Notes under the pieces: generated by a model
Databases searched by the model: none
What the model saw: the letters and a program-made list of their open reading frames with translations, nothing else
Told to the model about the DNA's origin: nothing
Part shown: in pieces, positions 1 through 64,000 of the stretch
How the letters are laid out: every line of letters starts with the position of its first letter
Position numbering within the stretch: position 1 is the stretch's first letter
DNA from: Actinomycetota bacterium
Lineage (GTDB): Bacteria; Actinomycetota; CADDZG01; WHSQ01
Length of the DNA stretch: 64,000 bases
Assembly: GCA_050694055.1 (NCBI GenBank)
Contig: JBOGWX010000053.1
Location: 6,251 to 70,250 of the forward strand
Direction of reading: 5' to 3'
Program-made: the position numbers and the translations under genes

Positions 1-1185
1 GAGCCGTGCACGTCCCCACCCGATGCGTTCGGCGTAGAGCCCGTCCTCGCCGCCCCAGAAGGCATCGAACGCCGGCTGGACACTGGCCCGAAGGTTCAAT
101 TGCCGGGCGCCCCGGATGTGATCGTCGCCGGCACACTCGAAGTGCTCGATGCGGTGGGCGCGCTCGATCACTGCGGCCCGGCCCACCTCGGTGGCGACGC
201 GCTCCCAGGTCGTGATGGCCTGCTCGATCGCGGCGTCCCCTATCGCGTGGACTCCGACCTGGAGGCCGGCCGTCTGGGCCGCGAGAAAGAACTCGAACAG
301 CTCCTCGTCGTCCCGGTACTTGACGCCGCTAGGAGGTGAACCCTCGGGAGGGGGCGCTACGAACGGCTCTTTCATCCACGCCGTGTGGGAACCGAAGGAA
401 CCGTCGAGGAAGTAGTCCCCGCCGATGCGGGTATGCCCCAATGACTTGACCTTGTCGACTTCGTCGGTCCCCAGATAGGTGACTACGTTGAGCGCCACAC
501 CATCGATGGCGTCGGTGAAGACGTCATACGAGGGCCACCCGCGCCACTCGACCACGAACATCTCATGAACCGACGTGACGCCCTTCGAGTACGCGAGTTG
601 CACCGCGGCGCGGATGGCGGCTATCTGCTCCTCGCGCGGCAGGCTCGCGTCGAACCAGTTCCACGCTCCGCAGGCGGCCTGCTCTCGTAAGTATCCGGTC
701 GGCCGGCCTTGTTCATCGAGATCGACACCGTCTATGTCGCCGAGATCGAGTTGTTCGATCAGCGCGCTCGATACGATGCACGAGTGCATGTCGGCGCGCG
801 CCAGCATCGCGGGCCGCTCCCCCACCACCCGGTCGAGGTCGCCGCGCGTCAACGGCCTGTCGAGCGGGTCCTCGAAGTTGCCGCCGAACATGACTGCACC
901 TCCGGCGGCGGCGTGACGCGCGAACGAGTCGAGGATGACTTCGGCGGAGTGCACGCCACGAAAGTCCATGCCCCCCGCGTAGAGACCCGTGGCGGGAAGG
1001 TGCACGTGCGCATCGCAGAAGCCGGGAACCAGCGCTCCACCCTGCAGGTCGACGACTCGCTCCGCCGGAGGGAAGTCGTCACCCCCGTCCGCTGCGTCGA
1101 TTCGTCCGTCACCAATCAGGACCCAGTCGATCACTCCGTTGGATAGGTTCGTGCGAATCGTTCCGTTGTGAAAGAGAGTTCTCAC
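1..1185 (-). CDS. Amidohydrolase-family metal-dependent hydrolase (YtcJ-like); C-terminal part runs off the window start
   Basis: Absent from the ORF track because the window edge truncates it. Minus-strand translation from GTG 1183-1185 gives VRTLFHNGTIRTN...GGALVPGFCDAHVHLPATG... and stays open to position 1. The DAHVH metal-binding signature fits amidohydrolases. Its GTG overlaps the TGA of the upstream gene (GTGA). Confidence 0.7.
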   Translation of the reverse strand, partial: MRTLFHNGTIRTNLSNGVIDWVLIGDGRIDAADGGDDFPPAERVVDLQGGALVPGFCDAHVHLPATGLYAGGMDFRGVHSAEVILDSFARHAAAGGAVMFGGNFEDPLDRPLTRGDLDRVVGERPAMLARADMHSCIVSSALIEQLDLGDIDGVDLDEQGRPTGYLREQAACGAWNWFDASLPREEQIAAIRAAVQLAYSKGVTSVHEMFVVEWRGWPSYDVFTDAIDGVALNVVTYLGTDEVDKVKSLGHTRIGGDYFLDGSFGSHTAWMKEPFVAPPPEGSPPSGVKYRDDEELFEFFLAAQTAGLQVGVHAIGDAAIEQAITTWERVATEVGRAAVIERAHRIEHFECAGDDHIRGARQLNLRASVQPAFDAFWGGEDGLYAERIGWGRARL

Positions 1186-2219
1186 GATTTGGCCCCCCGC
1201 GATGGTTCGGACGAGCGCGCGGCGAATCTCTTCAGAAGCGCAGGTTCGTCTCTGACGAGGTCGAGCGCGAGCCGAGCGTGACCGGGAAGATAGCCGTTAC
1301 CGATGGTCATGTCTGGATACTTCCCCAGTCCTTCGGCGACCAGTGCGGCGGAGGTGAACGAGGTCGCCATCGAGAAGAACACGATGCGTCCGTCGTCCTC
1401 GCAGCTGAGGATTGCTCCACCCTCGCATCCGGGGACGTTCGTACACACGAAAACGAGGTCGGCGAGCCGGCCCTCGAAGGCGTCCAGGACCGCCTCCGAG
1501 GTCGCGAGCGGATCGGTGCAGTCGACGACGATCGCCTCGGCCCCCGCGTCCTCGGCGGCTCCTAGGGTTGCTTCGGGATAGCAGAGCCCCAGCACGTGAC
1601 CCTCGTCGCCGGCGTTGCGTCGAGCCTGTGCCGACACCAGCATCCCGGACTTCCCGCCCGCGCCGACGACCACGACCCTCATCCCCGGCCTTACCAGCCG
1701 GGCGGCCCAGGCGGGCGCGCCCGCGACATCCAGCACGCCGAGGGTCATCTCGTCCGAAAGATCCTCCGGGACCTCGGCGTAGAGGCCGGACCCAAAGAGG
1801 ATGGCGCGCCCCCTCACCCCGACCTGCTCTGATGCCGGATCGAGGTGCAGGATCTCGTGGATGACCAGCGGCGTAAGCGACAGCGACACCAGCGTGGCGA
1901 CGCGCGTGCCCTCGGCGGGCTCGTGCCGGTGAGCGCCCAGCTCCGACACCGTGCCCACCAACATTCCCCCCGAGCCGGTGACCGGGTTGTGCATCTTTCC
2001 GCGCTCACCCACGATCTGGAGGATGAGCGCGCGCATGGAGCCGGCGTCGCCATCGCACTCGCTGCGAAGCTGGGCCCACGACGCTGCGTCGATGTTCAAG
2101 AACTCGACGTCGATGGCCACCTCGTCGGCGGCGAGCGGCGTGCTCGTATCGAGCCGGCGAGCCTGCTGAGGCAATACGCCCGGCGGTTCGAGTGAGCGGT
2201 GCACGCCGAAACGCTCCAC
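1182..2219 (-). CDS. kdd: L-erythro-3,5-diaminohexanoate dehydrogenase-like (Kdd family) dehydrogenase
   Basis: ORF 1182..2381 trimmed to GTG 2217-2219, 2 nt after the kamA stop; the longer ORF overlaps kamA. N-terminus VERFGVHRSLEPPGVLPQQARRLD and Rossmann VVVVGAGGKSG resemble Kdd (recalled from memory). It lies directly after kamA. Confidence 0.6.
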   Translation of the reverse strand: MERFGVHRSLEPPGVLPQQARRLDTSTPLAADEVAIDVEFLNIDAASWAQLRSECDGDAGSMRALILQIVGERGKMHNPVTGSGGMLVGTVSELGAHRHEPAEGTRVATLVSLSLTPLVIHEILHLDPASEQVGVRGRAILFGSGLYAEVPEDLSDEMTLGVLDVAGAPAWAARLVRPGMRVVVVGAGGKSGMLVSAQARRNAGDEGHVLGLCYPEATLGAAEDAGAEAIVVDCTDPLATSEAVLDAFEGRLADLVFVCTNVPGCEGGAILSCEDDGRIVFFSMATSFTSAALVAEGLGKYPDMTIGNGYLPGHARLALDLVRDEPALLKRFAARSSEPSRGAKS

Positions 2220-2221
2220 GG

Positions 2222-3661
2222 CTATGCGGGGACAGTCTCGGGAGTGTGATCTAGACCCTCGCGCCGCCAGTAATCCTGACCCTCCGGCGGCAGCATGTAG
2301 ATAGGGTCGTGGTACTCGTAGCGTCTGTTGAGCGCTTGGGGGTCGTCGAACTCGATTCCGGTCCGATAGTTCTTGGTCCAATAGGAGATGCCCCTGGTGC
2401 GATCGTACTCATCGACCTGGTGCACCCAGCGCTTTCCTACGAACGGCACGTCGCAGACGATGCGTGGTGTCGCAAACCCCGGCATGTAGCCCATGATCGA
2501 GTGCTGCAGCTTCTGAGCTTCGTCCACGCTCAGCCGCCAGTGCTCGGAGTTCGGGATCATGTCGCACATGTAGAAGTAGTACGGCATGACCTTGGCATGA
2601 TCGAGCAGCGTGAAACAGAGATCGAGCAGATCGTGCTGACTGTCGTTGACGCCGCGCATGAGAACACCCTGGTTGCGGACGTCACGGAAGCCCATCGCAT
2701 GAAGCTTCTTGACCACGTCGGCGACCAGCGGAGTCAGATTGTTCGCATGGTTCACGTGCGTGTGCACGGCGAGGTCGACGTCCCGATCTACTGCCTTGTG
2801 GGCGATCGTATCGAGTCCGGCCAGCACGTCGTCCTGGAGGAAGTGCTGAGGGAGGCCCATGAGGCCTTTGGTCGCCAACCGGATGTCGCGGATGTTCTCG
2901 ATGTCGAGCATTGCGGAGATGAAATCGACGAGGTGCGCGATGGGCAGGTTGGCGACATCGCCTCCGGACACGACCACGTCGCGCACGGAGGGAGTGGCTC
3001 GCAGGTAGTCGAGGATCGCTGCGTAACGCTCCTTCTGCTTCATCTCGAAGCGGTACTTGACCACCTGCGGAACGTTGTTGCCGACCAGGTCCATCCGCGT
3101 GCAGTGCCCGCAATACTGGGGACAGGTCGACAGCAGCTCGGCAAGCACCTTCGTCGGGTAGCGGTGCGTCAGTCCCTCGACGGCCCACATGTCCGCCTCG
3201 TGGAGACTGTCGCGCGTTGCCAGCGGATGGCTCGGCCACTCGGGATCGCGATCGGCGAAGGCGGGAATCATGTAGCGCCGGATGGGGTCGTGCCACAGAT
3301 CGTTCTCGTCCATGGTGTTGAGCATCTGCGGTGGTATGAGCATCGACATGGTGGCGCGCTCGGCCTGGTCCCGCTTGATCGATTCGACGAGGTCACCCGG
3401 CATGAGGTCGCCGTAGACCTTGAGTAGCTGGTCCAGGTTCTTGACCGTGTGCTGACGCTGCCATTTGGCGTTGAGCCACTCCGAGTCCGTGACGTCGGCG
3501 TAGCTGGGGAGCCTCCGCCAGTCCGGCTCGGCGAAGTCCCGCTGCGGCGGATAGGGGTAGGGCTGGTCGGTGGCATGTGCCCGCGGGGTGCGCCGGCTGA
3601 GGGGCAACGGGCTGCGGCCGAGGGGGGCATCGGGATTCACCGGCGTGGTCGTGGACGTCAT
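2222..3661 (-). CDS. kamA: Lysine 2,3-aminomutase (radical SAM, KamA family)
   Basis: ORF 2222..3700 trimmed to ATG 3659-3661, preceded by GAGGAGGGGAGG 6 nt upstream. Radical-SAM CPQYCGHCTR (CxxxCxxC) and KamA-like sequence throughout. Confidence 0.85.
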   Translation of the reverse strand: MTSTTTPVNPDAPLGRSPLPLSRRTPRAHATDQPYPYPPQRDFAEPDWRRLPSYADVTDSEWLNAKWQRQHTVKNLDQLLKVYGDLMPGDLVESIKRDQAERATMSMLIPPQMLNTMDENDLWHDPIRRYMIPAFADRDPEWPSHPLATRDSLHEADMWAVEGLTHRYPTKVLAELLSTCPQYCGHCTRMDLVGNNVPQVVKYRFEMKQKERYAAILDYLRATPSVRDVVVSGGDVANLPIAHLVDFISAMLDIENIRDIRLATKGLMGLPQHFLQDDVLAGLDTIAHKAVDRDVDLAVHTHVNHANNLTPLVADVVKKLHAMGFRDVRNQGVLMRGVNDSQHDLLDLCFTLLDHAKVMPYYFYMCDMIPNSEHWRLSVDEAQKLQHSIMGYMPGFATPRIVCDVPFVGKRWVHQVDEYDRTRGISYWTKNYRTGIEFDDPQALNRRYEYHDPIYMLPPEGQDYWRREGLDHTPETVPA

Positions 3662-3724
3662 GGTGGTCCTCCCCTCCTCGGTCGGGCTGTTCGGAATCAA
3701 TCCTTGCTTTTCCCGAGGCTATAC

Positions 3725-3755
3725 CCTAATGCTGTTAGGAAAAAGCGTCATTAGG
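3725..3755. promoter_or_regulatory. Candidate operator: inverted repeat CCTAATG-N17-CATTAGG in the kamA/lrp divergent intergenic region
   Basis: 7-bp perfect inverted repeat (3725-3731 / 3749-3755) in the only AT-rich stretch between the two divergent start codons. Assigning it to the adjacent Lrp/AsnC regulator is inference. Confidence 0.25.
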
Positions 3756-3786
3756 CGGAATAATCTTCGGAACAGGAGCGATGGTC

Positions 3787-4242
3787 ATGGACGAGAAGGG
3801 CCGCAAGATCCTCGGTCTGCTGGAGCGAGACTCACGCCTGACGTACGCCGAGATCGGCGCCCAGGTCGGCCTCGCCGCCTCGAGCGTGCACGACCGCATC
3901 CGCAAGCTCGAGCGCGAGGGGGCGATCCGGGGCTACCGGGCGGATCTGGACTTCGGGGCCGTCGGGCTGCCGATCACGGCCTTCGTGAGCCTCGCGCTCC
4001 AGCCCTCCTCGCCCCCGGGCATCCCCGGCAAGGTGGCCGAGTTCTCCCTGGTCGAGTCGTGTTACTCGGTGGCCGGTGACAACTCCTACGTGCTGGTGGT
4101 CCGGGCCCCCGCCACCGAGGCCCTGGAAGACCTGCTCGACGCGCTCAGGGCCAAGCTCGAGGTCACGACCCGCTCGACGATCGTGCTCTCACAGCCCTTC
4201 GAGCGCCGCCCGATAGTGGAGACAGCCGCGCCGCCGCTATAA
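3787..4242 (+). CDS. Lrp/AsnC family transcriptional regulator
   Basis: ORF 3781..4242. HTH region ILGLLERDSRLTYAEIGAQVGLAASSVHDRIRKLEREGAI followed by an AsnC-type ligand domain. ATG 3787 sits 8 nt after AGGAG (3774-3778); ATG 3781 is the alternative start. Confidence 0.85.
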   Translation: MDEKGRKILGLLERDSRLTYAEIGAQVGLAASSVHDRIRKLEREGAIRGYRADLDFGAVGLPITAFVSLALQPSSPPGIPGKVAEFSLVESCYSVAGDNSYVLVVRAPATEALEDLLDALRAKLEVTTRSTIVLSQPFERRPIVETAAPPL

Positions 4243-4632
4243 CTCGATCAACCCGGCGTTCGTTGGCGTGAAACCGCAGGCGTCGAAGTAGAAGAGCCTC
4301 AGGTGATCGTCGAAGTCGACGTGCAGCCACTGGCAGCCGGCGGCGCGCGCCTCGGCGACCGCGACGGCCACCAGTTGCGTCCCGATTCCCCTGCGTCCCG
4401 CCTTCGAGGCCACGATCGTGTCCAGGATGAAGGCGTGTAGCGCGCCGTCCCAAGCCACGTTGACGAAGCCGGTGAGCTCCGCATCCTCACGGGCGCAGAC
4501 CCAACCGAGGCTGTGTCTCTCGACCTGGCTCCACCAGTCGTCATCGAGAAGGCGGTGATCGAAGGCCTCAGCATGCAGCGCGTTGAGCTCCGAGTTGTCG
4601 AAGTCGCCGCGCCACTCGTAGGTGATCTCCAT
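4237..4632 (-). CDS. GNAT family N-acetyltransferase
   Basis: 131 aa. Acetyl-CoA binding motif region VASKAGRRGIGTQLVAVAV typical of GNAT motif A. Its stop overlaps the lrp stop by 6 nt (convergent). Confidence 0.8.
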   Translation of the reverse strand: MEITYEWRGDFDNSELNALHAEAFDHRLLDDDWWSQVERHSLGWVCAREDAELTGFVNVAWDGALHAFILDTIVASKAGRRGIGTQLVAVAVAEARAAGCQWLHVDFDDHLRLFYFDACGFTPTNAGLIEL

Positions 4633-4648
4633 GTCGGCAACGTACTAA

Positions 4649-4696
4649 TTTCTGGACCCTGAGGGGTGCACGACACGACACCTCAGGGTCCAGAAA
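4649..4696 (-). terminator. Strong hairpin (16-bp perfect stem, 16-nt loop) after the acyl-CoA dehydrogenase gene
   Basis: TTTCTGGACCCTGAGG (4649-4664) is the exact reverse complement of CCTCAGGGTCCAGAAA (4681-4696). It lies 17 nt past the ACAD stop and 16 nt before the GNAT start. There is no clear U-tract. Confidence 0.5.
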
Positions 4697-4712
4697 CAGA
4701 GCCCTGCCTTCG

Positions 4713-5858
4713 TTAGCCCTCGGTGAGGCGCCGGCCGATGACGTAGCGCTGTATCTGGTTCGTCCCCTCGACGATCTGCAGACCCTTGGCGTCGCGCATG
4801 AAACGCTCGGCCGGGTACTCGGTCACGTAGCCGTAGCCTCCGTGCAACTGGAGCGCGTCGGTCGTGACTCTCATCGCCACGTCGGTGCAGAACAACTTCG
4901 CCTGCGCGGCCTGCAGTCCGTAGTCCTCTCCGGCGTCGCGCAGGGCGGCCGCGTGGCGGTAGAGCCGGCGGCCCGCCTCGATCTGGGTGGACATGTCGGC
5001 GAGCATGAACTGGATGCCCTCGTTCGAGTTGACCGGCGCTCCGAACTGCTCGCGCTCCGAGGTGAACGCCAGAGCGGCGTCGAAGGCCGCCTGGGCGAGC
5101 CCGATCCCGCAGGCCGCGATCCCCAGCCGTCCCGAGTCGAGCGAGGCCATGGCGATGCGAAAGCCCATGCCCTCTTCTCCCAGCCGCATCGTCCCCGGTA
5201 CCTCGGCGTCGTCGAGGGTGAGCTGCCAGGTGGGCGAGGAGCGCCAGCCCATCTTGTCTTCCTTCTTGGTCCCCGCGAACCCCTTCGTCCCCTTGGTCAC
5301 CAAGAAGGCGGAGATGCCGTTCGGCCCCCGGTCTCCGGTCCGGGCCATCGTCAGCACGACGTCGGCCTCGTTGCCTCGGGTGCACCAGAGCTTGCCCCCG
5401 TTGAGCCGGTACGAGCCATCGGCGCGCACGGCTTTGGTCGCCAGCGCCGCGGCGTCGGAGCCGGCGCCGGACTCGGAGAGGGAATAGGCGCCGAACCACT
5501 CCCCCGTCGCCAGCTTGCTCAGGACTTCCTTGCGCTGGGCGTCGCTGCCAAACTCGTTCACCGCGAACGCGCAGAGCGTGTGCACCGACACACCGATCGC
5601 CAGCGAGAGGTGGTGATAGGCGAGCTCCTCGATGACGAGCAGATACGAGGAGTAGCTCTGGCCGCCACCGCCGTACTCCTCGGGGAAGGCCAGCCCGGCC
5701 AGCCCGAGTTCGCCGAGCTTGGTATAGAGGGCGAGCGGATCCTCGCCTCGCTCCTCGAAGCCTGGTACCGAACCCACGACCTCGCCGGCGCAGAACTCGC
5801 GCGCCAGCCCCACGAGAGCTCTCTGGTCCTCATCCAGCAACCTCAGGTCGGGCGGCAT
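4713..5858 (-). CDS. Acyl-CoA dehydrogenase
   Basis: ORF 4713..6236 trimmed to ATG 5856-5858 (MPPDLRLLDEDQRAL...). C-terminal GGYGYVTEYPAERFMRDAKGLQIVEGTNQIQR is the ACAD signature. The upstream 126 codons are low-complexity read-through. Confidence 0.9.
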   Translation of the reverse strand: MPPDLRLLDEDQRALVGLAREFCAGEVVGSVPGFEERGEDPLALYTKLGELGLAGLAFPEEYGGGGQSYSSYLLVIEELAYHHLSLAIGVSVHTLCAFAVNEFGSDAQRKEVLSKLATGEWFGAYSLSESGAGSDAAALATKAVRADGSYRLNGGKLWCTRGNEADVVLTMARTGDRGPNGISAFLVTKGTKGFAGTKKEDKMGWRSSPTWQLTLDDAEVPGTMRLGEEGMGFRIAMASLDSGRLGIAACGIGLAQAAFDAALAFTSEREQFGAPVNSNEGIQFMLADMSTQIEAGRRLYRHAAALRDAGEDYGLQAAQAKLFCTDVAMRVTTDALQLHGGYGYVTEYPAERFMRDAKGLQIVEGTNQIQRYVIGRRLTEG

Positions 5859-5876
5859 GTGCGGGAGAATACCCCT

Positions 5877-6179
5877 ATGAAGATCCAAGATCGCAACGGA
5901 CAAGCACTCGACGAAGCCACGCTTATCGTCGATGCCCAGGAGCTGATCGACCTGCTGCAGGGGCTCGCCGACGTCGTCGAGGGCAAGCGAGAGCATCTTC
6001 ACTTCAAGCAGGCGGCCGGCTCGGAGCTCGTCGTCAAGCTCGGCGACGAGTCCGATCAAGAAGATCCCATTGGACACCAGATGGACTGGTACGTCGGCCC
6101 CCTCGTTCTCTTCGGTGGGCTCTTCATCATCATCGGGATCGTCACGGTGTTCCGCTGGGCGATCGGGCTTCTCGTTTGA
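5877..6179 (+). CDS. Small hypothetical protein (100 aa) with a C-terminal transmembrane helix
   Basis: This is the tail of track ORF 4842..6179, which is otherwise antisense to the ACAD gene. ATG 5877: MKIQDRNGQALDEATLIVDAQELIDLLQGL...WYVGPLVLFGGLFIIIGIVTVFRWAIGLLV. Third codon positions are G/C-rich. Its TGA overlaps the TTG start of glpD (TTGA). Confidence 0.45.
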   Translation: MKIQDRNGQALDEATLIVDAQELIDLLQGLADVVEGKREHLHFKQAAGSELVVKLGDESDQEDPIGHQMDWYVGPLVLFGGLFIIIGIVTVFRWAIGLLV

Positions 6180-7840
6180 GCCAACCGGGCGGCCTGGGGA
6201 GCCGCCTCGAGGCGTGGGAGAGGCTCGCGGCTTCATCGTCCCGGCCCTTGGACGTCCTCGTGGTGGGGGGCGGAATCACCGGTGCCGGCATCGCGCTGGA
6301 CGCCGCCTCACGTGGTCTGAGAACCGGCCTGGTCGAGCGCTTCGATTTCGCCTCGGGGACCTCCGGCAAGTCGTCCAAGCTGGTGCACGGAGGTTTGCGC
6401 TACCTCGAGCAGCGGGACTTCGGGTTGGTGCGCGAGGCATCGGTCGAACGCGGGTTGTTGAACCGTCTCGCGCCCCATTTGGTCGAAGCGCTTCCTTTCG
6501 TTATACCGGTGGCCGATCGCTGGCGACGAGCGAGGTTCGGAGTCGGCATGTGGGTGTACGACGCGCTTGCGAGCTTCAGGAACACGGCTATGCATCGCTA
6601 CATCGATGCCGGCACCGTCGGGCGGCTGGTGCCGGCGCTGCGACCAAACGGAGGAGACACCGGCAAGCTGCGAGGCGGTTACCTCTACTACGACTCCAAG
6701 ACCGACGACGCCCGGCTCGTGATCGAGGTGCTGGTTCAAGCGGTGCGGCTGGGTGCGACCGTGTGCAACTACGCGGCGGTTCGTAATCTCGAGTCGTCGG
6801 AACGCGGTTGCAGCATCCTCGTAGAGGACACCATCGACGGGTCGCTCATGGAGATCGCAGCCCGGCGCGTCGTCGTGGCGGGCGGAGTGTGGAACGACCG
6901 AATCGAGGCCCTCGGCAACCGCGCGGCGGCCCCTCGTCTGCGGCCCAGCAAGGGCATTCATCTGGTCTTGCGTCGGTCCGACGTTCCCCTCGCCGATGCG
7001 GCCAGCTTCATTCCCGATGCGCAAGAGAAGCGGATGCTGTTTCTGATTCCCTGGCACGACGTCGTGATCGTCGGCACGACCGACTCCGACTACGCCGGCG
7101 ACCTGGACCACCCCACGGTCACTCCCGACGAGCGCAGTTACCTGCTCGATGCCGTCAACCAAGCTCTCGGTGCGTCGTTGCGCAGCGGCGACATCGTAAG
7201 CGGATGGGCGGGTCTTCGTCCGTTGGTCCGAGCGGAGAGAGGCACCACGGTGGATTTGTCGCGCGCGCATGCCGTGTACGAGCTTGCCCCCGGTGTGGTG
7301 GGCATCACCGGGGGCAAGCTCACCACGTACCGTCGTATGGCGCAAGACGCGGTGGACCGCATCGCTGGTGACTTCGACCGGGCGGGCCGCTCGCGCACCC
7401 GGTGGATCAAGCTCGGCTGCAATGATCTCGACGCGTTGAGAGCGGCCGCAGGCCGGCGCTCCCGACGGCTTGGTGTCCCACGCGAGGCCACCGATCACCT
7501 CGTCCGTTGTTACGGCGACCGGGCCCTCGCCGTGCTCGATGTCTGCGCCGAGTCCGGACTGTCGGGTCCCCTGGTGGCCGACCACCGACCCATCGCTGCG
7601 GAAGTGCTCTATTGCGCCCGCGCAGAGATGACCGTGCAACTATCCGACCTGCTCGCGCGCCGCACCCGCCTTGGACTTACCGACGCGACTGCGGGGCTCG
7701 GAGGAGCCGGCGAGGCGCTCGCGCTCATGGCGGGCGAGTTGTCCTGGAACAACGCGGAGAGCGTGCGGCAAGTCCAAGCTCACCGCGCGGAGATCGAGCT
7801 GGAGCGCGGCACCACACTGCCCGAGGAGGTGACGGCGTGA
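6176..7840 (+). CDS. glpD: FAD-dependent glycerol-3-phosphate dehydrogenase
   Basis: 554 aa. FAD fold DVLVVGGGITGAGIALDAASRGL, then SGTSGKSSKLVHGGLRYLEQ, typical of GlpD. Confidence 0.85.
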   Translation: MSQPGGLGSRLEAWERLAASSSRPLDVLVVGGGITGAGIALDAASRGLRTGLVERFDFASGTSGKSSKLVHGGLRYLEQRDFGLVREASVERGLLNRLAPHLVEALPFVIPVADRWRRARFGVGMWVYDALASFRNTAMHRYIDAGTVGRLVPALRPNGGDTGKLRGGYLYYDSKTDDARLVIEVLVQAVRLGATVCNYAAVRNLESSERGCSILVEDTIDGSLMEIAARRVVVAGGVWNDRIEALGNRAAAPRLRPSKGIHLVLRRSDVPLADAASFIPDAQEKRMLFLIPWHDVVIVGTTDSDYAGDLDHPTVTPDERSYLLDAVNQALGASLRSGDIVSGWAGLRPLVRAERGTTVDLSRAHAVYELAPGVVGITGGKLTTYRRMAQDAVDRIAGDFDRAGRSRTRWIKLGCNDLDALRAAAGRRSRRLGVPREATDHLVRCYGDRALAVLDVCAESGLSGPLVADHRPIAAEVLYCARAEMTVQLSDLLARRTRLGLTDATAGLGGAGEALALMAGELSWNNAESVRQVQAHRAEIELERGTTLPEEVTA

Positions 7841-8730
7841 GCGCGCCCAACCTCGAGCACGAGGTCGATCTCGTCGGCTCCTTCGACGGGTCGCTGATCG
7901 CCGCGCGACGCATGGGCGCCGAGGAAGGAACTCCGCTGCTGATCGCGAGCGCCGTGGGAGCCAACCTGTCCGTCTGGAGACGGGCGCTGGTGGATCTGGT
8001 GCGAGCTCGCCCCGTCATCACCTGGGATCTGCGCGGGCTCGGAGAATCGGGCTTGGGGCGCTCGGAACGATTGGACCCGAGCGCTCATGCCGAGGACGGC
8101 GTCGGGGTCGCCGACTTCTACGACGTGGAGCGGTTCCACCTGGCCGGCTGGAGCACCGGCGCGCGCGTTGCCCTAGAGATAGCGCACCGGTACCCGGAGA
8201 GGGTGGCGACCCTGACCCTTGTGTGCGGCGGCTACGGCTACTCCGTTGCGGCCGGCCTGAGGCATCTCGAGCTGATCTCGGTGCTTCCCACCGTCAGCGG
8301 CGTCGCGAAACACTTCTCCGGATATCTGGGAGCGGCCCTGCGAGGTCTGACGGGTCGCGCCGAGCTCACCGGTCTCATCCGCCAGAGCGGCATCGTCGGG
8401 CCGACGGCGGACACCTCGGCCCTGGTGGAGATGCTTCGGTCGATGGCCGAATCCGACGCCCGGGTACTCCTCGCCACCTACGAGGCGGTGGCGGGAGACT
8501 CCGTCCCGGAGATCCTGGATGAGATCGAGGCCACGACGCTGCTCCTTGCGGGCGAACGGGACCCCTTCACGTCCCGGCGAACGATGGAGCACATGGCTAA
8601 GACGATGCCCGCGGCCTCGCTCAACGTGTACCAACGAGCCACGCACTATCTGCCCATCGAGTTCCCCGCCCGGCTCGCGGCCGAGCTCGGCGATTTCATG
8701 AAGTCGAGCTCGGGTCCCGGTGTGGATTGA
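7837..8730 (+). CDS. Alpha/beta hydrolase
   Basis: ORF 7507..8730 trimmed to GTG 7837-7839, which overlaps the glpD TGA (GTGA). Nucleophile elbow HLAGWSTGA and alpha/beta-fold layout. Confidence 0.8.
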   Translation: MSAPNLEHEVDLVGSFDGSLIAARRMGAEEGTPLLIASAVGANLSVWRRALVDLVRARPVITWDLRGLGESGLGRSERLDPSAHAEDGVGVADFYDVERFHLAGWSTGARVALEIAHRYPERVATLTLVCGGYGYSVAAGLRHLELISVLPTVSGVAKHFSGYLGAALRGLTGRAELTGLIRQSGIVGPTADTSALVEMLRSMAESDARVLLATYEAVAGDSVPEILDEIEATTLLLAGERDPFTSRRTMEHMAKTMPAASLNVYQRATHYLPIEFPARLAAELGDFMKSSSGPGVD

Positions 8731-8785
8731 GGGGCGGTGGGTTCGGGGCGGCTCAGTACTCCAGGCCCGGGGAACAAACTCGAGT

Positions 8786-9706
8786 TCAGACCTTCAGGTG
8801 GATGGCGTCCCGTAGCAGCTCGAAGCGCGCGGGCGTGTAGCCGAGCACCTCTCCGTCGGCCTCGAGCAACAGTGGCGGCTCCGACTCGATGGATGCTTGG
8901 ACGCGCTTCGCCTCGAGAATCTTGGGGTGAGGAACGTGCTGGCCCTTGTAGACCTTGGGCATCACCGCAATGGCGTCGCGTTTGCTCGCGTGCTCGATCT
9001 GAAAGTCGAGCACCCCGTCCGTGGGGGCCGCCTTGGGGGCGATCTTCATGCCGCCTCCGAAGAACTGTCCGTTGGCTATCACCATGTTGTTCATCTCGCC
9101 TTCGTAGGTGCGAGTCATGAGATCGACCTTGACCCGAGCGGGTTTGTGGCGGGCGATCGTCAGCCAGAAGGCGAAGAAGTAGACGGTCGGACCGAAGAAG
9201 CGCGGCAGGCGGGCGGCTCGCTCGACGACCCGGGCTCCCAGACCAGCCTCCGCGACGTTGGCAAAGTAGCGGACGACTTCCGAGCCGTTCTCGGTGAAGG
9301 TGATCTTGCCGATGTCGATCGGAAAGAACTCGTCACCGTCGAGGTGGACGACCGCGTGGCTGGGCGACGACGGGATGCCGAACGTCTTGATGAAGTCAGA
9401 GCCCGTCCCTGCGGCGACCACGCCGAGCTTCGCCTCGGGGTTGGTCGCCTTGTCGTCCTCGATAAGCCCGTTGACGACCTCGTGAATGGTGCCGTCGCCC
9501 CCCACCGCCACGATGAGCTGCCGGCCTCGCTCGAGCGCCTCCTTGGTCAACAGCGTGGCATGACCGCGGCCCTCGGTTCGCACGACCTCGTACTCGAGCC
9601 CGCGCTCGACGAGCAGCCGCTCGACCTCGGGAAGGCACTTGCCCACCGCACCCCTGCCCGCATTGAGGTTGCACACCAGGGTGAGAACCCCGTAGGGAGA
9701 GCTCAC
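8786..9706 (-). CDS. Diacylglycerol kinase-family lipid kinase (YegS/BmrU-like)
   Basis: ORF 8786..10651 trimmed to GTG 9704-9706, which overlaps the TGA of the upstream gene. VAVGGDGTIHEVVNG motif. The upstream 315 codons are Arg/Pro-rich junk overlapping the next gene in another frame. Confidence 0.85.
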   Translation of the reverse strand: MSSPYGVLTLVCNLNAGRGAVGKCLPEVERLLVERGLEYEVVRTEGRGHATLLTKEALERGRQLIVAVGGDGTIHEVVNGLIEDDKATNPEAKLGVVAAGTGSDFIKTFGIPSSPSHAVVHLDGDEFFPIDIGKITFTENGSEVVRYFANVAEAGLGARVVERAARLPRFFGPTVYFFAFWLTIARHKPARVKVDLMTRTYEGEMNNMVIANGQFFGGGMKIAPKAAPTDGVLDFQIEHASKRDAIAVMPKVYKGQHVPHPKILEAKRVQASIESEPPLLLEADGEVLGYTPARFELLRDAIHLKV

Positions 9707-11141
9707 GCGGGCTCCGGCTGGTTCAGACCGAGCGCTCCCGGGTTCATGATGCCGTGGGGGTCCAACGCGTTCTTGATCTCTCTTAGGACGTCGAAGGAAG
9801 CCCCCAGCTCCTGCGGAAGCCAGCGGGCGCGCGTTCTGCCGATGCCGTGATGGTGGCTGATCGAGCCACCGGCCGCGAGACAGGCGCTCATTCCGGTCTC
9901 CCACCACCGGTCGATGCCGGCCGCAGCCTCGTCGTCGTCGGTGCACATCTTCGCAAGGGTGAAGTAGAGACAGGCGCCGTCCGGATAGATGTGAGACACG
10001 TGACAGGTGACGAAGTCGGCTTGCCCGGACAGCGCGTCCTTCAGGGAGTGGTAGAGCTCGCGCAGCACGGTCCAGGTTCCTGCGACCTCCATCGTGTCGA
10101 TGATGGCATGGGGGCCGAGCATCCCCGTCCCGGACATGAGCCTGGTGTACTCGACGACGGCTGCGTTGCGGTAGTTCCACCAGTGCTCGACCAGGGCATC
10201 GTCGAGCCGCTTCCCGCGGCATAGAGCCACCGCAGACTCCGCCCGGCGCGCCGCATCGTCTCCGTCGAAGGACATCAGCAGGAGCGGTCCGGTGGGGGGA
10301 TCGTCGAGGCTCATGGTGAGGAGGACCGAGTCTTCTCTGTCGTAGGCCCGCACCACGGTGGGTTCGAGACGGGATTGCGCCAGAGCCCGGCACGCGGCCA
10401 TTGCGTCGCGCATGTGCTCGAAGCCGATGCAGGCATCGACCCGCATTTCCGGGACGGGCGACACCCGCAACGTGACCTCGGTGACGATTCCCAGGGTCCC
10501 CTCGGAGCCCAGCATGAGGGCGGCGAGGTCGGGCCCGGTCGAGCGGCGGGGCACGACTTTGCTCCGCAGCACGCGTCCGCCTGGAAGCACGGCTTCGAGA
10601 CCCGCGACGAGCTTCTCGATCCCTCCGTAACGAGCAGATAGCTGCCCACACGCGCGCGTGGCGATCCAGCCCCCGACACTCGAGATGTCGTGGGATTGTG
10701 GCTCGTGGCCGAGCATGAAGCCGTGTGCAGCCAGCGCCTCCCGCAGTTCCGGTCCCGTGACGCCGGCGCCAACCGTGACCAGACGACTCTTGGGGTCGAT
10801 CTGGGAGATGTGATCTAGCGCGCGCATATCGACCACGACAAGACCTCGGCCCACGACGCCCTCGACGACGCTGGAACCTCCGCCGAAGGGCACGAGGGGT
10901 ACGCGCTCTTCGTGTGCCCAGGTGAGCAGCCTTCGGACCTCGGTTACGTCGCGCGGTCGCACGACGGCGAGAGGAGCACCGGCCGGTTCTCCCGTCCTGC
11001 GCGCGAGCAATGCACGCGGCGACCAGTCAACCGCGTGCTCCTTTAGATCGACTGCATCCACACTCACTCGGTCGGGGCCGAGCAACGATGTGAGCCGGCC
11101 GGCGACTTGCTCCCCCAGGCCGTGCACCTCCGAACCCGCCG

Positions 11142-11145
<4 letters not shown>
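9703..11145 (-). CDS. FAD-binding oxidoreductase (FAD-linked oxidase, GlcD / alkyl-DHAP-synthase-like)
   Basis: ORF 9703..11346 trimmed to GTG 11143-11145, which overlaps the thiolase TGA. PCMH-type FAD-binding region [36 protein letters not shown]. Confidence 0.8.
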
Positions 11146-12338
<1,193 letters not shown>

Positions 12339-12520
12339 GTGCAGAGTTTCACACAGGAGCTCGTCGCGCCGGGCAAGAAAGGGGGCCCGCCGGTGAGGCG
12401 GAGAGGCTCCCGACCGCCGCCCAGTGTGACCCCCGGTCCTTTGCCAGGATCGCTCACTTTGTTCCGCATAACGAGCCATTCCGAGCAAGGTTCCTCGTCG
12501 ATGATTCTCATCGCCGGGAT

Positions 12521-13552
12521 CTAGGGACGGTGGCGCGCCGGCAGTTGCTCGAAGGTGCACGCTCGGGCCGGCTTGTCCGGGCGCCAGCGACGAAATTGCG
12601 CACCGTGGCGAAAGCGGTGTCCCTGCATGTGGTCGTAGGCAACCTCGCAGACGAGCTCGGGCCGCAGTGGGATCCAGGCGACGTCCTTGCCCGAGTTCCA
12701 ACGACTCGGCCCCCCCGGAGTGCGTCCACCCCCGAAACTCTCTCCCCCCTCCAACGGTTTGAGCCGTAAGAGGAGCTCGACGCGCGTCGCGGCGCGAAAG
12801 GCGGACGAGAAGCCGACGTAGTGGAGCGTGCCCTCGGCGTCGAATAGCCCCAGCAGCAGGGATCCGACGCCCGCTCCAGACTTCGCCTGCCGGTATCCGC
12901 CGACCACGCAGTCGGCCGTGCGCTCGTGCTTGACCTTGGTCATGACCCGTTGACCCGGTTCATAGGTCTGCTCGACGCGCTTGGCGATGAGCCCGTCCAG
13001 GCCGACGTCTTCGAGCTCCGTGTACCACGCGCGGGCGAGCTGGGCGTCCGCCGTCTGGGCGGTGAGATCAACCGACGGCCCCGGAGTGGTCGCGACCTCC
13101 AAAGGCCCCCGCGCCTCGCCCAAGAGGGCCTCGAGTCGAGCGCGCCGCTCGGTCAGAGGCTCACCGGTCAGGTCCTCGTCTCCCTGCGCGAGCAGGTCGA
13201 ACACGACGAAGGTCGCCGGAGTCTCCGCCGCGAGCCTTCGAACCCGCGACTCAGCGGGATGGATCCGCTGCAACAACACGTCGAAGTCGAGTCCCTCGGA
13301 GTCGGGGATGATCACCTCCCCATCGAGGACGCAGGCAACGGTCAGGCGTTGAGCGATGGCGTCGCGCACCTCCGGGAAGTAGCGCTCGAGGTCCCGCCCG
13401 TCGCGGCTCTCGATGTGCACTTCGTCGTCCGCGAACGCCAGCGCCCGGAAACCGTCCCACTTCGGCTCGTACACCCAACCGGGTCCGACGGGAATGTCCT
13501 TCGCCACGCGCGCGAGCATTGGCTCGAGCGGCGGCTTGAGCGGAAGAGTCAC
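12521..13552 (-). CDS. ATP-dependent DNA ligase (ligase domain only, LigC-type)
   Basis: 343 aa. Adenylation motif [10 protein letters not shown]. No polymerase or nuclease domains and no Ku gene nearby. Confidence 0.85.
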
Positions 13553-13679
13553 CTCTCGAATGTAAGGGTTTCGTCGCCGGAGGGCATCTGCGCCCCAGCC
13601 GGGTCGGCGTGGCGGTTATGGGGCATCCGTGCGGGATATCCGCATGATTTGCTTTGGGCGACTTGGTTTGAAAGACTGA

Positions 13680-14636
13680 ATGCATCGGTTGAGACGCAGC
13701 CGAACCCCGCTCCGGGGTGGGCTCGTTCTCCCTTTTTCCCCCTGGGCGCGGTCGACTCCATTGGCGCGAACCGAGGAGGTTTTTATCCTGGCGACGCATG
13801 AGGTCGAGGTCCGGGCGCAGGAGCTCGGGAGCACCCGGCCCCCACCCGCTAGCAGCATTCCGCACCTCTCTTCCGTGGACTCGTCCGGCGAGGCCAGGGC
13901 CGAGGTCGACGACGAGCTTCTGGTCGTCTATCAGGCCTCGAGCGGGGCCGAGCGTGAGCGCCTCAAGGCCGAGATCGTCGAGCGGATGACCGGGCTGGTC
14001 CGGTTCCTCGTGCGACGCTACGCCGGCAGAGGCGAGAGTTACGACGATCTCCTGCAGGTGGGCATGCTCGGCCTCCTGGGCGCCATCGACCGGTTCGAGC
14101 CCGAACGCGGGGTGCGCTTCGCCTCCTTCGCACGCCCCTCCATCGTCGGCGAGGTGAAGCGGCATTTCCGCGACAAGACCTGGGCGGCTCGGGTTCCGCG
14201 CCGGTTGCAGGAGCTGAGCCTCAGCGTCTCCGCGGCCGAGGCCGAGCTCTTCCAGGAGCACGGTCGCTCCCCCACTGCCCTCGAGGTCGCCGAGCGCGTC
14301 GGCGCTACCGAGGAGGAGGTCCTGGAGGCCAACGAGGCCGCGCGGTCCTACTCCGCGGTGTCGATCGACCAGCCCCTGGACAGCGGCGACGGTGAGACCG
14401 GATCTCTGGCAGACCTCATCGGCGGCGTGGACCGTGACCTCGAGAAGCTCGAGAACCTCACCGCCCTGGAACCGGCGATCGCACAGCTCACTCCGAACGA
14501 CCGCCGGCTGCTGCAGATGCGCTTTTTTCGCGGCATGGTCCAATCGGACATTGCGGCGGAGCTCGGGGTGTCCCAGATGCAGGTGTCGCGCCAGCTGGCT
14601 CGGGTGCTGGCCCGGCTCAGGGGTTCCATCACCTGA
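13680..14636 (+). CDS. Sigma-70 family RNA polymerase sigma factor (SigB/SigF-type)
   Basis: Region 2 YDDLLQVGMLGLLGAIDRFEPERGVRFASFARPSIVGEVKRHFRD. Region 4 HTH MVQSDIAAELGVSQMQVSRQLARVL. The start is uncertain: a strong GAGGAGG lies at about 13773-13779, inside the ORF. Confidence 0.8.
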   Translation: MHRLRRSRTPLRGGLVLPFSPWARSTPLARTEEVFILATHEVEVRAQELGSTRPPPASSIPHLSSVDSSGEARAEVDDELLVVYQASSGAERERLKAEIVERMTGLVRFLVRRYAGRGESYDDLLQVGMLGLLGAIDRFEPERGVRFASFARPSIVGEVKRHFRDKTWAARVPRRLQELSLSVSAAEAELFQEHGRSPTALEVAERVGATEEEVLEANEAARSYSAVSIDQPLDSGDGETGSLADLIGGVDRDLEKLENLTALEPAIAQLTPNDRRLLQMRFFRGMVQSDIAAELGVSQMQVSRQLARVLARLRGSIT

Positions 14637-14746
14637 ATTCGAGGGAATGATCTGCGCAGAGCCTGGTAGCTTTTCTGCGAATCGACTACTGAGCCGACCA
14701 GGGGACACCGCCGGCTCACCTGGGACGGCCTTGGGAAAAGGGAAGC

Positions 14747-15475
14747 GTGGACACAGATCTGACGCGGGGTCTCGAGAGGATCCACAACCTCCTCGTCGCC
14801 GAGGAGGATCTGAATTCGACCTTACGGGTGGTCGCCGAGGTCGCCGTGAGGGGCATCGCGGGATGCGATTGCGCGGGGATCACCCTCGTCGAAGACGATC
14901 AGGTGCAGTCGACTGCCTGCACCGACGCGCTGTGCGCCGAGATCGACCGGGACCAGTACGCGACCGGCGAGGGCCCCTGCGTGGACTCCATTCGGACCAA
15001 CACGATCATGCGCCTGGGCAAGGCGGCTACCGACGAGCGCTGGCCCCAGTTCGGACCCCTGGCCCAACGCCATGGCGTCGAGAGCGTGCTCGCGACTCCG
15101 CTCGAGGTCCAGGGCCGCGTCTTGGGGGCGCTGAACCTTTACGGGAGTAAGCCCGAGGCGTTCGTGGACGACGACGTCGACATCGCCACCCTGCTCGGAG
15201 CACATGCCGCCGTGGTTCTGGCCAACGTCCAGGCCTTCGAGGACTCCTCCCGGCGCTCCCAAGACCTCGCCAAGGCCCTCGAGTCGCGCGGCATCATCGA
15301 GCGCGCCAAGGGCATTCTGATGGAGCGAGAGAAGTGCTCGTCCGACGAGGCCTTTCAGATGCTGGTGCGGGCCTCGCAGGCCCTCAACCGCAAGCTCCGT
15401 CAGGTGGCCGAGGACGTCGTGGAGGACGCCGAGGGCCCGGATCACTCCGATGAAGCAGGTACCGGACAGCTCTAA
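14747..15475 (+). CDS. GAF and ANTAR domain-containing RNA-binding regulator
   Basis: N-terminal GAF-like region. C-terminal ANTAR IERAKGILMEREKCSSDEAFQMLVRASQALNRKLRQVAEDVV. Confidence 0.85.
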   Translation: MDTDLTRGLERIHNLLVAEEDLNSTLRVVAEVAVRGIAGCDCAGITLVEDDQVQSTACTDALCAEIDRDQYATGEGPCVDSIRTNTIMRLGKAATDERWPQFGPLAQRHGVESVLATPLEVQGRVLGALNLYGSKPEAFVDDDVDIATLLGAHAAVVLANVQAFEDSSRRSQDLAKALESRGIIERAKGILMEREKCSSDEAFQMLVRASQALNRKLRQVAEDVVEDAEGPDHSDEAGTGQL

Positions 15476-15530
15476 GCAGGTGCTTTGCCGCTCGGACGCG
15501 AGGAACCCAGCGAGTCTCTAACATTCAACG

Positions 15531-16424
15531 ATGGACTCGACTCTCACACTGCTCGTAGACGCTGCAAGCCTGATCTACCGAGCCCTTTTCTCCACTCCGG
15601 ACACGGTCCGGTCCCGCGACGGGGTCCCGATGAACGCGGCCCACGGGTTCTTGTCGATGCTCGCGAGGCTTGTCGCCGATCACGATCCCGACTACCTCGG
15701 TTGCGCGTCGGATGAGGACTGGAGGCCCGAGTGGCGGGTCCAACTGGTCCCGAGCTACAAGGCGTACAGGGCGGAACCCGGAAGCGCCCAGGAAGAGGCC
15801 GAGCGAAGACTCGCTCCCCAGATGCCGGTCATCCTCCGCTTTCTCGAACGGTGCGGCGTAACGGTGGTGGGACACCGAGGCTACGAGGCGGAGGACGTGA
15901 TCGGAACCCTGGCCGAGCGATCACCGGGGCGCGTCTCGATCGTGTCGGGAGACCGAGACCTCTTTCAGCTCGTGCGCGACCCGAAGGTTGCAGTCCTGTT
16001 CCCGCGGCGAGGCGTGAGCGTCGTAGATCTCGTGAACGAGACTTACATCGAAGATCACTACGGGATCCCCGGCCGGTCCTACAGGGACTTCGCGGTCCTG
16101 CGAGGTGACCCCTCGGATGGACTCCCTGGGGTGCGCGGCATCGGCGACAAGCTGGCGGCTTCGCTACTCGCGCGGCACGGAAGTCTCGACGCCATATTGC
16201 GTGCGGCCGAGGACTCCGGCCGTGGCGTGCTCGGCAAGGTTCGAATGCAACGCGACTACGTCGAGCGCGCCGCACAGGTGGTCGCGATTCCCACCGACCT
16301 TCCGATCGAGCCCGTGGACTTGACGAGGTCCCGGCGACGTCCCGACGACTCGGTCTACGCCGAGGCGGCGAGCTCCGGGGTCGAGGGCCCGGTGCGGCGT
16401 CTCGTCGACGCCCTGAGCGGCTAG
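15531..16424 (+). CDS. 5'-3' exonuclease (FEN/PIN-like plus H3TH)
   Basis: LLVDAASLIYRALF, VSGDRDLFQLV and GDPSDGLPGVRGIGDKLA motifs, as in the Pol I-type 5' nuclease domain. Confidence 0.85.
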   Translation: MDSTLTLLVDAASLIYRALFSTPDTVRSRDGVPMNAAHGFLSMLARLVADHDPDYLGCASDEDWRPEWRVQLVPSYKAYRAEPGSAQEEAERRLAPQMPVILRFLERCGVTVVGHRGYEAEDVIGTLAERSPGRVSIVSGDRDLFQLVRDPKVAVLFPRRGVSVVDLVNETYIEDHYGIPGRSYRDFAVLRGDPSDGLPGVRGIGDKLAASLLARHGSLDAILRAAEDSGRGVLGKVRMQRDYVERAAQVVAIPTDLPIEPVDLTRSRRRPDDSVYAEAASSGVEGPVRRLVDALSG

Positions 16425-19063
16425 ACCTCGAGGGACGAGTACGCCACGACGCCCCGATGAAGCGCGTCGACGCCGGCTCTGAGGCGCTTTCGTCGTTCCT
16501 CTGAGGGGCTGGCCTCGACGAGTTGGCGGAGCAGGTCGACGAGCTGCTTGGTCGCGCGCACGAAATCGCCGGGCGCGTCGTCCTCCTCGAGCACGTCCTC
16601 GAGCGCCACGCCCGAGGCCCACAGGTAGGCGCTCTCGGCGAAGCCCGGGTCGGGTTCACGCGTCAGCTCGACTCCGTGGTTCTCTTCGTTGGCACGAATG
16701 TCGCGCCACAGCTCGAGCACCCGCATCCACGCCTGCTGGCTGCTCGCCGTCGGCATCCCGTGGAAGTCGGGCGGCTCGGGTCCGCGCGTCTCGTACACGA
16801 GGGTGGAGGCGACGGCGGCCAGCTCGGCTGTGCCGAGTCCCTCGAAGAGGTCCGACCGCAGCGCCTCGACCACCAGTAGGTCGGACTCGTTGTAGACGCC
16901 CGTGAGGGTTTCGCCGATGGGCGTGAGGAACCAGTTCTCGACATAGCCGCGCTCCTCGAGCACGGCCAGAACCTGTTCGAAGCGCCGCGCCAGAGTCGTG
17001 GTGCGCCGACCGATCCTCCTGCTCAAACGCAGGTTCTCCCGTTCGAGGTTCTGGGCGCGCTCCGCGAAGTGCAGATGCCGTGAAAGGTCGGGGCACTTGT
17101 GACAGGGATGATTCTCGAGCGCGGCCCGCGCGGCCTGCAACTCCGGATTGTCCTCGAAGTCGGAGGCCCGCTCCCGGCGCCGACTGGGTTTCACTTCGAC
17201 CGCATTGAGCCTGCGGGCGAGGTGGCGACGGGCGCGCGCGGCACGAACGTGAAATGACTTGGGAACGTCGAGATGGGCCACGGGGCGGGGTGCCTCGCCG
17301 AAATCGTACGCTCCGAGGCGGACGATCGACCGCTCTCCCGATAGTGCAAGCACCTTCGGCTTGCGCTCCGCCTTGCGCTGGCTGACCTCGAGCACGGCGT
17401 AGCGGCCGGCGCGCTTGCCGGAGTGGACGTCGACCACGTCTCCCGGGCGCAGGGCGGTCATCGCCTCACCGATGCGCGCCGGGTCGGTGCGCGCCTGAAG
17501 AGGTCGCGATCGATCGACCTCTCTTGCGAGCTCCCTGTATTCCTCGATGTCACCGAGATCGCATGCCATTCGCTCGCGATAAGAGGCGAGGTAAGCCCCC
17601 TGGCGCTCCAGCGTCTTCTCGAGCTGAACGATGTCGCGGTCGGCCTGAAACTGCGCGAAGGACGAGTTGACGAGGTGCTCCGCGTCCGCTCGGTCGTGGC
17701 TGCGCACGAGGTTGACCGCCATGTTGTAGCTGGGTTGGAAGCTGCTCTGCAGGGGATAGGTGCGGGTCGACGCGAGCCGCGTAATCGTGTCGAATGGCGT
17801 GAACCGCTGCATCAACACGACCGAGTTACCGGCGACGTCGATTCCCCGTCGTCCCGCCCGGCCCGACAGTTGTGTGTACTGACCCGGAGTCATCAATTCG
17901 TGCTTCTCGCCGGTGAACTTGGTGAGTGACTCGATGACCACGGTGCGGGCGGGCATGTTGATCCCGAGTGCCAGCGTCTCTGTGGCGAATACGACGCGCA
18001 CGAGGCCCTCGGCGAAGAGCTCCTCGACGATCTCTTTGAAGGGAGGAATCATTCCGGCGTGGTGTGCGGCGACGCCGTTGACGAGACCTTCGGCGAACTC
18101 GTCGTAACCGAGCACGTCGAGTTCGGCGTCCGAGAGGTCGGTCACCCGGGACTCCACGGTCGCCCGAATATGGCGCCGCTCGTCGGGAGCGGTCAGCCGG
18201 ATGTTCTCGCGCAGACATTGCTTTACCGCCTGCGCGCAACCCTTACGAGAGAAGATGAAGTAGATGGCGGGAAGCATGTCCTCCGCGTCGAGGCGGTCGG
18301 CTACCTCGGTACGAAGCGGGATGCGAGCCTTCTTGTAGGCCGGCCGCTTACCGCCCCTGCCCGGCCGGCCGCCCCGCTTGGGCTTCCGGTCGAACTCGCG
18401 GGCGCGCGGGTTGGGTGCCGGATCGCCCCCCGGTTGCTGGACGAACATCGGCAGTAGCTCGTCGGCGGCCATGTAGAGATGGCGGATCTCGACCGGTCGC
18501 ATCTCCTCGATGATGACCTCGACCCGCCCCCGCAAGGTTTGCAGCCAGTCGGCGAACTCCTCCGTGTTCGACACCGTCGCCGACAACGAGGCCGTTTGGA
18601 CCTCGACCGGGAGGTGGATGAGAACCTCTTCCCACACCGCTCCCCGGTAGCGATCCTGCAGGTAGTGGACCTCGTCGAGCACGACGTAGTGGAGGCCGGC
18701 AAGCGTGGGACTGTCCTCGTAGATCATGTTGCGCAGGACCTCGGTCGTCATGACCACGATCGGAGCATCCCCGTTGAGCGAGTTGTCTCCCGTGAGCAAA
18801 CCGACGTTCGCGGCGCCGTGAATGGCGACGAAGTCCCCGTACTTCTGGTTGCTCAGCGCCTTGATGGGAGTCGTGTAGAAGGTCTTTCCGCCCCGCTTGA
18901 GGGCGAGCCACGCGGCGAACTCCCCCACGACCGTCTTGCCGGCTCCCGTAGGCGCGGCCACCAGGACGGAGGCGTCGTCCTCGAGGGCCGCGCAGGCCTT
19001 GCGCTGGAAGTCGTCGAAGGGAAAGCCGTAGCTGCGCTCGAACTGCGCTGCGAGGCTGGTCAT
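16421..19063 (-). CDS. helY: Ski2-like DEAD/DEAH-box RNA helicase HelY
   Basis: 880 aa. Walker A AAPTGAGKT, DEVH box (LDEVHY), C-terminal DSHCT-like region. It holds the conserved actinobacterial position next to tatC. Confidence 0.9.
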   Translation of the reverse strand: MTSLAAQFERSYGFPFDDFQRKACAALEDDASVLVAAPTGAGKTVVGEFAAWLALKRGGKTFYTTPIKALSNQKYGDFVAIHGAANVGLLTGDNSLNGDAPIVVMTTEVLRNMIYEDSPTLAGLHYVVLDEVHYLQDRYRGAVWEEVLIHLPVEVQTASLSATVSNTEEFADWLQTLRGRVEVIIEEMRPVEIRHLYMAADELLPMFVQQPGGDPAPNPRAREFDRKPKRGGRPGRGGKRPAYKKARIPLRTEVADRLDAEDMLPAIYFIFSRKGCAQAVKQCLRENIRLTAPDERRHIRATVESRVTDLSDAELDVLGYDEFAEGLVNGVAAHHAGMIPPFKEIVEELFAEGLVRVVFATETLALGINMPARTVVIESLTKFTGEKHELMTPGQYTQLSGRAGRRGIDVAGNSVVLMQRFTPFDTITRLASTRTYPLQSSFQPSYNMAVNLVRSHDRADAEHLVNSSFAQFQADRDIVQLEKTLERQGAYLASYRERMACDLGDIEEYRELAREVDRSRPLQARTDPARIGEAMTALRPGDVVDVHSGKRAGRYAVLEVSQRKAERKPKVLALSGERSIVRLGAYDFGEAPRPVAHLDVPKSFHVRAARARRHLARRLNAVEVKPSRRRERASDFEDNPELQAARAALENHPCHKCPDLSRHLHFAERAQNLERENLRLSRRIGRRTTTLARRFEQVLAVLEERGYVENWFLTPIGETLTGVYNESDLLVVEALRSDLFEGLGTAELAAVASTLVYETRGPEPPDFHGMPTASSQQAWMRVLELWRDIRANEENHGVELTREPDPGFAESAYLWASGVALEDVLEEDDAPGDFVRATKQLVDLLRQLVEASPSEERRKRLRAGVDALHRGVVAYSSLEV

Positions 19064-19082
19064 GCCTTGACTCTAGTGCGGC

Positions 19083-19889
19083 TCAGGCCGCCGCCTTGGC
19101 CTTGTTTCTCGTGACGAACCGCAACAACAGGATGGTTCCCTCGTACAGCAGGTACAGCGGGACGGTCAGCAGGAGCATGGTGTAGGGGTCCTGGCTGGGG
19201 GTCACCACCGCGGCAAGAGCGGCGATGCCGACGATCGCTACTCTCCGTTGCCTCTTGAGCTGGTCCACCGTGATCGCTCCCGCCAGCCCGAGGAAGAAAA
19301 GGATCAGGGGCAGCTCGAAGGCGACGGCGAAGCCGAGCAGCATGAACCCGACGAAGTTGAGGTACTCCTCGGCCCCCAGGAGCGGGTTCAGGCCCTCGCC
19401 GCCGATCTGGAACAGAAAGCGCAAACCAGTCGGCATGGCGTAGTACGCGATGGCGGCGCCGGCGGCGAACAGCGTCACCGCCGACAGCAGGAAAGGAAGC
19501 GTGTAGCGCTTTTCCTTGGGCGTTAGGGCGGGCGTCACGAACGCGTAGATCTCGTACATCCAGATCGGCGAGGCCGCGGCGAGCCCGACCAGGGCCGTGA
19601 GCTTGATGCGGAAGTTGAAGCCACCCGTCGCCTTGAAGAAGGTCAGCTCGCAGCCCTGTTCGCCCAGCAGGCGCCGCGGCACCTCGCACAGCGGTTGCTT
19701 GAAGAGGGCGAGGATCGGCTCGTAGAAGCCGAAGGCGACCACCGACAGCACCACGAAGGCGAGAGCGGACACGATGAGCCGGTCCCGAAGCTCGCCCAGG
19801 TGCTCCATCATCGACATCGAGGCGGCGTTGACCTTGTCCTTGCGGCGCCGGCGAAAACGCTGTCGGCGAGTTCTCAGGTCGGATGACAT
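19083..19889 (-). CDS. tatC: Twin-arginine translocase subunit TatC
   Basis: 268 aa polytopic membrane protein with MEHLGELRDRLI at the N-terminus. Its start shares 1 nt with the tatA stop. Confidence 0.9.
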   Translation of the reverse strand: MSSDLRTRRQRFRRRRKDKVNAASMSMMEHLGELRDRLIVSALAFVVLSVVAFGFYEPILALFKQPLCEVPRRLLGEQGCELTFFKATGGFNFRIKLTALVGLAAASPIWMYEIYAFVTPALTPKEKRYTLPFLLSAVTLFAAGAAIAYYAMPTGLRFLFQIGGEGLNPLLGAEEYLNFVGFMLLGFAVAFELPLILFFLGLAGAITVDQLKRQRRVAIVGIAALAAVVTPSQDPYTMLLLTVPLYLLYEGTILLLRFVTRNKAKAAA

Positions 19890-20320
19890 CAGGCGCCCTC
19901 CGCGCGCCTCTCGGCCTCTCGTTCGGCCCTGACGGCCCCCGCGACGGGGTGCTCGGTTGGCTTGCGCCCGTGGGGAGGGCTCTCCTCGGCGCCCGGATGC
20001 TCGGCGGCCTCCTTGGCGTCCTCCGGGCCCCCTTCGCTGCCCCTCTCGGCCGAGTGGTCCTCGTCGAGCCGCGCGAGGTCCTCATCGTCGTCGTCATCCT
20101 CGTCGCGCGCGGCCGCCGTCGTGGCGAACTCCTCGTCCTCCGGCTCGTCGCCGATGTCGAAGCCGTCCGAGAACTCCTGTTTGACGTCGTCGGCCATCGT
20201 TCGGACCTGTCTGATGAATCCTCCGACGGTGCGGGCGATCTCGGGCAGCTTCTCCGGGCCGAAGACGACGAGGGCCAGCACGGCGACGACGAGGATCTCC
20301 ATGGGACCTAGTTGGGGCAT
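19889..20320 (-). CDS. tatA: Twin-arginine translocase TatA/E family protein with a long acidic tail
   Basis: MPQLGPMEILVVAVLALVVFGPEKLPEIARTVG is the TatA TM-hinge signature (FGP.KLPE). Confidence 0.8.
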   Translation of the reverse strand: MPQLGPMEILVVAVLALVVFGPEKLPEIARTVGGFIRQVRTMADDVKQEFSDGFDIGDEPEDEEFATTAAARDEDDDDDEDLARLDEDHSAERGSEGGPEDAKEAAEHPGAEESPPHGRKPTEHPVAGAVRAEREAERRAEGA

Positions 20321-20369
20321 GGAGGCAGTCTAAAGGGGGTCCTTCCTAAGGTCGTGAAGGAAGTCGGGC

Positions 20370-20690
20370 TCAGGACCCAGTTAGGCGCGTGAGCCAGCGG
20401 TCGTCCGCGAGCTGGTGGTGGAAGTCGATCAGGTCGTCGAAGGTCAGCGGAGGACCGGTATGGACCTCGAGGGCCTCGGCCGGAATGTGAAGGGGCACGG
20501 GCATCACGCCACCCGACAGCAGGAGGCGAATGACCCGGTCGTCCGCCTGCTTCTCCACGAAGTCACCGCAGTCCGGGCAGGTGAACCCGTAGGTGTTGGC
20601 GGTCCGAGAGGCTCCGATGCGCAAGAGGATGTCGTCGGCCACCAAGTCGATCTCCCCACATCCGGGGCAAGCGGCCTTGATCGTGGTCAC
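20370..20690 (-). CDS. Hypothetical protein with a CxxC...CxxC zinc-ribbon
   Basis: 106 aa with CPGCG and CPDCG pairs 29 residues apart. Same strand as tatA, 50 nt downstream. No family recognised. Confidence 0.5.
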   Translation of the reverse strand: MTTIKAACPGCGEIDLVADDILLRIGASRTANTYGFTCPDCGDFVEKQADDRVIRLLLSGGVMPVPLHIPAEALEVHTGPPLTFDDLIDFHHQLADDRWLTRLTGS

Positions 20691-20827
20691 AACCTCTTCC
20701 TTTCTGCGTCCGTCTTTGCAAGAAGCGTTGCAAGAAGTATCGGCCGTACCTCCGACGGGTTTAGGAGCCGAAGGACTATTTCACTGCGCCTCTCAAGGCG
20801 GACGTCCGAGCGCCCGATTCCTCTTAC

Positions 20828-22867
20828 ATGGGAATTTTTAGCGCGCGCCCCTCCGGTTCCCTCCCCTCCGGTCCGGGGGGCTTGTCGCAGGCGCTCGAGG
20901 CCGCCATCAGGGTCAGCGACGTCGCGGCCTCCGCCGCCGCCCTTCCCGATGTGCTGGACGCCATGCTCCGGGCCGTGGTGGATCTCCTCGGAGTCGATCA
21001 GGGCTCGATCATGCTGGTCGACGAGGGTGGCCACAACCTCGTTCTGTCGGCCACCGTCGGCGCTCCCGCCGGTGTCCCCGTCGGCTACCGCATCGGGTGT
21101 GCTGAGGGCATCGCCGGCCGTGTGCTCGCGACCGGGAAACCGCTCCTGCTCGAGGAAGTAGACGCCGACGCCTTCGTCAACTTCACCGCCAAGCGACGCC
21201 GTATCTCGTCGAGTGCCGTTGTCCCGCTGCGCGTGCGCGGCAGAGCCATAGGCGTTCTCAGCATCGCCATCTGCGAGCGGTCGGGACATCTCAGCGACGA
21301 CGAGCTACGCGTGGCGCAGATGTTCGCCGACCAGGCCGCCGGGGTCATTCACCGCACCCGCCTGCACGACGGAGCCGAGCACCGCTCCTCGGACCTGATG
21401 GCGCTTCTGAGGGCGTCGCGCGGCGTCGTGGGCGTGCTCGACGTCAACGACTTGCTCCAGAAGATCCTGGACGGCGCCATGAGGCTCTCGGGTGGGGCCA
21501 CGGGATTCGTTTGTCTTTTTGACAGGGAGTCGGGTGGCGTCTCAACCGGCGTGTTCCGATCGATCGCCAAAGACGAGATCAGCGGGCTCCTGGCCCGTCC
21601 CGAAGTGATCGAGGCGAGGACCTCGCTGGAGCCGGTGGTGTTCGATGGATACTGCGTGGTCGGCATCGCGACGCAGGCCGGCACCTGCGGCGTCATCGTT
21701 ACCACCGGGGTCGAGGAGGTCGTCGGAGACCGGCTCGAGCTGTTGAGCCTCTTCCAGCAACAGAGCAGCAGTGCGCTGGCCTCGGCGGAACTGCACGAGG
21801 CGCTCAAACACAAGGAGCAGGAACTGTCCTCGATCATCGACGGCGTCCTCAACCCCATGGTGCTGGTGGACGCGGCTCACCGAATCGTGGCCATGAACCC
21901 CGCATCGGAGGAGCTCTTCCACGTCTCGGGGCGTTTCTCGGAGGGCGCCGCGGTCGACGGCGCGTTCGGTCACGACACCATCGAACGCCTTCTGATGGGC
22001 GACGGCGACATGCAGACCGAGATCGACGTGGGTGTACCGCCTCGTACCTTCAAGGCGCGCGTCACCGACGTGCGGTTGGTTGGTGCTCCCGCGGGACGGC
22101 TGCTGGTCATGGACGACGTCACCACCGAGCGGCAAAACGCAAGGGTCCAGCGGGACTTCGTCGCCATGATCGGACACGAGCTCCGCACGCCACTTACCAT
22201 CATCAAAGGCTTTGCTCGAACGCTCATCAAGCGCGTCGATCGCACGAGCGCGCAGCAGATGACCGACGTGCTCGTGACCATCGATAACAAGGCCAACCAG
22301 CTCGAACGCGTTATCGAAGACCTGCTGTACGTCTCGCGTGTCGAATCTCGTGAGGCGGCTCTGCGAGTCGAGCGCGTCGAGGTCGGCGAGCTCGTCGAGA
22401 AGGTCAGCCAGGAGATGCTGCGTAATCACCCCGAACGAGAGGTTCACCTCGATATCCCGGGGCTCGTTCGTTGGGTCTGCGACGAGTCGAAGGTGTCTCT
22501 GGTTCTCCGGCATCTGCTCGACAACGCACTGAAGTACTCGGACGCTCCGGCCCCCGTGTTCGTGCGGGTGCGAGAGGAGGCGGACGATCTCGTCATCGAG
22601 ATCGTCGACCGAGGAGTCGGAATGGTATCGAGCGACGTCCCCAACATCTTCGAGCGTTTCCACCAGATCGACGGTGGCTCGACGCGCACCCACGGGGGCC
22701 TGGGGGTGGGCCTCTACCTCAGCGCCCAACTCGTGCGCATCCACGGCGGGCGCATCTGGGTCGACTCGACCTGGGGCAAGGGCTCGACCTTCTGCTTCTC
22801 GCTCCCCCGCCGCGTGGGCCAGACGAACCCCCGAGTGCTGCGCCGCTCCCCCGAGGGCATCGCCTAG
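20828..22867 (+). CDS. Sensor histidine kinase (GAF-GAF-PAS-HisKA-HATPase); no cognate response regulator in the window
   Basis: 679 aa. H-box IGHELRTPLT; ATPase boxes DRGVGM and GGLGVGLYL; GAF-like N-terminal halves. Confidence 0.85.
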   Translation: MGIFSARPSGSLPSGPGGLSQALEAAIRVSDVAASAAALPDVLDAMLRAVVDLLGVDQGSIMLVDEGGHNLVLSATVGAPAGVPVGYRIGCAEGIAGRVLATGKPLLLEEVDADAFVNFTAKRRRISSSAVVPLRVRGRAIGVLSIAICERSGHLSDDELRVAQMFADQAAGVIHRTRLHDGAEHRSSDLMALLRASRGVVGVLDVNDLLQKILDGAMRLSGGATGFVCLFDRESGGVSTGVFRSIAKDEISGLLARPEVIEARTSLEPVVFDGYCVVGIATQAGTCGVIVTTGVEEVVGDRLELLSLFQQQSSSALASAELHEALKHKEQELSSIIDGVLNPMVLVDAAHRIVAMNPASEELFHVSGRFSEGAAVDGAFGHDTIERLLMGDGDMQTEIDVGVPPRTFKARVTDVRLVGAPAGRLLVMDDVTTERQNARVQRDFVAMIGHELRTPLTIIKGFARTLIKRVDRTSAQQMTDVLVTIDNKANQLERVIEDLLYVSRVESREAALRVERVEVGELVEKVSQEMLRNHPEREVHLDIPGLVRWVCDESKVSLVLRHLLDNALKYSDAPAPVFVRVREEADDLVIEIVDRGVGMVSSDVPNIFERFHQIDGGSTRTHGGLGVGLYLSAQLVRIHGGRIWVDSTWGKGSTFCFSLPRRVGQTNPRVLRRSPEGIA

Positions 22868-23823
22868 CTGTAAACGGCGGCAATCGAGGAGGCCAATCGT
22901 CGAGCCGCCGCCAGCATCTCAGGTGGCTCGACGTTACGGACCTCCGCGCCGAGCCGGGCGATCAAGGTCGCCGCCCAGCGCTCTCCCCCCGTAACCAGGG
23001 TGACTCTGCGCCAGCCATCCTCGAGCCACTCCGCCGACGTCACCGGGTAGTAGTCCTCGAACCAGGCCGCGACCCCAGGCGCAATCTCGAACGTCAAGGT
23101 GGACGAGCCGCCTCCGCTGAACGCGCCCTTGTAAGCGTCCGGGTCGAAGTCGTCTGGTATCTCCACCGGCTCGTTCGTGACCGTCACGCGCTTGATGCGA
23201 TCGGTTCTAAACATGCGCTCCTCGGCGCTCAGATGGTCGAGCCCCACGAGATACCAGTGACCCAGCGCGGCGATGAGCCCCCAGGGATCGACGGCGCGCT
23301 CGGTGAGCTCGCCCCGTGACGCCGACAGGTACTCGAGCTCGACCCGCCACTTCCCGGTTAGGGCGGCTTGCAGGTCTTCGAGGTGCGACGGTGAGCCCGG
23401 CTCCAGCGTCACCGCGATACCCGGTGACTCCCCCTCGTTGGCGTTGAGCGCGGTGCCCAGCTTCTCGAGCGCGCGCCGCAGGGCCTCGGCCCTCTCCATG
23501 CCCGGGAGCGAGGAGATGGCCGCGCCTCCCGCGTACAGCGCGAGACCCTCGACGGCGGTGATGCGCAGCGATTTGCTGAAGTAGTCGGCCATGTCGACGT
23601 AGACCCGATCGCCGTCGAGGTGCACCTCGATCAGGTCGCCCGGGCCGTATCCCGGCAGGCCGCAGAACCACAGCATCTCGAGGTCCTTTACGAGCTCTTT
23701 CTCCTGAGCGTCGAACTTGGCGGCCAGCTCGGATACCTCGACGCCGGGATTGGCGATCACATACGGCAGCATGGTGAGGATGCGCTGCAGACGTTTGCTG
23801 AGGCGGCCCTGAGAGGCGGTCAC
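22864..23823 (-). CDS. pafC: PafC-like WYL-domain transcriptional regulator
   Basis: ORF 22864..24024 trimmed to GTG 23821-23823, which overlaps the pafB TGA. RLQRILTMLPYVIANPGVEVSELAAKF wHTH and a WYL-type region (LGHWYLVG). The position after pafB matches the pafABC order. Confidence 0.75.
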   Translation of the reverse strand: MTASQGRLSKRLQRILTMLPYVIANPGVEVSELAAKFDAQEKELVKDLEMLWFCGLPGYGPGDLIEVHLDGDRVYVDMADYFSKSLRITAVEGLALYAGGAAISSLPGMERAEALRRALEKLGTALNANEGESPGIAVTLEPGSPSHLEDLQAALTGKWRVELEYLSASRGELTERAVDPWGLIAALGHWYLVGLDHLSAEERMFRTDRIKRVTVTNEPVEIPDDFDPDAYKGAFSGGGSSTLTFEIAPGVAAWFEDYYPVTSAEWLEDGWRRVTLVTGGERWAATLIARLGAEVRNVEPPEMLAAARRLASSIAAVYS

Positions 23824-24770
23824 CGTTCGACCGCCAGCAGGGGCTGCAGGTGGTCCAGGAGGGCCGCGCGCGCCTCCGCAGGTGCGCGCACTTCGACCGC
23901 CGCTCCGAAGCCCAGGACCCAGGAGACCAGGGCGTCCAGGTTGCCCACGGGAAGGGTGACTTCGATGTTGCCGCCGCCGTCCTCGGCGTGCTCGGCGCCG
24001 GCCAGATTCTGCCTCACCCACCATGCGAGCGAAGCATCGAACCGCACGACCGCCTGGACGGGCTGCCGGCCGATCTCGTAGGGCTCGGCCGAGAGATGTT
24101 TCTGCGCATCGAAGCCCGAGGGGATGGAATAGCTTCCCTCGTGCGTCTTGACCTTGCCCCGAACACGAGAGATGCGAAACGAGCGGGTAGCGGAGCGGTC
24201 GACGTCGTTACCCACGACGTACCAGTGACCGCGCCGGTTGACGAGTCCGTAGGGCTCCAGCGCGCGGGTAGAGCGATCTCCCGAGGCGCTCTCGTACTCG
24301 AAGGTAATCGGTCTCCGCTCGAGCTGCGCCTCGTAGATGGCCCCGAGTGCGGGCTGGTGCATGTCGTCGCCCCAGGCGACCTGTGGTCCGTCCACGGGAG
24401 CGGCGCGCGAGTCCACCGAGATCTTCAGCAGGCCGCGGTCGGCCTCGTTCTGGCCGCCGCGGACGGCATCCCGAGCCAGACGCAGAGCCGCGATCTCGTC
24501 CGCCTCCAGCTTCAGGTCGGGGAGGTAGTAGCGATCCTTGTCGATGATGTAGCCGTCGGAGTGTTCGTCGAGGGCGTTCGACTTGCGCACCTCGATCGGT
24601 ATGCCCATGGCGCGCAGCTCGTCCTTGTCGCGCTCGAAGGCTCGCCTGAAGGAGTCGTAGTTGTCCTGCCCGTAACCCGCTACTCGCCGGTTGATTTCCT
24701 CCGCGCCAAGCGGTCTCGTCGTGTCCAGTAGGGCGATGATGAGGTTGATGAGGCGCTCGATCCTCGTCAC
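23820..24770 (-). CDS. pafB: PafB-like WYL-domain transcriptional regulator
   Basis: 316 aa. MTRIERLINLIIALLDTTRPLGAEEI wHTH and a WYL region (RRGHWYVVG). Its GTG 24768-24770 overlaps the TGA of the upstream DUF3866-like gene. Confidence 0.75.
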   Translation of the reverse strand: MTRIERLINLIIALLDTTRPLGAEEINRRVAGYGQDNYDSFRRAFERDKDELRAMGIPIEVRKSNALDEHSDGYIIDKDRYYLPDLKLEADEIAALRLARDAVRGGQNEADRGLLKISVDSRAAPVDGPQVAWGDDMHQPALGAIYEAQLERRPITFEYESASGDRSTRALEPYGLVNRRGHWYVVGNDVDRSATRSFRISRVRGKVKTHEGSYSIPSGFDAQKHLSAEPYEIGRQPVQAVVRFDASLAWWVRQNLAGAEHAEDGGGNIEVTLPVGNLDALVSWVLGFGAAVEVRAPAEARAALLDHLQPLLAVER

Positions 24771-25879
24771 GTCCGCTCCCCCTCCTCGAGCCGGTCACTC
24801 GATTCTGCGAGCGTAGCGCGCCCGGCAAGCGCACCGGCGGCTCCCGCGGCAACAAAGAACTCGGGGTTGTCCTCGAGCTTCCGGCCCATCGACTGCAGGG
24901 GGATGCCGGCCTCGACCGCGCGTCGCACGGCCTCGACGCCGGTCGCCTCGACGACCGCATGACGCTCGGTGAGCCCCGCATCCTCGAGTTGACCGGCGAC
25001 GACGCGCGCCTGGTCGTCGAGAAGCTCGGGAACCGCAATCGTGCACCGCCTCTGGGTCCCCAGGCGCAGCGCGGTGAGACAGTGATGGCTGATCCCGCGG
25101 TGGCGCGCGCGTTCGTCGACGAACGAGATGCGCAGGCACGCGAACGGCCGTCCCCCCAAGGTTCCCGCCACGTCCAAGAGAGGCCCCTGCTCCATCGCGG
25201 TGAAACCAAGAGCGGTTCCCGTTCCCACGACACCGGGCCCCATCGCGATCACGATGGCGTCGACCCCGGCCGCGTTCCTCAGCGCAGCAAGGCCGCTGAA
25301 GACGTTAACGGCTTCGAGGTCGCCGCCGAACGAGTGTCCGGAAGTGCAGGTGACTTCCAGGAGCCCCGCATCCTTGAGTGATCGAACCAGGTTGCTCCAG
25401 GGGAGCGGCAGCGCCGCCCCGTCCGTCATGAGGTAGCCGACCCGCGCCGCGGGGTTCGCTTCCTTGATTCCCGCCGCCACCGGTCCCAACTGCGAGTGCA
25501 CTCCGCACACGACGACCGGAGTCCCGTGGATGGAGGTGGCCTCGCGCAGGCTCTCGTGATGTGGGCTCTCGGGCGCTTCCGCCGTCAGTACCTCGGTCTG
25601 CCACGGGGTGTACCGAAGCTTGACGACATGACCACGGCCACGCGTCGGAAGGTCCGAGTTGCTGAGGTTCCACAGGATGAATGCAATCCCGCCGGTGCCG
25701 AGGTCCAGGTCGATCCCGGTGGTGTTGAGGACGACCTCGTCACCCTCCTTGATGGCGGCGACCATCCCGGGAAAGGCCACTGCAGTGACGTTCTGCCCGT
25801 CGACGTCGACCTTCGTCACGAGCAGATCGGGCTCTTGCTCGACGAGCTCGGCCACCCTCCCCCGCCGCCAGCCCGCCAT
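24767..25879 (-). CDS. DUF3866-like protein of unknown function
   Basis: 370 aa. GDEVVLNTTGIDLDLGTGGIAFILW and the overall length resemble the DUF3866 family (from memory, not searched). It lies between pafA and pafB on the same strand. Confidence 0.6.
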   Translation of the reverse strand: MAGWRRGRVAELVEQEPDLLVTKVDVDGQNVTAVAFPGMVAAIKEGDEVVLNTTGIDLDLGTGGIAFILWNLSNSDLPTRGRGHVVKLRYTPWQTEVLTAEAPESPHHESLREATSIHGTPVVVCGVHSQLGPVAAGIKEANPAARVGYLMTDGAALPLPWSNLVRSLKDAGLLEVTCTSGHSFGGDLEAVNVFSGLAALRNAAGVDAIVIAMGPGVVGTGTALGFTAMEQGPLLDVAGTLGGRPFACLRISFVDERARHRGISHHCLTALRLGTQRRCTIAVPELLDDQARVVAGQLEDAGLTERHAVVEATGVEAVRRAVEAGIPLQSMGRKLEDNPEFFVAAGAAGALAGRATLAESSDRLEEGERT

Positions 25880-25916
25880 CAGTCGTTCACCGAGCCTCGG
25901 CCCCGGCTGTCGTCCA

Positions 25917-27269
25917 CTAGAGACTGGCGATCAGCTTGGCAACGCGCTCGTCGGTCGAGCGGAACGGGTCCTTGCACAACACGGTGCGTTGAGCCTGATC
26001 GTTGAGCTTGAGGTGCACCCAGTCGACCGTGAAGTCGCGTCGCTTACGCTTCGCGGCCCGAATGAACTCACCCCGTAACCGAGCCCTGGTGGTTTGGGGA
26101 GGCTCCTGCGTGGCCCGCTCGATGTCGCTCTCGTCGCAAGTTCGCTCCGCAACCCCACGACGTTCGAGCAGGTAGTAGAGCCCCCGCTTGCGGTTGACGT
26201 CGTGATAGGCGAGGTCCATCAGCGAAACCCGAGGATGCGCAAGCGACAGGTTGTGCTTGGCGCGGTAGCGCTCGATCAAATTGCGCTTCATGATCCAGTC
26301 CACCTGGGTGTCGAGACTGTCCTGGTCGTGCTCCAGGCCGTGGATCGCGTGTTCCCACATGACCGCGATCTCCTTCAGCACGGGATCGTCACGATGATCG
26401 ACCCAACGGAGTGCCTTTTGCAGGTATTCCTTCTGCATGTCGAGCGCCGATGCCTCGCGCCCGTTGGCCAGGCGGACCTTCCGTTTACAGGTCGAGTCGT
26501 GGCTGATCTCTCGTATCGCTCGGATCGGGTTCTCGAGCGTTAGGTCCCGAATCTGAACACCCTCCTCGACCATTCGCAGCAGAAGCGCGGTAGTTCCGAT
26601 CTTGAGGTAGGAGGTCCACTCACTCATGTTCGAGTCGCCGACGATGACGTGCAGCCGGCGGAACTTCTCAGCGTCCGCGTGCGGCTCGTCGCGCGTGTTG
26701 ATGATGGGCCGTGACCGTGTCGTCGCGGACGAGACGCCCTCCCAGATGTGCTCCGCACGCTGCGAGATGCAGAAGAGCGCGCCTCTGGCCGTCTGGAGCA
26801 CCTTGCCGGCTCCCGCGTAGATCTGGCGGCTCACGAAGAAGGGAATCATGACCTCGGCGAGGCGCCCGAACTCGCCGTAGCGACTGACCAGGTAGTTCTC
26901 GTGGCTTCCGTAGGAGTTGCCCGCCGAGTCGGTGTTGTTCTTGAAGAGGTAGATGTCGCCCGAGATGCCCTCTTCTCGCAACCGGGCCTCGGCGGCCTTG
27001 AGCAAGCCCTCGAGGATCCGTTCCCCCGCCTTGTCGTGCACCACGAGGTCGTAGACGGTGTCGCACTCGGGCGTCGCGTACTCGGGATGTGAGCCGACGT
27101 CGAGATACAGGCGGGCCCCGTTCTCGAGAAAGACGTTGCTCGAGCGGCCCCACGAGACGACCCGCCGGAACAGATAGCGGGCGACCTCGTCGGGGGACAG
27201 CCGGCGCTGGCCCCTGAAAGTGCAGGTGACTCCGTATTCGTTCTCGGTGCCGAAGATGCGCCGCTCCAT
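25917..27269 (-). CDS. pafA: Pup-protein ligase PafA
   Basis: 450 aa. [15 protein letters not shown]-terminus of the Dop/PafA carboxylate-amine ligase family. It lacks the Dop-specific insertion and lies downstream of prcA. Confidence 0.9.
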
Positions 27270-27439
27270 GGCCCCACAATAAGTCCCCCGTGCCCACGAG
27301 TGGCTTCATCGCGGCTTCCGCAACAGCGTGGCCCGACCTGCCGGCGGAGCCGCTTCTGGACCTCGAGGTGTCGGCTCACGCGCCTTTCAGGGTCCGAGAG
27401 TACTCACCGGGTAAGGGGCCGGCGCGGGGCAGACCTCGA

Positions 27440-28132
27440 TCAGAAGAGCTTGCTCAGCACCTGCTCGCTGAGGCGGCGGAACTTGCGGCGACTGCGGTTG
27501 CGATCGAGAACGGCGGCTTCGACGGTCGCGGGAGTCAGCTCTCGTTCGCCTGCGGCGCGCAACGCCTCGATCCCGAGGGTGAGGGCCGCTTCGGAGTCCG
27601 GCACCTCCTCGGGATAGGTCGCGGGATAGTGCTCTCCCAGATGGGCCTCGATCGTCTCGGCTTGACCTCCCATTGCCACCCAGCGTTGGCGATCGGTGAC
27701 CGACCCGTCGTAGAGGATGTGGAAGATCTCGTTCCTATTGGTGTCGTCGCCTACCGCCGCCACGAGAATCTCGCACTCGTACGGTTTGACCTCGGACGTG
27801 AAGATGTTCCCCAGTGTCTGGCTGTAAGCGTTGGCGAGAGCCTTGGCGGTCACGTCGTGGCGCGAGTAGCTGTAGCCCTTGAGATCGCTCAGCCTGATTC
27901 CACCGATGCGCAACTGCTCGAACTCGTTGAACTTTCCGACGCCGGCGAACGCGATGCGGTCGTAGATCTCGGAGATCTTGTGCAACGTCGCAGATGTGTT
28001 CTCGGCAAGAAAGAGAATGCCCTCGGAGTACTCGATGACGAGGACCGACTTGCCGCGCCCGATGCCCTTGCGCGCGTAATCAGCCTTGTCCTTCATCAGT
28101 TGTTCGGGCGAGACGTAGTACGGAGTCGGCAC
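27440..28132 (-). CDS. prcA: 20S proteasome alpha subunit
   Basis: MPTPYYVSPEQLMKDKADYARKGIGRGKSVLVIEY matches the actinobacterial PrcA N-terminus. Confidence 0.9.
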   Translation of the reverse strand: MPTPYYVSPEQLMKDKADYARKGIGRGKSVLVIEYSEGILFLAENTSATLHKISEIYDRIAFAGVGKFNEFEQLRIGGIRLSDLKGYSYSRHDVTAKALANAYSQTLGNIFTSEVKPYECEILVAAVGDDTNRNEIFHILYDGSVTDRQRWVAMGGQAETIEAHLGEHYPATYPEEVPDSEAALTLGIEALRAAGERELTPATVEAAVLDRNRSRRKFRRLSEQVLSKLF

Positions 28133-28181
28133 GCCTTTCTTCCCTCCTGTAATACCGCGCGATCGTCGAGACGATCGCTGG

Positions 28182-29027
28182 TTAGCTCTCCTGCTCCGGC
28201 CGGCGGACGTCTACGGTGTGGGTCTCTTTGTGCTCCGAGCGTTCCGCAATCAACTCCTCGAAGAACCGCTGAATCTCGTCCTCGGGAATCTCCACCATTC
28301 CGGGGCCGGAGATCGCGACCACGTTCGGGAATATGCCCCGCATCAGGTCGGGCCCGCCGGTCCCCACATCTTCGTCCGCGGCGTCGAACAGCGCTTCGAT
28401 GGCGAACTTCACCGCTGCATCTCGGCTGAGACCTTCCCGGTAGCGCTTCTTGAGCGAGCTGCGCGCGTCCTTTCCACCCGAGCCCGACGCATGGTAGTCG
28501 TCCTCCTCGTAACGCCCACCCGTCACGTCGTACTTGAAGATGCGCCCGCGCTGCTGGTCGTCGTCGAAACCCGCGAACACCGGAACGACCACGAGTCCCT
28601 GCATCGCAGCCGGCAGGTTGGCCCGGATCATCTGGCTCAGCTTGTTCGCCTTGCCCTCGAGCGTGAGCCGCTCGCCCTCGACCTTCTCGTAGTGCTCGAG
28701 CTCGGTCTGAAACAGTCGAACCATCTCGACCGCCGGGCCCGCTGCGCCGGCGATTGCGACCGCGGAATGATCGTCGGCGGCGAAGACCTTCTCGATGGAA
28801 CGGTGGGCTATCTGGAAGCCCTCGGTCGCACGCCGGTCGCCCGCGACGATGACTCCCTCCTCGTAGCGGAGAGCAAGCACCGTCGTGCCCTCGGGCACCT
28901 GAAGGTTGCCCGAGCCGTGGACTCGAGACAGCGCCTCCGGCGCGTGGGACCGAAGCAGGTCGGAGAACGACGAGCCCGGCCCGTTCACCGGGACCCGGAT
29001 CAGGTCGCTGAGGTGTGGTTCTTTCAT
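28182..29027 (-). CDS. prcB: 20S proteasome beta subunit (with propeptide)
   Basis: ORF 28182..29102. ATG 29025-29027 (MKEPHL...) follows a GGAGAGAG; 29102 is the alternative start. The propeptide ends at ...QVPEG/TTVLALRYEEGVIVAGDRR with the catalytic Thr. Confidence 0.85.
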   Translation of the reverse strand: MKEPHLSDLIRVPVNGPGSSFSDLLRSHAPEALSRVHGSGNLQVPEGTTVLALRYEEGVIVAGDRRATEGFQIAHRSIEKVFAADDHSAVAIAGAAGPAVEMVRLFQTELEHYEKVEGERLTLEGKANKLSQMIRANLPAAMQGLVVVPVFAGFDDDQQRGRIFKYDVTGGRYEEDDYHASGSGGKDARSSLKKRYREGLSRDAAVKFAIEALFDAADEDVGTGGPDLMRGIFPNVVAISGPGMVEIPEDEIQRFFEELIAERSEHKETHTVDVRRPEQES

Positions 29028-29154
29028 CGAGCTGTGGCTCTCTCCAGATAGTCGGCGGCTCTGCTCATGAGCTCGAGGTCGTCCGAGAACGGCCCCAGCC
29101 ACACTGGCGATTCCTTAACTGGCGCCCTGTAAGGAGCGAAATGCAGATAGCCCC

Positions 29155-29337
29155 CTACTCTCCGCCCTTCTGTACGAACGACCGCACGAACTCCTCGGCA
29201 TTGCTCTCCAGGACCGAGTCGATTTCGTCCAGCAGATCGTCCACCTCTTCGGTCTTCTCGTCGGTCGTTTTGGCCTCGACGGCCTCGTCGGTCGTCTCGT
29301 CTTTCTTCGACTTCGGTTTGCGTGTCTGGTCTGCCAT
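29155..29337 (-). CDS. pup: Prokaryotic ubiquitin-like protein Pup, C-terminus GGE
   Basis: 60 aa, acidic and disordered, ending ...[13 protein letters not shown]. Located between dop and prcB. Confidence 0.9.
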
Positions 29338-29459
29338 GAGCCATCACCTCACAATCGGCTGAAGATCAAGTCTACAGATAGCCTGTGGCGATCAACGGTC
29401 CTTCTCGATTATTGCCACATAGAGTGAATCGTCAGAGGTGATCGCCTGCTGAAGGTGTA

Positions 29460-30941
29460 TCAGGAACCGAGGTTGCGAATCAGCGTCGAGGCGTCCGGCG
29501 ACACTTCCAGGAGCCCGTCTACGTGCGTCTTCGTGCCCCGGGTCGGCTCGAGCGTTGGCACCTTGCGCAGCGGCTCGTCGCCGATGTCGAAGATCAGTGC
29601 GTCCCACGACGCGGCGACGATGACGTCGCTGAAGCGCCTCAGGCATTCCCCTCGGAAATAGGCCCGTGTGTCCGACGGCGGGTGGTCGACGGCGTGCTCG
29701 ATCTCGGAGTCGGTCACGAGTCGCTCGATCTTGCCCGACTCCAAGAGCTTATAGTAGAGCCCCTTGCCCCGACGGACGTCGTGCCACTGGAGATCGACCA
29801 TCTTCAGCTTGGAACTATCCCATTCGAGCGAGTCGCGGTCGCGGTATGCCCGCATAACGGACAGCTTGGCGACCCAGTCCAGCTCGCGGCCGAGCGACAT
29901 CGGATCGGACTCGAGCCTGTCGAGGACACTCTCCCACCGCTCGAGCACGTCGTTCTCGACGTCCGAGATGTCGTTGTCCTGTGCGTACTTCTTAGCCAGC
30001 CGCAGGTACTCCCATTGCAGCTCGACCGCGGTGATGCGCCTACCGTCCTCTAGCTCGATGGTCGATCGCAGGTTCGTGTCGTGACTGACGGATTTCATCG
30101 CGCGCACCGGTTCCACCAGCGTGAAGTCATCGGTGATGAAGTCGTCCTCGATCATCTTCAGAACGAGCGCCGTGGTCCCCAGCTTCAAGTAGGTCGCGAC
30201 CTCGCACATGTTGGCGTCGCCGACGATCACGTGCAGCCGCCGGTAGATATCGGGGTCGGCGTGAGGTTCGTCGCGGGTGTTGATGATCGGCCGTTTGAAA
30301 GTCGTCTCCAGTCCGACCTCGACTTCGAAGAAGTCTGCCCGCTGCGAGATCTGATAACCGACCTCCTCGGCTCCGTTCTCGGCCCCCACCTTCCCTGCGC
30401 CGGTGAACACCTGGCGCGACACGAAGAAGGGGATCAGATTCTTCACGAGCGCCGGAAACGGCACCTTACGGTCGACCAGGTAGTTCTCGTGACAGCCGTA
30501 CGAGTTGCCCTTGCCGTCCGAGTTGTTCTTGTAGATGAAGACTCGCTCGTGCTCGGGAACGATGTTGTAGGCGGCCTCCATCGAGTCCTCGAGTATCCGT
30601 TCCCCCGCCTTGTCCCAGATGACGCAGTCGCGCGCGTTCGAGCACTCGGGGCTCGAATACTCGGGGTGGGCGTGGTCCACGTAGTAGCGAGAGCCGTTGG
30701 GAAGGATGATGTTAACCAGCCCGGAGTCGTCCTCGGGAGTGGTCTCGGCGGGCGCGCGATCGAAGCCGCGCGCGTCCCTGAGGGGGTTCTCCTCCTCGTA
30801 GTCCCATCGCACCCGCTTGAACGCCGGCTTGGCGTAAGCGTTGATGAGCAGCGACGAGGTCAGGATCGGGTTGAAGTCCACGGCGCCCCGCACCGAGATG
30901 CCGTACTCGGTCTCTATGCCGCAGATCTTCGGAATGGCCAT
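29460..30941 (-). CDS. dop: Depupylase/deamidase Dop
   Basis: 493 aa. MAIPKICGIETEYGI. About 40 residues longer than the PafA paralogue, consistent with the Dop loop. Located between mpa and pup. Confidence 0.9.
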   Translation of the reverse strand: MAIPKICGIETEYGISVRGAVDFNPILTSSLLINAYAKPAFKRVRWDYEEENPLRDARGFDRAPAETTPEDDSGLVNIILPNGSRYYVDHAHPEYSSPECSNARDCVIWDKAGERILEDSMEAAYNIVPEHERVFIYKNNSDGKGNSYGCHENYLVDRKVPFPALVKNLIPFFVSRQVFTGAGKVGAENGAEEVGYQISQRADFFEVEVGLETTFKRPIINTRDEPHADPDIYRRLHVIVGDANMCEVATYLKLGTTALVLKMIEDDFITDDFTLVEPVRAMKSVSHDTNLRSTIELEDGRRITAVELQWEYLRLAKKYAQDNDISDVENDVLERWESVLDRLESDPMSLGRELDWVAKLSVMRAYRDRDSLEWDSSKLKMVDLQWHDVRRGKGLYYKLLESGKIERLVTDSEIEHAVDHPPSDTRAYFRGECLRRFSDVIVAASWDALIFDIGDEPLRKVPTLEPTRGTKTHVDGLLEVSPDASTLIRNLGS

Positions 30942-30986
30942 TAAGGAAGGGTACGACGAGAGCTACGGAACTTGCCCCACGTACGG

Positions 30987-32762
30987 CTAGAGATACTGCC
31001 CCGTCTGCACGTTCTCGACCTGACGCTGGCCCTCGCCGTCTTTGTGCTCGCCGACCAAAGTCCGGATGTAGACGATCCGCTCGCCCTTCTTGCCCGAGAT
31101 CTTGGCCCAGTCGTCGGGATTGGTCGTGTTGGGAAGATCCTCGTTCTCGCGGTACTCCTGGTGGATGGCGTTCAGCAGGTCGGTGGCGCCGACCCCCTTG
31201 ACCCCACCTCCGATGTGACGCTTGATCGCCATCTTCTTGGCCCGCCGCACGATGTTTTCGATCATGGCCCCCGAGGAGAAGTCCTTGAAGTACAGAACCT
31301 CCTTGTCGCCGTTGGCATAGGTGACTTCCAGAAACTTGTTATCGTCGGCCACCGAGTACATCTTCTCGACGGTCGCCTCGATGATGGCTCCGACGGCGCC
31401 TTTCGCCGAACCATGATTGTCGATCTCTTCTTTCGCGATCGGGAGGGTCGGCGTCAGGTACTTGCGGAAGATGTCCATAGCGGCGCGCTCGTCGGGACGT
31501 TCGATCTTGATCTTCACGTCGAGCCTTCCCGGACGCAGGATGGCGGGATCGATGAGATCCTCTCGGTTCGATGCCCCAACCACGATGACGTTCTTCAAGC
31601 TCTCGACACCATCGATCTCGGCAAGTAGTTGGGGCACGATGGTCGACTCGATGTCGCTGGAGATGCCGGAACCGCGGGTTCTGAACAACGAGTCCATCTC
31701 GTCGAAGAAGACGATGACCGGCACTCCCTCGTCTGACTTTTCCTTGGCGCGCTGGAAGATCAAACGGATCTGCCGTTCGGTCTCGCCCACGTACTTATTG
31801 AGCAGTTCGGGACCCTTGATGTTGAGGAAGTAGCTCCTCCGCTGGTCGGTCCCCGTGCGCTCGGCGACCTTCTTGGCGAGCGAGTTGGCGACCGCCTTGG
31901 CCACGAGGGTCTTCCCGCAGCCGGGTGGTCCGTAGAGCAGGATGCCCTTGGGTGGATCGAGGTGGTGCTCCCGGAACAGGTCGGCGTACAGGTACGGCAA
32001 CTCCACGGCGTCGCGTATCTCTTCGATCTGGTCAGCCAACCCGCCGATGTCCTCGTAGCTGATGTCGGGAACCTCTTCGAGGATGAGCTCTTCGACCTCG
32101 GGCTTGGGCAGTCGCTCGAGCACGTGTCCTGACTTCGCGTCCATCAACAGGCTGTCGCCGGCGCGAATCTTCTCGTGCAGCAAGGGGTCCGCAAGTTCGA
32201 CGACTCGCTCCTCGTCCGTCCGAGCGATTACCAGCGCTCGCCTACCGTCCTCGAACACCTCCTTGAGCGTTACGACTTCACCCTGCAGCTCGAAGGAGTG
32301 GGCGCCGATGATGTTGAGCGCCTCGTTGAGCATGACTTCCTGGCCCCTGCGCAGATCGTCCAGTTGGATCTCGGGAGAGAGATGCACGCGCATCTTCCGG
32401 CCGTTGCTGAAGACGTCGGCGGTGCCTTCGTCGTCGATCCCCTCGATGAACACGCCGTAGGTGCAAGGTGGCTGAGAGAGCTTCTCGACCTCCTCCTTGA
32501 GCGCCACGAGTTGGTCGCGCGCCTCGCGGAGGGTCGAGGAAAGCCGCTCGTTGCTCGAACGGGACGACTCGAGCTCCGCGGCCGTCTCCGACAGCCGCTT
32601 CTCGAGCGCATGTATTCGCCGAGGCGCCGCTTCGAGCTTCCTGCGAGTCAAAGCAAGCTCGTCCTCGAGCAGCTTGAGCTGACCTTGAAGCTCTTGCACC
32701 TCTCGGTCGTACCGGACGATTCTGCGTTCGACCTCGCCGTCGGTGACCGCAACCACCTCCAA
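30987..32762 (-). CDS. mpa: Proteasome-associated AAA ATPase Mpa/ARC
   Basis: 591 aa. N-terminal coiled coil, Walker A GPPGCGKT, and a C-terminal ...TGQYL proteasome-docking motif. Confidence 0.9.
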
Positions 32763-32869
32763 TGGCTCTCGAAAAGACTACTCCCAACCCTTGGCAAGAG
32801 GGATGATTCCTTGCGTGCTTATCGGTTTGCCCGATAGTGAACTCAAGTTTTCTCTCACGCGTCGAGCCG

Positions 32870-33664
32870 TCAGTCCCCCAGCTTTCGAGCCGTGATCAGG
32901 AAACCCGTGTGGGCCACCATGCGATGATCGGGACGAACCGAGCTGCCTTCGATGTTCCAGGTGCGCACCAGGCCCTCGAGCGTTTCGATCATCCCGAAGC
33001 CAAGCCTTCTCAGTGCGTCCACGGTCTGCTGCACCTGCGGAATGGTCGGTAGGTAACAGCAGATGATGCCCCCGGCCGTCAGCGAGTCCGTGGCGGTGCC
33101 CACCGCACGCCATGGCTCGGGCATATCGAGCACTATGCGGTCGAACGTCACGTCGGGCACTCCCTCGAAAACGTCGCCCAGCCGCAGCTCGAGGTTGCCG
33201 GGCGCTCCGCCGCGGCCCTCGAACCAGGTGCTCACGTTGGCGCGCGCTTGATCGTAATGATCCTGTCGCAGCTCGTAGGAGACCACCCGGCCCCCCTCAC
33301 CCACCGCGCGGGCCAGTGCCAGTGTCAACGACGCGGACCCCGTGCCTGCTTCGAGGACGGTCGCCCCCGGATAGATGTCGGCGTAAACGAGGATCAGGCC
33401 CACGTCCTTCGGATAGACGACCTGGGCTCCGCGTTTCATCTTTAGTACGAAGTCGCTCAACGTGGGACGAACGGCAAGTAGACGCCCGCCCTTCGAAGCT
33501 TGCACGCGCAGACCCTCGAGCTCGCCGATCACCGCGTCATGCTCGACCGTGCCCATGTGCGAATGGAACTGCCTGCCCGCCTCGAGCGTGATCAGGTAGC
33601 GCCTCTCCTTCGAATCGATCAGCAGTGCGCGCTCCCCCGGCTCGAACGGCTTACCCGGCGTCAT
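32870..33664 (-). CDS. trmI: tRNA (adenine58-N1)-methyltransferase TrmI
   Basis: ORF 32870..33973 trimmed to ATG 33662-33664, which overlaps the TGA of the upstream gene. SAM motif VLEAGTGSASLTLALARAV. The trmI-mpa adjacency is conserved. Confidence 0.85.
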   Translation of the reverse strand: MTPGKPFEPGERALLIDSKERRYLITLEAGRQFHSHMGTVEHDAVIGELEGLRVQASKGGRLLAVRPTLSDFVLKMKRGAQVVYPKDVGLILVYADIYPGATVLEAGTGSASLTLALARAVGEGGRVVSYELRQDHYDQARANVSTWFEGRGGAPGNLELRLGDVFEGVPDVTFDRIVLDMPEPWRAVGTATDSLTAGGIICCYLPTIPQVQQTVDALRRLGFGMIETLEGLVRTWNIEGSSVRPDHRMVAHTGFLITARKLGD

Positions 33665-34662
33665 GCCGGATCTCTGCCTGCGCCCAGCGTCCTCGTTGTT
33701 GTCCTGGGGGGCTTTCGGCTCAACGCCAGCTCCTTGGTGTTGCAGAACGCGCAGCGAGGCTCGCCGGACTTCCTCCGCACGGTCGGAGCCCGGCAGACCA
33801 CGCAGGCGACCACATCGACGCCGCCGGTCGCCTCCTCGGCGTTGCGGAAGCGATCTGCCGCCTCTCTCAAGAAACGCGTGTAGAACTGGCTCTTCGTGCC
33901 CGGCGACTTGTCCTCGAGAAGCGTGATCGCTTCCTTGTAACGGTGTTGCGTGTTGCCCTCGACCATCGGGCACTCCTCGATGATGTAGTCGATGCCTCGT
34001 AACAGGGTGTAAGCCGCGGTCTCTCGCTCGGAGAGTTTCACCAGGGGCTTGACCTTGCGCACCAAAGCCACGCGGGCATCGTCGCCTTCGCCCAGAATGC
34101 GCTCATCCAGCACGGGCCTCTGGCGGCCCAGCATGTCGGTGTTCCAGTGAAGGACATTGCCCAACAACGTCGCCACCTCGTCATCCAGGTTGTGGCCCGT
34201 GACGAGCACCTCGAAGCCCTCCTCGAGAGCCGCCCGGTTGAACTCGTAGCGTTTGTTCAAGCCGCAGCCGGAACACGGCACCCTGCGCGTCAACGTCGAC
34301 AGCTCGGGCACGGTGAAGCCGTGCTCGTCGACCAGGGTCCTCAGGATCAGCTTTGCGTCGCGCTCGCCGGCGAACTTGATCGAGAGGTCGCGCGACCGCT
34401 CCGAATAGCGCCCGATTCCTAGATCGAGATGAAAGCCCGTGACCTCGTAGCCGAGGTCCAGCAGGATGTCCCACAGCCCCAGGGAGTCCTTGCCCCCGGA
34501 GACCGCAAGCAGCAACCGGTCGTCGGGTTCAAACATCTTGAACTCTTTGATGGTCCGGCCCACTTGGTTGCGAACGTGCTCCAGAAAGTGGCCCCCGCAG
34601 AAGGCGGCATTGTGCCTGCGGATATCCACCACGGCGTGAGCGCGGCAGACCTTGCACTTCAT
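33661..34662 (-). CDS. ttuA: TtuA/NcsA-like PP-loop tRNA 2-thiolation protein
   Basis: 333 aa. N-terminal CxxC...CxxH (CKVC...CGGH), PP-loop SGGKDS, central PCSGCG, and C-terminal CVVC...CAFC zinc finger. Confidence 0.7.
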   Translation of the reverse strand: MKCKVCRAHAVVDIRRHNAAFCGGHFLEHVRNQVGRTIKEFKMFEPDDRLLLAVSGGKDSLGLWDILLDLGYEVTGFHLDLGIGRYSERSRDLSIKFAGERDAKLILRTLVDEHGFTVPELSTLTRRVPCSGCGLNKRYEFNRAALEEGFEVLVTGHNLDDEVATLLGNVLHWNTDMLGRQRPVLDERILGEGDDARVALVRKVKPLVKLSERETAAYTLLRGIDYIIEECPMVEGNTQHRYKEAITLLEDKSPGTKSQFYTRFLREAADRFRNAEEATGGVDVVACVVCRAPTVRRKSGEPRCAFCNTKELALSRKPPRTTTRTLGAGRDPA

Positions 34663-34871
34663 CGAGGATCGCCCTCCTCTCCTCCGGATAGGACAGGCCG
34701 CACCTCGACCTCATCGGTATCGCGCACTCGCTCGTCGCGCGTCAGGAGAGTCTTGTCCCTGATCACGAGCACGGACTCGGGCACGATGCCAAGCTCCTCC
34801 AGAAGGGCGACCACCGTCCTCGGGCCCTGCAGCTCGACGACCCGGTCCGGATTACGAAGCTTGACCTGCAT
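34659..34871 (-). CDS. ThiS/MoaD-family ubiquitin-like sulfur carrier (TtuB-like) with residues after the GG
   Basis: 70 aa with a beta-grasp-like sequence ending ...VEVRPVLSGG-EEGDPR. Its TGA overlaps the ttuA-like ATG (ATGA). Confidence 0.6.
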   Translation of the reverse strand: MQVKLRNPDRVVELQGPRTVVALLEELGIVPESVLVIRDKTLLTRDERVRDTDEVEVRPVLSGGEEGDPR

Positions 34872-34884
34872 GCTCTCAGGGTAG

Positions 34885-36003
34885 CTAGTCGCCGAGGGTC
34901 ACGGGACGCTCCTCGAGATCGACCTCGACCTCTCGCTCACCGTCGGGTCCGACCAGGGTCAGCGTAACCGTGTCGTCGGGGTCGAACTCGGCCAGCGTGT
35001 CTGTCAAGTCGGTGGGCGACTCGATCGCATCGCCGTCGAGAGCGGTGATGACCTCGCCGACCTCTATACCGGCAGCGTCGGCGGGACCATCGGGGAACAC
35101 CTCGAGGAGCCCGGCGCCGCTGACCTCGTCGGGCAGGTCGAACTGGTCGCTGACTTCGGGATCATTGGGATCTGCGATTCCAACGCCGAGCCAGGCGCGT
35201 TTCTCCGGCGGATTCTCGATGATCTCCTCGACGATGGGGAGGGCGGTGTCGATCGAGATGGCAAAACCAACGTTCTCGGCCGAGGCCGCAGAGGCGGCGG
35301 CGGTATTGATGCCGACCAGGCGGCCGGCCGTATCGACCAGCGCGCCACCCGAGTTGCCCGGATTGATGGCCGCGTCCGTCTGCAGCACGCCCTGAAGCTC
35401 CTCCCGCCCCGTGGGCCCGCCTCCCACCGCGATGTCGCGCTCCTTGGCGGAGACGATCCCGGCGGTCACGGTCGCGCCGCCGAGGCCCAGGGGAAAGCCC
35501 AAGGCGATGACCTCGTCGCCCAGGCGCAGGCTGTCCTCGGTGCCCAGCTTGATCGCCTGCAGGCCCTCGACGTCGACCTTGATCACCGCGAGGTCCTTCT
35601 CGGGGTCGGTGCCGATCACCGAACCTTGGGTCTTGCGGTCGTCGAGGGTCTCGTCGGTGAAGACGACTTCGACGTTGGCTGCTCCCTCGATGACGTGGTT
35701 GTTCGTCACGATGTAGCCCGCGTCGTCCACGATGACGCCCGAGCCCTGCGCCCGGGACTCGTTTCCCCCGAAGGACTCGTCGAGGCCGACGACCTTGACG
35801 TTGACCACCGAGGGCAGCGCGCGGTCGACGACGTCCGCGATCCCGGAGCTCTGTACGGGCTCGGTGCTCTGTTCGAGGGTGACCTCGTCCCCCTCGTCGA
35901 ACGTGGGAGCCTCGCGGCCCCCGTCTGTACGCGACAGAGTCAGCGCGCACGCCGGCAACAGGAGTGTGAGGAGCATGATCAGGGCGAGCCGTCGAAGTCT
36001 CAT
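34885..36003 (-). CDS. HtrA/DegP-family (S1C) serine protease with a PDZ domain
   Basis: N-terminal signal/lipobox-like MRLRRLALIMLLTLLLPAC. Catalytic triad contexts TNNHVIEG, DLAVIKV and GNSGGALVD. C-terminal PDZ. Confidence 0.85.
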   Translation of the reverse strand: MRLRRLALIMLLTLLLPACALTLSRTDGGREAPTFDEGDEVTLEQSTEPVQSSGIADVVDRALPSVVNVKVVGLDESFGGNESRAQGSGVIVDDAGYIVTNNHVIEGAANVEVVFTDETLDDRKTQGSVIGTDPEKDLAVIKVDVEGLQAIKLGTEDSLRLGDEVIALGFPLGLGGATVTAGIVSAKERDIAVGGGPTGREELQGVLQTDAAINPGNSGGALVDTAGRLVGINTAAASAASAENVGFAISIDTALPIVEEIIENPPEKRAWLGVGIADPNDPEVSDQFDLPDEVSGAGLLEVFPDGPADAAGIEVGEVITALDGDAIESPTDLTDTLAEFDPDDTVTLTLVGPDGEREVEVDLEERPVTLGD

Positions 36004-36049
36004 GTCCGTCTAAGGATAGAGAGGTCGTGATTTAGATCGTGACGACGGT

Positions 36050-36427
36050 CTATGAGGGCACCTCGACGGCTTCGACGTCGAACTCCCCGCCGCTTATCCC
36101 GCCCAGGGCGAAGACCACCAGGTAGGTTCCCGGCGTCAGAGCGATGGAGTCGGTGATCGTGGTGGTCTCCTCGGTCGCTCCCTGTAGACCCCAGGTGGTC
36201 TGCCGGCGCTGTGGCCCCTCGTAGATGATCTCTCTGCTGTCCTTGTCGACGAGGTAGAAGCGTTCGGCATAGTGACCGGCGGGCGCCACCCATTGACGCC
36301 ACACCGAAAAGGGAAGGGTGCGCCCGCCGCGCACGGGGATTCCCGTGTCTCCCTGAGAGGGCTTGACCGGCTTGATGATGAAATCGAGAACCCTGCGCTG
36401 CGGTCCCTTGATGTCGGCTGTGGGCAT
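36050..36427 (-). CDS. Hypothetical protein
   Basis: 125-aa ORF in the same-strand chain between a hypothetical gene and htrA. G/C-rich third positions. No recognisable family. Confidence 0.5.
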   Translation of the reverse strand: MPTADIKGPQRRVLDFIIKPVKPSQGDTGIPVRGGRTLPFSVWRQWVAPAGHYAERFYLVDKDSREIIYEGPQRRQTTWGLQGATEETTTITDSIALTPGTYLVVFALGGISGGEFDVEAVEVPS

Positions 36428-36431
36428 TCGC

Positions 36432-36743
36432 CTAGAGCACCCTTAGGTGCACGATCCTGGGGCGTCCCTCCCGCTCCTCCCAGGTCGAGGCGACCTTGGT
36501 CGTCCCGCCGTCACCGGAGTAGGCGATGATCGCCACATAGGCGCCGCCCTCCTTGTCGATCTCGGTCACCTCTGAGCCGCTGAGGTCCTTGGGCAACGCC
36601 TTCATGACCCCGGGCGCCTGCTCGGCGGCCTCCGGCGTGAGGTCCCGTCCCGCCGTCTTGAAGTCACCTGCGACGGTCGCCTTGCCATGGTTCTCCGCGT
36701 GTTGTCTGACGGCGTTCTCGTCCACAACCGATCCTCCTGTCAC
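36432..36743 (-). CDS. Hypothetical protein
   Basis: 103-aa ORF. Its GTG 36741-36743 overlaps the TGA of the upstream DsbA-like gene. No recognisable family. Confidence 0.5.
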   Translation of the reverse strand: MTGGSVVDENAVRQHAENHGKATVAGDFKTAGRDLTPEAAEQAPGVMKALPKDLSGSEVTEIDKEGGAYVAIIAYSGDGGTTKVASTWEEREGRPRIVHLRVL

Positions 36744-37471
36744 TCTCCGGCCGCTCGGGTGAGCAGCTCTTCATATATCCAGGGCTCGTCCCTGGATACC
36801 ACCGGAAAGCCCTCGCCGTGCTTGCCCTCCCAGTCCACGGTCACCCCCGGGTTGTGAACGCTGGTGCCATCGGGGAAGAAGAAGTGGGGGCTGCCCTCGA
36901 CCTTATGCGTCTTCGCCACCTCGAGATCGCCGAAGATCGCGCGGCGTGCCTCCCCTTCGACGAGCGCGTTCTCGAGTGACCCCTCGTCCACTCCCGGGGC
37001 CGAGACCGCCACGCCCATGATCTCGTGGAGCATCGAGATGTTCCGGCTGTCTCGAAACAACGCCAGCCGCAGAGCCCGATCGAGCTCTGCCGAGGCCTCG
37101 AGACTCTGTCTCTTCGCGGCGTACACGGCCTCGAGCGCCGGGAGAATGGTCACCGGCCACTCGTCGGGCCGGCCCTGCCAGACTTGCCAGCCGGCGCCCG
37201 GCTCCACGCCCCCGACCACCGGGATCTCCGCATCGAGGATTCGCTTCGGAGTCGACTGACCGTTTATGAGCTCGAGCGGAAACGCCCTGACGTCGAGCGC
37301 CAGCCGGTCTTGGAGGCCGAGCCGCGTGCGGGTCGAGTGCCAGCGATGGACCGCGGCATGTGCCCAGGGACATGCGATGTCGGCGAACAAGACCACGGTT
37401 CCGGAGGGTACTTCGATGACCACTCGCTTCCTTTTCTCGTCGTCGCTCGAGCGACTATCGTCGGTGGACAT
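36740..37471 (-). CDS. DsbA-family thioredoxin-fold protein (degenerate CPWA active site)
   Basis: ORF 36740..37537 trimmed to ATG 37469-37471 (MSTDDSRSS...). VLFADIACPWAHAAV sits at the position of the DsbA CxxC. The start is uncertain (see the finding on 37469-37472). Confidence 0.65.
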   Translation of the reverse strand: MSTDDSRSSDDEKRKRVVIEVPSGTVVLFADIACPWAHAAVHRWHSTRTRLGLQDRLALDVRAFPLELINGQSTPKRILDAEIPVVGGVEPGAGWQVWQGRPDEWPVTILPALEAVYAAKRQSLEASAELDRALRLALFRDSRNISMLHEIMGVAVSAPGVDEGSLENALVEGEARRAIFGDLEVAKTHKVEGSPHFFFPDGTSVHNPGVTVDWEGKHGEGFPVVSRDEPWIYEELLTRAAGE

Positions 37472-37901
37472 GTGCGCCTTCTGTGACATCGCGGCCGGCA
37501 GGGTGACCGCTGAGGTCGTTCTGGCGGACGACCTCATGCTTGCGTTTCTGGACTTCCGGCCTCTGTTCGTGGGTCATACGCTCCTCATACCCCGTTCTCA
37601 CGTCGAGACCTTTGCCGATCTGCCCGACGACTTGCTCGCCCCCTTCTTCGCCACCGCGCGGCTCCTCAGCCGGGCCATGGAGGAGGTCCTGGGAGCTCAG
37701 GGCTCCTTCGTCGCGATGAACAACCGGATCAGCCAGAGCGTCCCTCATCTGCACGTGCACGTCGTGCCCCGCCGCCGCAAGGACGGGTTGCGCGGGTTTT
37801 TCTGGCCCCGTACGAAGTACGCCGGCGACGCGGCCATGGCCGAGGTCGCAGCGGAGCTACGAGAGGGCATCGCCGCGCTGAAGGCCGCCCATGAAGTCTG
37901 A
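37470..37901 (+). CDS. HIT family protein
   Basis: ORF 37266..37901 trimmed to ATG 37470 (MCAFCDIAAGR...). Histidine triad VPHLHVHVVP. Confidence 0.85.
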   Translation: MCAFCDIAAGRVTAEVVLADDLMLAFLDFRPLFVGHTLLIPRSHVETFADLPDDLLAPFFATARLLSRAMEEVLGAQGSFVAMNNRISQSVPHLHVHVVPRRRKDGLRGFFWPRTKYAGDAAMAEVAAELREGIAALKAAHEV

Positions 37902-38532
37902 GCGACCGGAGTTGCGCTCGGCGGACGGCCTGCGGCTGGAGGCTGAGCTGTCCATCCCCGAAGAGGCGCGCGCCGCACTGGTCTTCTGTCACCCCCATCC
38001 CCAGATGGGCGGAACGATGAACGCTCCGCTCCTGATGGCGGTCACAGAGGAGCTTGTCGAGCGATCCTGGGTGGTGCTTCGCTTCAACTTCCGGGGTATC
38101 GGCGAGTCCGAGGGCGAGGCGACGACCGGCAGTGCCGAGGTGGCCGACGCCGAGGGAGCGGTTGCACTCCTGCGGGAGCGCTTCGCCCGGCTGCCGGTGG
38201 CCATCGCGGGATGGTCGTTCGGTGCCGCGGTCGCGACGAGAGTGGCGGCGAACGACAATCGGCTCGCGGCGCTGGTCGCCATCGCCCCCTCCGTCGAGGA
38301 GAAGCCGGGTATCACCGACGGGCTGCCGGATGCGGAGAAGGTCGACCTCGAGATCCCGGCGCTGGTGCTGTGCGCGGTCAACGATGAGCTCGTCAACCTG
38401 GAGTCGGCCCGCCGGTGGGCGGAGGTCGCCCAGACCGAGTGGTACGCCATGGAGGGGGCCAACCACTTCTTCTGGGCCAAGTACGACGAACTCGCCGTCG
38501 TCGTAGCGGACTTTCTCGACGCCGAGGTCTAG
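37891..38532 (+). CDS. Alpha/beta hydrolase (short, prolyl-oligopeptidase/dienelactone-hydrolase-like)
   Basis: 213 aa. VFCHPHPQMGGTMN and nucleophile elbow IAGWSFGA. Confidence 0.75.
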   Translation: MKSERPELRSADGLRLEAELSIPEEARAALVFCHPHPQMGGTMNAPLLMAVTEELVERSWVVLRFNFRGIGESEGEATTGSAEVADAEGAVALLRERFARLPVAIAGWSFGAAVATRVAANDNRLAALVAIAPSVEEKPGITDGLPDAEKVDLEIPALVLCAVNDELVNLESARRWAEVAQTEWYAMEGANHFFWAKYDELAVVVADFLDAEV

Positions 38533-39425
38533 CTCACGCCGCTCCCCGGCGGGCTCTCCGGTCGAGTGGCTTCGTAGGTGAGAATTCCCACCGCAACGGC
38601 CAGATTCAAGGACGTCGCGGTCCCGTACATCGGTATGCGAACGGCGACGTCCCCCTCGTCGAGAAGCCCGGCGTCGAGCCCGTGGCCCTCGCTTCCGAAC
38701 AGCAGGAGCGCGGGCTTCGAATAGGTCGTTGACCAGTGCTCGATTTCGGTGTGAGCGGTCGTGGTGACGATGGTCAACCCGTGGTCGCGGGCCCAGGTGA
38801 TCACATCGTGAGGATCCGCGACGACGACGAGCGGGATCGTGAAGACGGTCCCCATGGACGACTTGAGCGCACTCGGATGCCAGAAGTCCGTGGCCTCACC
38901 GAGCGCGATGACGCCCGCCGCTCCGGCGGCGTCCGCGGTCCGAACGATGGTGCCGAGGTTTCCGGGACTGCCGATCTCGTGCAGAGCGATGAACACGGAG
39001 TCGGGCTCGACGACGAGGTCCCTCAAGCGGAAAGTGCGCGCGTGCGCTATGGCCGCCAGTCCCACGGGATGCTCTCGCTCCGACAGCGTTGCGAATGCTT
39101 CGGGTGTCACCGCCACGACTCGAGTCGAGTTTTCTGCTCGTCGAACGAGATCCAGAGCCCGGTCACTGGTCAGGAGCCCAGGGCTGTAGAGGACGACCTC
39201 GACATCGGCGTGCTCGAGCGCCTGCCATGTCGGAGCGATGCCCTCCACGAGGAAGACTCCCTCTGCATCGCGATGCTTACGCAGGCGCAGCTTGCGGGCC
39301 CGCTTCAACAACGGGTTGGCGGGACTGGCGATGGGTTCCTTGTCTGCTCCCAACCAAGTGTCCTGAGTCAGAGCTGCGCCGGCATACGCGGCCAGGCTAT
39401 CGAGGATCCGACCCGGAAGAGACAA
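38529..39425 (-). CDS. TrmH/SpoU-family RNA 2'-O-methyltransferase
   Basis: FLVEG, SPGNLGTIVRTADAAG and SLNLAVAVGILTYE SpoU motifs. The TTG start at 39425 lies inside a terminator-like hairpin, so a later start (for example TTG 39353) is possible. Confidence 0.8.
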   Translation of the reverse strand: MSLPGRILDSLAAYAGAALTQDTWLGADKEPIASPANPLLKRARKLRLRKHRDAEGVFLVEGIAPTWQALEHADVEVVLYSPGLLTSDRALDLVRRAENSTRVVAVTPEAFATLSEREHPVGLAAIAHARTFRLRDLVVEPDSVFIALHEIGSPGNLGTIVRTADAAGAAGVIALGEATDFWHPSALKSSMGTVFTIPLVVVADPHDVITWARDHGLTIVTTTAHTEIEHWSTTYSKPALLLFGSEGHGLDAGLLDEGDVAVRIPMYGTATSLNLAVAVGILTYEATRPESPPGSGVS

Positions 39426-39454
39426 GGGACGCCGCTGTTAGCGGCGTCCCTTGT
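39422..39454 (-). terminator. Intrinsic-terminator-like hairpin (14-bp perfect stem, 5-nt loop) after the choice-of-anchor-B gene
   Basis: ACAAGGGACGCCGC (39422-39435) / GCGGCGTCCCTTGT (39441-39454). It lies 19 nt past the stop at 39473 and is followed on the minus strand by CTCTTCC. Confidence 0.55.
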
Positions 39455-39472
39455 GCGTCACGATTCGAACTG

Positions 39473-40822
39473 CTAGTTCCCGGCTGCGCCAACGCGTGGG
39501 CGGAGGACGAACAGACCTCGGTCCATGCTGCTGACGGCAACGATCTTCCTGTGGCGGAAGTACGGGTAGTTGCTCCAGGTGCCGCCCTCGAACGTCGGGT
39601 TGTCGTTCTCCGGATACACGTCGAAGAACCCGACCTCGGAGAGCTCCGGCACGTCCACGTTGCTGCTGTCGAGGACGCGCAGGCCCGAGGTGTAGTTGGA
39701 CTGGTAGGTGAATCGACCCTCGGTGTAGAGGTTGTGGTCGATCGACGTCGTGTCGTTCTGCCACTCCAGTGTCATCTCCGGGTTCTCGAGATCACTCACG
39801 TCCCAGACCCGGGTCGTCGTGTTCAACCCGCGACGGACCTCGTCGAGCTCGTCGCCATGGAGGAAGAACTCCTGACCGGGAGCCAGCCACCCTTGGTGGC
39901 TGTAACCATCGTTCGGGTACTCCATGCGTGCAAGGGGAACGGGGTTCTCCTTGTCGGTGACGTCGACGATCGACAGAGCGTTTGCGATCCCGTCCGGATC
40001 GTCGTGGTGAGGCTCCGCGTTGGAGTTGAAGCAGATCTCCCTGGCGCGGTAGTCGCGATCCGGCCCCCCATAGATGACGCACTGGGTGTCGTGGATGTAG
40101 CCGTGCTCGTCGAAGCAGCCGGCGAAGGTGGGGTTGGTCGGGTCGCCGATGTCGACCATGTGCAAGCCACCCTCACAGGTGTTGGTACCGACGGCGTACG
40201 CATACCCGCTGCGGGTGTTGATGTTGAGGTTGTGCGAGTTCGAGAATCCAGGGTAGTGAGCCGTCTCGGTGAAGATCACCGGCGGACCCTCGACGCCCCG
40301 GACCTCGGTAAGGTCGAAGACCTGCATACCGTGACCCGTTTGCTCCGAGCCCACGAACATGTGGTCGTCGTAGACCTTGATGTCCCGCCAGAACGGACGG
40401 TTCGGGTCGAGCGTGTGCGCCGGAAGCGTCCCCACGACGTCGGGGCGCTTGGGATCGCTGATGTCTACGATCACCGTCCCCTCGGTCCCGCCGATGAGGG
40501 CGTAGTCCTTCCTATTCGTCGGATCCGTCCAGCCCCAGATGTCGTTGACGAAAGAAAGTCCGAGTTCCTCGAGCGGAACGCGACTCATCATGTCGACGCG
40601 CTCGCACGGATAGATGTCCGCCATGCCGTCCACGCAAGGCGCGAAGCTGTCCGGCTGGTTGCTGCGATCGGACGCGTTGGACGCCGCATCCTCGAAGTCA
40701 TCCTCCTGCTCCTGCGCGGGAAACGGCGCCTGGAAGTTGCCGTGGCCGGCAAAAGACGGAGCCAGGAATCCCAGGCTGGTCACTACCATCGTCAGCGCGA
40801 GCAGCGCCGATCGAACTCGCAT
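39473..40822 (-). CDS. Secreted choice-of-anchor-B / LVIVD-repeat beta-propeller family protein
   Basis: ORF 39473..41608 trimmed to ATG 40820-40822, with AAGGGGGG upstream. Signal peptide MRVRSALLALTMVVTSLGFLAPSFA. NDIWGWTDPTNRKDYALIGG and HGMQVFDLTEV match my memory of this family. Confidence 0.75.
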   Translation of the reverse strand: MRVRSALLALTMVVTSLGFLAPSFAGHGNFQAPFPAQEQEDDFEDAASNASDRSNQPDSFAPCVDGMADIYPCERVDMMSRVPLEELGLSFVNDIWGWTDPTNRKDYALIGGTEGTVIVDISDPKRPDVVGTLPAHTLDPNRPFWRDIKVYDDHMFVGSEQTGHGMQVFDLTEVRGVEGPPVIFTETAHYPGFSNSHNLNINTRSGYAYAVGTNTCEGGLHMVDIGDPTNPTFAGCFDEHGYIHDTQCVIYGGPDRDYRAREICFNSNAEPHHDDPDGIANALSIVDVTDKENPVPLARMEYPNDGYSHQGWLAPGQEFFLHGDELDEVRRGLNTTTRVWDVSDLENPEMTLEWQNDTTSIDHNLYTEGRFTYQSNYTSGLRVLDSSNVDVPELSEVGFFDVYPENDNPTFEGGTWSNYPYFRHRKIVAVSSMDRGLFVLRPRVGAAGN

Positions 40823-40959
40823 AAAAGCCCCCCTTTGGGCTAGGTGGCCGCACCCCTCGGCAGCCCGAATTCCGCATACTAGAGGCTTTCCTTCCCCCCG
40901 CCGGCAAGCCGCTCGCTCTGCTGGCCGGCGTCTCCACCCCTGCTCCTCGGGCCGACGCC

Positions 40960-41361
40960 TTAGGCGTCGGGAGCGAGCCGCGCGAAGAACTCCGCGCAGC
41001 GGGTCGCCTCGGAGTGCTCGCCGATCTCCGCCGCCGCGACACCCAGTCCTCGCAGCGAGCGAAGGAAGCCACGGTTCGGCTCGTGCGCCCAGGGGACCCG
41101 GCCGCTCCCACGCCAGCCCGCCCGGCGAATGCGGTCGAGCCCGCGGTGGTAGCCGACGCGAAAATAGGCGTAAGCCTCGACGTTTCGGCCCCCGTCCAAG
41201 GCGGACTCGCCGAGGGCGGCCCAGGCCGTCAGGCACTCCGGATACCTGCCGGCCACCGACGCGCGCGCGTCGAAGGACTCGGCTGCGGCCAGCGCTTCGA
41301 GCGACCCCCGGGGTTCTTCGATGGTCGTCTTTGCGGGTTCCGTTATAGGGAGCTCGGGCAT
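40960..41361 (-). CDS. DUF3151 family protein
   Basis: 133 aa. AYAYFRVGYHRGLDRIRRAGWRGSGRVPWAHEPNRGFLRSL is the conserved DUF3151 core as I recall it. Confidence 0.7.
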   Translation of the reverse strand: MPELPITEPAKTTIEEPRGSLEALAAAESFDARASVAGRYPECLTAWAALGESALDGGRNVEAYAYFRVGYHRGLDRIRRAGWRGSGRVPWAHEPNRGFLRSLRGLGVAAAEIGEHSEATRCAEFFARLAPDA

Positions 41362-41424
41362 GGCTGCATCGTATTGCCTTACCGCAAGGAAGCCTGCCGC
41401 CCGGCCTCGAGCGACCCCCGGTGG

Positions 41425-42036
41425 CTAGAGAGAGTCGACTTTGCCGTTGCCGGAGGCCCGCTCCCTGATCTCTCTCTGGCGCGTGATCGCGGCCGCCGCC
41501 CCGTCGAGCGCCTCGGCCAAGCGCCGTAGCCGTTCGTTCTCGGTGCGCATCTCCAGAAGCTCCTGCTTGAACTCGGCGCCGAAGTCGACTTGCGAGGCGA
41601 CGTCCCACGCGACTTCGTCCCCCGAGATCTCGACTGCGCTCGCGTCCGTGCCGGCCGCGGTGGCGACTCGCTCGAGCGCGCTCATACAGCCCGCCACGAG
41701 CTCGGGATCACCAACCGCTTCGTCATCGGCGAACGGTTGGATCTCCGCGGTGAGATAAGTGGTGCTCTCGGTTACGCGCGTCACCCTGAAGCGCTCACGT
41801 CCCTCCACCACGACGTCCATGCGACCGTCGTCGTAGCGGTTGAGCACCTCGACGACGCGCGCCGAGGTGCCGACCGTGCGCAGCTCGGTCTCCTCGGCGA
41901 GCAGGAGTCCGAACTCCTCGGACTTCTCGAGACACTCTCCGATCAGCTCCTTGTAGCGGTCCTCGAAGATGTGGAGGGGGACGCGCTCGCCCGGGAGCAA
42001 CACGACATTGAGAGTAAAGAGGCCGATCTCGCCCAT
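41425..42036 (-). CDS. LON N-terminal (substrate-binding) domain protein
   Basis: 203 aa. LFTLNVVLLPGERVPLHIFEDRYKELI is the Lon N-domain signature. No ATPase or protease domain. Confidence 0.8.
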   Translation of the reverse strand: MGEIGLFTLNVVLLPGERVPLHIFEDRYKELIGECLEKSEEFGLLLAEETELRTVGTSARVVEVLNRYDDGRMDVVVEGRERFRVTRVTESTTYLTAEIQPFADDEAVGDPELVAGCMSALERVATAAGTDASAVEISGDEVAWDVASQVDFGAEFKQELLEMRTENERLRRLAEALDGAAAAITRQREIRERASGNGKVDSL

Positions 42037-42062
42037 GGACCGACCCTATTCCGACGTTTGCT

Positions 42063-42812
42063 CTACCGGAAGCGCTGCTGGTCGCCGGCCGCGTAGGCGG
42101 CGACCGCATCGTCGATCGACTCGGCCCGCCGCAACCTGTCGAGCACCTCGTCCAGCCGGCGCGCGGGGATGGCACAGGTCATCTCGTGGCCGCCCATCTG
42201 GGTGCGAACCCGGCTCAACATGCAACCGATGCTGGCGGCGATAACGTTCTGCTCCTTGGCAAGGGCGATGATCTGACATTGCGGCTTGCCCTCGAGCGCC
42301 ATTTCGGGAACCGCGTCGTTCAAGATCATGAGCTGTTTGGGAGTGAGTCTCAGAAAGACGACGTCGGGGTCCACCGGCGTCTCCGCGAGCGGACCGTAGG
42401 TGACGTGCCCGAAGCCTCTCGACACCACTGGAATCTCTCCTACGTCGTCGATCCCAACCCAGCGCGACTCGAGCAACGCGGCGACGTCGGAGTTGCCCGC
42501 GACGTCCTCGAGTCGAGCGAAGCCGTGGGTCATTCGTCCCACGCTGCAGTTGCCGTGGTCCTCGGGAACGGTAGTGAAGGTGCGTGCGACCCCCTTCATC
42601 CAGAAGACGCAGGAGGCCGCAACCCTGCCCCTGCGACCGTCCTCGGCGGGCTCGGACATGGGCTCGTCGAACGCCGGGATGCCCTCGGGCGCACGGTCCG
42701 AAAAGCTGATCGCGAGCGGCTGCACCTCCAGCTTCAGCAAGGTGGTCAACTCCGCGGCAATACTTCTGTAGTCGTCTCGCACATCGCTCCTTCGCGCTAG
42801 TGGCTTGTTCAT
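42063..42812 (-). CDS. DUF169-like protein
   Basis: ORF 42063..42860 trimmed to ATG 42810-42812 (MNKPLARR...). Cys-containing segments ASCVFWMKG, HGNCSVG and PQCQIIA. The family call is from memory. Confidence 0.55.
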   Translation of the reverse strand: MNKPLARRSDVRDDYRSIAAELTTLLKLEVQPLAISFSDRAPEGIPAFDEPMSEPAEDGRRGRVAASCVFWMKGVARTFTTVPEDHGNCSVGRMTHGFARLEDVAGNSDVAALLESRWVGIDDVGEIPVVSRGFGHVTYGPLAETPVDPDVVFLRLTPKQLMILNDAVPEMALEGKPQCQIIALAKEQNVIAASIGCMLSRVRTQMGGHEMTCAIPARRLDEVLDRLRRAESIDDAVAAYAAGDQQRFR

Positions 42813-44215
42813 CAAAGAGCGCCGAACTGGCCCTCGGTCGGCTCCGCTCAGCAGAACCACGGCTCGGTCAGCCGTGGCCTCCCCTCCACGGACCCGACTT
42901 CGATGGGGTCGGCCGGCGTTTCGTCATCGGCTCCGGCGACGTCCATGACCACTCGGTAGATCTCGAGAAAGGTAGCGCCGGGAGGATCGCCCGAGTCGGT
43001 CGCGTGCTCGACGATCCGCGCTAGTTTGCGCTGCAGATAGTCAATCGCCTCATCCTCCGACCGCCAGGTGTAGGTCAGGTGCTCGGGGTCGTAGGGACCG
43101 AGATAGGGCTGCAGGTCGGGATGGGAGAGCAACAGCGACCCCTCCGGGAGCAGCAGACGTATCGCATACTGGACGACGTCGACGTTGGCGATCAGGTCCT
43201 GGGCGACGACGAAGTTCAGCAGGTCGGCCATGTCACGCCGCGTGGTCCACGGAGTGAACGGCAGGAACGAGGGCCGAATCTCGATCCCGTGCGCGCGCAG
43301 AAGCCGGATCGCCTCGATCGCCTGCGCGGTCGTATGGCCCTTGTCCAGCCGTTCGAGGATGACGTCGTTGGTCGTCTCCAGGGCGCACACCACGAACAGG
43401 CAGCCGCTCTCGGCCATCTCGGCCCATAGGTCCCGCCGTTCGAGCACGTGCTCCACCTTCGTGGTGATGTCGAACGTGAGGTGCGGCCAGCGCTCGTGCA
43501 GCGCGCGCACGATTCGCAGGGAGTGGCGCCACCCGTTCAGGAAATCGGGGTCGCCGAAGGTGATGTGCTCGGCCCCCATATCAACCAGTTGGTCGATGTC
43601 GGCAATCACTACGTCCGCGGGCACGAGACGAATCCGCCCGCCGTAGACGACCGGTACCGGGCAGTGACGACACTCGTGCGCGCATCCGTGACTCGCCTCG
43701 ACATAGCCGACCATGCGCTCGCCTCCATCCATTGCCAGATGCGCATAGCCGTCCAATCCCGGAAGCAGGTCACGCGCGGGGCGAACGAACGGGTCGTGAC
43801 CGAGTTGGATGAGCTCTTCCTCCGAGCCCGCGTCCGCGTGGGCTCCCCGTGCGAGCCGGTCCACCCAGGCGCCCAGACCTTGTTCGTACTCGCCCGCTAT
43901 GACCCTGTCGGCGCGCATGCCGACCGTCGCGTCCCGACCGACGGGCGCGTAAAGTCCGTAGAAGCAGACGGGGAGCTCGGGCCGTTGAGACTTGATCAGC
44001 TCGGCAGCCTTGATGCCCAGGCGCATCGCCGTGTGCATCGGTACCGAGATGCCGGCCGCGTGCGCCCACGCCACCGCCTCCGCGTCGAGCTTCTCAATCG
44101 AGAGGTCGAGGCAACGCACCTCGTGCCCGGCCTCCCTCAGCGCTCCTGCCGGAGACGCGACGTGCAAAGGCTGGTGTCCGAGCTCGTAGGTAGACAGCAG
44201 GAGGACTCGCATCAC
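42812..44215 (-). CDS. B12-binding-domain radical SAM protein, probable CUAEP-tail selenoprotein (in-frame UGA at 42848-42850)
   Basis: The track ORF 42848..44215 ends ...TEPWFC-TGA. Same-frame continuation reads GCG GAG CCG ... = C-U-A-E-P-TEGQFGAL and stops at TGA 42812-42814, overlapping the next gene's ATG. Radical-SAM cluster CAHECRHC. N-terminal Rossmann-like B12-binding region. Confidence 0.7.
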
Positions 44216-44295
44216 CTCAAGGTTAGCCGCATGCCTTCACCGTCTCGTCTCTCGGCGGGCCTCCGGAAAGCACCCGAGCACTTAGTCTGACGAGG

Positions 44296-45192
44296 GTGAA
44301 GGCCCGCACCGTCTCCATCGACGTCCCCCTCGACCTTCGGCTGACTCTGCGAGTGCTCCGTGAGGGGGCGGGTGATCCCTGTCTGCGACTCACGCCCACC
44401 GAGGCGCTGCGGACCACTCGCACCCCCGACGGACTCGCGACGCTGCACCTCGCGTTGAGCGGGACCCGGCTCGAGGGGCGCGCCTGGGGGCCGGGGGCCG
44501 GGTGGCTGCTGGAGCACCTCGACGACCTCGTGGGTCTTCACGACGACGGCGGCAACCTGCGGCCTGCTCACCGGCTCGTGCGGGAGCTGCACCTGCGACT
44601 GGCCGGCATGAGGCTGGGCCGGACCCTGCGGGTCTTCGAGGCGCTCCTCCCGGCGATCCTCGGGCAGCGGGTCACCGGAGAGGAGGCTACTCGCTCGTAT
44701 CGTGCCCTCGTCCGCCGTTACGGCGATCCCGCGCCGGGGCCGATCCCGCTCATGGCGCCGCCCTCGCCCGAGCTGCTCGCCGGGCTCGGCTACTACGAGC
44801 TCCACCCGCTCGGCATCGAGCGCAGGCGAGCCGGGACGATTCTGCGCGCGGCGGCCGAGGCTCCCCGGCTGGAGCGGCTCGTCGAGACCGACGCCACCGC
44901 CGCGCGGCGACGTCTCGAGGCGATTGCGGGGGTCGGCGCGTGGACCTCGGCACACGTGGCTCGTACGGCCCTGGGGGATCCCGACGCCGTGGTGGTGGGC
45001 GACTGGAACCTGCCCCACACGGTGGCTTACGCGCTGGCCGGAGAGGAGCGCGCCACCGATGAGCGGATGCTCGAGCTGCTCGCTCCCTACGCGGGCCAGC
45101 GCGGCCGGGTGCAACGACTCATCGCTACCGGCTGCGGGTGGGCCCCCAGGCGCGGGCCGAAGCACCGGATGCGCAACTTCGCAAGGACCTGA
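44296..45192 (+). CDS. DNA-3-methyladenine glycosylase II family (AlkA-like, HhH-GPD) protein
   Basis: 298 aa. HhH-GPD region LEAIAGVGAWTSAHVARTALGDPDAVVVGDWNL. Its last 81 nt lie inside the left direct repeat of the island. Confidence 0.8.
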   Translation: MKARTVSIDVPLDLRLTLRVLREGAGDPCLRLTPTEALRTTRTPDGLATLHLALSGTRLEGRAWGPGAGWLLEHLDDLVGLHDDGGNLRPAHRLVRELHLRLAGMRLGRTLRVFEALLPAILGQRVTGEEATRSYRALVRRYGDPAPGPIPLMAPPSPELLAGLGYYELHPLGIERRRAGTILRAAAEAPRLERLVETDATAARRRLEAIAGVGAWTSAHVARTALGDPDAVVVGDWNLPHTVAYALAGEERATDERMLELLAPYAGQRGRVQRLIATGCGWAPRRGPKHRMRNFART

Positions 45193-45210
45193 TCCGTCCG
45201 CTCAGGAGCC
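45112..45210. repeat. Left 99-bp direct repeat (attL-like): 3' end of the alkA-like gene plus 18 nt
   Basis: CAACGACTCATCGCTACCGGCTGCGGGTGGGCCCCCAGGCGCGGGCCGAAGCACCGGATGCGCAACTTCGCAAGGACCTGATCCGTCCGCTCAGGAGCC matches 57031-57129 at 96 of 99 positions by hand alignment. Confidence 0.9.
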
Positions 45211-45438
45211 GTCCTTCATCGGCCCAAAGCGGAAGTCACCAACCGTAGAAGCAACGGAACCTGCGCGAGGCTCGCCCTCGACGACTTGTGGAGGCACGGA
45301 TGGCGAACTCTCGTCGTAGTCGTGGATGGCCACTAATAGCGCCGGAGACAGGCTCACGAGTGCCAAAGTACGACCAGGAACAGGGCCGTCGCAAGGAACC
45401 CCGTAACGAATCTGCGCGGGTAGTAGCCGAAGGGAGTG

Positions 45439-45813
45439 CTAGCCAGCATTGCTTTCTTTGCCCTCGGGTGCAGCAAGTCGCCCAATGATGCGATTGATTC
45501 GCGACCAGTCATAGGGTGCCTCGTGATCTGTTCGTTCCTCGGCTTCGGTCTGAAGCTCGCGAAGAATAGGAAGCGCCTCCACGATCCCAAACTCGTCGAC
45601 GAGCGCCAAAGCATCGAACTGTTGGCGCGGCTCGGGCGACCGGAGCCATTCGCATATCACCTGTCGAGCAACAAGCTGCTTCTGGGCGTCGAACCTCCGA
45701 TAGAGCTTCATCAGTTCCATCAAGGCTCCATGGGACTCCTTCCTGTCCATGAACTCACGATCGACCCGGAACCAGTAGTCATTCATCTCACGCCGGAAGT
45801 CGTCGACGTTCAT
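45439..45813 (-). CDS. Hypothetical protein, putative immunity protein of cassette 3
   Basis: 124 aa, helical and acidic (MNVDDFRREMNDYWFRVDREF...). Its ATG overlaps the TGA of the upstream ORF (ATGA, 45810-45813). The role is inferred from position only. Confidence 0.5.
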   Translation of the reverse strand: MNVDDFRREMNDYWFRVDREFMDRKESHGALMELMKLYRRFDAQKQLVARQVICEWLRSPEPRQQFDALALVDEFGIVEALPILRELQTEAEERTDHEAPYDWSRINRIIGRLAAPEGKESNAG

Positions 45814-46289
45814 GGAGACACCACCTTTAGGAACTCAGGCGGTATCGAGTAGGGGAAGTGCAACTCGCAGCCTCCGCCTGGCATCCCGAAATTGCGGCCA
45901 ACCTGAGTGACCTGGGGAATCTCGTAGCCTGCTTGTCGGAGGCCTGCGAGATCAATTCTCAGTACAGCATCGCAGGCCACGTTGGGGCTTAGAGCCAGAT
46001 CAATATGGGCCTGCATCTGGGACAGCCGCCGCGGAGTGGCGTACGACCCGGCTCGGAGACCGGTCCTCTCAATCGACCCGACAGCTTGTCTCACAGTCCA
46101 GTGAAATGCCTCGTCACCCGCACTGATCGCCCTTGTGGCAACTAGTCCTTGAGAACCTGAGAGCGATTCCCCGCGAGACCCTCCACGATCCCCACTCCTG
46201 TCCCATGTGCGCTGGCATTGGTTGTGCTGCCGGGCGCGAGTCTCGCCCTGTGTCGTAGTCGTAGGTCGCTCGATCGGGTGTCGTTGCAT
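45810..46289 (-). CDS. Hypothetical protein, putative orphan toxin domain (cassette 3); 5' end uncertain or frameshifted
   Basis: 159-aa ORF. The C-terminal about 110 residues look globular (ATRAISAGDEAFHWTVRQAVGS...GGGCELHFPYSIPPEFLKVVSP). The N-terminal third is low-complexity and overlaps ORF 46114..46467 in another frame. Confidence 0.4.
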   Translation of the reverse strand: MQRHPIERPTTTTQGETRARQHNQCQRTWDRSGDRGGSRGESLSGSQGLVATRAISAGDEAFHWTVRQAVGSIERTGLRAGSYATPRRLSQMQAHIDLALSPNVACDAVLRIDLAGLRQAGYEIPQVTQVGRNFGMPGGGCELHFPYSIPPEFLKVVSP

Positions 46290-46422
46290 TCGAAGGCGCC
46301 GCTCGGACTAGAAGATCAAGAGGAGCGCCAGAGTGGATGAGGAATGGCGCTCCGAACAGGAGTAGCAAGACCATAAGGGCGCGAGTCGTAAACGTAGGTC
46401 GCAGCCGAAAAAGGTCGATCAT
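46114..46422 (-). CDS. Small TM-helix ORF, possibly the detached N-terminus of the cassette-3 toxin
   Basis: ATG 46420-46422 with GAGG 9 nt upstream (about -12 counted from its first base). MIDLFRLRPTFTTRALMVLLLLFGAPFLIHS resembles the TM N-terminus of ORF 46940..47548. It overlaps 45810..46289 by 176 nt in a different frame. Confidence 0.3.
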   Translation of the reverse strand: MIDLFRLRPTFTTRALMVLLLLFGAPFLIHSGAPLDLLVRAAPSNATTPDRATYDYDTGRDSRPAAQPMPAHMGQEWGSWRVSRGIALRFSRTSCHKGDQCG

Positions 46423-46442
46423 GGTTGCAGCCTCGATGCCGT

Positions 46443-46943
46443 TCATTCGAAGCTCGGCCTCAGCCAAAGACCGAGTAGCCGATCCTCGGAGACCCCCGCA
46501 ACGACATCTTGCGCGAACTCGATCGCGCTTTCAGGTTCGAGTGGTTGGTCGGAACCCAGTTGCACCCAGCCCGTGGCCGGATCGAGAACTGTCGACCATT
46601 CGCCGACTTCCACCAGAGCTTCCGAAACGCCGGGCTTTAGATCAAGCGAGGCGGTCGATATCTGACCTGGCTGCGCCTGAGGAATGAGGACCTCCGCCTC
46701 TTTCCACGTCTCCATAGGGTGATATCCCCACACGTAGAGGAAGCGGCCGGTCTCGACACCGACCTCAATTTGGAGTGACCCAACTAGGAGTGAAGTGGTG
46801 CCCTTTCCCCCCGCGGCCCTGGTCAGCCCATCGGGGTCTAAGGGTCGGAAATCGAACGCGTGATCCTCGCGAATGTAAGCGAGGAGTCCAGCTAGGACCG
46901 TATCCGTTGGATGCGCGAGCAGGGCATGCGTCATTGCCGTCAT
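46443..46943 (-). CDS. Hypothetical protein, putative immunity protein of cassette 2
   Basis: 166 aa. Its ATG overlaps the TGA of the upstream ORF (ATGA, 46940-46943). No family recognised. Confidence 0.5.
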   Translation of the reverse strand: MTAMTHALLAHPTDTVLAGLLAYIREDHAFDFRPLDPDGLTRAAGGKGTTSLLVGSLQIEVGVETGRFLYVWGYHPMETWKEAEVLIPQAQPGQISTASLDLKPGVSEALVEVGEWSTVLDPATGWVQLGSDQPLEPESAIEFAQDVVAGVSEDRLLGLWLRPSFE

Positions 46944-47548
46944 CCCCCACTCCGGAATAGGAAGTGAAGAACGGTGTTCGTGTTCGGGTCGACGACGAGC
47001 TGCCAGGTTCCCTGACTGCCCCCGTACGCCCCCGAGACATCCCAGCGAAGTGCCCCAGGGACCCCACCGGGATCGGGGATCGGATCAGCGGCCTCCATGA
47101 TCTCGCGCATCGTCAACCGAGAGTCCAAGTAGGGCCGCGCGGGTTGACCGGCCTTCGTGATGTCGTCTAGATGCCGACTAACTGTTCCCGAAAGTCGTAG
47201 CTCGGCTACGTCGATTCCGTGGCGTGTGAGCGACGCAGCCCCCTTTGTGGCATTTAGATGCGAAGGCTCAAGAACGGCGCGCTTCACTTTGCCTGCTGAA
47301 TTCCCCCGGCCCACTGCCGATGGCAGCTCAAGCGATGAATTCGACGTGGAAGAATCATCAAAGGTGGTCGAAGGCGCGAACCAAGTGGGCGAGTCGTAAC
47401 TGTCAATCGGCAGAGGGCCGACCGGAGCGACCGCCAAGACCACTAGGGTGACGGCTGCAAATAACCACGTTGTTAGTGCGTCAGCTCTATTCCTTAACGA
47501 ATCGTAGGCGTAAGCCGGCGTCCCGTAGCCGACCGGGAGCGCCTTCAT
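46940..47548 (-). CDS. Hypothetical membrane-anchored protein, putative toxin of cassette 2
   Basis: 202 aa. One N-terminal TM helix (WLFAAVTLVVLAVAPV), then a globular C-terminal domain (...SRHLDDITKAG...GTWQLVVDPNTNTVLHFLFRS). Its ATG overlaps the TGA of the DUF2283 gene. Confidence 0.5.
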   Translation of the reverse strand: MKALPVGYGTPAYAYDSLRNRADALTTWLFAAVTLVVLAVAPVGPLPIDSYDSPTWFAPSTTFDDSSTSNSSLELPSAVGRGNSAGKVKRAVLEPSHLNATKGAASLTRHGIDVAELRLSGTVSRHLDDITKAGQPARPYLDSRLTMREIMEAADPIPDPGGVPGALRWDVSGAYGGSQGTWQLVVDPNTNTVLHFLFRSGG

Positions 47549-47778
47549 GACCGGCCGCCTGGTGGCGGCGCGCTATCCAGCAGACTCTTGGGCAAGAACC
47601 TCGACGCGTCTAGGACTTCGACGCCGAGCAACCTTCCGTCAGCATCGAAGTCGAGGTTGATCTCACCGTTTACCTGCAGGGGGTCACAGGGGTAGGTCGT
47701 AGCCACGCCACCCGCGCCTATATCATCCACGAAATAGATATAGGCAGCGTCGACGCTTGAGTCGTACTCGATCCTCAT
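47545..47778 (-). CDS. DUF2283-family protein, cognate immunity/antitoxin for the RHS tip
   Basis: 77 aa. MRIEYDSSVDAAYIYFVDD...INLDFDADGRLLGVEVLDASRFLP is the DUF2283 pattern. Its ATG overlaps the RHS TGA (ATGA, 47775-47778). Confidence 0.8.
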   Translation of the reverse strand: MRIEYDSSVDAAYIYFVDDIGAGGVATTYPCDPLQVNGEINLDFDADGRLLGVEVLDASRFLPKSLLDSAPPPGGRS

Positions 47779-50700
47779 GGCTGCGCCTTCATCAGGTTCT
47801 GGATGTATCCATAGCCTGATTTCGGGACGATTACTGTCCGGGCTGCGCCTTGATAGGTCCCGACGAAGATGTTGCTGGCCGCGTCATAATACCCAGTCTT
47901 CCAGACATTCTCGTGGTAGTACCTGAACGGACTTGAGGAACCGAGGACATTCTGAACCTCGTCGAGCCCCACGCCTCGGCTGGTCATACGTCGCAAAGCG
48001 TGCCCGCTGAGTTCGATGCTCTCATCGCCGAATTGCATGATGACGCGGGCTGCTCCGTCACTCCCTACGACAAACCTTCGGCTCCCACTAATCCCCCTTG
48101 TGGCCTTCCCAGCCTTGGCCAGCTTGTCGAGTCCCTTGGTACCAATGATCCCGGGGATGATCCTGCCGATCGCCTCGCCGGGATTGCCTGCCTTCCAGTC
48201 CTCGATGATGGGACCCGAGACGCTGTGCCACAATGACGATCCGAACTCTCCGGAGTTGTTCCACGCATAGGAGCCGAACGCGCCCACGTTCCTTTTGCAG
48301 CCACCGAAGTCCTGCGCGCAGTGCCAGCCGCCGACCACAATGTCCTTGGCTCCGACAATGGTGTCGACGACACCCTCACCGCCGCCCTTTACTACGCCGA
48401 TGACGTCCTTGCCGAACTCCACCGGGTTGTATCCCGAACCGCCGTCCTCCTCCTGGGCTGGAGGTGGCTGAGGAGCGGGGTACTGATATCTCCCGGCGGT
48501 GTTGGCCTCATAGGCCCGGGCGCCGATCGCGGCGCTGCCGATCTGCTCACCCTTTGCCTGGGCCCGAGCGAGTTTTGCGCTGCCGGTCCCATCGGGGATC
48601 GCCGCGTGGCCGTCGGACTCGATGTAGCTCACGGGATTGCCCGCCGCCAGCGCGTAGCGGTTGTTGGTCAGCCGGTCGGTCGAGAGCCCCAGGTTGGCGA
48701 GCGCCCCCAGGTAGAGGTCGGGCTGGATGAAGCTCGCGGTGCCCGAAGAGAAGCGGCGCGCCCCCATGTCGAGGCTCTCGGAGCCCGAGTCGTAGCGCTT
48801 GGCGCTGTAGCGGAAGGGGTTGAAGGGGTCGCTGTCGCTGGTCTCGCCCGAGGCGTCGGTGACCGCGTCGCCCTTGGTGAGCCCGACATCCTCGTCGCCG
48901 TAGGGGCGGTAGCCGTAGGAGGCGCGCACCGTGCCCTCGTCGGATCCCGGCGTGTTCTCCACCAGCACCGAGGTCGAGCCGTGGACGTCGTAGCCGAAGC
49001 TGTAGCTGCGCTCGGTGGCGGCCACGTTGGTCAGCGCCAGGCGAGTCCCGTAGGCGTCGTAGCTGAGCTGTTTGGTGACATCTGGGGCGGAAGTGTAGGC
49101 GGCGGTCTCGCTGGCGACCAGGGGGCTGAGCCCGATGTGGCCGAAGCTCGTGGTCCGGTCCGCGCTCGGGTCCTCGCGGTGGCTCTCGGTCTGGCTCACC
49201 ACCCGGTCGAGCGCGTCGTAGGTGTAGTTGGACTTGTCGCTGATCGCCCCGCCCGAGTAGCTCCGGTAGGCGACCAGGCGCTCGGAGAAGTCGTAGGAGT
49301 AGTCGGCCAGCAGGTTGGCGCTGGCGCTCGACCCTGAGGGCGAGCAGTCGGCCGCCGAGCCCGAGCTGGTGGTGACGCAGTCGAGGTTGCCGAGCACGTC
49401 GTAGTGGTAGCGGCTGGTTGATCCGGCCTCGGTCACCTCGGTGAGCTGGGCGCCGTCATAAGACGAGGTCTTGGTCTTGTCGAGGCTCCCGCCCGTGAGC
49501 CCGCTGGCCCCGGTGTAGCTCTTCTCGGTGGTGAGGTTGCCGGCGGCGACGATCCCGGGCGTGACCCTGGCCGCCTCGTCGAAGCTGTAGTCGATGCGGG
49601 TGTCGTGTCCGTCGAAGTAGCCGCTCGTGCGGTCGCGCCCGTCGTAGGCGTAGCGGGCGGTGCACGGTCGAGGCGCCCCTCCCCCAGGCTCGCACTCGGT
49701 CGGCTGCGCGCTCGGGCCCTCGAGCCCGAAGTCGTCGGCGACCCGGTGGCCGTTTAAGTAGTCGCCGCCGGGGTCCTCGTAGAACAGCTCGTGCGACTCG
49801 ACGATGGCGCCGGCGGAGTTTCTGATCTCGAGCGTGTCGAGCTTGGTGTTGGCGAAGTAGTCCCACTCGGTTACTTGCTGGGGCGAGGTCGACCACCCGC
49901 AGCCCGGGGCCGAGCCTGTGCCCCGGTAGAGCTTGCGGGAGTCCTCGAGCCCGGTCGGCTTGAAGGCGTTCACGACCCTGAGGTCGTCGTCGCAGGCAGA
50001 TGCCTTGTTCCCCTCGATTACCTGTGTGGAAAGCCAGTCGGCGGCGTCGTAAGTGAAGCTGTTGGATCGCCCGCCGGAGCCCGTGGTCGAGTCCGCGTCG
50101 TCGACGCGCGAGGAGAGGTTGGAGTTGGCGTCGTAGGCGTAGAGCGTGTGCCGCTGCGTCCCTCCGGTCTTGGCGTGCGACGCGAGCTCGATGCGATCGA
50201 GGCTGTCGTAGGTGGCGCTCAGCTCGATCGGCTTCTCACCGGGCGACTCCACCCCCGAGGCGTCGACGGCGCTGGTGAGGTTGTTGTGGGCGTCGTAGTC
50301 GTAGCTCACCCGCTGACCGTCGCGGTCGGTGCGAAGCCGCAGCTGCCCGTCGGCGAAGTAGGACCAGAACATGGCAGAGGACTGGTCGAACTCGCCGGGA
50401 GCCTTCTGAACCAGTCGCTCCGCCTGCCACCCCTCGGCGCGGTAGTCGAACACGGTCTTGGGGTTGGCGGGGTCCTTGGTCGAGTAGATCCAGCCGCTGT
50501 CGTAGTAGGCGGAGGTCGTGCCCGCGGCCGACTTGGATGCCGCATGCGTTCCCCCCGGCTCGAACTGAGCGGGGTCCGACACCGTCACCGGCAGCGAGGT
50601 CCAGGTGAGGTTGCCGTTGGCATCGTATTGGTGGTGGACGTAGGCGGCCTCGGTGCCGGGACCGGTCGGGAGCGCGGTTCTGGTGAGACGGTTGAGCCCG

Positions 50701-53615
50701 TCGTAGCTGTAGGACTCGACGTAGTCGCCGTAGCTCGGACGCAGCTCCGCGCCGGGCAGATCCGAAGTGCCGGCCGCGTCCCAGGCGCGCGGCGAGATCG
50801 ACTTGATGAGGTTGCCGGCCCCGTCGTACTCCTGCGCGGTGGTGACGAAGCGCCCCCCGAACTCAAACGGCGTGCGTTGCTTGACCATGAGGTCGCGCTC
50901 ATCATGGTAATGCTCGGTCGTGACCGTGGTGGCGCTCCCGTCGGGCTTGCGGTCGGGTGTGGTGATCGTGGAGACGTTGTCGTTGGCGTCGTACGCGTAG
51001 GTCGTGGTGTTGCCGTTGGGGTCGGTGACCGACTCGAGCTTGTGGTCGGACAAGTAGGTGTAGCTGGTGGCGAAGTCGTTGCTCGCCTCACAGGGGCCGC
51101 CCGCCCCCTTGGGCGGGATCGTGGCGACGAGGTCGCCCGTCAGCGCCTCGAAGCAGTAGCCGGTCGTAAGCGCGCCGCGGCTGTTGCCGGCCGCGTCGAC
51201 GTCGGGACGGGACTCGGATTTGACGCGATCGAGCGCGTCGTACCCATAAGTGGTGGTGAAGTGCGCCGGGGTCGCGCCCGTGAGGTTGCCTTTGGGTGCG
51301 GTCGTGGTGGCCAGCCGTCCGAGGTCGTCGTAGGTCGCGGTGGTGGCGTGGCCCTGGGGATCGGTCGCGGTGACCATCCGGTCCATGGCGTCGTAGGCCA
51401 TCGTCGTGCTGGGACCGTCGGGCACGAAGCCGCGCCCGTAGCGCGATCGGAGCTCGGCAGTAACGTTGTCGTTGGGATCGTGGCGCGCCCCCGACCATAT
51501 GAGCCGCCCGCGCTCGAGCTCGGTCGACTTCGGCGCGCTGACGAGGCCGAGGCGCTGGAACGCGTCGTAGAAGAAGTAGGTGCGATAGTTCTCCGGCTCG
51601 AGCACCGGCTCCCACTCCAGTGGATTGGCAAAGCGGTGGTGGTTGGGATCCTGGGAGAAGACCATGAGCCCGTCCGCGTCGTAGCCGAACTCGCTGATGC
51701 CGCCCTCGGCGTCGGTCACCTTGGTCGGCAGCCCGCTGGCGTCGTAGTCGTTGAAGGTGGTGGTGTGGTCGTTGGCGTCGGTCATGGTCTTGAGCGTCCC
51801 CGGATCCGCCGAGCCGGCCAGGTTCCAGGTGTATTCGCTCGTGTGCCTGACGCCGCGGTGATCCGCCGGCGAGGTCACCGAGACGAGGTTGCCGGCGGGG
51901 TCGTTTGAGAAGTCCCAGCGGAAGCTCCCCGCCGGCGCGCCAGAGAGGTTGCCCTTGGGGGCGGTCTTGGAGATAATGAAGCTGAGATGGGTGCCCGGGT
52001 CGGTGGCGTCGCCCGCTCGGTCGTCGTAGGTCAGGGTCGTGGCGTGACCCTGCTGATCGGTGACCTCGGTGAGATATCCGTTGGGGTTGTGGTCGTATGA
52101 CGTCGTCACGCCATGGGGCTCGGTGATCGAGTCGAGATGGTTGTCGTCGCCCCACGCCAGCGTGGTCACCTCGGCGGCGGGGTTTTGGAGCTCGCCGACG
52201 CGCCCGGAGCAGTCGTACGCGAAGCGACTGGGGCGACCGGCGTCGTCGAGCACGGTGGTGATGCGCTGGTCGATGTCGTACTGATAGGTCGTGGTCGTGC
52301 CCGCCCGGTCGCTGAGCGAGGCGAGCTTCCACTTGTTCTCGCCCGAGGTGACGTAGCTAAAGGTGGTCTCCGCGCCGCGCGGGTCGATGACGCCGAAGAG
52401 CTGATCGGATTGATTGCTGGTGTTTGCCGGCGGGTCCCGGCGCGTGTTGGCGTCGGGGATGGCGGGCCCGGAGCTGTCCGAGGTGGTGTAGGTGAAGGTG
52501 AAGCTGCGGTCGGGTAGCGCTCTGAGGTCGGCGGTGAGCCCACCCTCCTGGGTGAGGCGCAGCAGGTTGCCGTCGTCGTAGTAGTCGAAGGTCAGCTTCG
52601 ATCCGTCGTGGTCGCTGATCGCCTTGACGTTGCCTCGGACCTTGGGGTTGTTGGTCTCCTCCTTGGAGTAGTAGTCCAGCGTGAAGCTGCGCCCCGGAGC
52701 GGGAGTCGAGTCGTTTCCGGCCGCATCGGTAAACGCGGCCACGCGTTTGCCGGGCTGCCCCGGGTCCTCGGCCGGGGCGACGGCCTCGAGCTCGTAGGTG
52801 AGCGTGTTGCCGTTGCGATCGGTGACCGCGGTGGGGAAGCCGTCGGCGTCGTAATAGAAGGTGACGTCGTCGGGCCGGGTAAAGGCCCACTTGCCGAGCG
52901 GGTCGCCGGTCAGCGCCCGCAGATAGAGGTGCACCCCCGGCGGCGGGTGCCACACGATCGAGCCGCCCACCTTCTCGCCGTCGAACTGGTGGGGGGTGCC
53001 GTCGGCGTCGACGAAGCGGACCCAGCGAGGGGCGTTTCCCTGAGGGTCGTCGGCGTTCTTGGGATGGATGTCGATGGGCTGCCCCAGCTGGGTGAGGCTC
53101 GAGATCGACAGCCCGAAGTTGTCGCCCAGCGGCGGTCCGGTGCGCTTGACGATGCTGTTGTAAGTGATGTCCACGATGGTCGACAGTCCCCGGCCGGGGG
53201 AGGCAAACGGGGTCCAGCGCAAAACCGAGTTGCCGTTGTTGACGTTGGTGAGCTGCGACATCCCCGCGCCCAGCGCGGTCGGCCGGTAGTGGTAGTAGTG
53301 CTCGAGACCGAGCGCCTCGGTCATGAGCGCGAGGTTGACCGTCGAGGCCGAACCCTGCTCGCAGGGCTGCATGCGGGCGCGCCCCACGACCGCCGGCGCG
53401 ACCTTGGGGGCATTGCCCTCACTGGAGAAGGCGACCTCGCCCCCTCCGCTGAGGTCGACCAGATCGAAGCGCAGCTGGTAGGGCTCCGACGCCACTCCGG
53501 GAGGAAGCGGGGGCGGCTCGAGCTGGAGACCGCTGAGAGCTTGCGAGGCCCCGGCGTCGAGCGAAGCGAGCGTGGCGATCGAGTCTTGCTGCGCCACGGT
53601 GCCGGCGGGAGTCAC
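47775..53615 (-). CDS. RHS-repeat polymorphic toxin, C-terminal fragment (3 of 3): RHS/YD shell, PT-TG-like linker, DUF4258-like toxin tip
   Basis: 1946 aa. Dozens of YD repeats (YAYDANDN, YSYDGLNR, HQYDANGN, YDYDAHNN, TYDALDR). The core ends ...NNRYALAAGNPVSYIESDGH. The tip carries PGIIGTKGLDKLAK and SGHALRRMTSRGVGLDEV. The reading frame stays open upstream of the GTG. Confidence 0.9.
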   Translation of the reverse strand: MTPAGTVAQQDSIATLASLDAGASQALSGLQLEPPPLPPGVASEPYQLRFDLVDLSGGGEVAFSSEGNAPKVAPAVVGRARMQPCEQGSASTVNLALMTEALGLEHYYHYRPTALGAGMSQLTNVNNGNSVLRWTPFASPGRGLSTIVDITYNSIVKRTGPPLGDNFGLSISSLTQLGQPIDIHPKNADDPQGNAPRWVRFVDADGTPHQFDGEKVGGSIVWHPPPGVHLYLRALTGDPLGKWAFTRPDDVTFYYDADGFPTAVTDRNGNTLTYELEAVAPAEDPGQPGKRVAAFTDAAGNDSTPAPGRSFTLDYYSKEETNNPKVRGNVKAISDHDGSKLTFDYYDDGNLLRLTQEGGLTADLRALPDRSFTFTYTTSDSSGPAIPDANTRRDPPANTSNQSDQLFGVIDPRGAETTFSYVTSGENKWKLASLSDRAGTTTTYQYDIDQRITTVLDDAGRPSRFAYDCSGRVGELQNPAAEVTTLAWGDDNHLDSITEPHGVTTSYDHNPNGYLTEVTDQQGHATTLTYDDRAGDATDPGTHLSFIISKTAPKGNLSGAPAGSFRWDFSNDPAGNLVSVTSPADHRGVRHTSEYTWNLAGSADPGTLKTMTDANDHTTTFNDYDASGLPTKVTDAEGGISEFGYDADGLMVFSQDPNHHRFANPLEWEPVLEPENYRTYFFYDAFQRLGLVSAPKSTELERGRLIWSGARHDPNDNVTAELRSRYGRGFVPDGPSTTMAYDAMDRMVTATDPQGHATTATYDDLGRLATTTAPKGNLTGATPAHFTTTYGYDALDRVKSESRPDVDAAGNSRGALTTGYCFEALTGDLVATIPPKGAGGPCEASNDFATSYTYLSDHKLESVTDPNGNTTTYAYDANDNVSTITTPDRKPDGSATTVTTEHYHDERDLMVKQRTPFEFGGRFVTTAQEYDGAGNLIKSISPRAWDAAGTSDLPGAELRPSYGDYVESYSYDGLNRLTRTALPTGPGTEAAYVHHQYDANGNLTWTSLPVTVSDPAQFEPGGTHAASKSAAGTTSAYYDSGWIYSTKDPANPKTVFDYRAEGWQAERLVQKAPGEFDQSSAMFWSYFADGQLRLRTDRDGQRVSYDYDAHNNLTSAVDASGVESPGEKPIELSATYDSLDRIELASHAKTGGTQRHTLYAYDANSNLSSRVDDADSTTGSGGRSNSFTYDAADWLSTQVIEGNKASACDDDLRVVNAFKPTGLEDSRKLYRGTGSAPGCGWSTSPQQVTEWDYFANTKLDTLEIRNSAGAIVESHELFYEDPGGDYLNGHRVADDFGLEGPSAQPTECEPGGGAPRPCTARYAYDGRDRTSGYFDGHDTRIDYSFDEAARVTPGIVAAGNLTTEKSYTGASGLTGGSLDKTKTSSYDGAQLTEVTEAGSTSRYHYDVLGNLDCVTTSSGSAADCSPSGSSASANLLADYSYDFSERLVAYRSYSGGAISDKSNYTYDALDRVVSQTESHREDPSADRTTSFGHIGLSPLVASETAAYTSAPDVTKQLSYDAYGTRLALTNVAATERSYSFGYDVHGSTSVLVENTPGSDEGTVRASYGYRPYGDEDVGLTKGDAVTDASGETSDSDPFNPFRYSAKRYDSGSESLDMGARRFSSGTASFIQPDLYLGALANLGLSTDRLTNNRYALAAGNPVSYIESDGHAAIPDGTGSAKLARAQAKGEQIGSAAIGARAYEANTAGRYQYPAPQPPPAQEEDGGSGYNPVEFGKDVIGVVKGGGEGVVDTIVGAKDIVVGGWHCAQDFGGCKRNVGAFGSYAWNNSGEFGSSLWHSVSGPIIEDWKAGNPGEAIGRIIPGIIGTKGLDKLAKAGKATRGISGSRRFVVGSDGAARVIMQFGDESIELSGHALRRMTSRGVGLDEVQNVLGSSSPFRYYHENVWKTGYYDAASNIFVGTYQGAARTVIVPKSGYGYIQNLMKAQP

Positions 53616-54730
53616 CCATTGGGCGATGAGCTCCGTGGTCGACGCGGCCAGGCGACGGTGCTGTCGTTGGTGACTGTGACGTCGATCAGCTCCTGAGCGG
53701 CGTGACGAAAGACGCTCGGGGGGCTGACCGCGATGGCGGCCTGATATTTGGTGCCCGAGGTGTTGTCGACCTCCATGGCCGCCGGGGTCGAGGTGCGGGT
53801 GAGCCCGTTGACCCCGATCGCCCTGGCGGTAATCGCGTGGGCGCTGATGCCGTGCTCGGGACGCGCGTCGTAGCCGGGCACGGCGGGATCGAGGGTGTCC
53901 CAGGTGGCTTGATAGGGCGCGGTGGTGTCGGTTGCGAACAGCGTCCCGTCGACCAGGAACTCGACCCGCGCCACTCCCGAGTCGCTCGCGGCGCTGGCGC
54001 TGACGGTGACGGTTTGTGTGGTGATCGGGCTGGTGGCGGGGTCGAGAGCGGAGATCGACACCGTCGGCCGATGCCCGATCCCGGGTGTCACCGGGGTGCT
54101 CGAGGTCGCGTTCCCCGCGTCGTCGGTGGCGACCGCCCAGAGGCTGATGTCCGGCTCGAGTCCCTGGTTGAGCACCAGGGTCATGTCGTTGATGTCGAAG
54201 GGGACCTCATAGGGGGCCTCGGTGGCGGTGCCCACCAGCTGATCGGGGTGGCCGTCCTCTTGGAAGTAGAACTCGACTGATTCGACCCGGCCGTCGTCGA
54301 AAGCCTCGGCCCGCAGCGTCACGGGCTCGTCCCACACCAGGGTCTCCCGATCGCTGGGGAACTCGAGCGCGACGGTGGGCCCGCTCGAGGCCGCCGAGCC
54401 CGAGTAGGTGACCTCGAGCTTGGGCCGGAGGTTGGGCGCTACGGCGTAGTCATCGGAGAAGTATCTGAAGTTCTGGCCGGTGCGGTTGGTGGACTCTTGC
54501 GGGCGCTTGAGCAGCAGGCCGAAGTTGGGGTGCTGGCCGGTGACCCAGCCCGTCACCAGCGGCTCGACGTCGTAGCTGTCCCACCCCACGGCCTCGCGGT
54601 CGACCGCAGAGGTGGCCACGATGGCGCCGGAGCGGTCTGCTCCCGGCGTACTCCATTCCGCCCCCGCTGGGTCTCCTGCCAGGTCGCGCCCCGGCCGCTG
54701 CAGGCGCCGTTGGCGCCGCCCTCCCGCCAC
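53612..54730 (-). CDS. Middle fragment (2 of 3) of the same toxin: end of a DNRLRE-type domain plus two Ig-like domains
   Basis: Meaningful sequence begins at ...AEWSTPGADRSGAIVATSAVDREAVGWDSYDVEPLVTGWVTGQHPNFGLLLKR (about 54662 downward). Ig-like repeats (VESVEFYFQEDG..., VARVEFLVDGTLFATD...). The first about 23 codons are out-of-frame junk. Confidence 0.7.
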   Translation of the reverse strand: MAGGRRQRRLQRPGRDLAGDPAGAEWSTPGADRSGAIVATSAVDREAVGWDSYDVEPLVTGWVTGQHPNFGLLLKRPQESTNRTGQNFRYFSDDYAVAPNLRPKLEVTYSGSAASSGPTVALEFPSDRETLVWDEPVTLRAEAFDDGRVESVEFYFQEDGHPDQLVGTATEAPYEVPFDINDMTLVLNQGLEPDISLWAVATDDAGNATSSTPVTPGIGHRPTVSISALDPATSPITTQTVTVSASAASDSGVARVEFLVDGTLFATDTTAPYQATWDTLDPAVPGYDARPEHGISAHAITARAIGVNGLTRTSTPAAMEVDNTSGTKYQAAIAVSPPSVFRHAAQELIDVTVTNDSTVAWPRRPRSSSPNG

Positions 54731-56706
54731 GCCCTCGTGACCCGGTGGATGTCGACCCCGATGTTGGCCGAGGTCGCCTCGTGGTAGAGCGACAACTGAG
54801 CCGACGAGACGTTTGCATCCGGAGGAATCTTGCGTAAATCGAAGCGGATCAGCGGCCGGTAGACGTAGTTGTCGGTCGTGCCCACTCGCAAGGAGGTGGA
54901 AGCCCCGTAGTTCTTGCAGCTCGAGTCGCCGTCGACCATGAAGGTCGACGATCCCGCGTTGGGCTCTGGCTGCAAGCTCGCCGTGGTCAGCCCCGCCGCC
55001 GGCAGGGTCACGGTCCGGCGGTCGGAGGAGTTGCCCCAGGTCACGATTCGGTAGGTGAAGCTTTGGTCCGGAGCCGCGGTGGTGTCCCGGTAGGTGGTGC
55101 GGTCGACGTCGCCGATGTGAGCGATGAAGGTGGCTGCTCCGGGCGTGAAGCTCGCATCCCGGGAACGGTGGATCTCATATCCGGCAAAGCCGAACACGCC
55201 GTCGAAGGGGTAGCGGCTCCAACGCAGCTCGGCCCCGTTGGAGTGCAGCACCTCGGGCGCGTGCAGGGTGGAAGCGGTGTTGATCCAGGTGACCTCGAGC
55301 TTGGGCCGCATGGTGGGGTCGCCCGTGAAGCGCTTGCCCGGGACCCGGGGACCGCTGGCGCCGCTGGGCTCGGTGCTGCGCTTGACCAGCACCCCGTTGT
55401 TGGGCACGTCATAGAGCAGCCAGTCGTTGACCAGCTCTTCGACGTCCCACGAGATCCACTGCGGCGGCTCGGCGCCGCTGGCCAGCGTCGTCGACGCCAC
55501 CGTCGGCCCCACGGTCATGTTGTTGGGCTTGGTCGAGGTCACCCATGCCGAGTTCATCTGTTTCACCGCGAGGCCGTGGGACTTTCCTCCGCAGTTCGAC
55601 GAGCCTCCGACGCAGGTCCCGTCGTAGAAGAGCTTGAGCTGCGCAGCGCTGGCCATGGGGCCCTCGGGGATCGCGCTGAGGTCGAAGCGCAGGCCGGCAC
55701 GCCAGACGTTGCTCGAGTTGGTGCCGATGGGAAGGCGCGTGCCGGTGGTGCCGGCGCACGACATACAGGCCCAGTCGAAGCTTGCGTCCTCGGTCGACTC
55801 GATGCCCTCCTGGATCGTGACCGTTGGATCTAACAGGACGGGGAAGACCCGCTCCGGAGCGCTCAGCCACTCGGGGTCGACCGAGAGGGCCACCTCGAAT
55901 CCCCCGTCATGCGGCGTGACCTCCATCGAGGCTTCGCCGGTGGCGTAGGCCTCGACCTCGCCGGTGACCGAGGAGTCGCGTACCGTGGGCGCGTCTAGCA
56001 CGAACAGCGGGTTGGCGTCGTCCCCCCCGATGAAGTCATAGGAGCCGTCCGGGTTGGGCTGGGCTTCCATGGTGGGGTCCGAGGTCGTGAGGTTGAAGGT
56101 GTAGGAGCTCTGTGCCTCTGGGTCGTTGAGAACGAGGGTCTCCTTGACCCCCAGGGTCGTCACCTCGTAGCGCAGATCGGTGTCCGCCACGGCGTCCGGG
56201 TAGACCAGGCGCGCGCCGTCGGCCTGTGCCTCGGTAGGCTGCGCACCCTCGAGTTCCATGCGGACGCTTTCTTCGTGGATTCGCAGCTCCATGAAGTCCC
56301 CGACGGGCTGGTCTGAGAAGAAGACGTCGAAGAGGTTGGGCCCCGTGGCGAGATCGAAGCCCGGCTCGGTCGTGGGGCCGAGCGTTGGATCGATGGTCCG
56401 CCACTGCCCCCGGCTCACTTCGAATTGCACCGGGGCGGTGTGAAAGGTGGTGGTGTAGCTGCCGTCAGCGTTCTGCTTGGTGCGCGCGGTGGACGACTGC
56501 AGGTCTGACAAGTCGAGTGCAGCAGGTTGCTTGGTGGTCTGGGCTTCGGCCTCTGAGGCGAACTCGGCTGCCACTAGTGGCAACAGTGAGGCCGTGAGGC
56601 AGATGATCAGCAGCACCGCCGAGCATCTTGGCCTGCGACTTGCCGGTCGCTGCAACCGACGTGCCACGCTCCTGCTGGATTTCTTGCCGGCCGTCCTTGC
56701 GCCCAC
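54553..56706 (-). CDS. N-terminal fragment (1 of 3) of the same toxin: signal peptide plus DNRLRE-type domains
   Basis: Signal peptide CSAVLLIICLTASLLPLVAAEFASEAEA. Repeated DNRLRE-like blocks (RAGLRFDLSAIPEGPMASAAQLKLFY; LIRFDLRKIPPDANVSSAQLSLYHE...IHRVTRAW). The sequence after ...ATWQETQRG (about 54660) is out-of-frame junk. Confidence 0.75.
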   Translation of the reverse strand: MGARTAGKKSSRSVARRLQRPASRRPRCSAVLLIICLTASLLPLVAAEFASEAEAQTTKQPAALDLSDLQSSTARTKQNADGSYTTTFHTAPVQFEVSRGQWRTIDPTLGPTTEPGFDLATGPNLFDVFFSDQPVGDFMELRIHEESVRMELEGAQPTEAQADGARLVYPDAVADTDLRYEVTTLGVKETLVLNDPEAQSSYTFNLTTSDPTMEAQPNPDGSYDFIGGDDANPLFVLDAPTVRDSSVTGEVEAYATGEASMEVTPHDGGFEVALSVDPEWLSAPERVFPVLLDPTVTIQEGIESTEDASFDWACMSCAGTTGTRLPIGTNSSNVWRAGLRFDLSAIPEGPMASAAQLKLFYDGTCVGGSSNCGGKSHGLAVKQMNSAWVTSTKPNNMTVGPTVASTTLASGAEPPQWISWDVEELVNDWLLYDVPNNGVLVKRSTEPSGASGPRVPGKRFTGDPTMRPKLEVTWINTASTLHAPEVLHSNGAELRWSRYPFDGVFGFAGYEIHRSRDASFTPGAATFIAHIGDVDRTTYRDTTAAPDQSFTYRIVTWGNSSDRRTVTLPAAGLTTASLQPEPNAGSSTFMVDGDSSCKNYGASTSLRVGTTDNYVYRPLIRFDLRKIPPDANVSSAQLSLYHEATSANIGVDIHRVTRAWREGGANGACSGRGATWQETQRGRNGVRREQTAPAPSWPPLRSTARPWGGTATTSSRW

Positions 56707-57030
56707 CCGAGGCTCCCTTCCCCTTCGCCGAATGCCATGTGATTCGGCGATCTCCCTACATGCACGCCCGCTGGCGTTTGGTAGCAGGAGAGTCCAGGTC
56801 CGGTCACCGTCCGCAGCGTTGGTTAGAAAGAACTAGTCCTTACGGGAACCGAGGTCAAGGGCTTTTCTACGGATTGGTTACCACAGTTGCTGTCTGACTC
56901 TCGCTGATGAAAAAGAGCCCAAAACGATATTTATCCGGTTCACCATGTATGAGCTCAATCTTTGGGATCCTTTCTGCCACCGGTAACTCCTTGTCGTGAT
57001 CGCACTTGCGGCAACGACACTTGCAGCGAC

Positions 57031-57129
57031 CAACGGCTCATCGCTACCGGCTGCGGGTGGGCCCCCAGGCGCGGCCCGAAGCACCGGCTGCGCAACTTCG
57101 CAAGGACCTGATCCGTCCGCTCAGGAGCC
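57031..57129. repeat. Right 99-bp direct repeat (attR-like): orphan copy of the alkA-like 3' end
   Basis: 96/99 identical to 45112-45210; the differences are at repeat positions 6, 44 and 59. It contains the stop codon (57121-57123) of the converging cNMP-binding gene. Confidence 0.9.
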
Positions 57130-58143
57130 TTCCGGCGGGTCGCCGCCCCCTTCTTCCTCGCGCCGGTGGTCGCCGCTGAGCTGCTCCAGATGTTCGGGCT
57201 CCACCACCTCGGGCGGCACGACGACGCCCCGCAGTGGCGTGACGGCCGTCACCGTCGCGGTGCGGCGGCCCCCTTCCAGCACGGCGCGCTCGCCCATCAC
57301 CGCCCCCGGTCCGATCTCGGCGACGAGCTTGCCGTCCACCTCCACCGACGCGACGCCATCGAGGACCAAAAAGAGGTCACTCCCCTCCTCACCCTGACGG
57401 AACAGGACCTCGCCCGCGCGCAGTCGACGTCGCTTGGTTGGATGCTCCGAGCCCATGATGGAGCGCGACAAGTGACGCTCGAGCTCGGACTCGACCTCGG
57501 TCGTCAGGGCGTCCCGATCGACCGCCTCCCACGGCGTCACCCCGCCGAAGGCGTGGTGGTACCACTGGTCGAAGTCGATGAGCCCGCTCTTGGCCACGAG
57601 ATCGCCAGACGCGTCGTAGACCCAGTGGCGGGGGAAGGGGCTCGAACCGACCAGTCGCCCCTCGGCCGTCCCATCGGCGAGAAGCTCGAGCTCGAGCGTG
57701 GTCCACACCACCGGAGCTCGCAGTTGCACGAACGGCCTGTGTTTGACGCGGCGCGGGGCGGGAAGCGCCGGGCGGCCCCCTGCCGTCTGTCGCCAGGTGA
57801 CCGACTCGGCCGTGACGATGGGATCGGGGCGCAGGTCAGGAAGCGAGATTCCCGGGAGGCTGATGGTGCGGGTGCCCCTGCCCACCACGGAGCTCCCCAT
57901 GATTCCGCCGCCTTCGCAGCCGTAGCCGACGATTCCTCGTTCGTCCACGTCGATCCACGCCTCGAGCACGTTCGCGAAGCGCAGTTTCTGGTTTTCGACC
58001 AGGCGCGCAACGTCGTCTATATGTCCGGGCGGGGGTTCGTCGATGTGAGTGATCCCCACCTGAAAGGGAAGGTTCGGCAGACCCCTGATGGCCTCGGACG
58101 GAATCCAAGAGATCACGCTCACTGAAGAAGAGTGACGAGTCAC
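57121..58143 (-). CDS. Protein with an unknown about 230-aa N-terminal domain and a C-terminal cyclic-nucleotide-binding domain
   Basis: 340 aa. cNMP-binding beta-barrel LRAGEVLFRQGEEGSDLFLVLDGVASVEVDG...IGPGAVMGERAVLEGGRRTATVTAV. GTG 58141-58143 overlaps the TGA of the cyclase gene. Confidence 0.75.
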   Translation of the reverse strand: MTRHSSSVSVISWIPSEAIRGLPNLPFQVGITHIDEPPPGHIDDVARLVENQKLRFANVLEAWIDVDERGIVGYGCEGGGIMGSSVVGRGTRTISLPGISLPDLRPDPIVTAESVTWRQTAGGRPALPAPRRVKHRPFVQLRAPVVWTTLELELLADGTAEGRLVGSSPFPRHWVYDASGDLVAKSGLIDFDQWYHHAFGGVTPWEAVDRDALTTEVESELERHLSRSIMGSEHPTKRRRLRAGEVLFRQGEEGSDLFLVLDGVASVEVDGKLVAEIGPGAVMGERAVLEGGRRTATVTAVTPLRGVVVPPEVVEPEHLEQLSGDHRREEEGGGDPPEGS

Positions 58144-60872
58144 GACCCCACCTCTCTGCGGTCGTCGTGCAGGGCGTAGTCGATGATTTCCTCCATTCGC
58201 ATGCCGCTGCCGCGCGCCCAGGCCCCACTGAACAGAGCATCACCCAAAGCGCCGTGTACGGCCTTGACTCGCTGCTCGTAGGTCTCTTGCTCGACCGGGG
58301 GACGTGGGGCTCCGATCGCCCACCGCAGTGCCTCGGCCCCCCCATAAACCACCGCCGCCTGATATTGGAGACCGAGCTCGTGCAGGACGCCCGCCAGGTC
58401 CTCGAGGCAGTCGGCCACATCCCACTTGTCGCCGAGCTGGCGCCACAACACCAGGCTTTCGCGCGACAACCGGGCCGCGCGCTCGAAGTCGCCCAGCTCG
58501 CGCGTGCTCACCGCGATGTTCATGAGAGACCGGGCAATACCCTGCTTGTCTCTCAGGCGGCGGAAGATGACGAGGCTCTCGTCGAGCAACTTCATCGCCT
58601 CTCTCTGATCCCCCTTGATCTGTGCGATGAAGCCGAGGTTGTTGACAGTCTGCGCGATGCCCTGCTGGTCCTCCAGCCTGCGCCACTCGGCGAGGCTCTC
58701 GCGGTAGAGCTTCTCGGCCCCCTCGATGTTGCCCTGGTCCACCTCGAGGTTGCCGAGATCCTTGATTGAGAAGGCCACGCCGGCCTCGTCCCCCAGTTGG
58801 CGCTGAGCCTCGACGCACTCCTCGAGCAGGCGGCGCGCCTCGTCGTAGTCGACTCGGGCGCGCGCCAGCATGGCCCCGCCCGCAAGCACGCGGGTCCGCT
58901 GGAGGCTGACGATCCCGTGCGTCCGCTCGAGCGCGATCTTCGTCCACAGGCGTCCCTCGCTGACGTAACCGCGTATCGACCAGAAATAAGACATGGCGGC
59001 CGTCAGCCGCAACAGCACACCCCAGTCGTCTACCTGCTTGGAATACTCGAGGGCGTCCTGCAGATTATCGTGATCGAATTCGAGCGCCTCGAGCCAGCGG
59101 ACCTGATCGGGACCTCTCAGCTCGCCCGACGCGCGTTCGGCCAGCCCGAGGTAGAAGTTGGCGTGAGCCCGGCGGGTCTCATCCGATTCGTTCGATGCGT
59201 CGAGCACATCCAGGGCGTACTCCCGAATCGTCTGGAGCATCCCGAAGCGGGGCTCGGTCTCGAGCGACGGGATCTGACGCAGGAGGCTCTTGCCCGCCAG
59301 CGAGTCGAGTCCGTCGAACAGGTCGGTACGAAGCTCCCCCGCGGCCGTCGCCACCGTCGCCGCTGCGTCGAGGCTGAATCCCCCGCGGCAGACCGAGAGC
59401 CTGCGAAACAGCGTCTGCTCCTCGGGTTCGAGCAAGGTGTAGTCCCAGTCGATCGCGTTACGAAGGGTCTGCTGGCGGGCGGGCAGGTCGCGCGGTCCAC
59501 CGGTCAACAGGCCCAAGCGGCTGCTGAGCCTGTCGAGCAGCACCGCCGGAGGGAGCAGCTTGACCCTGACCGCGGCGAGCTCGATGGCCAGCGGAAGACC
59601 GTCGAGCCGGTGACAGATCTCGGCGATGTAGCGCGCGTTCGCATTGGTGAGGGCGAAGTCGGCCTTGATCGCCTGGGCGCGCTCCACGAACAGCCTCACC
59701 GCCGAATGCTTGGACAACTCGACCAGATCGGGAAGGTAGTCGAGCTCGGGCAGATCGAGCGGAGGGACCTGGAATTCGTGCTCGCTCGAGATGCGCAGCG
59801 ACGCCCGGGTCGTCGCCAGGATCTTGATTTCGGGACACTCGGCCAGCAGCTCGGAGATGACCGAGGCTGCGCCGATGACGCCCTCGAAGTTGTCCAGCAT
59901 CAGCAGCATGTGCTTGTCGCGCAGGAAGTTCCTGAGCCCCTCGAAGGGTGACCCGCCTGCGCTCTCCTGCAGTCCGACGCTCTGAGCGATGCGAGAGACG
60001 ACGAGCGAGGGATCGCCGAGCGAAGCGAGCGTGACGAGATGCACGCCGTCTTCGAACTCGGCCAGCAGCTGCCGGCCGACCTCGACGGCTAGGCGCGTCT
60101 TCCCGCATCCGCCCGGGCCGACGAGCGTTACCAGGCGAATGGAACGGAGCAGCTGCTTGATCTCGTGGATCTCGCTCTCGCGCCCCACGAAGGTCGTGAG
60201 CTGCACCGGAAGGTTGTCGGCGCGCGCCTCGTCGGAGCGCAGCGGTGGGAAGTTGTCCGGCAAGTCGGGATGGACGAGCTGCCAGACGGTCTCGGGCCGG
60301 GTGAAGTCCTTGAGCCGGTGGGTCCCGAGATCCTTGCCCGCAGTGCCGGCGGGAAGATCGTCGCGCACGAGCTCCATCGTGGCCGACGAGAGGAGCGTCT
60401 GGCCCCCGTGGGCCAGGCCGCGCAGGCGCGCGCAGCGGCTCACCGTCTGACCGAAGTAGTTCCCGACCGACAGGCGCGGCTCGCCGGTATGAAGAGCAAT
60501 CCGTACGCGCAACGAAACACCCTCGGGCCACGGCTCGTTGTCCAGCGCCAGCTGCATGACCAGTGCGGCTGCCACTGCGTCGGAAGCGCGCGGAAAGGCG
60601 GCGAAGATGCTGTCCCCCTCACCCTGGTCGCGCGGCATCTTGCCGCCGTGACGCTCGACCGCGTTGCCGATGATGGCGTGATGCCGGGACACGGCTTGGA
60701 ACATCGCGCGCGGGCGCTCGGTCCAGAGCTTGGTCGAGCCCTCGATATCGGTCAGCAGCAAAGTGACGGTGCCGGTGGGGAGCTCCTCGGCACCGCTTCG
60801 TCGATCGACTTTCTCGGAGCCCACGCCGTCGCCGATATCGACGTCGCCTCCGCGGCCCTGCAGATCGGTCAC
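58140..60872 (-). CDS. Class III adenylate/guanylate cyclase fused to a STAND (NB-ARC/AAA-like) NTPase and TPR repeats
   Basis: 910 aa. Cyclase motifs TLLLTDIEGSTKLW, GEGDSIFAAF, RIALHTGE, YFGQTVSRCARL. Walker A GPGGCGKTR and Walker B LLMLDNFE. C-terminal TPR-like repeats. GTG start with GAGGGGGA upstream. No LuxR HTH. Confidence 0.85.
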   Translation of the reverse strand: MTDLQGRGGDVDIGDGVGSEKVDRRSGAEELPTGTVTLLLTDIEGSTKLWTERPRAMFQAVSRHHAIIGNAVERHGGKMPRDQGEGDSIFAAFPRASDAVAAALVMQLALDNEPWPEGVSLRVRIALHTGEPRLSVGNYFGQTVSRCARLRGLAHGGQTLLSSATMELVRDDLPAGTAGKDLGTHRLKDFTRPETVWQLVHPDLPDNFPPLRSDEARADNLPVQLTTFVGRESEIHEIKQLLRSIRLVTLVGPGGCGKTRLAVEVGRQLLAEFEDGVHLVTLASLGDPSLVVSRIAQSVGLQESAGGSPFEGLRNFLRDKHMLLMLDNFEGVIGAASVISELLAECPEIKILATTRASLRISSEHEFQVPPLDLPELDYLPDLVELSKHSAVRLFVERAQAIKADFALTNANARYIAEICHRLDGLPLAIELAAVRVKLLPPAVLLDRLSSRLGLLTGGPRDLPARQQTLRNAIDWDYTLLEPEEQTLFRRLSVCRGGFSLDAAATVATAAGELRTDLFDGLDSLAGKSLLRQIPSLETEPRFGMLQTIREYALDVLDASNESDETRRAHANFYLGLAERASGELRGPDQVRWLEALEFDHDNLQDALEYSKQVDDWGVLLRLTAAMSYFWSIRGYVSEGRLWTKIALERTHGIVSLQRTRVLAGGAMLARARVDYDEARRLLEECVEAQRQLGDEAGVAFSIKDLGNLEVDQGNIEGAEKLYRESLAEWRRLEDQQGIAQTVNNLGFIAQIKGDQREAMKLLDESLVIFRRLRDKQGIARSLMNIAVSTRELGDFERAARLSRESLVLWRQLGDKWDVADCLEDLAGVLHELGLQYQAAVVYGGAEALRWAIGAPRPPVEQETYEQRVKAVHGALGDALFSGAWARGSGMRMEEIIDYALHDDRREVGS

Positions 60873-61008
60873 CCATTCCCCCTCGGCATCCAGGTGCCAC
60901 CGCGGCTGCCATTGTGACTGTTGTTCGTCGCAAAGACGAGTGGGGCAAACCCGGCGTCTGCCCTGCGCACGGCAGCGCGGGTGGGCTCGGTCCCAGGCTG
61001 GATGTGAG

Positions 61009-61092
61009 TGCGGTGGGAGGGACTTGAACCCTCACGTCCTTGCGGACACATGGCCCTCAACCATGCCTGTCTACCAATTTCAGCACCACCGC
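61009..61092 (-). tRNA. tRNA-Leu (anticodon GAG), long variable arm, CCA not encoded
   Basis: The reverse complement is GCGGTGG-TG-CTG-AAATTGGTAGA-CAG-G-CATGG-TTGAGGG-CCATG-TGTCCGCAAGGACGT-GAGGG-TTCAAGT-CCCTC-CCACCGC-A. It folds by hand into a class II cloverleaf with anticodon loop UUGAGGG. Confidence 0.9.
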
Positions 61093-61187
61093 AGGTGGCG
61101 TAGGAAAGCCCTGCCCGCACCCGAAGTTCGACCGGCCGTCTCGACAGAGCTCGATCGATTATAAGCCCAAGGTCTAAGTCCAGGATC

Positions 61188-62852
61188 CTAGGACTCGAGC
61201 GAGATCGGTGCGGCGTCGAAGCCGCCGAGCACGTCGAAGTTGACTCCCTCGACCCGGGGAGCGGCCGCCCAGAACATGCGAAACGAGCCCAGCGGGGCGA
61301 GCGGAACCCGCTCGAGGATCTGGGTCTCGATCCTTTGGTAGAGCCGGAGCCGCGCGGCCTCGTCGCTCTCTTTCTGAGCCTTGGCCAGCAGCGAATCGAT
61401 GCGCTTGGACTCGAGGCCCGTGTGATTGTCGGGTGAGTCGGAGTCGAACAGAGCCGACAGGAAGACATCGGGGTCCGGGTACTCGGCGATCCAACCCAGG
61501 CGATACATCGAGTGCTCACCGTCGCCGAGGCGCTCGAGGTACTTGTTGAATGCGTACGACTTCAGCCTCACCCGGAGCCCGGCGTCTTCGAGGTAGCGCT
61601 TGACGGTGCGGGCGACCTTGGGCTGCGGCTGCTCGCGTGTGTACTCGAGCGTTACGGCGCGCTTCTTCTTGGGCAGCTTGCTCACGAGGCGCCTGGCCTC
61701 GGCCGCGTCGAAGCGACAGAGCTTCCCACAGGCATCGCGCTCGAACCCCGGCATCCCGATCGGGACGATGCCGCGCGGGGGCACCAGGGTTCCGGCGAAC
61801 ACGTCCTCACCCAGCGCTTGGCGATCGATGGCGAGGTTGACTGCCCTGCGCACCCGCGCGTCGCCGAGTTCCGGCGATTCGAGGTTGAACCCGTAGTAAG
61901 AGCCCACCAGCAGAGACACGAAACCGTCTTCTCCGTAGTTCTCGCTCGCCTGCTCGAGGCGCGTGGTGGGGACCTCGGTGATGTCCAGCTGGTTGCTCGT
62001 GAACGGCACCCACGAGGACGCCGCATCGGGGAAGGGAACAAAGCGGATGCCCTCGAGGGCGGTCTCCTCGAAGTGATCCTCTACGGCCTTCAGTTCCACC
62101 GGCGCGCTCAGCTCGAACGGCCGGGCCAGCTCGAAGGGGCCGTTGCCGATCGGCTCCGAGAGGAAGTCCTTCGAGGCGGCGAAGGCCTTCTCGGGAAGCG
62201 GCACGAGGCTGGGATGGGTCAGGACGGTTGGGAAATTGGCGTAGGGGCGCGAGAGCTCGATGACCAGCGTCTTGTCGTCGGGAGTCTTGACGCCCGACAG
62301 CGACTTGGCATCACCGAAGGCATTGACCTTGTCGAAACCCTTGACCAGCTCGAGCAGGTAGGCGACGTCCGCGCCGTTACGCTTGAGGGCGATGCGGTCG
62401 AAAGCAAAGGCGAAGTCCTGGGCCTTGACCGGATCGCCGTTGTGAAAGGTGGCGTCGTCTCGCAATCTGAAGGTGAAGGTCCTGGCGTTCTTGGAGACCT
62501 TGATGTCCTCGGCCACCGCCGGCTGGGCGCTCTCGCTCTCGGCGTTCCAGCGGGTCAGCCCCTCGTAGAGCTGGCGCGTGATGAGCACTGAAGCCGGATC
62601 CTGGACGCGCATGGGGTCGAGTGAGTTGGGCTCACTTATCGCCACGTTCAAGACGTTGCTCTCGTCCTCGAACGCGGCCGTGGTGGCGTCGGGCGCCGGC
62701 GATGCGCCGGGTTCGACGGCCTCGTCCGGCCCCGCCGTCGCCCGGGCCTCGGGTCCCGCGGCGGGCTCGTCGTCGCCGGTGCAGCCGCCGGCAACCAGAA
62801 GGAGGCAGGCGCTCACAACGGCGGCGCGAGCCGCCCGGGGGGACCAGGACAT
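61188..62852 (-). CDS. ABC transporter substrate-binding lipoprotein (family 5, peptide/nickel type)
   Basis: 554 aa. Lipobox LLLVAGGC. Family-5 SBP length and motifs (LTRWNAES..., WIAEYPDPD). No permease or ATPase genes adjacent in the window. Confidence 0.85.
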   Translation of the reverse strand: MSWSPRAARAAVVSACLLLVAGGCTGDDEPAAGPEARATAGPDEAVEPGASPAPDATTAAFEDESNVLNVAISEPNSLDPMRVQDPASVLITRQLYEGLTRWNAESESAQPAVAEDIKVSKNARTFTFRLRDDATFHNGDPVKAQDFAFAFDRIALKRNGADVAYLLELVKGFDKVNAFGDAKSLSGVKTPDDKTLVIELSRPYANFPTVLTHPSLVPLPEKAFAASKDFLSEPIGNGPFELARPFELSAPVELKAVEDHFEETALEGIRFVPFPDAASSWVPFTSNQLDITEVPTTRLEQASENYGEDGFVSLLVGSYYGFNLESPELGDARVRRAVNLAIDRQALGEDVFAGTLVPPRGIVPIGMPGFERDACGKLCRFDAAEARRLVSKLPKKKRAVTLEYTREQPQPKVARTVKRYLEDAGLRVRLKSYAFNKYLERLGDGEHSMYRLGWIAEYPDPDVFLSALFDSDSPDNHTGLESKRIDSLLAKAQKESDEAARLRLYQRIETQILERVPLAPLGSFRMFWAAAPRVEGVNFDVLGGFDAAPISLES

Positions 62853-62879
62853 GGGAAGCAGGATTCCCAGTTTTCTCCT

Positions 62880-63113
62880 CTACGAACCCGAGAGTCTCGA
62901 GGCGAGCAGGATCGTCGAACCGCTGAAGATGACCGCGACGATGACCGTTATGCGGTCGAGGTTCTTCTCCATGACGGTCGAGCCCATGGCGCTGCTCTGC
63001 ATTCCGCCCCCGAACATCTCGGAGACGCCGCCGCCTCGCCCCGCGTGCAACAGGACGAGCAGGATCAGAGTGAGCGACACGATGACGTGGATTACGGTGA
63101 GAGCGATGGTCAC
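62880..63113 (-). CDS. secG: Preprotein translocase subunit SecG
   Basis: 77 aa with two TM helices. LILLVLLHAGRGGGVSEMFGGG is the SecG glycine-rich loop. Confidence 0.85.
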   Translation of the reverse strand: MTIALTVIHVIVSLTLILLVLLHAGRGGGVSEMFGGGMQSSAMGSTVMEKNLDRITVIVAVIFSGSTILLASRLSGS

Positions 63114-63197
63114 TTAGGGCACCTCGGTGGTGATCGAATATGAGTGAAACGCGCTGCAGCTACCAGCCCAAGGTTACCCGGGATCGGGTTCCGTGAC

Positions 63198-64000
63198 TCA
63201 CCGCCCGCCGCTGTCGAGGAGATGCTGGTCGATCCGGTAGACGCCGAAGACCTCGTAGCCCCAGAGCGGAACCGGGCGCGCTCGAAGCCGAAACTCGGCA
63301 GCCGGAATGCCGTGGCGGTTCACCAAGCGGAACAATCTCTTCGATAGCGCCCCCTGGTTGGTATCGGCGACCAGGAGGGTGCCGGGAGGTTCGTTGGCGA
63401 GGAGGAAACCGAGCGAGCTGCGCTTCTTCGCCTTGGCCAGCTTCTTGCGCTGGCTCTTGCTCAGCCGCTTCTCGGATGCCGCCTCCAAAGAGGAGGGCGG
63501 CTCCCATGCGGTCGCGTTGGGAGGCGTCGTGCTCCCCCATACGAACGCGAAGGTGGAGTCGTGGTCGGCAAGCTTCGCCCCCGCCTCCAACCCGAGTGCC
63601 GCGACCAACAGGGCGGCGGCCAGGTACGTGCCACGGCGCAGCCTGAGGTCGACCACATGGCCCCGGTCGGCCATGGCGAGGAGGCTGGTAACGCGCCGGG
63701 TGATGCTCGCCCTGGGGCGAAGCAACGCCAGTGCGCCCCTCTGCACATAACCGCGCTGTCCCCGCATGAGCTTGAAGACCGTCACGAGACCGGATGCGAG
63801 CGACAGAGGGCTACGGGTGACGCTCGCCGCCCGCCGGTCCGCCTCGAGCTCCCGATCGATCAGCAGACGCCGGAAGGCGATATGTGCGAAGGGATTCCAT
63901 GCGACGAAATCGCGCAAGAACCCTGCGGCAAAGACCACCGGGACGTCGCGCGCTTCGAGGTGGGCGATCTCGTGTGCCACCACCGCCGCGAGCTCGTCGT
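63198..64000 (-). CDS. M48/M56-type zinc metallopeptidase (HExxH), N-terminus beyond the window end
   Basis: The track ORF starts at MVAHEIAHLEARD, but the frame stays open to position 64000 (...DELAAVVAHEIAHLE), so the gene is truncated by the window edge. Confidence 0.75.
   Translation of the reverse strand, partial: DELAAVVAHEIAHLEARDVPVVFAAGFLRDFVAWNPFAHIAFRRLLIDRELEADRRAASVTRSPLSLASGLVTVFKLMRGQRGYVQRGALALLRPRASITRRVTSLLAMADRGHVVDLRLRRGTYLAAALLVAALGLEAGAKLADHDSTFAFVWGSTTPPNATAWEPPSSLEAASEKRLSKSQRKKLAKAKKRSSLGFLLANEPPGTLLVADTNQGALSKRLFRLVNRHGIPAAEFRLRARPVPLWGYEVFGVYRIDQHLLDSGGR

What the first reader, a model, noticed from the sequence alone, without database searches (positions are those of the whole stretch)
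42812..44215. In-frame UGA inside an exact C-U-A-E-P motif: probable selenocysteine radical SAM protein truncated by ORF calling
The 455-aa B12-binding/radical-SAM ORF is called to end at TGA 42848-42850 (...TEPWFC*). The same frame continues TGC TGA GCG GAG CCG ACC GAG GGC CAG TTC GGC GCT CTT TGA, which is C-U-A-E-P-T-E-G-Q-F-G-A-L-stop. CUAEP is the signature that names the CUAEP/CCAEP-tail radical SAM family, where U is selenocysteine. The extended ORF ends at TGA 42812-42814 and shares its A with the ATG of the next gene (TGATG). That matches the coupling seen throughout this window, whereas the truncated model leaves a 35-nt gap. A short hairpin (GCCGA 42838-42842 / UCGGC 42821-42825, 12-nt G-rich loop) begins 6 nt after the UGA, where a bacterial SECIS would sit. 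I cannot validate it by eye.
Basis: partly seen in the sequence, partly recalled or inferred. Interest (0 to 1): 0.75.

Follow-up and report, generated by a model that had tools for sequence, protein, structure and literature searches.

The report
Selenocysteine radical SAM gene, called short
The gene is a member of an already catalogued family of radical SAM enzymes that carry selenocysteine near their C-terminus, so the "stop" at 42850-42848 is almost certainly read as selenocysteine and the deposited protein is 12 residues too short; what the enzyme does is unknown.

Summary
On the minus strand the radical SAM ORF reaches TGA 42850-42848. It then continues in frame as AEPTEGQFGAL to TGA 42814-42812.

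The extended protein scores 579 bits on NCBIfam NF040546, "CUAEP/CCAEP-tail radical SAM (seleno)protein" (cutoff 500). It covers profile positions 1-467 of 468, and the tail adds 20 bits.

In 146 related loci the codon after ...WFC is TGA in 97 and TGC/TGT in 49. It is never TAA or TAG. Every TGA locus reads on as [A/S]E[P/R]T.

A 7-bp hairpin with loop AGUUN starts 12 nt after the UGA (window 42835-42817).
- It is kept in Sec loci (6.7 of 7 pairs) and not in Cys loci (2.9 of 7).
- Five of its 7 pairs show compensatory changes.
- It meets all four published bacterial SECIS criteria.

Its GCCGA/UCGGC hairpin is not the conserved one. The TGATG "coupling" is coincidental, because the DUF169 gene most likely starts at GTG 42782.

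I could not check the Sec machinery in this genome. No sel genes or tRNA-Sec lie in the 64 kb.

GenBank already names this protein by the family (MGH2750224.1), but truncated to 454 aa. The finding is already known and of modest interest. ArsL is the closest characterised relative.

The parts
42812..44212 (-). Full-length CUAEP-tail radical SAM selenoprotein gene: 466 codons plus stop, with Sec at residue 455. The start is ATG 44212; GTG 44215 is the alternative.
   Evidence: NF040546 equivalog HMM, 579.4 bits against a cutoff of 500, profile 1-467/468. Pfam B12-binding and Radical_SAM. Identical over 454 aa to GenBank MGH2750224.1, which is named by this family.
42848..42850 (-). UGA read as selenocysteine (the U of C-U-A-E-P)
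   Evidence: In related loci this codon is TGA in 97, TGC/TGT in 49, and TAA/TAG in none.
42815..42847 (-). Eleven translated tail codons, AEPTEGQFGAL, which also contain the SECIS
   Evidence: Codons +1 to +4 vary almost only at third positions, like the coding sequence upstream of the UGA. The tail is identical to that of Cys homologue P0007.
42817..42835 (-). Bacterial SECIS hairpin. 5' arm GAGGGCC 42835-42829; loop AGUUC 42828-42824; 3' arm GGCGCUC 42823-42817. There is one G.G mismatch (42832/42820). The hairpin starts 12 nt after the UGA.
   Evidence: RNAalifold predicts it unprompted. 95.2% of cells are paired, 5 of 7 pairs show compensatory changes, and 0 of 500 shuffles reach the observed values. 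Sec loci keep 6.7 of 7 pairs against 2.9 of 7 in Cys loci. It is the MFE fold (-10.6 kcal/mol) once the first 9-12 nt after the UGA are excluded.
42812..42814 (-). True stop codon (TGA) of the selenoprotein
   Evidence: Sequence. Tails of 11-14 residues after U are the rule in Sec loci.
43661..43684 (-). CxxxCxxC motif (C177, C181, C184) for the radical SAM [4Fe-4S] cluster
   Evidence: Translation CAHECRHC. All three Cys are invariant in 57 homologues.
42063..42782 (-). Downstream DUF169 gene, probable start GTG 42782 with Shine-Dalgarno GAAGGAG at 42793-42787. It is a clade-specific neighbour and only a possible partner.
   Evidence: Pfam DUF169 at 70 bits. Gene call of 239 aa on the same DNA. 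Homologues align from residue 11 of the ATG-42812 model. It is adjacent in only 18 of about 146 loci.

Best explanation
The gene encodes a 466-residue member of the CUAEP/CCAEP-tail radical SAM family. UGA 42850-42848 is decoded as selenocysteine.

How the recoding works:
- Shown: a 7-bp/5-nt-loop hairpin lies 12 nt downstream of the UGA, inside the last 11 codons, and has the form of a bacterial SECIS.
- Inferred from the established bacterial Sec pathway: SelB-GTP-Sec-tRNA(Sec) binds the apical loop AGUUC when the ribosome reaches the UGA and inserts Sec. Translation then runs through AEPTEGQFGAL to the real stop at 42814-42812.

What the protein is:
- Shown: an N-terminal Rossmann (B12-binding-like) domain, a radical SAM core with CxxxCxxC, and a low-confidence, probably flexible C-terminal tail carrying a vicinal Cys-Sec pair.
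- Inferred by analogy with its closest characterised relative, ArsL: ArsL's C-terminal CCxxC tail binds the As(III) substrate. By analogy the Cys-Sec pair holds a soft metalloid or chalcogen substrate, or acts as a redox pair, and presents it to the SAM-cleaving cluster.
- The actual substrate and reaction are unknown.
For: Family membership:
- NF040546 scores 579.4 bits (cutoff 500) and covers the tail. The tail is worth +20.4 bits.
- NCBI already names the identical truncated protein "CUAEP/CCAEP-tail radical SAM (seleno)protein".
- All 120 best homologues either stop at ...WFC or continue as ...WFCCAEPTE.Q.

Sec/Cys pairing:
- DNA of 146 loci gives 97 TGA, 49 TGC/TGT and 0 TAA/TAG at this codon. 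Every TGA locus continues in frame as [A/S]E[P/R]T.. for 11 or more codons.
- Variability after the UGA has three-base periodicity.
- The window's own clade (74-81% identity, about 9 loci) is all TGA with the tail AEPTEGQFG[A/S]L.

SECIS hairpin:
- RNAalifold finds it unaided.
- 95.2% of cells are paired against 28-66% in slid controls. Five of 7 pairs show compensatory changes. No shuffle out of 500 reaches the observed values.
- The median MFE of the 19-nt hairpin segment is -10.9 kcal/mol in Sec loci and -2.8 in Cys loci.

Other points:
- TGA is an ordinary stop for 16 of 34 large ORFs in the window, so UGA is not reassigned genome-wide.
- selA lies about 9.4 kb from the gene in two Sec-form genomes, L049 and L060.
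- ArsL analogy: NF040542 matches at 284.5 bits over profile positions 1-408 of 423, that is, everything but the tail. The ArsL tail binds As(III) (10.1101/2024.02.01.577332 and 10.64898/2026.04.29.721666).
- The AlphaFold model has mean pLDDT 88. The final block containing the tail scores 57.
Against: - No selA, selB, selD or tRNA-Sec lies in the 64-kb window. The rest of the genome could not be searched.
- The window's hairpin has a G.G mismatch in the middle of the stem. Its clade-mates share this mismatch.
- When the UGA and the first nucleotides after it are included, a competing fold is thermodynamically preferred and the SECIS pairs have probability about 0.004.
- Single-sequence fold z-scores are not significant.
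- No Rfam family matches.
- The enzymatic mechanism is pure analogy. The protein fails the ArsL HMM cutoff and lacks the RCCLKC tail.
- The window lacks the ATP-grasp and NfuA-like genes that accompany the family elsewhere.
Confidence: 0.88

Rival explanations
1. In this organism the UGA is a genuine stop. The protein ends at ...WFC, and the tail and hairpin are relics of a Sec-using ancestor whose machinery has been lost.
For: No sel genes or tRNA-Sec in the window. The stem has a G.G mismatch. GenBank and gene callers end the protein here.
Against: About 9 loci of the window's clade, at 74-81% identity, all keep the TGA, an intact frame and the same tail. Their differences are synonymous or the single A/S change. 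A relic would have accumulated stops, frameshifts or TAA/TAG. None occurs in 97 loci. The invariant Cys-[Sec/Cys] pair would be cut in half.
Confidence: 0.07
2. The UGA is read through without Sec, for example by near-cognate Cys or Trp tRNA or by another recoding mechanism. This would give a full-length protein with no selenium.
For: Homologues with Cys at this position are common (49 of 146 loci), so Cys is functionally acceptable.
Against: The hairpin is conserved and covaries in TGA loci only. It has the spacing and loop of a SelB-binding SECIS. TGA ends 16 of 34 other large ORFs in the window.
Confidence: 0.03
3. The TGA is an assembly or sequencing error, or a recent TGC-to-TGA nonsense mutation (a pseudogene).
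For: TGC and TGA differ by a single base.
Against: The identical sequence occurs in a second contig (L001, GCA_975307705.1). The same TGA is seen in 96 other independent loci.
Confidence: 0.01

Closest known systems
NCBIfam NF040546, CUAEP/CCAEP-tail radical SAM (seleno)protein. Haft's preprint 10.1101/2022.07.06.499078 mentions it as an uncharacterised CU-motif selenoprotein.
   Same: Full-length match above the equivalog cutoff. Same domain order, same C-[U/C]-A-E-P tail, and the same Sec/Cys alternation.
   Different: Nothing essential; this is a member. The window's clade differs locally. Its tail ends GAL rather than GPL, which gives a G.G mismatch in the SECIS stem. It has a DUF169 neighbour in place of the usual ATP-grasp and NfuA-like partners.
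ArsL (NF040542), the arsinothricin-biosynthesis radical SAM enzyme with an RCCLKC tail
   Same: Homologous over the whole body: 284.5 bits, profile 1-408 of 423. Both have a canonical CxxxCxxC motif and a short C-terminal tail with vicinal thiol or selenol residues. In ArsL that tail binds the substrate As(III) and is essential for C-As bond formation.
   Different: The score is below the ArsL cutoff of 450. The tail is C-U-A-E-P rather than R-C-C-L-K-C, so it offers two chalcogen ligands instead of three. No arsM or ars genes were seen within the 10 kb on each side. ACP-radical chemistry has not been shown for this family.
Bacterial SECIS elements: the consensus model quoted in PMC13188914, and E. 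coli fdhF as the textbook case (from my own knowledge)
   Same: The hairpin lies immediately downstream of the UGA, inside the coding sequence. It has a small apical loop with G then U at positions 2-3, 19 nt between the UGA and the loop, and a stable upper stem.
   Different: It sits in the last 11 codons of the gene, so a single short segment has to encode a conserved peptide, the SECIS and the terminator. No Rfam model covers it.
AprD4 (PDB 6FD2) and the B12-domain radical SAM enzymes MgmA, TsrM and OxsB
   Same: These are the best structural matches to the AlphaFold model. AprD4 gives TM 0.69-0.71 with an N-terminal Rossmann domain plus a radical SAM barrel.
   Different: Sequence identity is only 14-19%. 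Those structures lack the Cys-Sec tail. Whether this family binds cobalamin is unknown; its Pfam B12-binding score sits exactly at threshold (32.1 against 32.1).

Membership tests
NF040546 CUAEP/CCAEP-tail radical SAM (seleno)protein | Whole-protein score above the curated equivalog cutoff (500 bits) | tested here: met
   579.4 bits with the tail (U written as C). 559.0 bits for the truncated 454-aa form.
NF040546 CUAEP/CCAEP-tail radical SAM (seleno)protein | C-[U/C]-A-E-P motif in a short C-terminal tail aligned to the end of the profile | tested here: met
   C-(TGA)-A-E-P at 42853-42839. The profile is covered to position 467 of 468.
NF040546 CUAEP/CCAEP-tail radical SAM (seleno)protein | N-terminal B12-binding-like domain plus a radical SAM core with CxxxCxxC | tested here: met
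   Pfam PF02310 (32.1 bits, at threshold) and PF04055 (69.4 bits). C177/C181/C184 are invariant.
Bacterial selenoprotein (UGA decoded as Sec) | In-frame UGA aligned with Cys in orthologues, with conserved translation continuing after it | tested here: met
   97 TGA, 49 TGC/TGT and 0 TAA/TAG. The tail [A/S]E[P/R]T.. is conserved with third-position variation.
Bacterial selenoprotein (UGA decoded as Sec) | SECIS hairpin downstream of the UGA that fits the bSECIS model: 3-9 nt loop, 4-16 bp stem, G in the first two loop positions, 16-37 nt spacing, MFE at or below -7.5 kcal/mol | tested here: met
   5-nt loop AGUUC, 7-bp stem with one G.G mismatch in the window, 19-nt spacing, MFE -9.2 kcal/mol. 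Covariation at 5 of 7 pairs. The hairpin is absent from Cys loci.
Bacterial selenoprotein (UGA decoded as Sec) | selA, selB, selD and tRNA-Sec present in the same genome | tested here: inconclusive
   None in the 64-kb window. The rest of the MAG could not be reached: two look-ups of proteins near the window edges found nothing. selA lies near the gene in two other Sec-form genomes, L049 and L060.
Bacterial selenoprotein (UGA decoded as Sec) | Selenium physically present in the protein | not testable with these tools
   Needs 75Se labelling or mass spectrometry.
ArsL (NF040542) | Score above the equivalog cutoff (450 bits), and an RCCLKC tail | tested here: not met
   284.5 bits, and the profile tail (positions 409-423) is not matched. 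The tail here is CUAEP.
ArsL (NF040542) | Cleaves SAM to MTA plus an ACP radical and forms a C-metalloid bond | not testable with these tools
   This needs a biochemical assay. The mechanism is known only for ArsL.
Cobalamin-dependent (class B) radical SAM enzymes | Functional cobalamin binding by the N-terminal domain | tested here: inconclusive
   The Pfam B12-binding score sits exactly at the gathering score. The best structural match is AprD4. Cofactor binding cannot be judged from these outputs.

The most novel reading that the evidence does not exclude
The CUAEP-tail enzymes may be ArsL-like non-canonical radical SAM enzymes. On this reading they transfer the 3-amino-3-carboxypropyl group of SAM onto a selenium, sulfur or metalloid atom held by the Cys-Sec tail. 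The resulting unusual amino acid would then be ligated by the L-amino-acid-ligase-type ATP-grasp enzyme that sits directly upstream in 83 of 92 family loci. That would amount to an undescribed pathway for an organo-chalcogen or organo-metalloid peptide metabolite in soil Actinomycetota and Chloroflexota. The window's clade would be a variant that has swapped partners, with DUF169 in place of the ATP-grasp and NfuA-like genes.
Probability: 0.15. Interest if true: 0.7.

Novelty: already known. Interest (0 to 1): 0.25.

Why it matters
The practical result is an annotation correction. The deposited protein (MGH2750224.1, 454 aa) and most database homologues are cut at the Sec codon, so they lack the selenocysteine and the conserved tail that define the family.

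The comparative work adds three things I did not find described in the papers I searched.
- A SECIS consensus for this family, supported by covariation.
- Sec-to-Cys switches that leave hairpin relics behind.
- A conserved gene trio, NfuA-like / LAL-type ATP-grasp / radical SAM, which the window's clade lacks.

The family's function is unknown. Its kinship with ArsL makes it a reasonable target for finding new carbon-metalloid or carbon-chalcogen chemistry. Nothing in this window makes that question directly testable.

Tried and rejected
I counted it on the 43-sequence alignment. The middle pair is broken in 26 of 39 distinct sequences and shuffles match its scores, so I rejected it as the SECIS.
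- **Single-sequence folding of 51-101 nt around the site.** The z-scores were +0.0 to +1.0, which is uninformative in 66% GC DNA.
- **Rfam.** Nothing at gathering threshold over the window. Only chance hits (E above 2) at a permissive threshold around the site.
- **ARAGORN.** No tRNA-Sec in the window or in 43 Sec loci.
- **tblastn with E. coli SelA, SelB and SelD.** No hits in the window.
- **Reaching beyond the window.** Two look-ups of proteins near the window edges found no record.
- **TGATG coupling.** Rejected. DUF169 starts at GTG 42782. The "upstream" minus-strand ORF 44212-45165 has the R/P/G-rich look of a spurious ORF, has weak homologues in only 6 close loci, and overlaps the called + strand gene 44296-45192.
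- **First ORF clustering of neighbours.** It was polluted by spurious high-GC ORFs, so I repeated it with a GC3 filter.
- **Scan for other in-frame-TGA genes in the window.** One weak candidate at 1830-1832 (+), with codon-position GC (first position 0.90) that I judged not gene-like. Not pursued.

Full report
**1. The observation**

On the minus strand the ORF that starts at GTG 44215 / ATG 44212 ends ...TEPWFC at TGA 42850-42848. The same frame continues GCG GAG CCG ACC GAG GGC CAG TTC GGC GCT CTT TGA, with the stop at 42814-42812. This reads C-(UGA)-A-E-P-T-E-G-Q-F-G-A-L-stop.

**2. Family identity**

- With the UGA written as Cys, the 466-aa protein scores 579.4 bits on NCBIfam NF040546, "CUAEP/CCAEP-tail radical SAM (seleno)protein". 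This is an equivalog model with a cutoff of 500. The match covers profile positions 1-467 of 468.
- The truncated form scores 559.0 bits and reaches only position 457, so the 12 extra residues are worth about 20 bits.
- Pfam finds a B12-binding domain (at threshold) and Radical_SAM.
- The CxxxCxxC cysteines (C177, C181, C184) are invariant.
- The second-best NCBIfam hit is ArsL (NF040542) at 284.5 bits. That is below its cutoff of 450, and the match covers everything except ArsL's own tail.
- The identical 454-aa truncated protein is already in GenBank as MGH2750224.1. It is named by this family and comes from an Actinomycetota MAG.

**3. Comparative test of the UGA**

- All 120 best protein homologues either end at ...WFC or continue as ...WFCCAEPTE.Q...
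- P0007, at 78% identity, ends CCAEPTEGQFGAL. That is the window's tail with Cys for the UGA.
- I fetched DNA for 80 genome loci and 80 metagenome loci.
- In the 146 loci where the site is readable, the codon after WFC is TGA in 97, TGC/TGT in 49, and never TAA or TAG.
- Every TGA locus reads on in frame as [A/S]E[P/R]T.. for 11 or more codons.
- The genuine terminal stops of those same genes are TGA 47, TAG 46, TAA 4.
- Codons +1 to +4 after the UGA vary almost only at third positions, exactly like the codons before it.
- The window's own clade (L002 and L084-L092 where the site is readable; 74-81% identity) is uniformly TGA with the tail AEPTEGQFG[A/S]L.
- TGA ends 16 of 34 other large ORFs in the window, so UGA is not reassigned genome-wide.

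**4. The SECIS**

- Aligning 45 nt from the UGA in 43 Sec loci, RNAalifold predicts a single hairpin: columns 16-22 pair with columns 28-34, around a 5-nt loop.
- Counting that structure gives 95.2% of cells paired, against 28-66% when the partners are slid. Five of 7 pairs show compensatory changes, and no shuffle out of 500 reaches the observed values.
- Some lineages have replaced the whole stem while keeping the pairing. L045 has ACUCACC/GGUGAGU and L078 has GGCGCUC/GAGCGCC.
- The loop is AG[U/G]U. in all 43 genome-set Sec loci.
- Sec loci keep 6.7 of 7 pairs on average and Cys loci 2.9 of 7.
- The median MFE of the 19-nt hairpin segment is -10.9 kcal/mol in Sec loci and -2.8 in Cys loci.
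- Third-position variability of codons +5 to +7 is suppressed only in Sec loci.
- The element meets the four criteria of the bacterial SECIS model quoted in PMC13188914.
- A few Cys loci (L103, L104, L127) still carry a perfect or near-perfect hairpin. These are probably recent Sec-to-Cys conversions.

In the window the hairpin is 42835-42829 / loop 42828-42824 / 42823-42817.
- It has one G.G mismatch (42832/42820), caused by Ala (GCT) where most loci have Pro (CCT). Clade-mates share the mismatch.
- On its own the hairpin folds at -9.2 kcal/mol.
- It is the MFE fold when the 9-12 nt after the UGA are left out. Those nucleotides would be inside the ribosome; that point is my inference.
- With those nucleotides included, a competing fold wins.

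**5.

- Its GCCGA/UCGGC hairpin overlaps the real one but is not conserved.
- The TGATG overlap with the next gene is a coincidence. On the same DNA, gene callers start the DUF169 gene at GTG 42782, behind GAAGGAG. DUF169 homologues align from that residue, and L002 has an ATG at the homologous place.
- The minus-strand ORF 44212-45165 "coupled" to the start of the radical SAM gene is a spurious high-GC ORF. The called neighbour is a divergent + strand gene that resembles an HhH-GPD glycosylase.

**6. Context and function**

- Across the family, an L-amino-acid-ligase-type ATP-grasp gene sits directly upstream on the same strand in 83 of 92 loci with enough flank.
- An NfuA-like gene is found in about 100 loci, usually divergent.
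- The window has neither within its 64 kb.
- Here the gene is followed by DUF169, which is adjacent in only 18 loci, and then by LON-substrate-binding, DUF3151 and SpoU genes. That stretch is a housekeeping region close to the Pup-proteasome locus.
- The AlphaFold model of P0007 is confident overall (mean pLDDT 88), but the final block containing the tail scores 57.
- Its best structural matches are AprD4 and B12-domain radical SAM enzymes.
- I found no paper describing the family's function. Haft's preprint calls it uncharacterised.
- ArsL's CCxxC tail binds As(III) and is required for C-As bond formation. That makes a substrate-holding Cys-Sec arm the best available model, but it is an analogy only.

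**7. What remains open**

Sec machinery could not be checked for this genome. There are no sel genes or tRNA-Sec in the window, and look-ups beyond the window failed. selA does lie about 9.4 kb from the gene in two other Sec-form genomes.

**8. Verdict**

It is also already catalogued. The value added here is an annotation correction plus a documented SECIS and gene context for the family.

Noticed in passing
Family loci, e.g. L166:8028-11407 and L164:7500-11347: In most genomes the CUAEP/CCAEP radical SAM gene sits immediately behind an L-amino-acid-ligase-type ATP-grasp gene. This holds in 83 of 92 loci with enough flank. A divergent NfuA-like Fe-S carrier gene sits next to them. The window has neither gene anywhere in its 64 kb.
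   Followed up: partly
L103, L104, L127 (metagenome loci): These Cys-form genes (TGT/TGC) still carry a 6-7 of 7 bp SECIS hairpin with the AGUUC loop. They look like recent Sec-to-Cys replacements.
   Followed up: partly
L049:20704-21360, L060:20777-21376, L073:9012-9713: A selA homologue lies about 7-10 kb downstream of the radical SAM gene in two Sec-form genomes and one Cys-form Burkholderiales genome. All three are cut off by the end of the locus.
   Followed up: no
window 25917-32762 (-): A complete Pup-proteasome locus: two Pup-ligase family genes (PafA/Dop-like), proteasome alpha and beta subunits, a 60-aa Pup, and the ARC/Mpa-type AAA ATPase.
   Followed up: partly
window 45439-53615 (-): A 1946-aa RHS-repeat/YD-shell protein is followed by a run of small genes joined by 4-nt overlaps: DUF2283 plus several with no Pfam hit. 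The layout resembles a polymorphic-toxin/immunity cassette, directly upstream of the glycosylase-like gene and the radical SAM gene.
   Followed up: no
window 58140-60872 (-): A 910-aa protein combines an adenylate/guanylate cyclase domain, an NB-ARC/AAA NTPase and TPR repeats. This is a STAND-type signalling architecture.
   Followed up: no
window 44212-45165 (-) versus 44296-45192 (+): The long minus-strand ORF that appears translationally coupled to the radical SAM start is R/P/G-rich and probably spurious. The gene called on the same DNA is a 298-aa + strand ORF with weak HhH-GPD / 3-methyladenine glycosylase similarity.
   Followed up: yes
window 1830-1832 (+): The only other in-frame TGA in the window flanked on both sides by high-GC3 sequence. 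The codon-position GC (first position 0.90) did not look gene-like to me, so I took it as a chance hit rather than a real gene.
   Followed up: no

Follow-up and report, generated by a model that had tools for sequence, protein, structure and literature searches.

In an uncultured Acidimicrobiia-like actinobacterium, an 11.8-kb block lies between two converging genes of a conserved core region that adjoins the proteasome/Pup cluster, and one copy of a direct repeat (R) stands at each end of the block. Positions are those of the window, i.e., the whole 64-kb stretch of DNA that was analysed.

44296-45192, plus strand: alkA-like HhH-GPD DNA glycosylase gene, intact, a target of the insertion (Pfam HhH-GPD, E 4e-5)
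45112-45214: left copy of R, attL-like (final 81 nt of alkA, then the 9-nt spacer and, as a relic, 13 nt from the end of the cNMP gene)
45215-45438: left arm, non-coding (free of Pfam domains in all frames and of inverted repeats in common with the right arm)
45439-45813, minus strand: o124, small ORF of foreign composition (GC3 0.67; no Pfam, NCBIfam or PDB match)
45810-46289, minus strand: o159, doubtful ORF, absent from the public annotation (GC3 0.61)
46443-46943, minus strand: o166, ORF (GC3 0.64; no family match)
46940-47548, minus strand: o202, ORF (GC3 0.65; a low-confidence model predicts a helix at the N-terminus and a small alpha/beta unit at the C-terminus)
47545-47778, minus strand: DUF2283 protein, candidate immunity protein (Pfam DUF2283, E 1e-12)
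47775-53615, minus strand: Rhs/YD-repeat segment of the toxin gene, an ORF of 1946 aa (RHS_repeat PF05593, E 5.5e-53, 8 stretches)
47778-48605, minus strand: polymorphic C-terminal toxin tip, of which the last ~100 aa (47778-48104) are a DUF4258-like domain
48606-48851, minus strand: Rhs-associated core motif, which closes the Rhs shell (TIGR03696, E 4.7e-10, 39.8 bits against a cutoff of 32.5)
53612-54730, minus strand: Big_7 (bacterial Ig) segment of the toxin gene (Big_7, E 8e-25)
53640-53660, minus strand: frame break 2, from the Big_7 to the Rhs segment, inside a single beta-sandwich-type domain
54553-56616, minus strand: N-terminal DNRLRE/CBM96 segment of the toxin gene (NF033679 DNRLRE, E 7e-32; CBM96, E 1e-15)
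54661-54667, minus strand: frame break 1, which splits the DNRLRE domain at a G5 run (P0121, P0128, P0130, and P0151 are collinear across the switch)
56617-57030: right arm, A/T-rich and non-coding, upstream of the toxin gene (GC 0.58; no domain in six frames)
57031-57133: right copy of R, attR-like (orphan alkA 3' fragment, spacer, functional cNMP gene end)
57121-58143, minus strand: cNMP-binding domain gene, intact, the second target (cNMP_binding, E 3.5e-16)

A broken polymorphic toxin gene as cargo

The cargo is essentially one gene, encoding a Sec-signal/DNRLRE-Big_7-Rhs toxin. By its domain content it is a WapA/Rhs-type polymorphic toxin, with an RHS shell, the core motif, and a variable C-terminal tip, and TEN_YD-shell is on record for the protein. 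The first-pass annotation had spoken of a toxin island; the toxin is borne out by the RHS repeats, and the rest of the description comes down to one long, frameshift-broken gene with a few small ORFs. The N-terminus is signal-peptide-like, by inspection only, with a basic n-region and a hydrophobic stretch. Homologues of the Rhs segment are 40-45% identical, and the N-terminal segment has just three, at 41-49% identity. Contigs L037 and L038 stop just upstream of the gene and so say nothing about borders. In L042 a homologous DNRLRE-Rhs gene is flanked by integrase, HTH_17, Replic_Relax, and TrwB-like genes, which indicates that this toxin family can sit beside actinomycete integrative-element modules.

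Relatives encode the homologous toxin as a single protein of 2,500-3,100 aa, whereas here two single-base frameshifts split it, so that no single intact reading frame is left. The N-terminus of the Big_7 segment holds the C-terminal half of the DNRLRE domain. At the second break the fused homologue P0130 aligns q999 to q1000 over the frame switch at ~53648, and the motif VTVTNxSxxxW...RYRW...PPSLPDG, which spans the break, is uninterrupted in P0128 and P0130. The two breaks may be real lesions or consensus errors, and the gene may be decaying; its ~9 kb of ORF have no stop codons besides the two frameshifts.

The tip resembles DUF4258 (BECR) distantly and is a putative toxin. Its own match is weak (E 0.087), as are those of members of the tip family (E 0.002-0.008), which share invariant His/Arg/Arg residues. 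In 335 cluster representatives the domain forms the very C-terminus; among them are Rhs proteins of other architectures, of the TcdB/SpvB and PA14 types. Searches of the PDB, with the family profile included, gave no meaningful relative of the tip, nor any of o202, o166, or o124, and single-sequence AlphaFold models of the tip and of o202 were unusable (pLDDT 41 and 47). The DUF2283 gene overlaps the stop codon of the toxin, directly after the tip, a position that makes its product a candidate immunity protein.

Beyond it lie three to four ORFs of foreign composition. The idea that this left arm is an orphan rhs toxin/immunity array is not supported, as the ORFs have no similarity to the end of the Rhs core (all E>1) and no family matches. 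The A/T-richness of both island ends, remarked on in the first-pass annotation, is real: GC is 0.58-0.60 at 45250-48250 and 0.58 at 56500-57000, against 0.65-0.74 in the flanks. These are not generic island borders: the left one consists of the toxin tip and 2.5 kb of small ORFs of foreign composition, and the right one of a 0.3-kb upstream non-coding stretch. No consensus promoter was found in the right arm. The body of the toxin gene is host-like in GC3 and codon usage and therefore bears no mark of recent foreign origin.

A duplicated gene junction and its empty counterparts

The direct repeats, first described as 99 bp long with 96/99 identities, are real and slightly longer: the two copies (103 nt) agree at 99 positions (96%), lie in direct orientation, and have sharp edges, with similarity ending there on either side. 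BLAST found no third copy in the 64-kb window (two copies at E 5e-46, next best match 14 nt). R comprises the last 27 codons (81 nt) of the alkA-like gene and 13 nt from the end of the cNMP-binding gene, with a 9-nt spacer between them. The reading of its two copies given earlier was accurate in each respect. On the left is the true end of alkA with 18 nt more, as the ORF stops 18 nt before 45210; on the right is an orphan fragment that still encodes ...QRLIATGCGWAPRRGPKHRLRNFART* and within which the stop codon of the cNMP-binding gene falls. Deleting one copy with the intervening DNA brings the two stop codons to 9 nt from each other, and the junction so rebuilt aligns with the empty junctions of relatives. 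Neither copy lacks any part of the junction (alkA end, spacer, and cNMP end), and each therefore derives from an uninterrupted one. This geometry matches that of attL and attR at a gene 3' end.

The alkA-like gene, whose product public sources label as of the DNA-3-methyladenine glycosylase family, is syntenic in relatives at 68-72% aa identity, and the cNMP-binding protein is 80-84% identical to theirs. The search for empty sites that had been proposed yielded three: the two genes converge directly in the syntenic relatives L036, L020, and L023, which are distant (~72% aa and ~75% nt identity). None of the syntenic relatives carries the island and none of about 30 other loci examined has a duplicated alkA 3' end, so that recurrent use as an att site is not seen in the sample. 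Among 5.8 billion proteins the alkA-like protein has no match between 72% and 100% identity that would point to a closer relative. In nine of the 12 clade loci the same junction is filled by a DUF222-HNH gene. The junction thus has three states across the clade (empty, DUF222-HNH, or toxin island), and comparison of these sequences identifies the island as an insertion between two converging housekeeping genes.

The copies of R are 96% identical, and the flanking DNA is just 74-80% identical to that of the nearest relatives, which places the origin of the second copy in this genome or a very close relative. The copies are divided by their four mismatches into exact runs of at most 41 nt. At two of the three differences in the alkA part, the left copy has the clade-atypical state (CGA, and ATG for Met) and the orphan the clade-typical one (CGG, and CTG for Leu). 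With n = 3, this weakly suggests that the element supplied the 3' end now in the gene, the opposite of what drift of an unconstrained orphan would give.

Could the arrangement be an assembly artefact, the assembler having threaded together a chromosome with the empty alkA-R-cNMP junction and a circular or plasmid element, separate from it, with its own R? The source is a metagenome-assembled genome, and the records with this sequence may all stem from the same reads. Yet exact runs so short allow standard k-mer sizes to resolve both copies, a 22-kb contig reads through both while the same assembly breaks elsewhere (window positions 32191 and 40351), and a 147-kb contig agrees. We consider an artefact very unlikely, and even if it were true, there would have to be an element with the 103 bp of the junction on it.

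Possible routes of insertion

We give roughly an even chance to a Campbell-type integration of a circular element, with an integrase that either has since been lost or worked in trans, leaving a CIME-like remnant. A circular DNA element would have combined a WapA/Rhs-type toxin locus with ~103 bp of sequence copied from the alkA/cNMP junction. One Campbell-type crossover in this segment would have duplicated it, so that neither of the converging genes lost its 3' end; the element would probably have supplied the one that alkA now uses, the native end being moved 11.9 kb away as the orphan. The recombinase would most likely have been a tyrosine integrase like those of actinomycete integrative elements, since gone from the island or acting in trans, and what remains would be an att-flanked, integrase-less island of the CIME type with a possibly decaying toxin gene. 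The intact toxin would have been exported by Sec, held at the surface by its DNRLRE/Ig domains, and built as a WapA-like Rhs shell around a C-terminal BECR-like toxin, and the adjacent DUF2283 protein would shield the producer. The repeat, the insertion, the missing recombinase, and the domain architecture are shown; to them this scheme adds by inference a circular intermediate, an enzyme type, a direction for the 3'-end replacement, and the activities of toxin and immunity protein.

The island has two marks of an integrative element, the attL/attR repeats and the empty site, and lacks another, an integrase of its own. HMM searches revealed no integrase, transposase, or relaxase domain in any called ORF of the island, and six-frame Pfam scans of 45193-47800 and 56600-57135 no recombinase remnant at E<=1, in agreement with the first-pass annotation. 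Neither the island nor the annotated parts of the 64-kb window hold integrase, excisionase, replication, or transfer genes or their remnants. The best inverted match between the island ends is 8 nt, which leaves no terminal inverted or arm-type repeats; a transposon or IS-type element was rejected given this, the missing transposase, and the 103-nt duplication. The tRNA-Leu(gag) beyond the island, to which attention had been drawn, does exist (61008-61092) but is irrelevant as an attachment site: it has the same syntenic position in island-free relatives, and there is no partial copy of it. R and the island ends had no match on known plasmids or phages, nor had the gene of the N-terminal toxin segment on viral contigs.

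The earlier proposal of a site-specific insertion into a gene 3' end holds for the insertion, given the empty sites, and for the att geometry; site-specificity itself is an interpretation, because RecA would give the same footprint. A number of observations speak against site-specific integration. First, no integrase or remnant of one is present in the island or the annotated window. Second, R would be a long att identity segment at 103 bp; that of SLP1 is 112 bp. Third, no element family was seen to use the alkA/cNMP junction. Fourth, the toxin gene body, host-like in GC3 and codon usage, does not look recently foreign. The main rival is a RecA-mediated Campbell integration, in which a circle bearing the toxin locus together with 103 bp of the junction, e.g., an excised or illegitimately circularised fragment of a very close relative, entered by one homologous crossover with no integrase; excision by RecA between the repeats would also be possible. 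Homology over 103 bp at 96% is ample for RecA, there is no recombinase or remnant anywhere in the island, the site does not recur as an att site, and R has no special structure, palindrome, or terminator (z = 0.1). We nevertheless regard this route as rather unlikely, because it needs an unexplained prior step that placed a precise copy of the junction on a circle, because natural cases are rare relative to decayed integrative elements, and because integrase modules adjoin the same kind of toxin gene in L042.

Somewhat less likely again is a recombinase-free mobile toxin cassette that captured the 103-bp junction copy and moves among close relatives by host homologous recombination, the junction serving as a general landing pad. 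DUF222-HNH genes occupy the junction in most relatives, and breaks induced by HNH nucleases perhaps make it recombinogenic. Such breaks, possibly from a DUF222-HNH-type nuclease, are also the starting point of the least probable route, which we hold to be slightly more remote even than an assembly artefact: in-place target duplication, in which staggered breaks ~100 nt apart captured a linear toxin fragment and fill-in produced an initially perfect 103-bp repeat that later diverged. The DUF222-HNH genes in the clade mark a repeatedly used site, the island is without a recombinase, and possible decay of the toxin gene is consistent with age. Against it, no bacterial element is known to give target duplications of ~100 bp, the orphan is the less derived of the two copies, the toxin ORF, stop-free but for its two frameshifts, argues against a long neutral period, and the 64-kb window holds no DUF222 remnant.

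Known relatives and biological meaning

CIMEs are elements that retain attL and attR and have lost integration and transfer genes (PMC5704250). The island fits this description, having both att-like repeats, no integrase, excisionase, relaxase, or transfer genes, and an adaptive cargo, a competition toxin. It differs from the streptococcal elements on which the definition rests, which mostly occupy tRNA or other recurrent sites and are often found in tandem with a functional element; the island has no tandem partner, no sign of a former recombination module, and no recurrent site use. Its descent from an ICE or IME would have its sole hint in L042. AICEs use att identity segments that overlap the 3' ends of genes for their integration (PMC2440964), and the actinobacterial host, the 3' end restored through an att identity segment, and the int, HTH_17, Replic_Relax, and TrwB-like modules adjoining the homologous toxin gene of L042 recall them. 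However, the island has none of the int, xis, rep, and tra genes of AICEs, and its target is a protein-gene junction where theirs are tRNA genes.

The toxin shares with WapA-type proteins (S. suis WapA-CT1 and B. subtilis WapA; PMC12704120) the signal-peptide-like N-terminus, DNRLRE, the Rhs/YD shell, the Rhs-associated core, the variable C-terminal toxin, and a small gene directly downstream. Unlike them, it has Big_7 Ig domains in place of a LysM domain and is without a sortase or SecF-like partner, its gene is split by two frameshifts, its DUF4258-like tip has a putative activity, and no described protein is close to it in sequence (even uncharacterised homologues reach at most 45% identity). 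The succession of a GC-rich, host-like core, a lower-GC tip, and small downstream ORFs is also that of classical enterobacterial rhs loci with their AT-rich tips and orphan toxin/immunity arrays (PMC3967940); here the downstream ORFs are unlike the end of the Rhs core, and thus cannot be called orphan modules, and there is no T6SS context.

Taken as a whole, the locus is a fairly ordinary decayed integrated island and no new kind of mobile element. It shows a giant WapA/Rhs competition toxin entering a conserved core region of an uncultured actinobacterium, in an Acidimicrobiia-like group of whose mobile elements almost nothing is known. The three-state junction offers a small natural system for studying how hotspots are used, and the tip represents a sizeable uncharacterised family, here paired with DUF2283. 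If integration was indeed integrase-free, the locus would be a useful example of island mobility by host recombination alone; otherwise it is a routine decayed island.

The duplicated alkA/cNMP junction

The island is bounded by two copies of a direct repeat (R) that are identical at 99 of 103 positions without gaps, their similarity ending sharply at either edge. BLAST with either copy matched only its partner in the 64-kb window (E 5e-46; the runner-up was 14 nt), and no unusual structure was found in R. The numerical statements of the first-pass annotation were all borne out, with R now measured at 103 nt. The repeat and its two target genes are arranged as follows:

44296-45192, alkA-like HhH-GPD gene, 298 aa
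45112-45214, left copy of R: final 81 nt of the alkA-like gene, 9 nt, and a 13-nt relic of the converging gene's end
57031-57133, right copy of R: orphan alkA fragment (…QRLIATGCGWAPRRGPKHRLRNFART*), then the functional stop and last codons of the cNMP-binding-domain gene
57121-58143, minus strand, cNMP-binding-domain gene, converging on the alkA-like gene

Around the boundary of the DUF3151 and Lon_sb genes there is another direct repeat, of 49 nt (41294-41342 and 41404-41452; 71% identical, separated by 110 nt). An assembly chimera could in principle produce a duplicated junction. The public short-read assembly is interrupted at window 32191 and again at 40351, for no evident cause, yet is continuous through both copies of R; exact runs in R do not exceed 41 nt, being split by four mismatches. 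Taken together, these make an artefact unlikely. A 22.4-kb contig of MAG GCA_975307705.1 is identical to window 40351-62733, a 147-kb NCBI MAG contig carries the same proteins (MGH2750225 to MGH2750233), and the Rhs protein is also present in a Logan run assembly.

The source organism is an uncultured Acidimicrobiia-like actinobacterium. A collection of 5.8 billion proteins contained no relative of its AlkA-like protein between 72% and 100% identity, and the comparison is thus limited to a clade at ~70% amino acid and 74-80% nucleotide identity. Across this clade the order Lon_sb-DUF169-radical SAM-alkA … cNMP-STAND-tRNA-Leu-SBP is kept. At that distance, three empty sites were found (L036, L020, L023), with convergent spacers ranging from some tens of nucleotides up to about 100 nt. 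A DUF222+HNH gene (440-456 aa, actinobacterial 13E12-type) occupies the junction in nine of 12 clade loci (L003, L012, L021, L025, L031-L035) and is absent in three. It lies precisely between the stop codons of alkA and the cNMP gene, with no flanking repeats found, at the equivalent of window 45193-45201 / 57112-57120:

L003:10922-12247, DUF222+HNH gene
L012:10960-12330, DUF222+HNH gene

Its presence/absence pattern resembles that of a selfish or homing-type gene. When one copy of R and the island are removed, the rebuilt window junction aligns with the relatives' empty junctions. No duplicated alkA 3' end occurs in any other of about 30 loci, and the window holds no DUF222 remnant. Sequence comparison thus identifies the island as a lineage-specific insertion, at a site whose content varies within the clade. 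The island lies in a conserved core region, among whose genes (window 10828-32191) are those for the proteasome subunits, two of the Pup-ligase family, TatA/TatC, a HelY-type helicase, and an ATP-dependent DNA ligase. In some distant Acidimicrobiia, short tandem or palindromic, REP-like repeats lie directly downstream of alkA (L014:10900-11020, L017:10970-11020, L018:10787-10904). The tRNA-Leu was rejected as the attachment site: relatives without the island have it at the syntenic position too, and no partial copy of it exists.

Route of insertion

The whole alkA/cNMP junction is contiguous in each copy of R, so each derives from an uninterrupted junction; such a pattern is what one crossover between the chromosome and a circle leaves behind. 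A circular molecule with its own copy of the junction would integrate by one such Campbell-type crossover, supplying a new alkA 3' end and displacing the native one. Of three differences between the alkA parts of R, the orphan copy is clade-typical at two (CGG; CTG, Leu), where the in-gene copy is atypical (CGA, an A-ending codon rare here; ATG, Met). With only three sites, this pattern fits an element-supplied 3' end and is opposite to the drift expected of an unconstrained orphan. Long target duplication from staggered breaks is a minor rival explanation for the two copies.

The commonest route to such a structure is insertion by an integrase that acts in trans or whose recombination module is later lost. 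A putative integrase would thus have left a remnant resembling a CIME, an integrase-less element that keeps its attachment ends after the integration module is gone (PMC5704250). In actinomycete integrative elements (AICEs), att identity segments lie at gene 3' ends (PMC2440964). The main rival is a crossover by RecA within 103 bp of 96% identical sequence. The earlier proposal of site-specific insertion at a gene 3' end therefore stands in part: R bears the footprint of a single crossover, but RecA would leave an identical one. Domain searches of the island's called ORFs, and of both its arms in six frames, agree with the first-pass annotation, which saw no integrase, transposase or relaxase: they turned up neither a recombinase, transposase or relaxase domain nor one for replication or transfer. 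Its ends lack terminal inverted repeats.

Family context was read from three fused homologues of the toxin gene on long contigs (L040, L041, L042). In L042 (Ga0597097_0000001), the homologous Rhs gene is bracketed by AICE-like modules:

5635-8297, Phage_integrase, HTH_17 and Replic_Relax genes
24646-28538, Phage_integrase, Replic_Relax and TrwB-like genes

No att-like repeats of at least 28 nt were found in L042, which has a second CBM96-Rhs gene upstream. L041 (Ga0394184_0000093) carries a same-family DNRLRE-Rhs gene (8548-19345), without integrase or repeats. Its orientation and its syntenic interval (tRNA-Leu/SBP_bac_5 … DUF3151/SpoU) are those seen in the window; this whole interval may be a long-standing variable region. 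In L041, a more distant relative, it lacks the STAND, cNMP, alkA and radical-SAM genes. Nothing mobile lies near the homologue in L040. Overall, the family context mildly supports an integrative-element origin.

The toxin cargo and the class of the island

Domain content confirms an Rhs-type toxin gene, and every island gene is on the minus strand:

54553-56616, minus strand, DNRLRE/CBM96 ORF
53612-54730, minus strand, Big_7 ORF
47775-53615, minus strand, Rhs ORF
48606-48851, Rhs-associated core motif TIGR03696, then a C-terminal toxin region (tip) of ~275 aa
54661-54667, frame break 1, G5 run, splitting the DNRLRE domain
~53648 (53640-53660), frame break 2, splitting a β-sandwich-type domain

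Most homologues, annotated "DNRLRE domain-containing proteins" in Micromonospora, Gaiellaceae, Solirubrobacter and many MAGs, encode the equivalent of the three large ORFs as one polypeptide (2,500-3,100 aa, 40-45% identity). They are collinear across the two single-base frame switches, and the unbroken toxin in relatives has ~2,950 aa. No clear break was seen across about 20 kb of flanking syntenic genes, so those in the toxin gene may be real decay (pseudogenisation), the contrast being weak (roughly P~0.1); consensus errors at homopolymers are a possible alternative. L037 is apparently broken as well near the second site.

The tip's last ~100 aa (window 47778-48104) are also found at the very C-terminal end of 335 cluster representatives (E<=1e-3), from stand-alone proteins of ~100 aa to giant Rhs proteins whose N-termini are of TcdB/SpvB or PA14 type. 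The family alignment (A2) has invariant H35, R39, R43, F60, G71 and Y73 and near-invariant H64 and K69. This C-terminal domain family is uncharacterised. Its matches to DUF4258, listed among RelE/ParE-superfamily toxins as a family with the BECR fold and no known activity (PMC11980606), are weak and sub-threshold, and no related structure has been solved. The stop codon of the toxin gene is overlapped by a DUF2283 gene, whose product is the obvious candidate immunity protein.

The toxin gene body is host-like in composition (GC3 0.87-0.91 versus 0.82-0.87 in the flanks), and GC3 is 0.61-0.70 in the DUF2283 gene and in four ORFs lying to its left. These left-arm ORFs, o202, o166, o159 and o124 (45439-47548; GC3 0.61-0.67 versus 0.85 in the host), are clearly foreign in composition and have no match in Pfam, NCBIfam or PDB; for o202, an N-terminal helix and a small C-terminal alpha/beta unit are predicted. 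The four ORFs do not resemble the end of the Rhs core and are therefore not classed as orphan modules. The right arm (56617-57030) is non-coding.

ICEs, IMEs and AICEs encode an integrase and the island encodes none, which sets it outside these classes. A recombinase-free island that relies on the host's own recombination, at a junction that DUF222-HNH genes favour too, seems an improbable reading. The island behaves like a CIME or a decayed integrative element, and none of its features demands a new mechanism. In architecture the island toxin matches the Gram-positive WapA toxins, which are built from a Sec signal, a DNRLRE domain, an Rhs shell and a C-terminal toxin (PMC12704120). As cargo, it represents a new and possibly degenerate addition to the WapA/Rhs class.

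Follow-up and report, generated by a model that had tools for sequence, protein, structure and literature searches.

A WapA-like RHS polymorphic toxin gene of an Actinomycetota bacterium is split by two frame shifts and is probably a recent pseudogene

The ORF list of the window, the whole 64,000-nucleotide stretch of Actinomycetota DNA that was analyzed, contains three minus-strand ORFs of 717, 372, and 1946 aa. They are colinear parts of one gene encoding a DNRLRE / Big_7 / RHS polymorphic toxin of ∼2,975 residues. The three pieces, the frame breaks between them, and the neighboring features are as follows.

45112..45214, plus strand: left copy of a 103-bp direct repeat (the two copies are 96% identical)
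47545..47778, minus strand: intact DUF2283 gene, 77 aa, presumed immunity gene (PF10049, E = 1.1e−12, profile positions 1 to 49 of 49)
47775..53615, minus strand: piece 3, 1946 codons; homology extends from ∼53648, ∼11 codons ahead of its GTG
47778..48077, minus strand: C-terminal 100-aa toxin domain, predicted via homologues to be DUF4258-like (BECR / RelE-ParE superfamily; PMC11980606)
48606..48851, minus strand: RHS repeat-associated core (TIGR03696, E = 4.1e−8, piece 3 residues 1589 to 1670)
53612..54730, minus strand: piece 2, 372 codons; 325 aa from 54589 in public records
53640..53650, minus strand: break 2, the second −1 frame change, within the Ig-like domain ahead of the RHS shell
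54553..56706, minus strand: piece 1, 717 codons from the GTG at 56706; 687 aa from 56616 in public records
54655..54667, minus strand: break 1, a −1 frame change; the interval includes a 5-base C run
57031..57133, plus strand: right copy of the 103-bp direct repeat

Piece 1 encodes a signal-peptide-like N terminus, a DNRLRE/CBM96 domain, and the N-terminal half of the next DNRLRE domain, and its final ∼35 codons are out-of-frame junk. Judged by eye, the N terminus has an Arg-rich n-region, a hydrophobic core, and an AEA motif. The DNRLRE domains were identified in an NCBIfam search (NF033679, E = 8.2e−32). In piece 2, homology is restricted to the segment from ∼54664 to ∼53645, which encodes the rest of the interrupted DNRLRE domain (profile positions 85 to 164), two Big_7 Ig domains, and the opening strand of the Ig-like domain that comes next; this piece lacks its own signal peptide. 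Piece 3 contains an RHS/YD-repeat shell (PF05593, E = 5.5e−53 in eight stretches; TIGR01643, E = 3.2e−43), the RHS repeat-associated core, and a variable toxin tip. The core marks the border between shell and tip, and homologues diverge past approximately residue 1680. The RHS/YD shell, the core before the tip, and the C-terminal toxin domain with a downstream immunity gene place the locus among the RHS polymorphic toxins, but the ORF that should run unbroken from the delivery domain into the shell and toxin is interrupted by the two −1 frame breaks, which makes this a broken member of the class.

Break 1 interrupts the second DNRLRE domain in mid-profile. On the piece 1 side, the DNRLRE_dom profile is matched to approximately position 90 (CBM96 positions 8 to 90 at residues 585 to 665), and on the other side, residues 23 to 108 of piece 2 match DNRLRE positions 85 to 164 of 164. 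Homology of the first ORF stops at 54661 and that of the second begins at 54664; in 10 of 17 homologues, the two positions fall on a single subject residue. The change is a seamless net −1, with zero residues lost relative to single-ORF homologues. The first-pass annotation had proposed a −1 shift in a C5 run at 54660 to 54664, and both the shift and the run stand, although the run actually lies at plus-strand positions 54661 to 54665. At break 2, homology of the second ORF ends and that of the RHS frame starts at 53642 to 53648, where the subject residues are adjacent (1061 and 1062 in P0005, 999 and 1000 in P0007, 1004 and 1005 in P0020), and the RHS frame is open for 197 codons upstream of the piece 3 GTG. 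The −1 shift proposed at 53645 to 53650 was correct, but its placement in a short G/C run was not: the sequence there is CGGCCA and has no homopolymer. Each break moves the reading frame by −1 from its upstream to its downstream side. The GTG of piece 3 overlaps the TGA of piece 2 (GTGA). Designed coupling was rejected as the cause of this overlap, because a −1 shift and a TGA stop give NTGA, in which three of the four choices for N yield a start codon, and because the split homologue L025 has a similar overlapping call.

Hundreds of actinobacterial homologues have the same architecture in a single ORF of 2,500 to 3,100 aa. The Actinomycetota proteins annotated as “DNRLRE domain-containing” or “RHS repeat-associated” (for example, from Micromonospora zamorensis, Micromonospora sp. 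PLK6-60, Gaiellaceae MAGs, and Acidimicrobiales MAGs) share the domain order over their full length and are colinear with the three pieces. They differ in being single ORFs with mostly other C-terminal tips, and all are uncharacterized; identity is 41 to 45% over ∼85% of the RHS piece, with none above 45%. Profile matches and single-ORF homologues show that domains and homology run on across both ORF borders, as expected if the three ORFs are a single gene. The first-pass annotation had proposed a single giant gene for a Sec-type toxin with DNRLRE, Ig-like, and RHS parts, and its domain order was borne out, with the signal peptide judged by eye. The proposed restored length of ∼2,970 to 2,980 aa agrees with the 2,750- to 3,000-aa mode of the homologues. 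In five sister-genus MAGs, homologues of 2,499 to 2,995 aa are single open frames, which indicates that MAG assembly by itself does not break such genes. Orthologues sharing the three-gene layout with independent starts had been named beforehand as evidence against one broken gene; that layout was found only in copies of this DNA that match it base for base. A break hotspot shared by the family was also considered and rejected, as split homologues break elsewhere (L023 ∼43 residues upstream, L025 with an 85-codon deletion).

The 276-aa tip probably ends in a DUF4258-like, BECR/RelE-type toxin domain with RNase activity. The DUF4258 assignment was obtained solely through homologues: 22 of 30 homologues of the 100-aa domain match PF14076 (DUF4258; best E = 7.7e−9), and the tip sequence itself received no direct Pfam or PDB assignment (16 bits for Pfam DUF4258 versus a 25-bit cutoff). 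The tip family has ∼300 members, is always C-terminal, and displays a conserved H/R/R/Y/H/K pattern that is typical of small RNase toxins; all invariant residues of the family are kept in the toxin domain here. The homologues match the same family as the DUF4258 (PF14076) type II toxin-antitoxin (TA) toxins of the BECR / RelE-ParE superfamily (PMC11980606). In contrast to those stand-alone toxins, the predicted domain here is cargo of an RHS shell. The DUF2283 gene overlaps the stop of the toxin gene, and its product is presumed to be the immunity protein for the tip. The 103-bp direct repeats bound an 11.9-kb island that contains the toxin locus and that congeners do not have.

WapA of Bacillus subtilis represents a type of Sec-exported Rhs/YD polymorphic toxin of Gram-positive bacteria. 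Streptococcus suis WapA-CT1, a Sec-exported Rhs/YD polymorphic toxin, has 3,158 aa (PMC12704120). By domain layout, the gene described here resembles the WapA type in its putative Sec-type signal, its N-terminal surface-binding region including a DNRLRE domain, its RHS shell closed by a core, its variable toxin at the C terminus with a presumed immunity gene behind it, and its length of ∼3,000 aa. It differs in showing no LysM repeats, no DUF6531 match in a Pfam scan, and no adjoining sortase or SecF-like gene, in carrying two DNRLRE and two Big_7 domains, in having a DUF4258-like tip and not a DNase or tRNase, and in the disruption of this copy by two frameshifts.

Frameshifted Rhs genes are common. 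Decaying or frameshifted Rhs loci in which immunity and orphan modules are kept are reported from enterobacteria, as in the orphan rhs genes of Salmonella (PMC3967940). These enterobacterial loci resemble the present one in a disabled toxin gene, a remaining downstream immunity gene with small cassettes, and a location in a variable island. They differ from it in belonging to another phylum, in using a T6SS where Sec is predicted here, and in decaying by truncation or recombination rather than by two point frameshifts.

The frame shifts are present in the assembled DNA. The window is matched at 100.000% identity, both breaks included, by NCBI assembly GCA_975307705.1 over 22,383 bp and by the Logan assembly of SRR27067773 over 11,030 bp. 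These identical records exclude assembler artifacts but not systematic read errors, since they may share a sample or even reads. No intact allele was found among 5.8 billion clustered proteins, in a length range (1,070 to 3,405 aa) that would catch the fused form.

The genome is a 3.54-Mb MAG of 165 contigs (N50 of 36 kb). A codon-usage frame tracker applied to the whole genome recovered both breaks and yielded 17 strong same-strand frame switches; the tracker is noisy (130 loose and 17 strict candidates), and its counts of true breaks are lower bounds. Eight strict candidates were discarded as normal gene junctions (leuC/leuD, oppD/oppF, ccmF/ccmH, ruvC, and others). The other nine, together with break 2, make 10 clean mid-gene splits, and at least eight mid-gene frame breaks lie in the genome outside this gene. 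Four splits are backed by Pfam matches in two parts: DAO (1 to 215 and 202 to 353), Peptidase_S8 (1 to 203 and 207 to 288), GntP (3 to 206 and 214 to 439), and rve (3 to 45 and 54 to 102). Half of the clean breaks (5 of 10) are in RHS genes, two each in C53 and C108 and one in C100, and the three RHS loci make up an estimated <1% of the genome. The paralogues C100 and C108 are each broken where the other is intact. The remaining broken genes are of accessory types (transposase, protease, permease, and oxidoreductase), and the contexts of the breaks are mixed: G7, G5, G4, none, and one 2-nt gap. The frame tracker agrees with the earlier impression that this is the only split gene of the window, apart from a possible frameshift in the island tail at 45810 to 46422.

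We consider it likely, with a probability of approximately 0.75, that the locus is a recently inactivated gene, a pseudogene whose product was an RHS polymorphic toxin of the WapA-like, Sec-exported kind. As is characteristic of a pseudogene, the frame is disrupted within domains that are conserved in intact homologues, and by more than one independent lesion. The first-pass annotation had left pseudogenization, sequencing error, and slippage-based switching open; pseudogenization now ranks clearly first, followed by sequencing error, with switching last.

Sequencing or consensus error would mean that the organism has one intact ORF and that the two missing bases are read or polishing artifacts carried into all assemblies, which we think unlikely. 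The source is a MAG in 165 contigs, consensus problems are conceivable at strain-variable RHS loci, break 1 is within a 5-base C run, several more frame breaks occur in the genome (one of them in a G7 run of the GntP gene on C22), and the three identical records may come from shared reads. The gene is also flawless outside both breaks, with all invariant toxin residues kept, which would equally be seen if two consensus errors lay in an intact gene, and the DUF2283 immunity gene is intact. Random error, however, would scatter, also into housekeeping genes, and would not concentrate in RHS loci; the clustering of breaks there therefore favors real mutations. Homopolymer miscalling alone is an unlikely cause because the contexts are mixed, with break 2 and several others outside homopolymers and one break being a 2-nt gap. 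Furthermore, the identical sequence was obtained from a k-mer-based single-run assembly (Logan) and from two MAG pipelines, comparable genes of 2,500 to 3,000 aa are intact in the sister MAGs, and two errors within an 8.9-kb gene are improbable when breaks occur approximately once per 150 to 350 kb genome-wide. We infer that the frame shifts are true mutations rather than consensus errors. Real breaks could in principle be bypassed by −1 slippage at both sites, or the run at break 1 could act as an on/off contingency switch, but either is highly improbable. Both breaks call for the same −1 direction, and the G5 run on the mRNA strand at break 1 would allow a glycine tRNA to slip back by one base from GGG and pair again; at break 2, such re-pairing is impossible. 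Direct reading of the sequence found no slippery heptamer (X XXY YYZ) at either junction, the 95 nt past each break form no more stable a fold than shuffled sequences do (z = −0.59 and +0.28), and an Rfam search gave no relevant match, its sole hit (snoU82P, 19.8 bits versus a 42-bit gathering score) being attributable to chance. Nor is the frameshift conserved, as homologues are single ORFs and the few split ones break at other positions. Programmed −1 frameshifting was rejected because heptamer, downstream structure, and conservation are all missing. A 5-base run is far shorter than the tracts of known contingency loci and has equal length in three public records, which may not be independent; break 2 has no repeat at all, and two low-efficiency events in series would leave almost no product. 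Programmed frameshifting and phase variation are thus unsupported.

It is scarcely credible that the 1946-aa shell and tip form a functional remnant, translated from its own GTG and acting with DUF2283 as an intracellular TA-like module rather than as a delivered weapon. The start codon of piece 3 does overlap the stop of piece 2, the family of the tip has type II TA toxins among its relatives, and DUF2283 is a small protein of the partner type (PMC11980606); RHS elements of Salmonella are also reported to act as type II TA modules (PMC7043789). As noted above, however, the GTGA overlap is expected by chance. Coupling would also require translation of piece 2, whose start is inside the broken domain, and the nearest Shine-Dalgarno-like GGAG found by eye is ∼15 nt upstream of the piece 3 GTG, which is too far. 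The idea that the whole RHS arsenal (three loci with five breaks) is held frameshifted “off”, with low-frequency reversion or read-through, is a long shot; if it were true, the cost of the toxin would be borne by rare cells alone and immunity would be kept by all cells.

If the locus is a pseudogene, homology and domain matches show that its ancestor encoded a single protein of ∼2,975 aa comprising, in order, a signal peptide (by eye), two DNRLRE/CBM96 domains, two Big_7 domains, an Ig-like domain, the RHS/YD shell, the core, and the 276-aa tip, which the DUF2283 immunity product would neutralize. By analogy with characterized family members, this protein may have been delivered to neighboring cells and served in bacterial competition. 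Two independent small mutations, each a −1 change, one in the second DNRLRE domain and one in the Ig-like domain before the RHS shell, would then have severed the export signal from the shell and toxin and halved two domains, presumably leaving no deliverable toxin. A second lesion in the same gene is expected because the first ends selection. The decay appears to be recent because 8.9 kb contain no other lesion, all invariant toxin residues are kept, and the immunity gene is intact. That gene may still protect the cell against the same toxin from neighbors. Since the two other RHS loci of the genome are frameshifted as well, selection on RHS weaponry in this lineage seems to be relaxed or negative.

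The deposited ORFs of 687, 325, and 1946 aa should be annotated as one DNRLRE-RHS toxin pseudogene and not as three proteins. A DUF4258-type, TA-like domain is recorded here as RHS cargo paired with DUF2283. Most likely, the locus is an ordinary pseudogene of a known kind of toxin and opens no new question. It would be a further example of a toxin that is lost while its immunity gene is retained, in a genome in which all three RHS loci are broken.

The toxin locus comprises three minus-strand ORFs, and their coordinates and junction sequences show that the reading frame drops by one at each step, from piece 1 to piece 2 (break 1) and from piece 2 to piece 3 (break 2):

54553..56706, minus strand, piece 1 (717 codons)
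53612..54730, minus strand, piece 2 (372 codons)
47775..53615, minus strand, piece 3 (1946 codons)

The N terminus of piece 1, Arg-rich and then hydrophobic, looks signal-peptide-like by eye and precedes two DNRLRE/CBM96 domains, one complete and the other represented by its first half. In profile searches, CBM96 positions 8 to 90 fell on piece 1 residues 585 to 665, and DNRLRE_dom matched piece 1 in two stretches (E = 8.2e-32). The half missing from piece 1, DNRLRE profile positions 85 to 164, is found at residues 23 to 108 of piece 2, followed by two Big_7 Ig domains (E = 8.4e-25). Piece 3 encodes an RHS/YD shell (PF05593, E = 5.5e-53; TIGR01643, E = 3.2e-43) with an RHS repeat-associated core (TIGR03696) at residues 1589 to 1670, and then a 276-residue variable tip. 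Each break lies inside a folded domain rather than between domains.

A protein search returned 898 relatives of piece 3. Among its 119 best non-self matches, with a top identity of 45%, 64 are proteins of 2,750 to 3,000 aa that combine DNRLRE/CBM96, Big_7, and RHS in one ORF, for example, the “DNRLRE domain-containing protein” of Micromonospora species and of Gaiellaceae and Acidimicrobiales MAGs. The three pieces were compared as separate, unjoined queries with 17 single-ORF homologues. At break 1, piece 1 homology stops at window position 54661 and piece 2 homology begins at 54664; in 10 of the 17, both points fall on one subject residue. At break 2, piece 2 homology stops and RHS-frame homology begins at 53642 to 53648, on adjacent subject residues (1061/1062, 999/1000, and 1004/1005 in homologues P0005, P0007, and P0020, respectively). 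The RHS frame is open for 197 codons upstream of the piece 3 GTG, and homology is confined to the last ∼11 of them. Because homology ends and resumes on the same or adjacent residues, each break is a seamless net change of −1 in frame, within about 54655 to 54667 and 53640 to 53650, respectively. The colinear parts sum to about 2,975 residues. The first-pass annotation had read this locus as one giant DNRLRE/Ig-like/RHS toxin gene split into three ORFs by two frame breaks, and domain content and colinearity bear it out. Its five-base run at break 1 exists, at 54661 to 54665 rather than 54660 to 54664; break 2, which it had also placed in a short G/C run, is not in a homopolymer.

Two further public records, a 22,383-bp contig of GCA_975307705.1 and an 11,030-bp contig of the Logan assembly of SRR27067773, are 100.000% identical to the window, whose own contig is 147 kb, and contain both breaks. 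Three or more assembly pipelines thus give the same two breaks, although the assemblies are possibly non-independent. A literature search found no paper naming either accession. The fused allele was absent from a 5.8-billion-cluster protein collection searched with a length window that would have admitted it.

Frame breaks were then sought across all 165 contigs of the genome with a seven-state frame tracker using a codon-usage model trained on the genome's long ORFs; the tracker is home-made and noisy, and its counts are lower bounds. It recovered both breaks (switches at 53649/50 and 54635/36) and reported 17 strong same-strand switches, of which eight were rejected as normal gene junctions and nine were true mid-gene splits; break 2 brings the confirmed breaks to ten. 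The non-RHS broken genes are accessory genes, and split Pfam profiles confirm four of the splits (those on C66, C101, C22, and C128):

Contig C66, DAO oxidoreductase, mid-domain break (profile 1-215 / 202-353)
Contig C101, Peptidase_S8, mid-domain break (1-203 / 207-288)
Contig C22, GntP permease, mid-domain break in a G7 run (GntP_permease 3-206 / 214-439)
Contig C128, rve/Mu-type transposase, mid-domain break (rve 3-45 / 54-102)
Contig C23, cadherin-like repeat protein, probable frame break

The genome has two other RHS loci, paralogues with 82% identity, each starting at the end of a contig (C100 and C108). The C108 copy has two 1-nt gaps (near nt 549 and nt 1440) and the C100 copy one 2-nt gap (near nt 1717), each where the other paralogue reads through. 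All three RHS loci are thus frameshifted, which is the only mildly unusual point of the case. With the two breaks here, 5 of the 10 confirmed breaks lie in RHS genes, which by estimate make up well below 1% of the genome.

Sequencing or consensus error could have made both breaks, but we consider this unlikely. The RHS enrichment is roughly 50-fold even allowing a twofold detection bias toward long genes, which random error cannot produce, and at the observed density, errors would be unlikely to strike one 8.9-kb gene twice; a second lesion is expected once the first has removed selection. RHS relatives are patchy (9 of 61 genomes, 60 sampled from the same family plus the window's own), and in five sister genera each long copy is one uninterrupted frame of 2,499 to 2,995 aa, so MAG assembly by itself does not break such genes. 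The ten breaks occur in varied contexts: one in a G7 run, one in a G5, a few in G4, several without a run, and one as a 2-nt gap. Together with the identical records and the accessory nature of the other broken genes, these observations favor real mutation, and both breaks are probably genuine.

Genuine breaks could still be bypassed by recoding, reversed by switching, or accommodated by coupling. Direct reading found no X XXY YYZ heptamer at either junction, and at break 2 no tRNA is able to re-pair one base back. Folding of the 95 nt that follow each break was no better than that of shuffled controls (z = −0.59 and +0.28), and Rfam gave only a sub-threshold chance match. Known contingency tracts are much longer than the five-base run at break 1, and there is no run at break 2. 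The GTGA overlap of pieces 2 and 3 was rejected as a sign of translational coupling, since three-quarters of −1 shifts that run into a TGA stop would produce such an overlap. Three other public homologues (L023, L024, and L025) are likewise called as two genes. The frameshift is not conserved in homologues. L023 (Logan SRR9290674, nt ∼4732 to 4735) has a seamless −1 break about 43 residues upstream of that in the window gene, and L025 (GCA_009772835.1, contig WNGF01006223.1, nt ∼3151) has lost 85 codons, with a change of frame; both are unrelated metagenome homologues split between the Ig-like region and the RHS body, at positions other than those in the window gene. Genes of this family are very long, and disrupted copies turn up repeatedly among them. 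Jointly, these readings are improbable, and we favor plain pseudogenization of the toxin gene, at a probability of about 0.75.

Direct repeats bracket the 11.9-kb segment that carries the locus:

45112-45214, left direct repeat, 103 bp, 96% identical to the right copy
57031-57133, right direct repeat, 103 bp, 11,919 bp from the left copy

Two same-genus genomes retain the flanking radical-SAM, alkA-like, and cNMP-binding genes, with only ∼1.5 kb between the latter two. Piece 2 had no match in any of the eight congeners sampled, nor RHS in any of the four congeners within the family search. The host-trained codon model scored the island tail (45110 to 47575) as noncoding, which points to foreign composition and fits foreign cassettes. 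This tail (GC about 0.60) contains ORFs of 202 and 166 aa and more small ORFs, none with a Pfam match. At 45810 to 46422, two minus-strand ORFs, a 159-aa ORF and a TM-helix ORF, overlap in different frames, possibly a further frameshift.

Among characterized systems, the Sec-exported WapA type found in Gram-positive bacteria comes closest. The 3,158-aa WapA-CT1 of Streptococcus suis combines a Sec signal, a DNRLRE domain, and LysM repeats with an RHS barrel and a C-terminal toxin (PMC12704120), whereas the surface region of the window gene has two DNRLRE and two Big_7 domains and no LysM match. The last 100 residues of the tip (47778 to 48077) belong to a family of about 300 sequences, always C terminal, in proteins of 60 to 2,300 aa, and the window copy keeps all family invariants (H26, R30, R34, F51, Y53, G62, F71, T81, and Y91). 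Pfam DUF4258, a BECR-fold family of the RelE/ParE superfamily (PMC11980606), is matched by 22 of 30 family members (best E = 7.7e-9); the window copy stays under the cutoff, and its link to DUF4258 is through homologues only. A sequence search found no solved structure for the tip, which is predicted to be a small RNase-type antibacterial toxin. The 77-aa gene overlapping the toxin stop is a full-length DUF2283 (E = 1.1e-12), presumed to encode the immunity protein. The toxin island would have been acquired, the weapon gene would have died recently, and the immunity gene would have persisted. The gene, for a toxin of a known kind, is probably a frameshift pseudogene and adds a new but broken member to the actinobacterial DNRLRE-RHS group.
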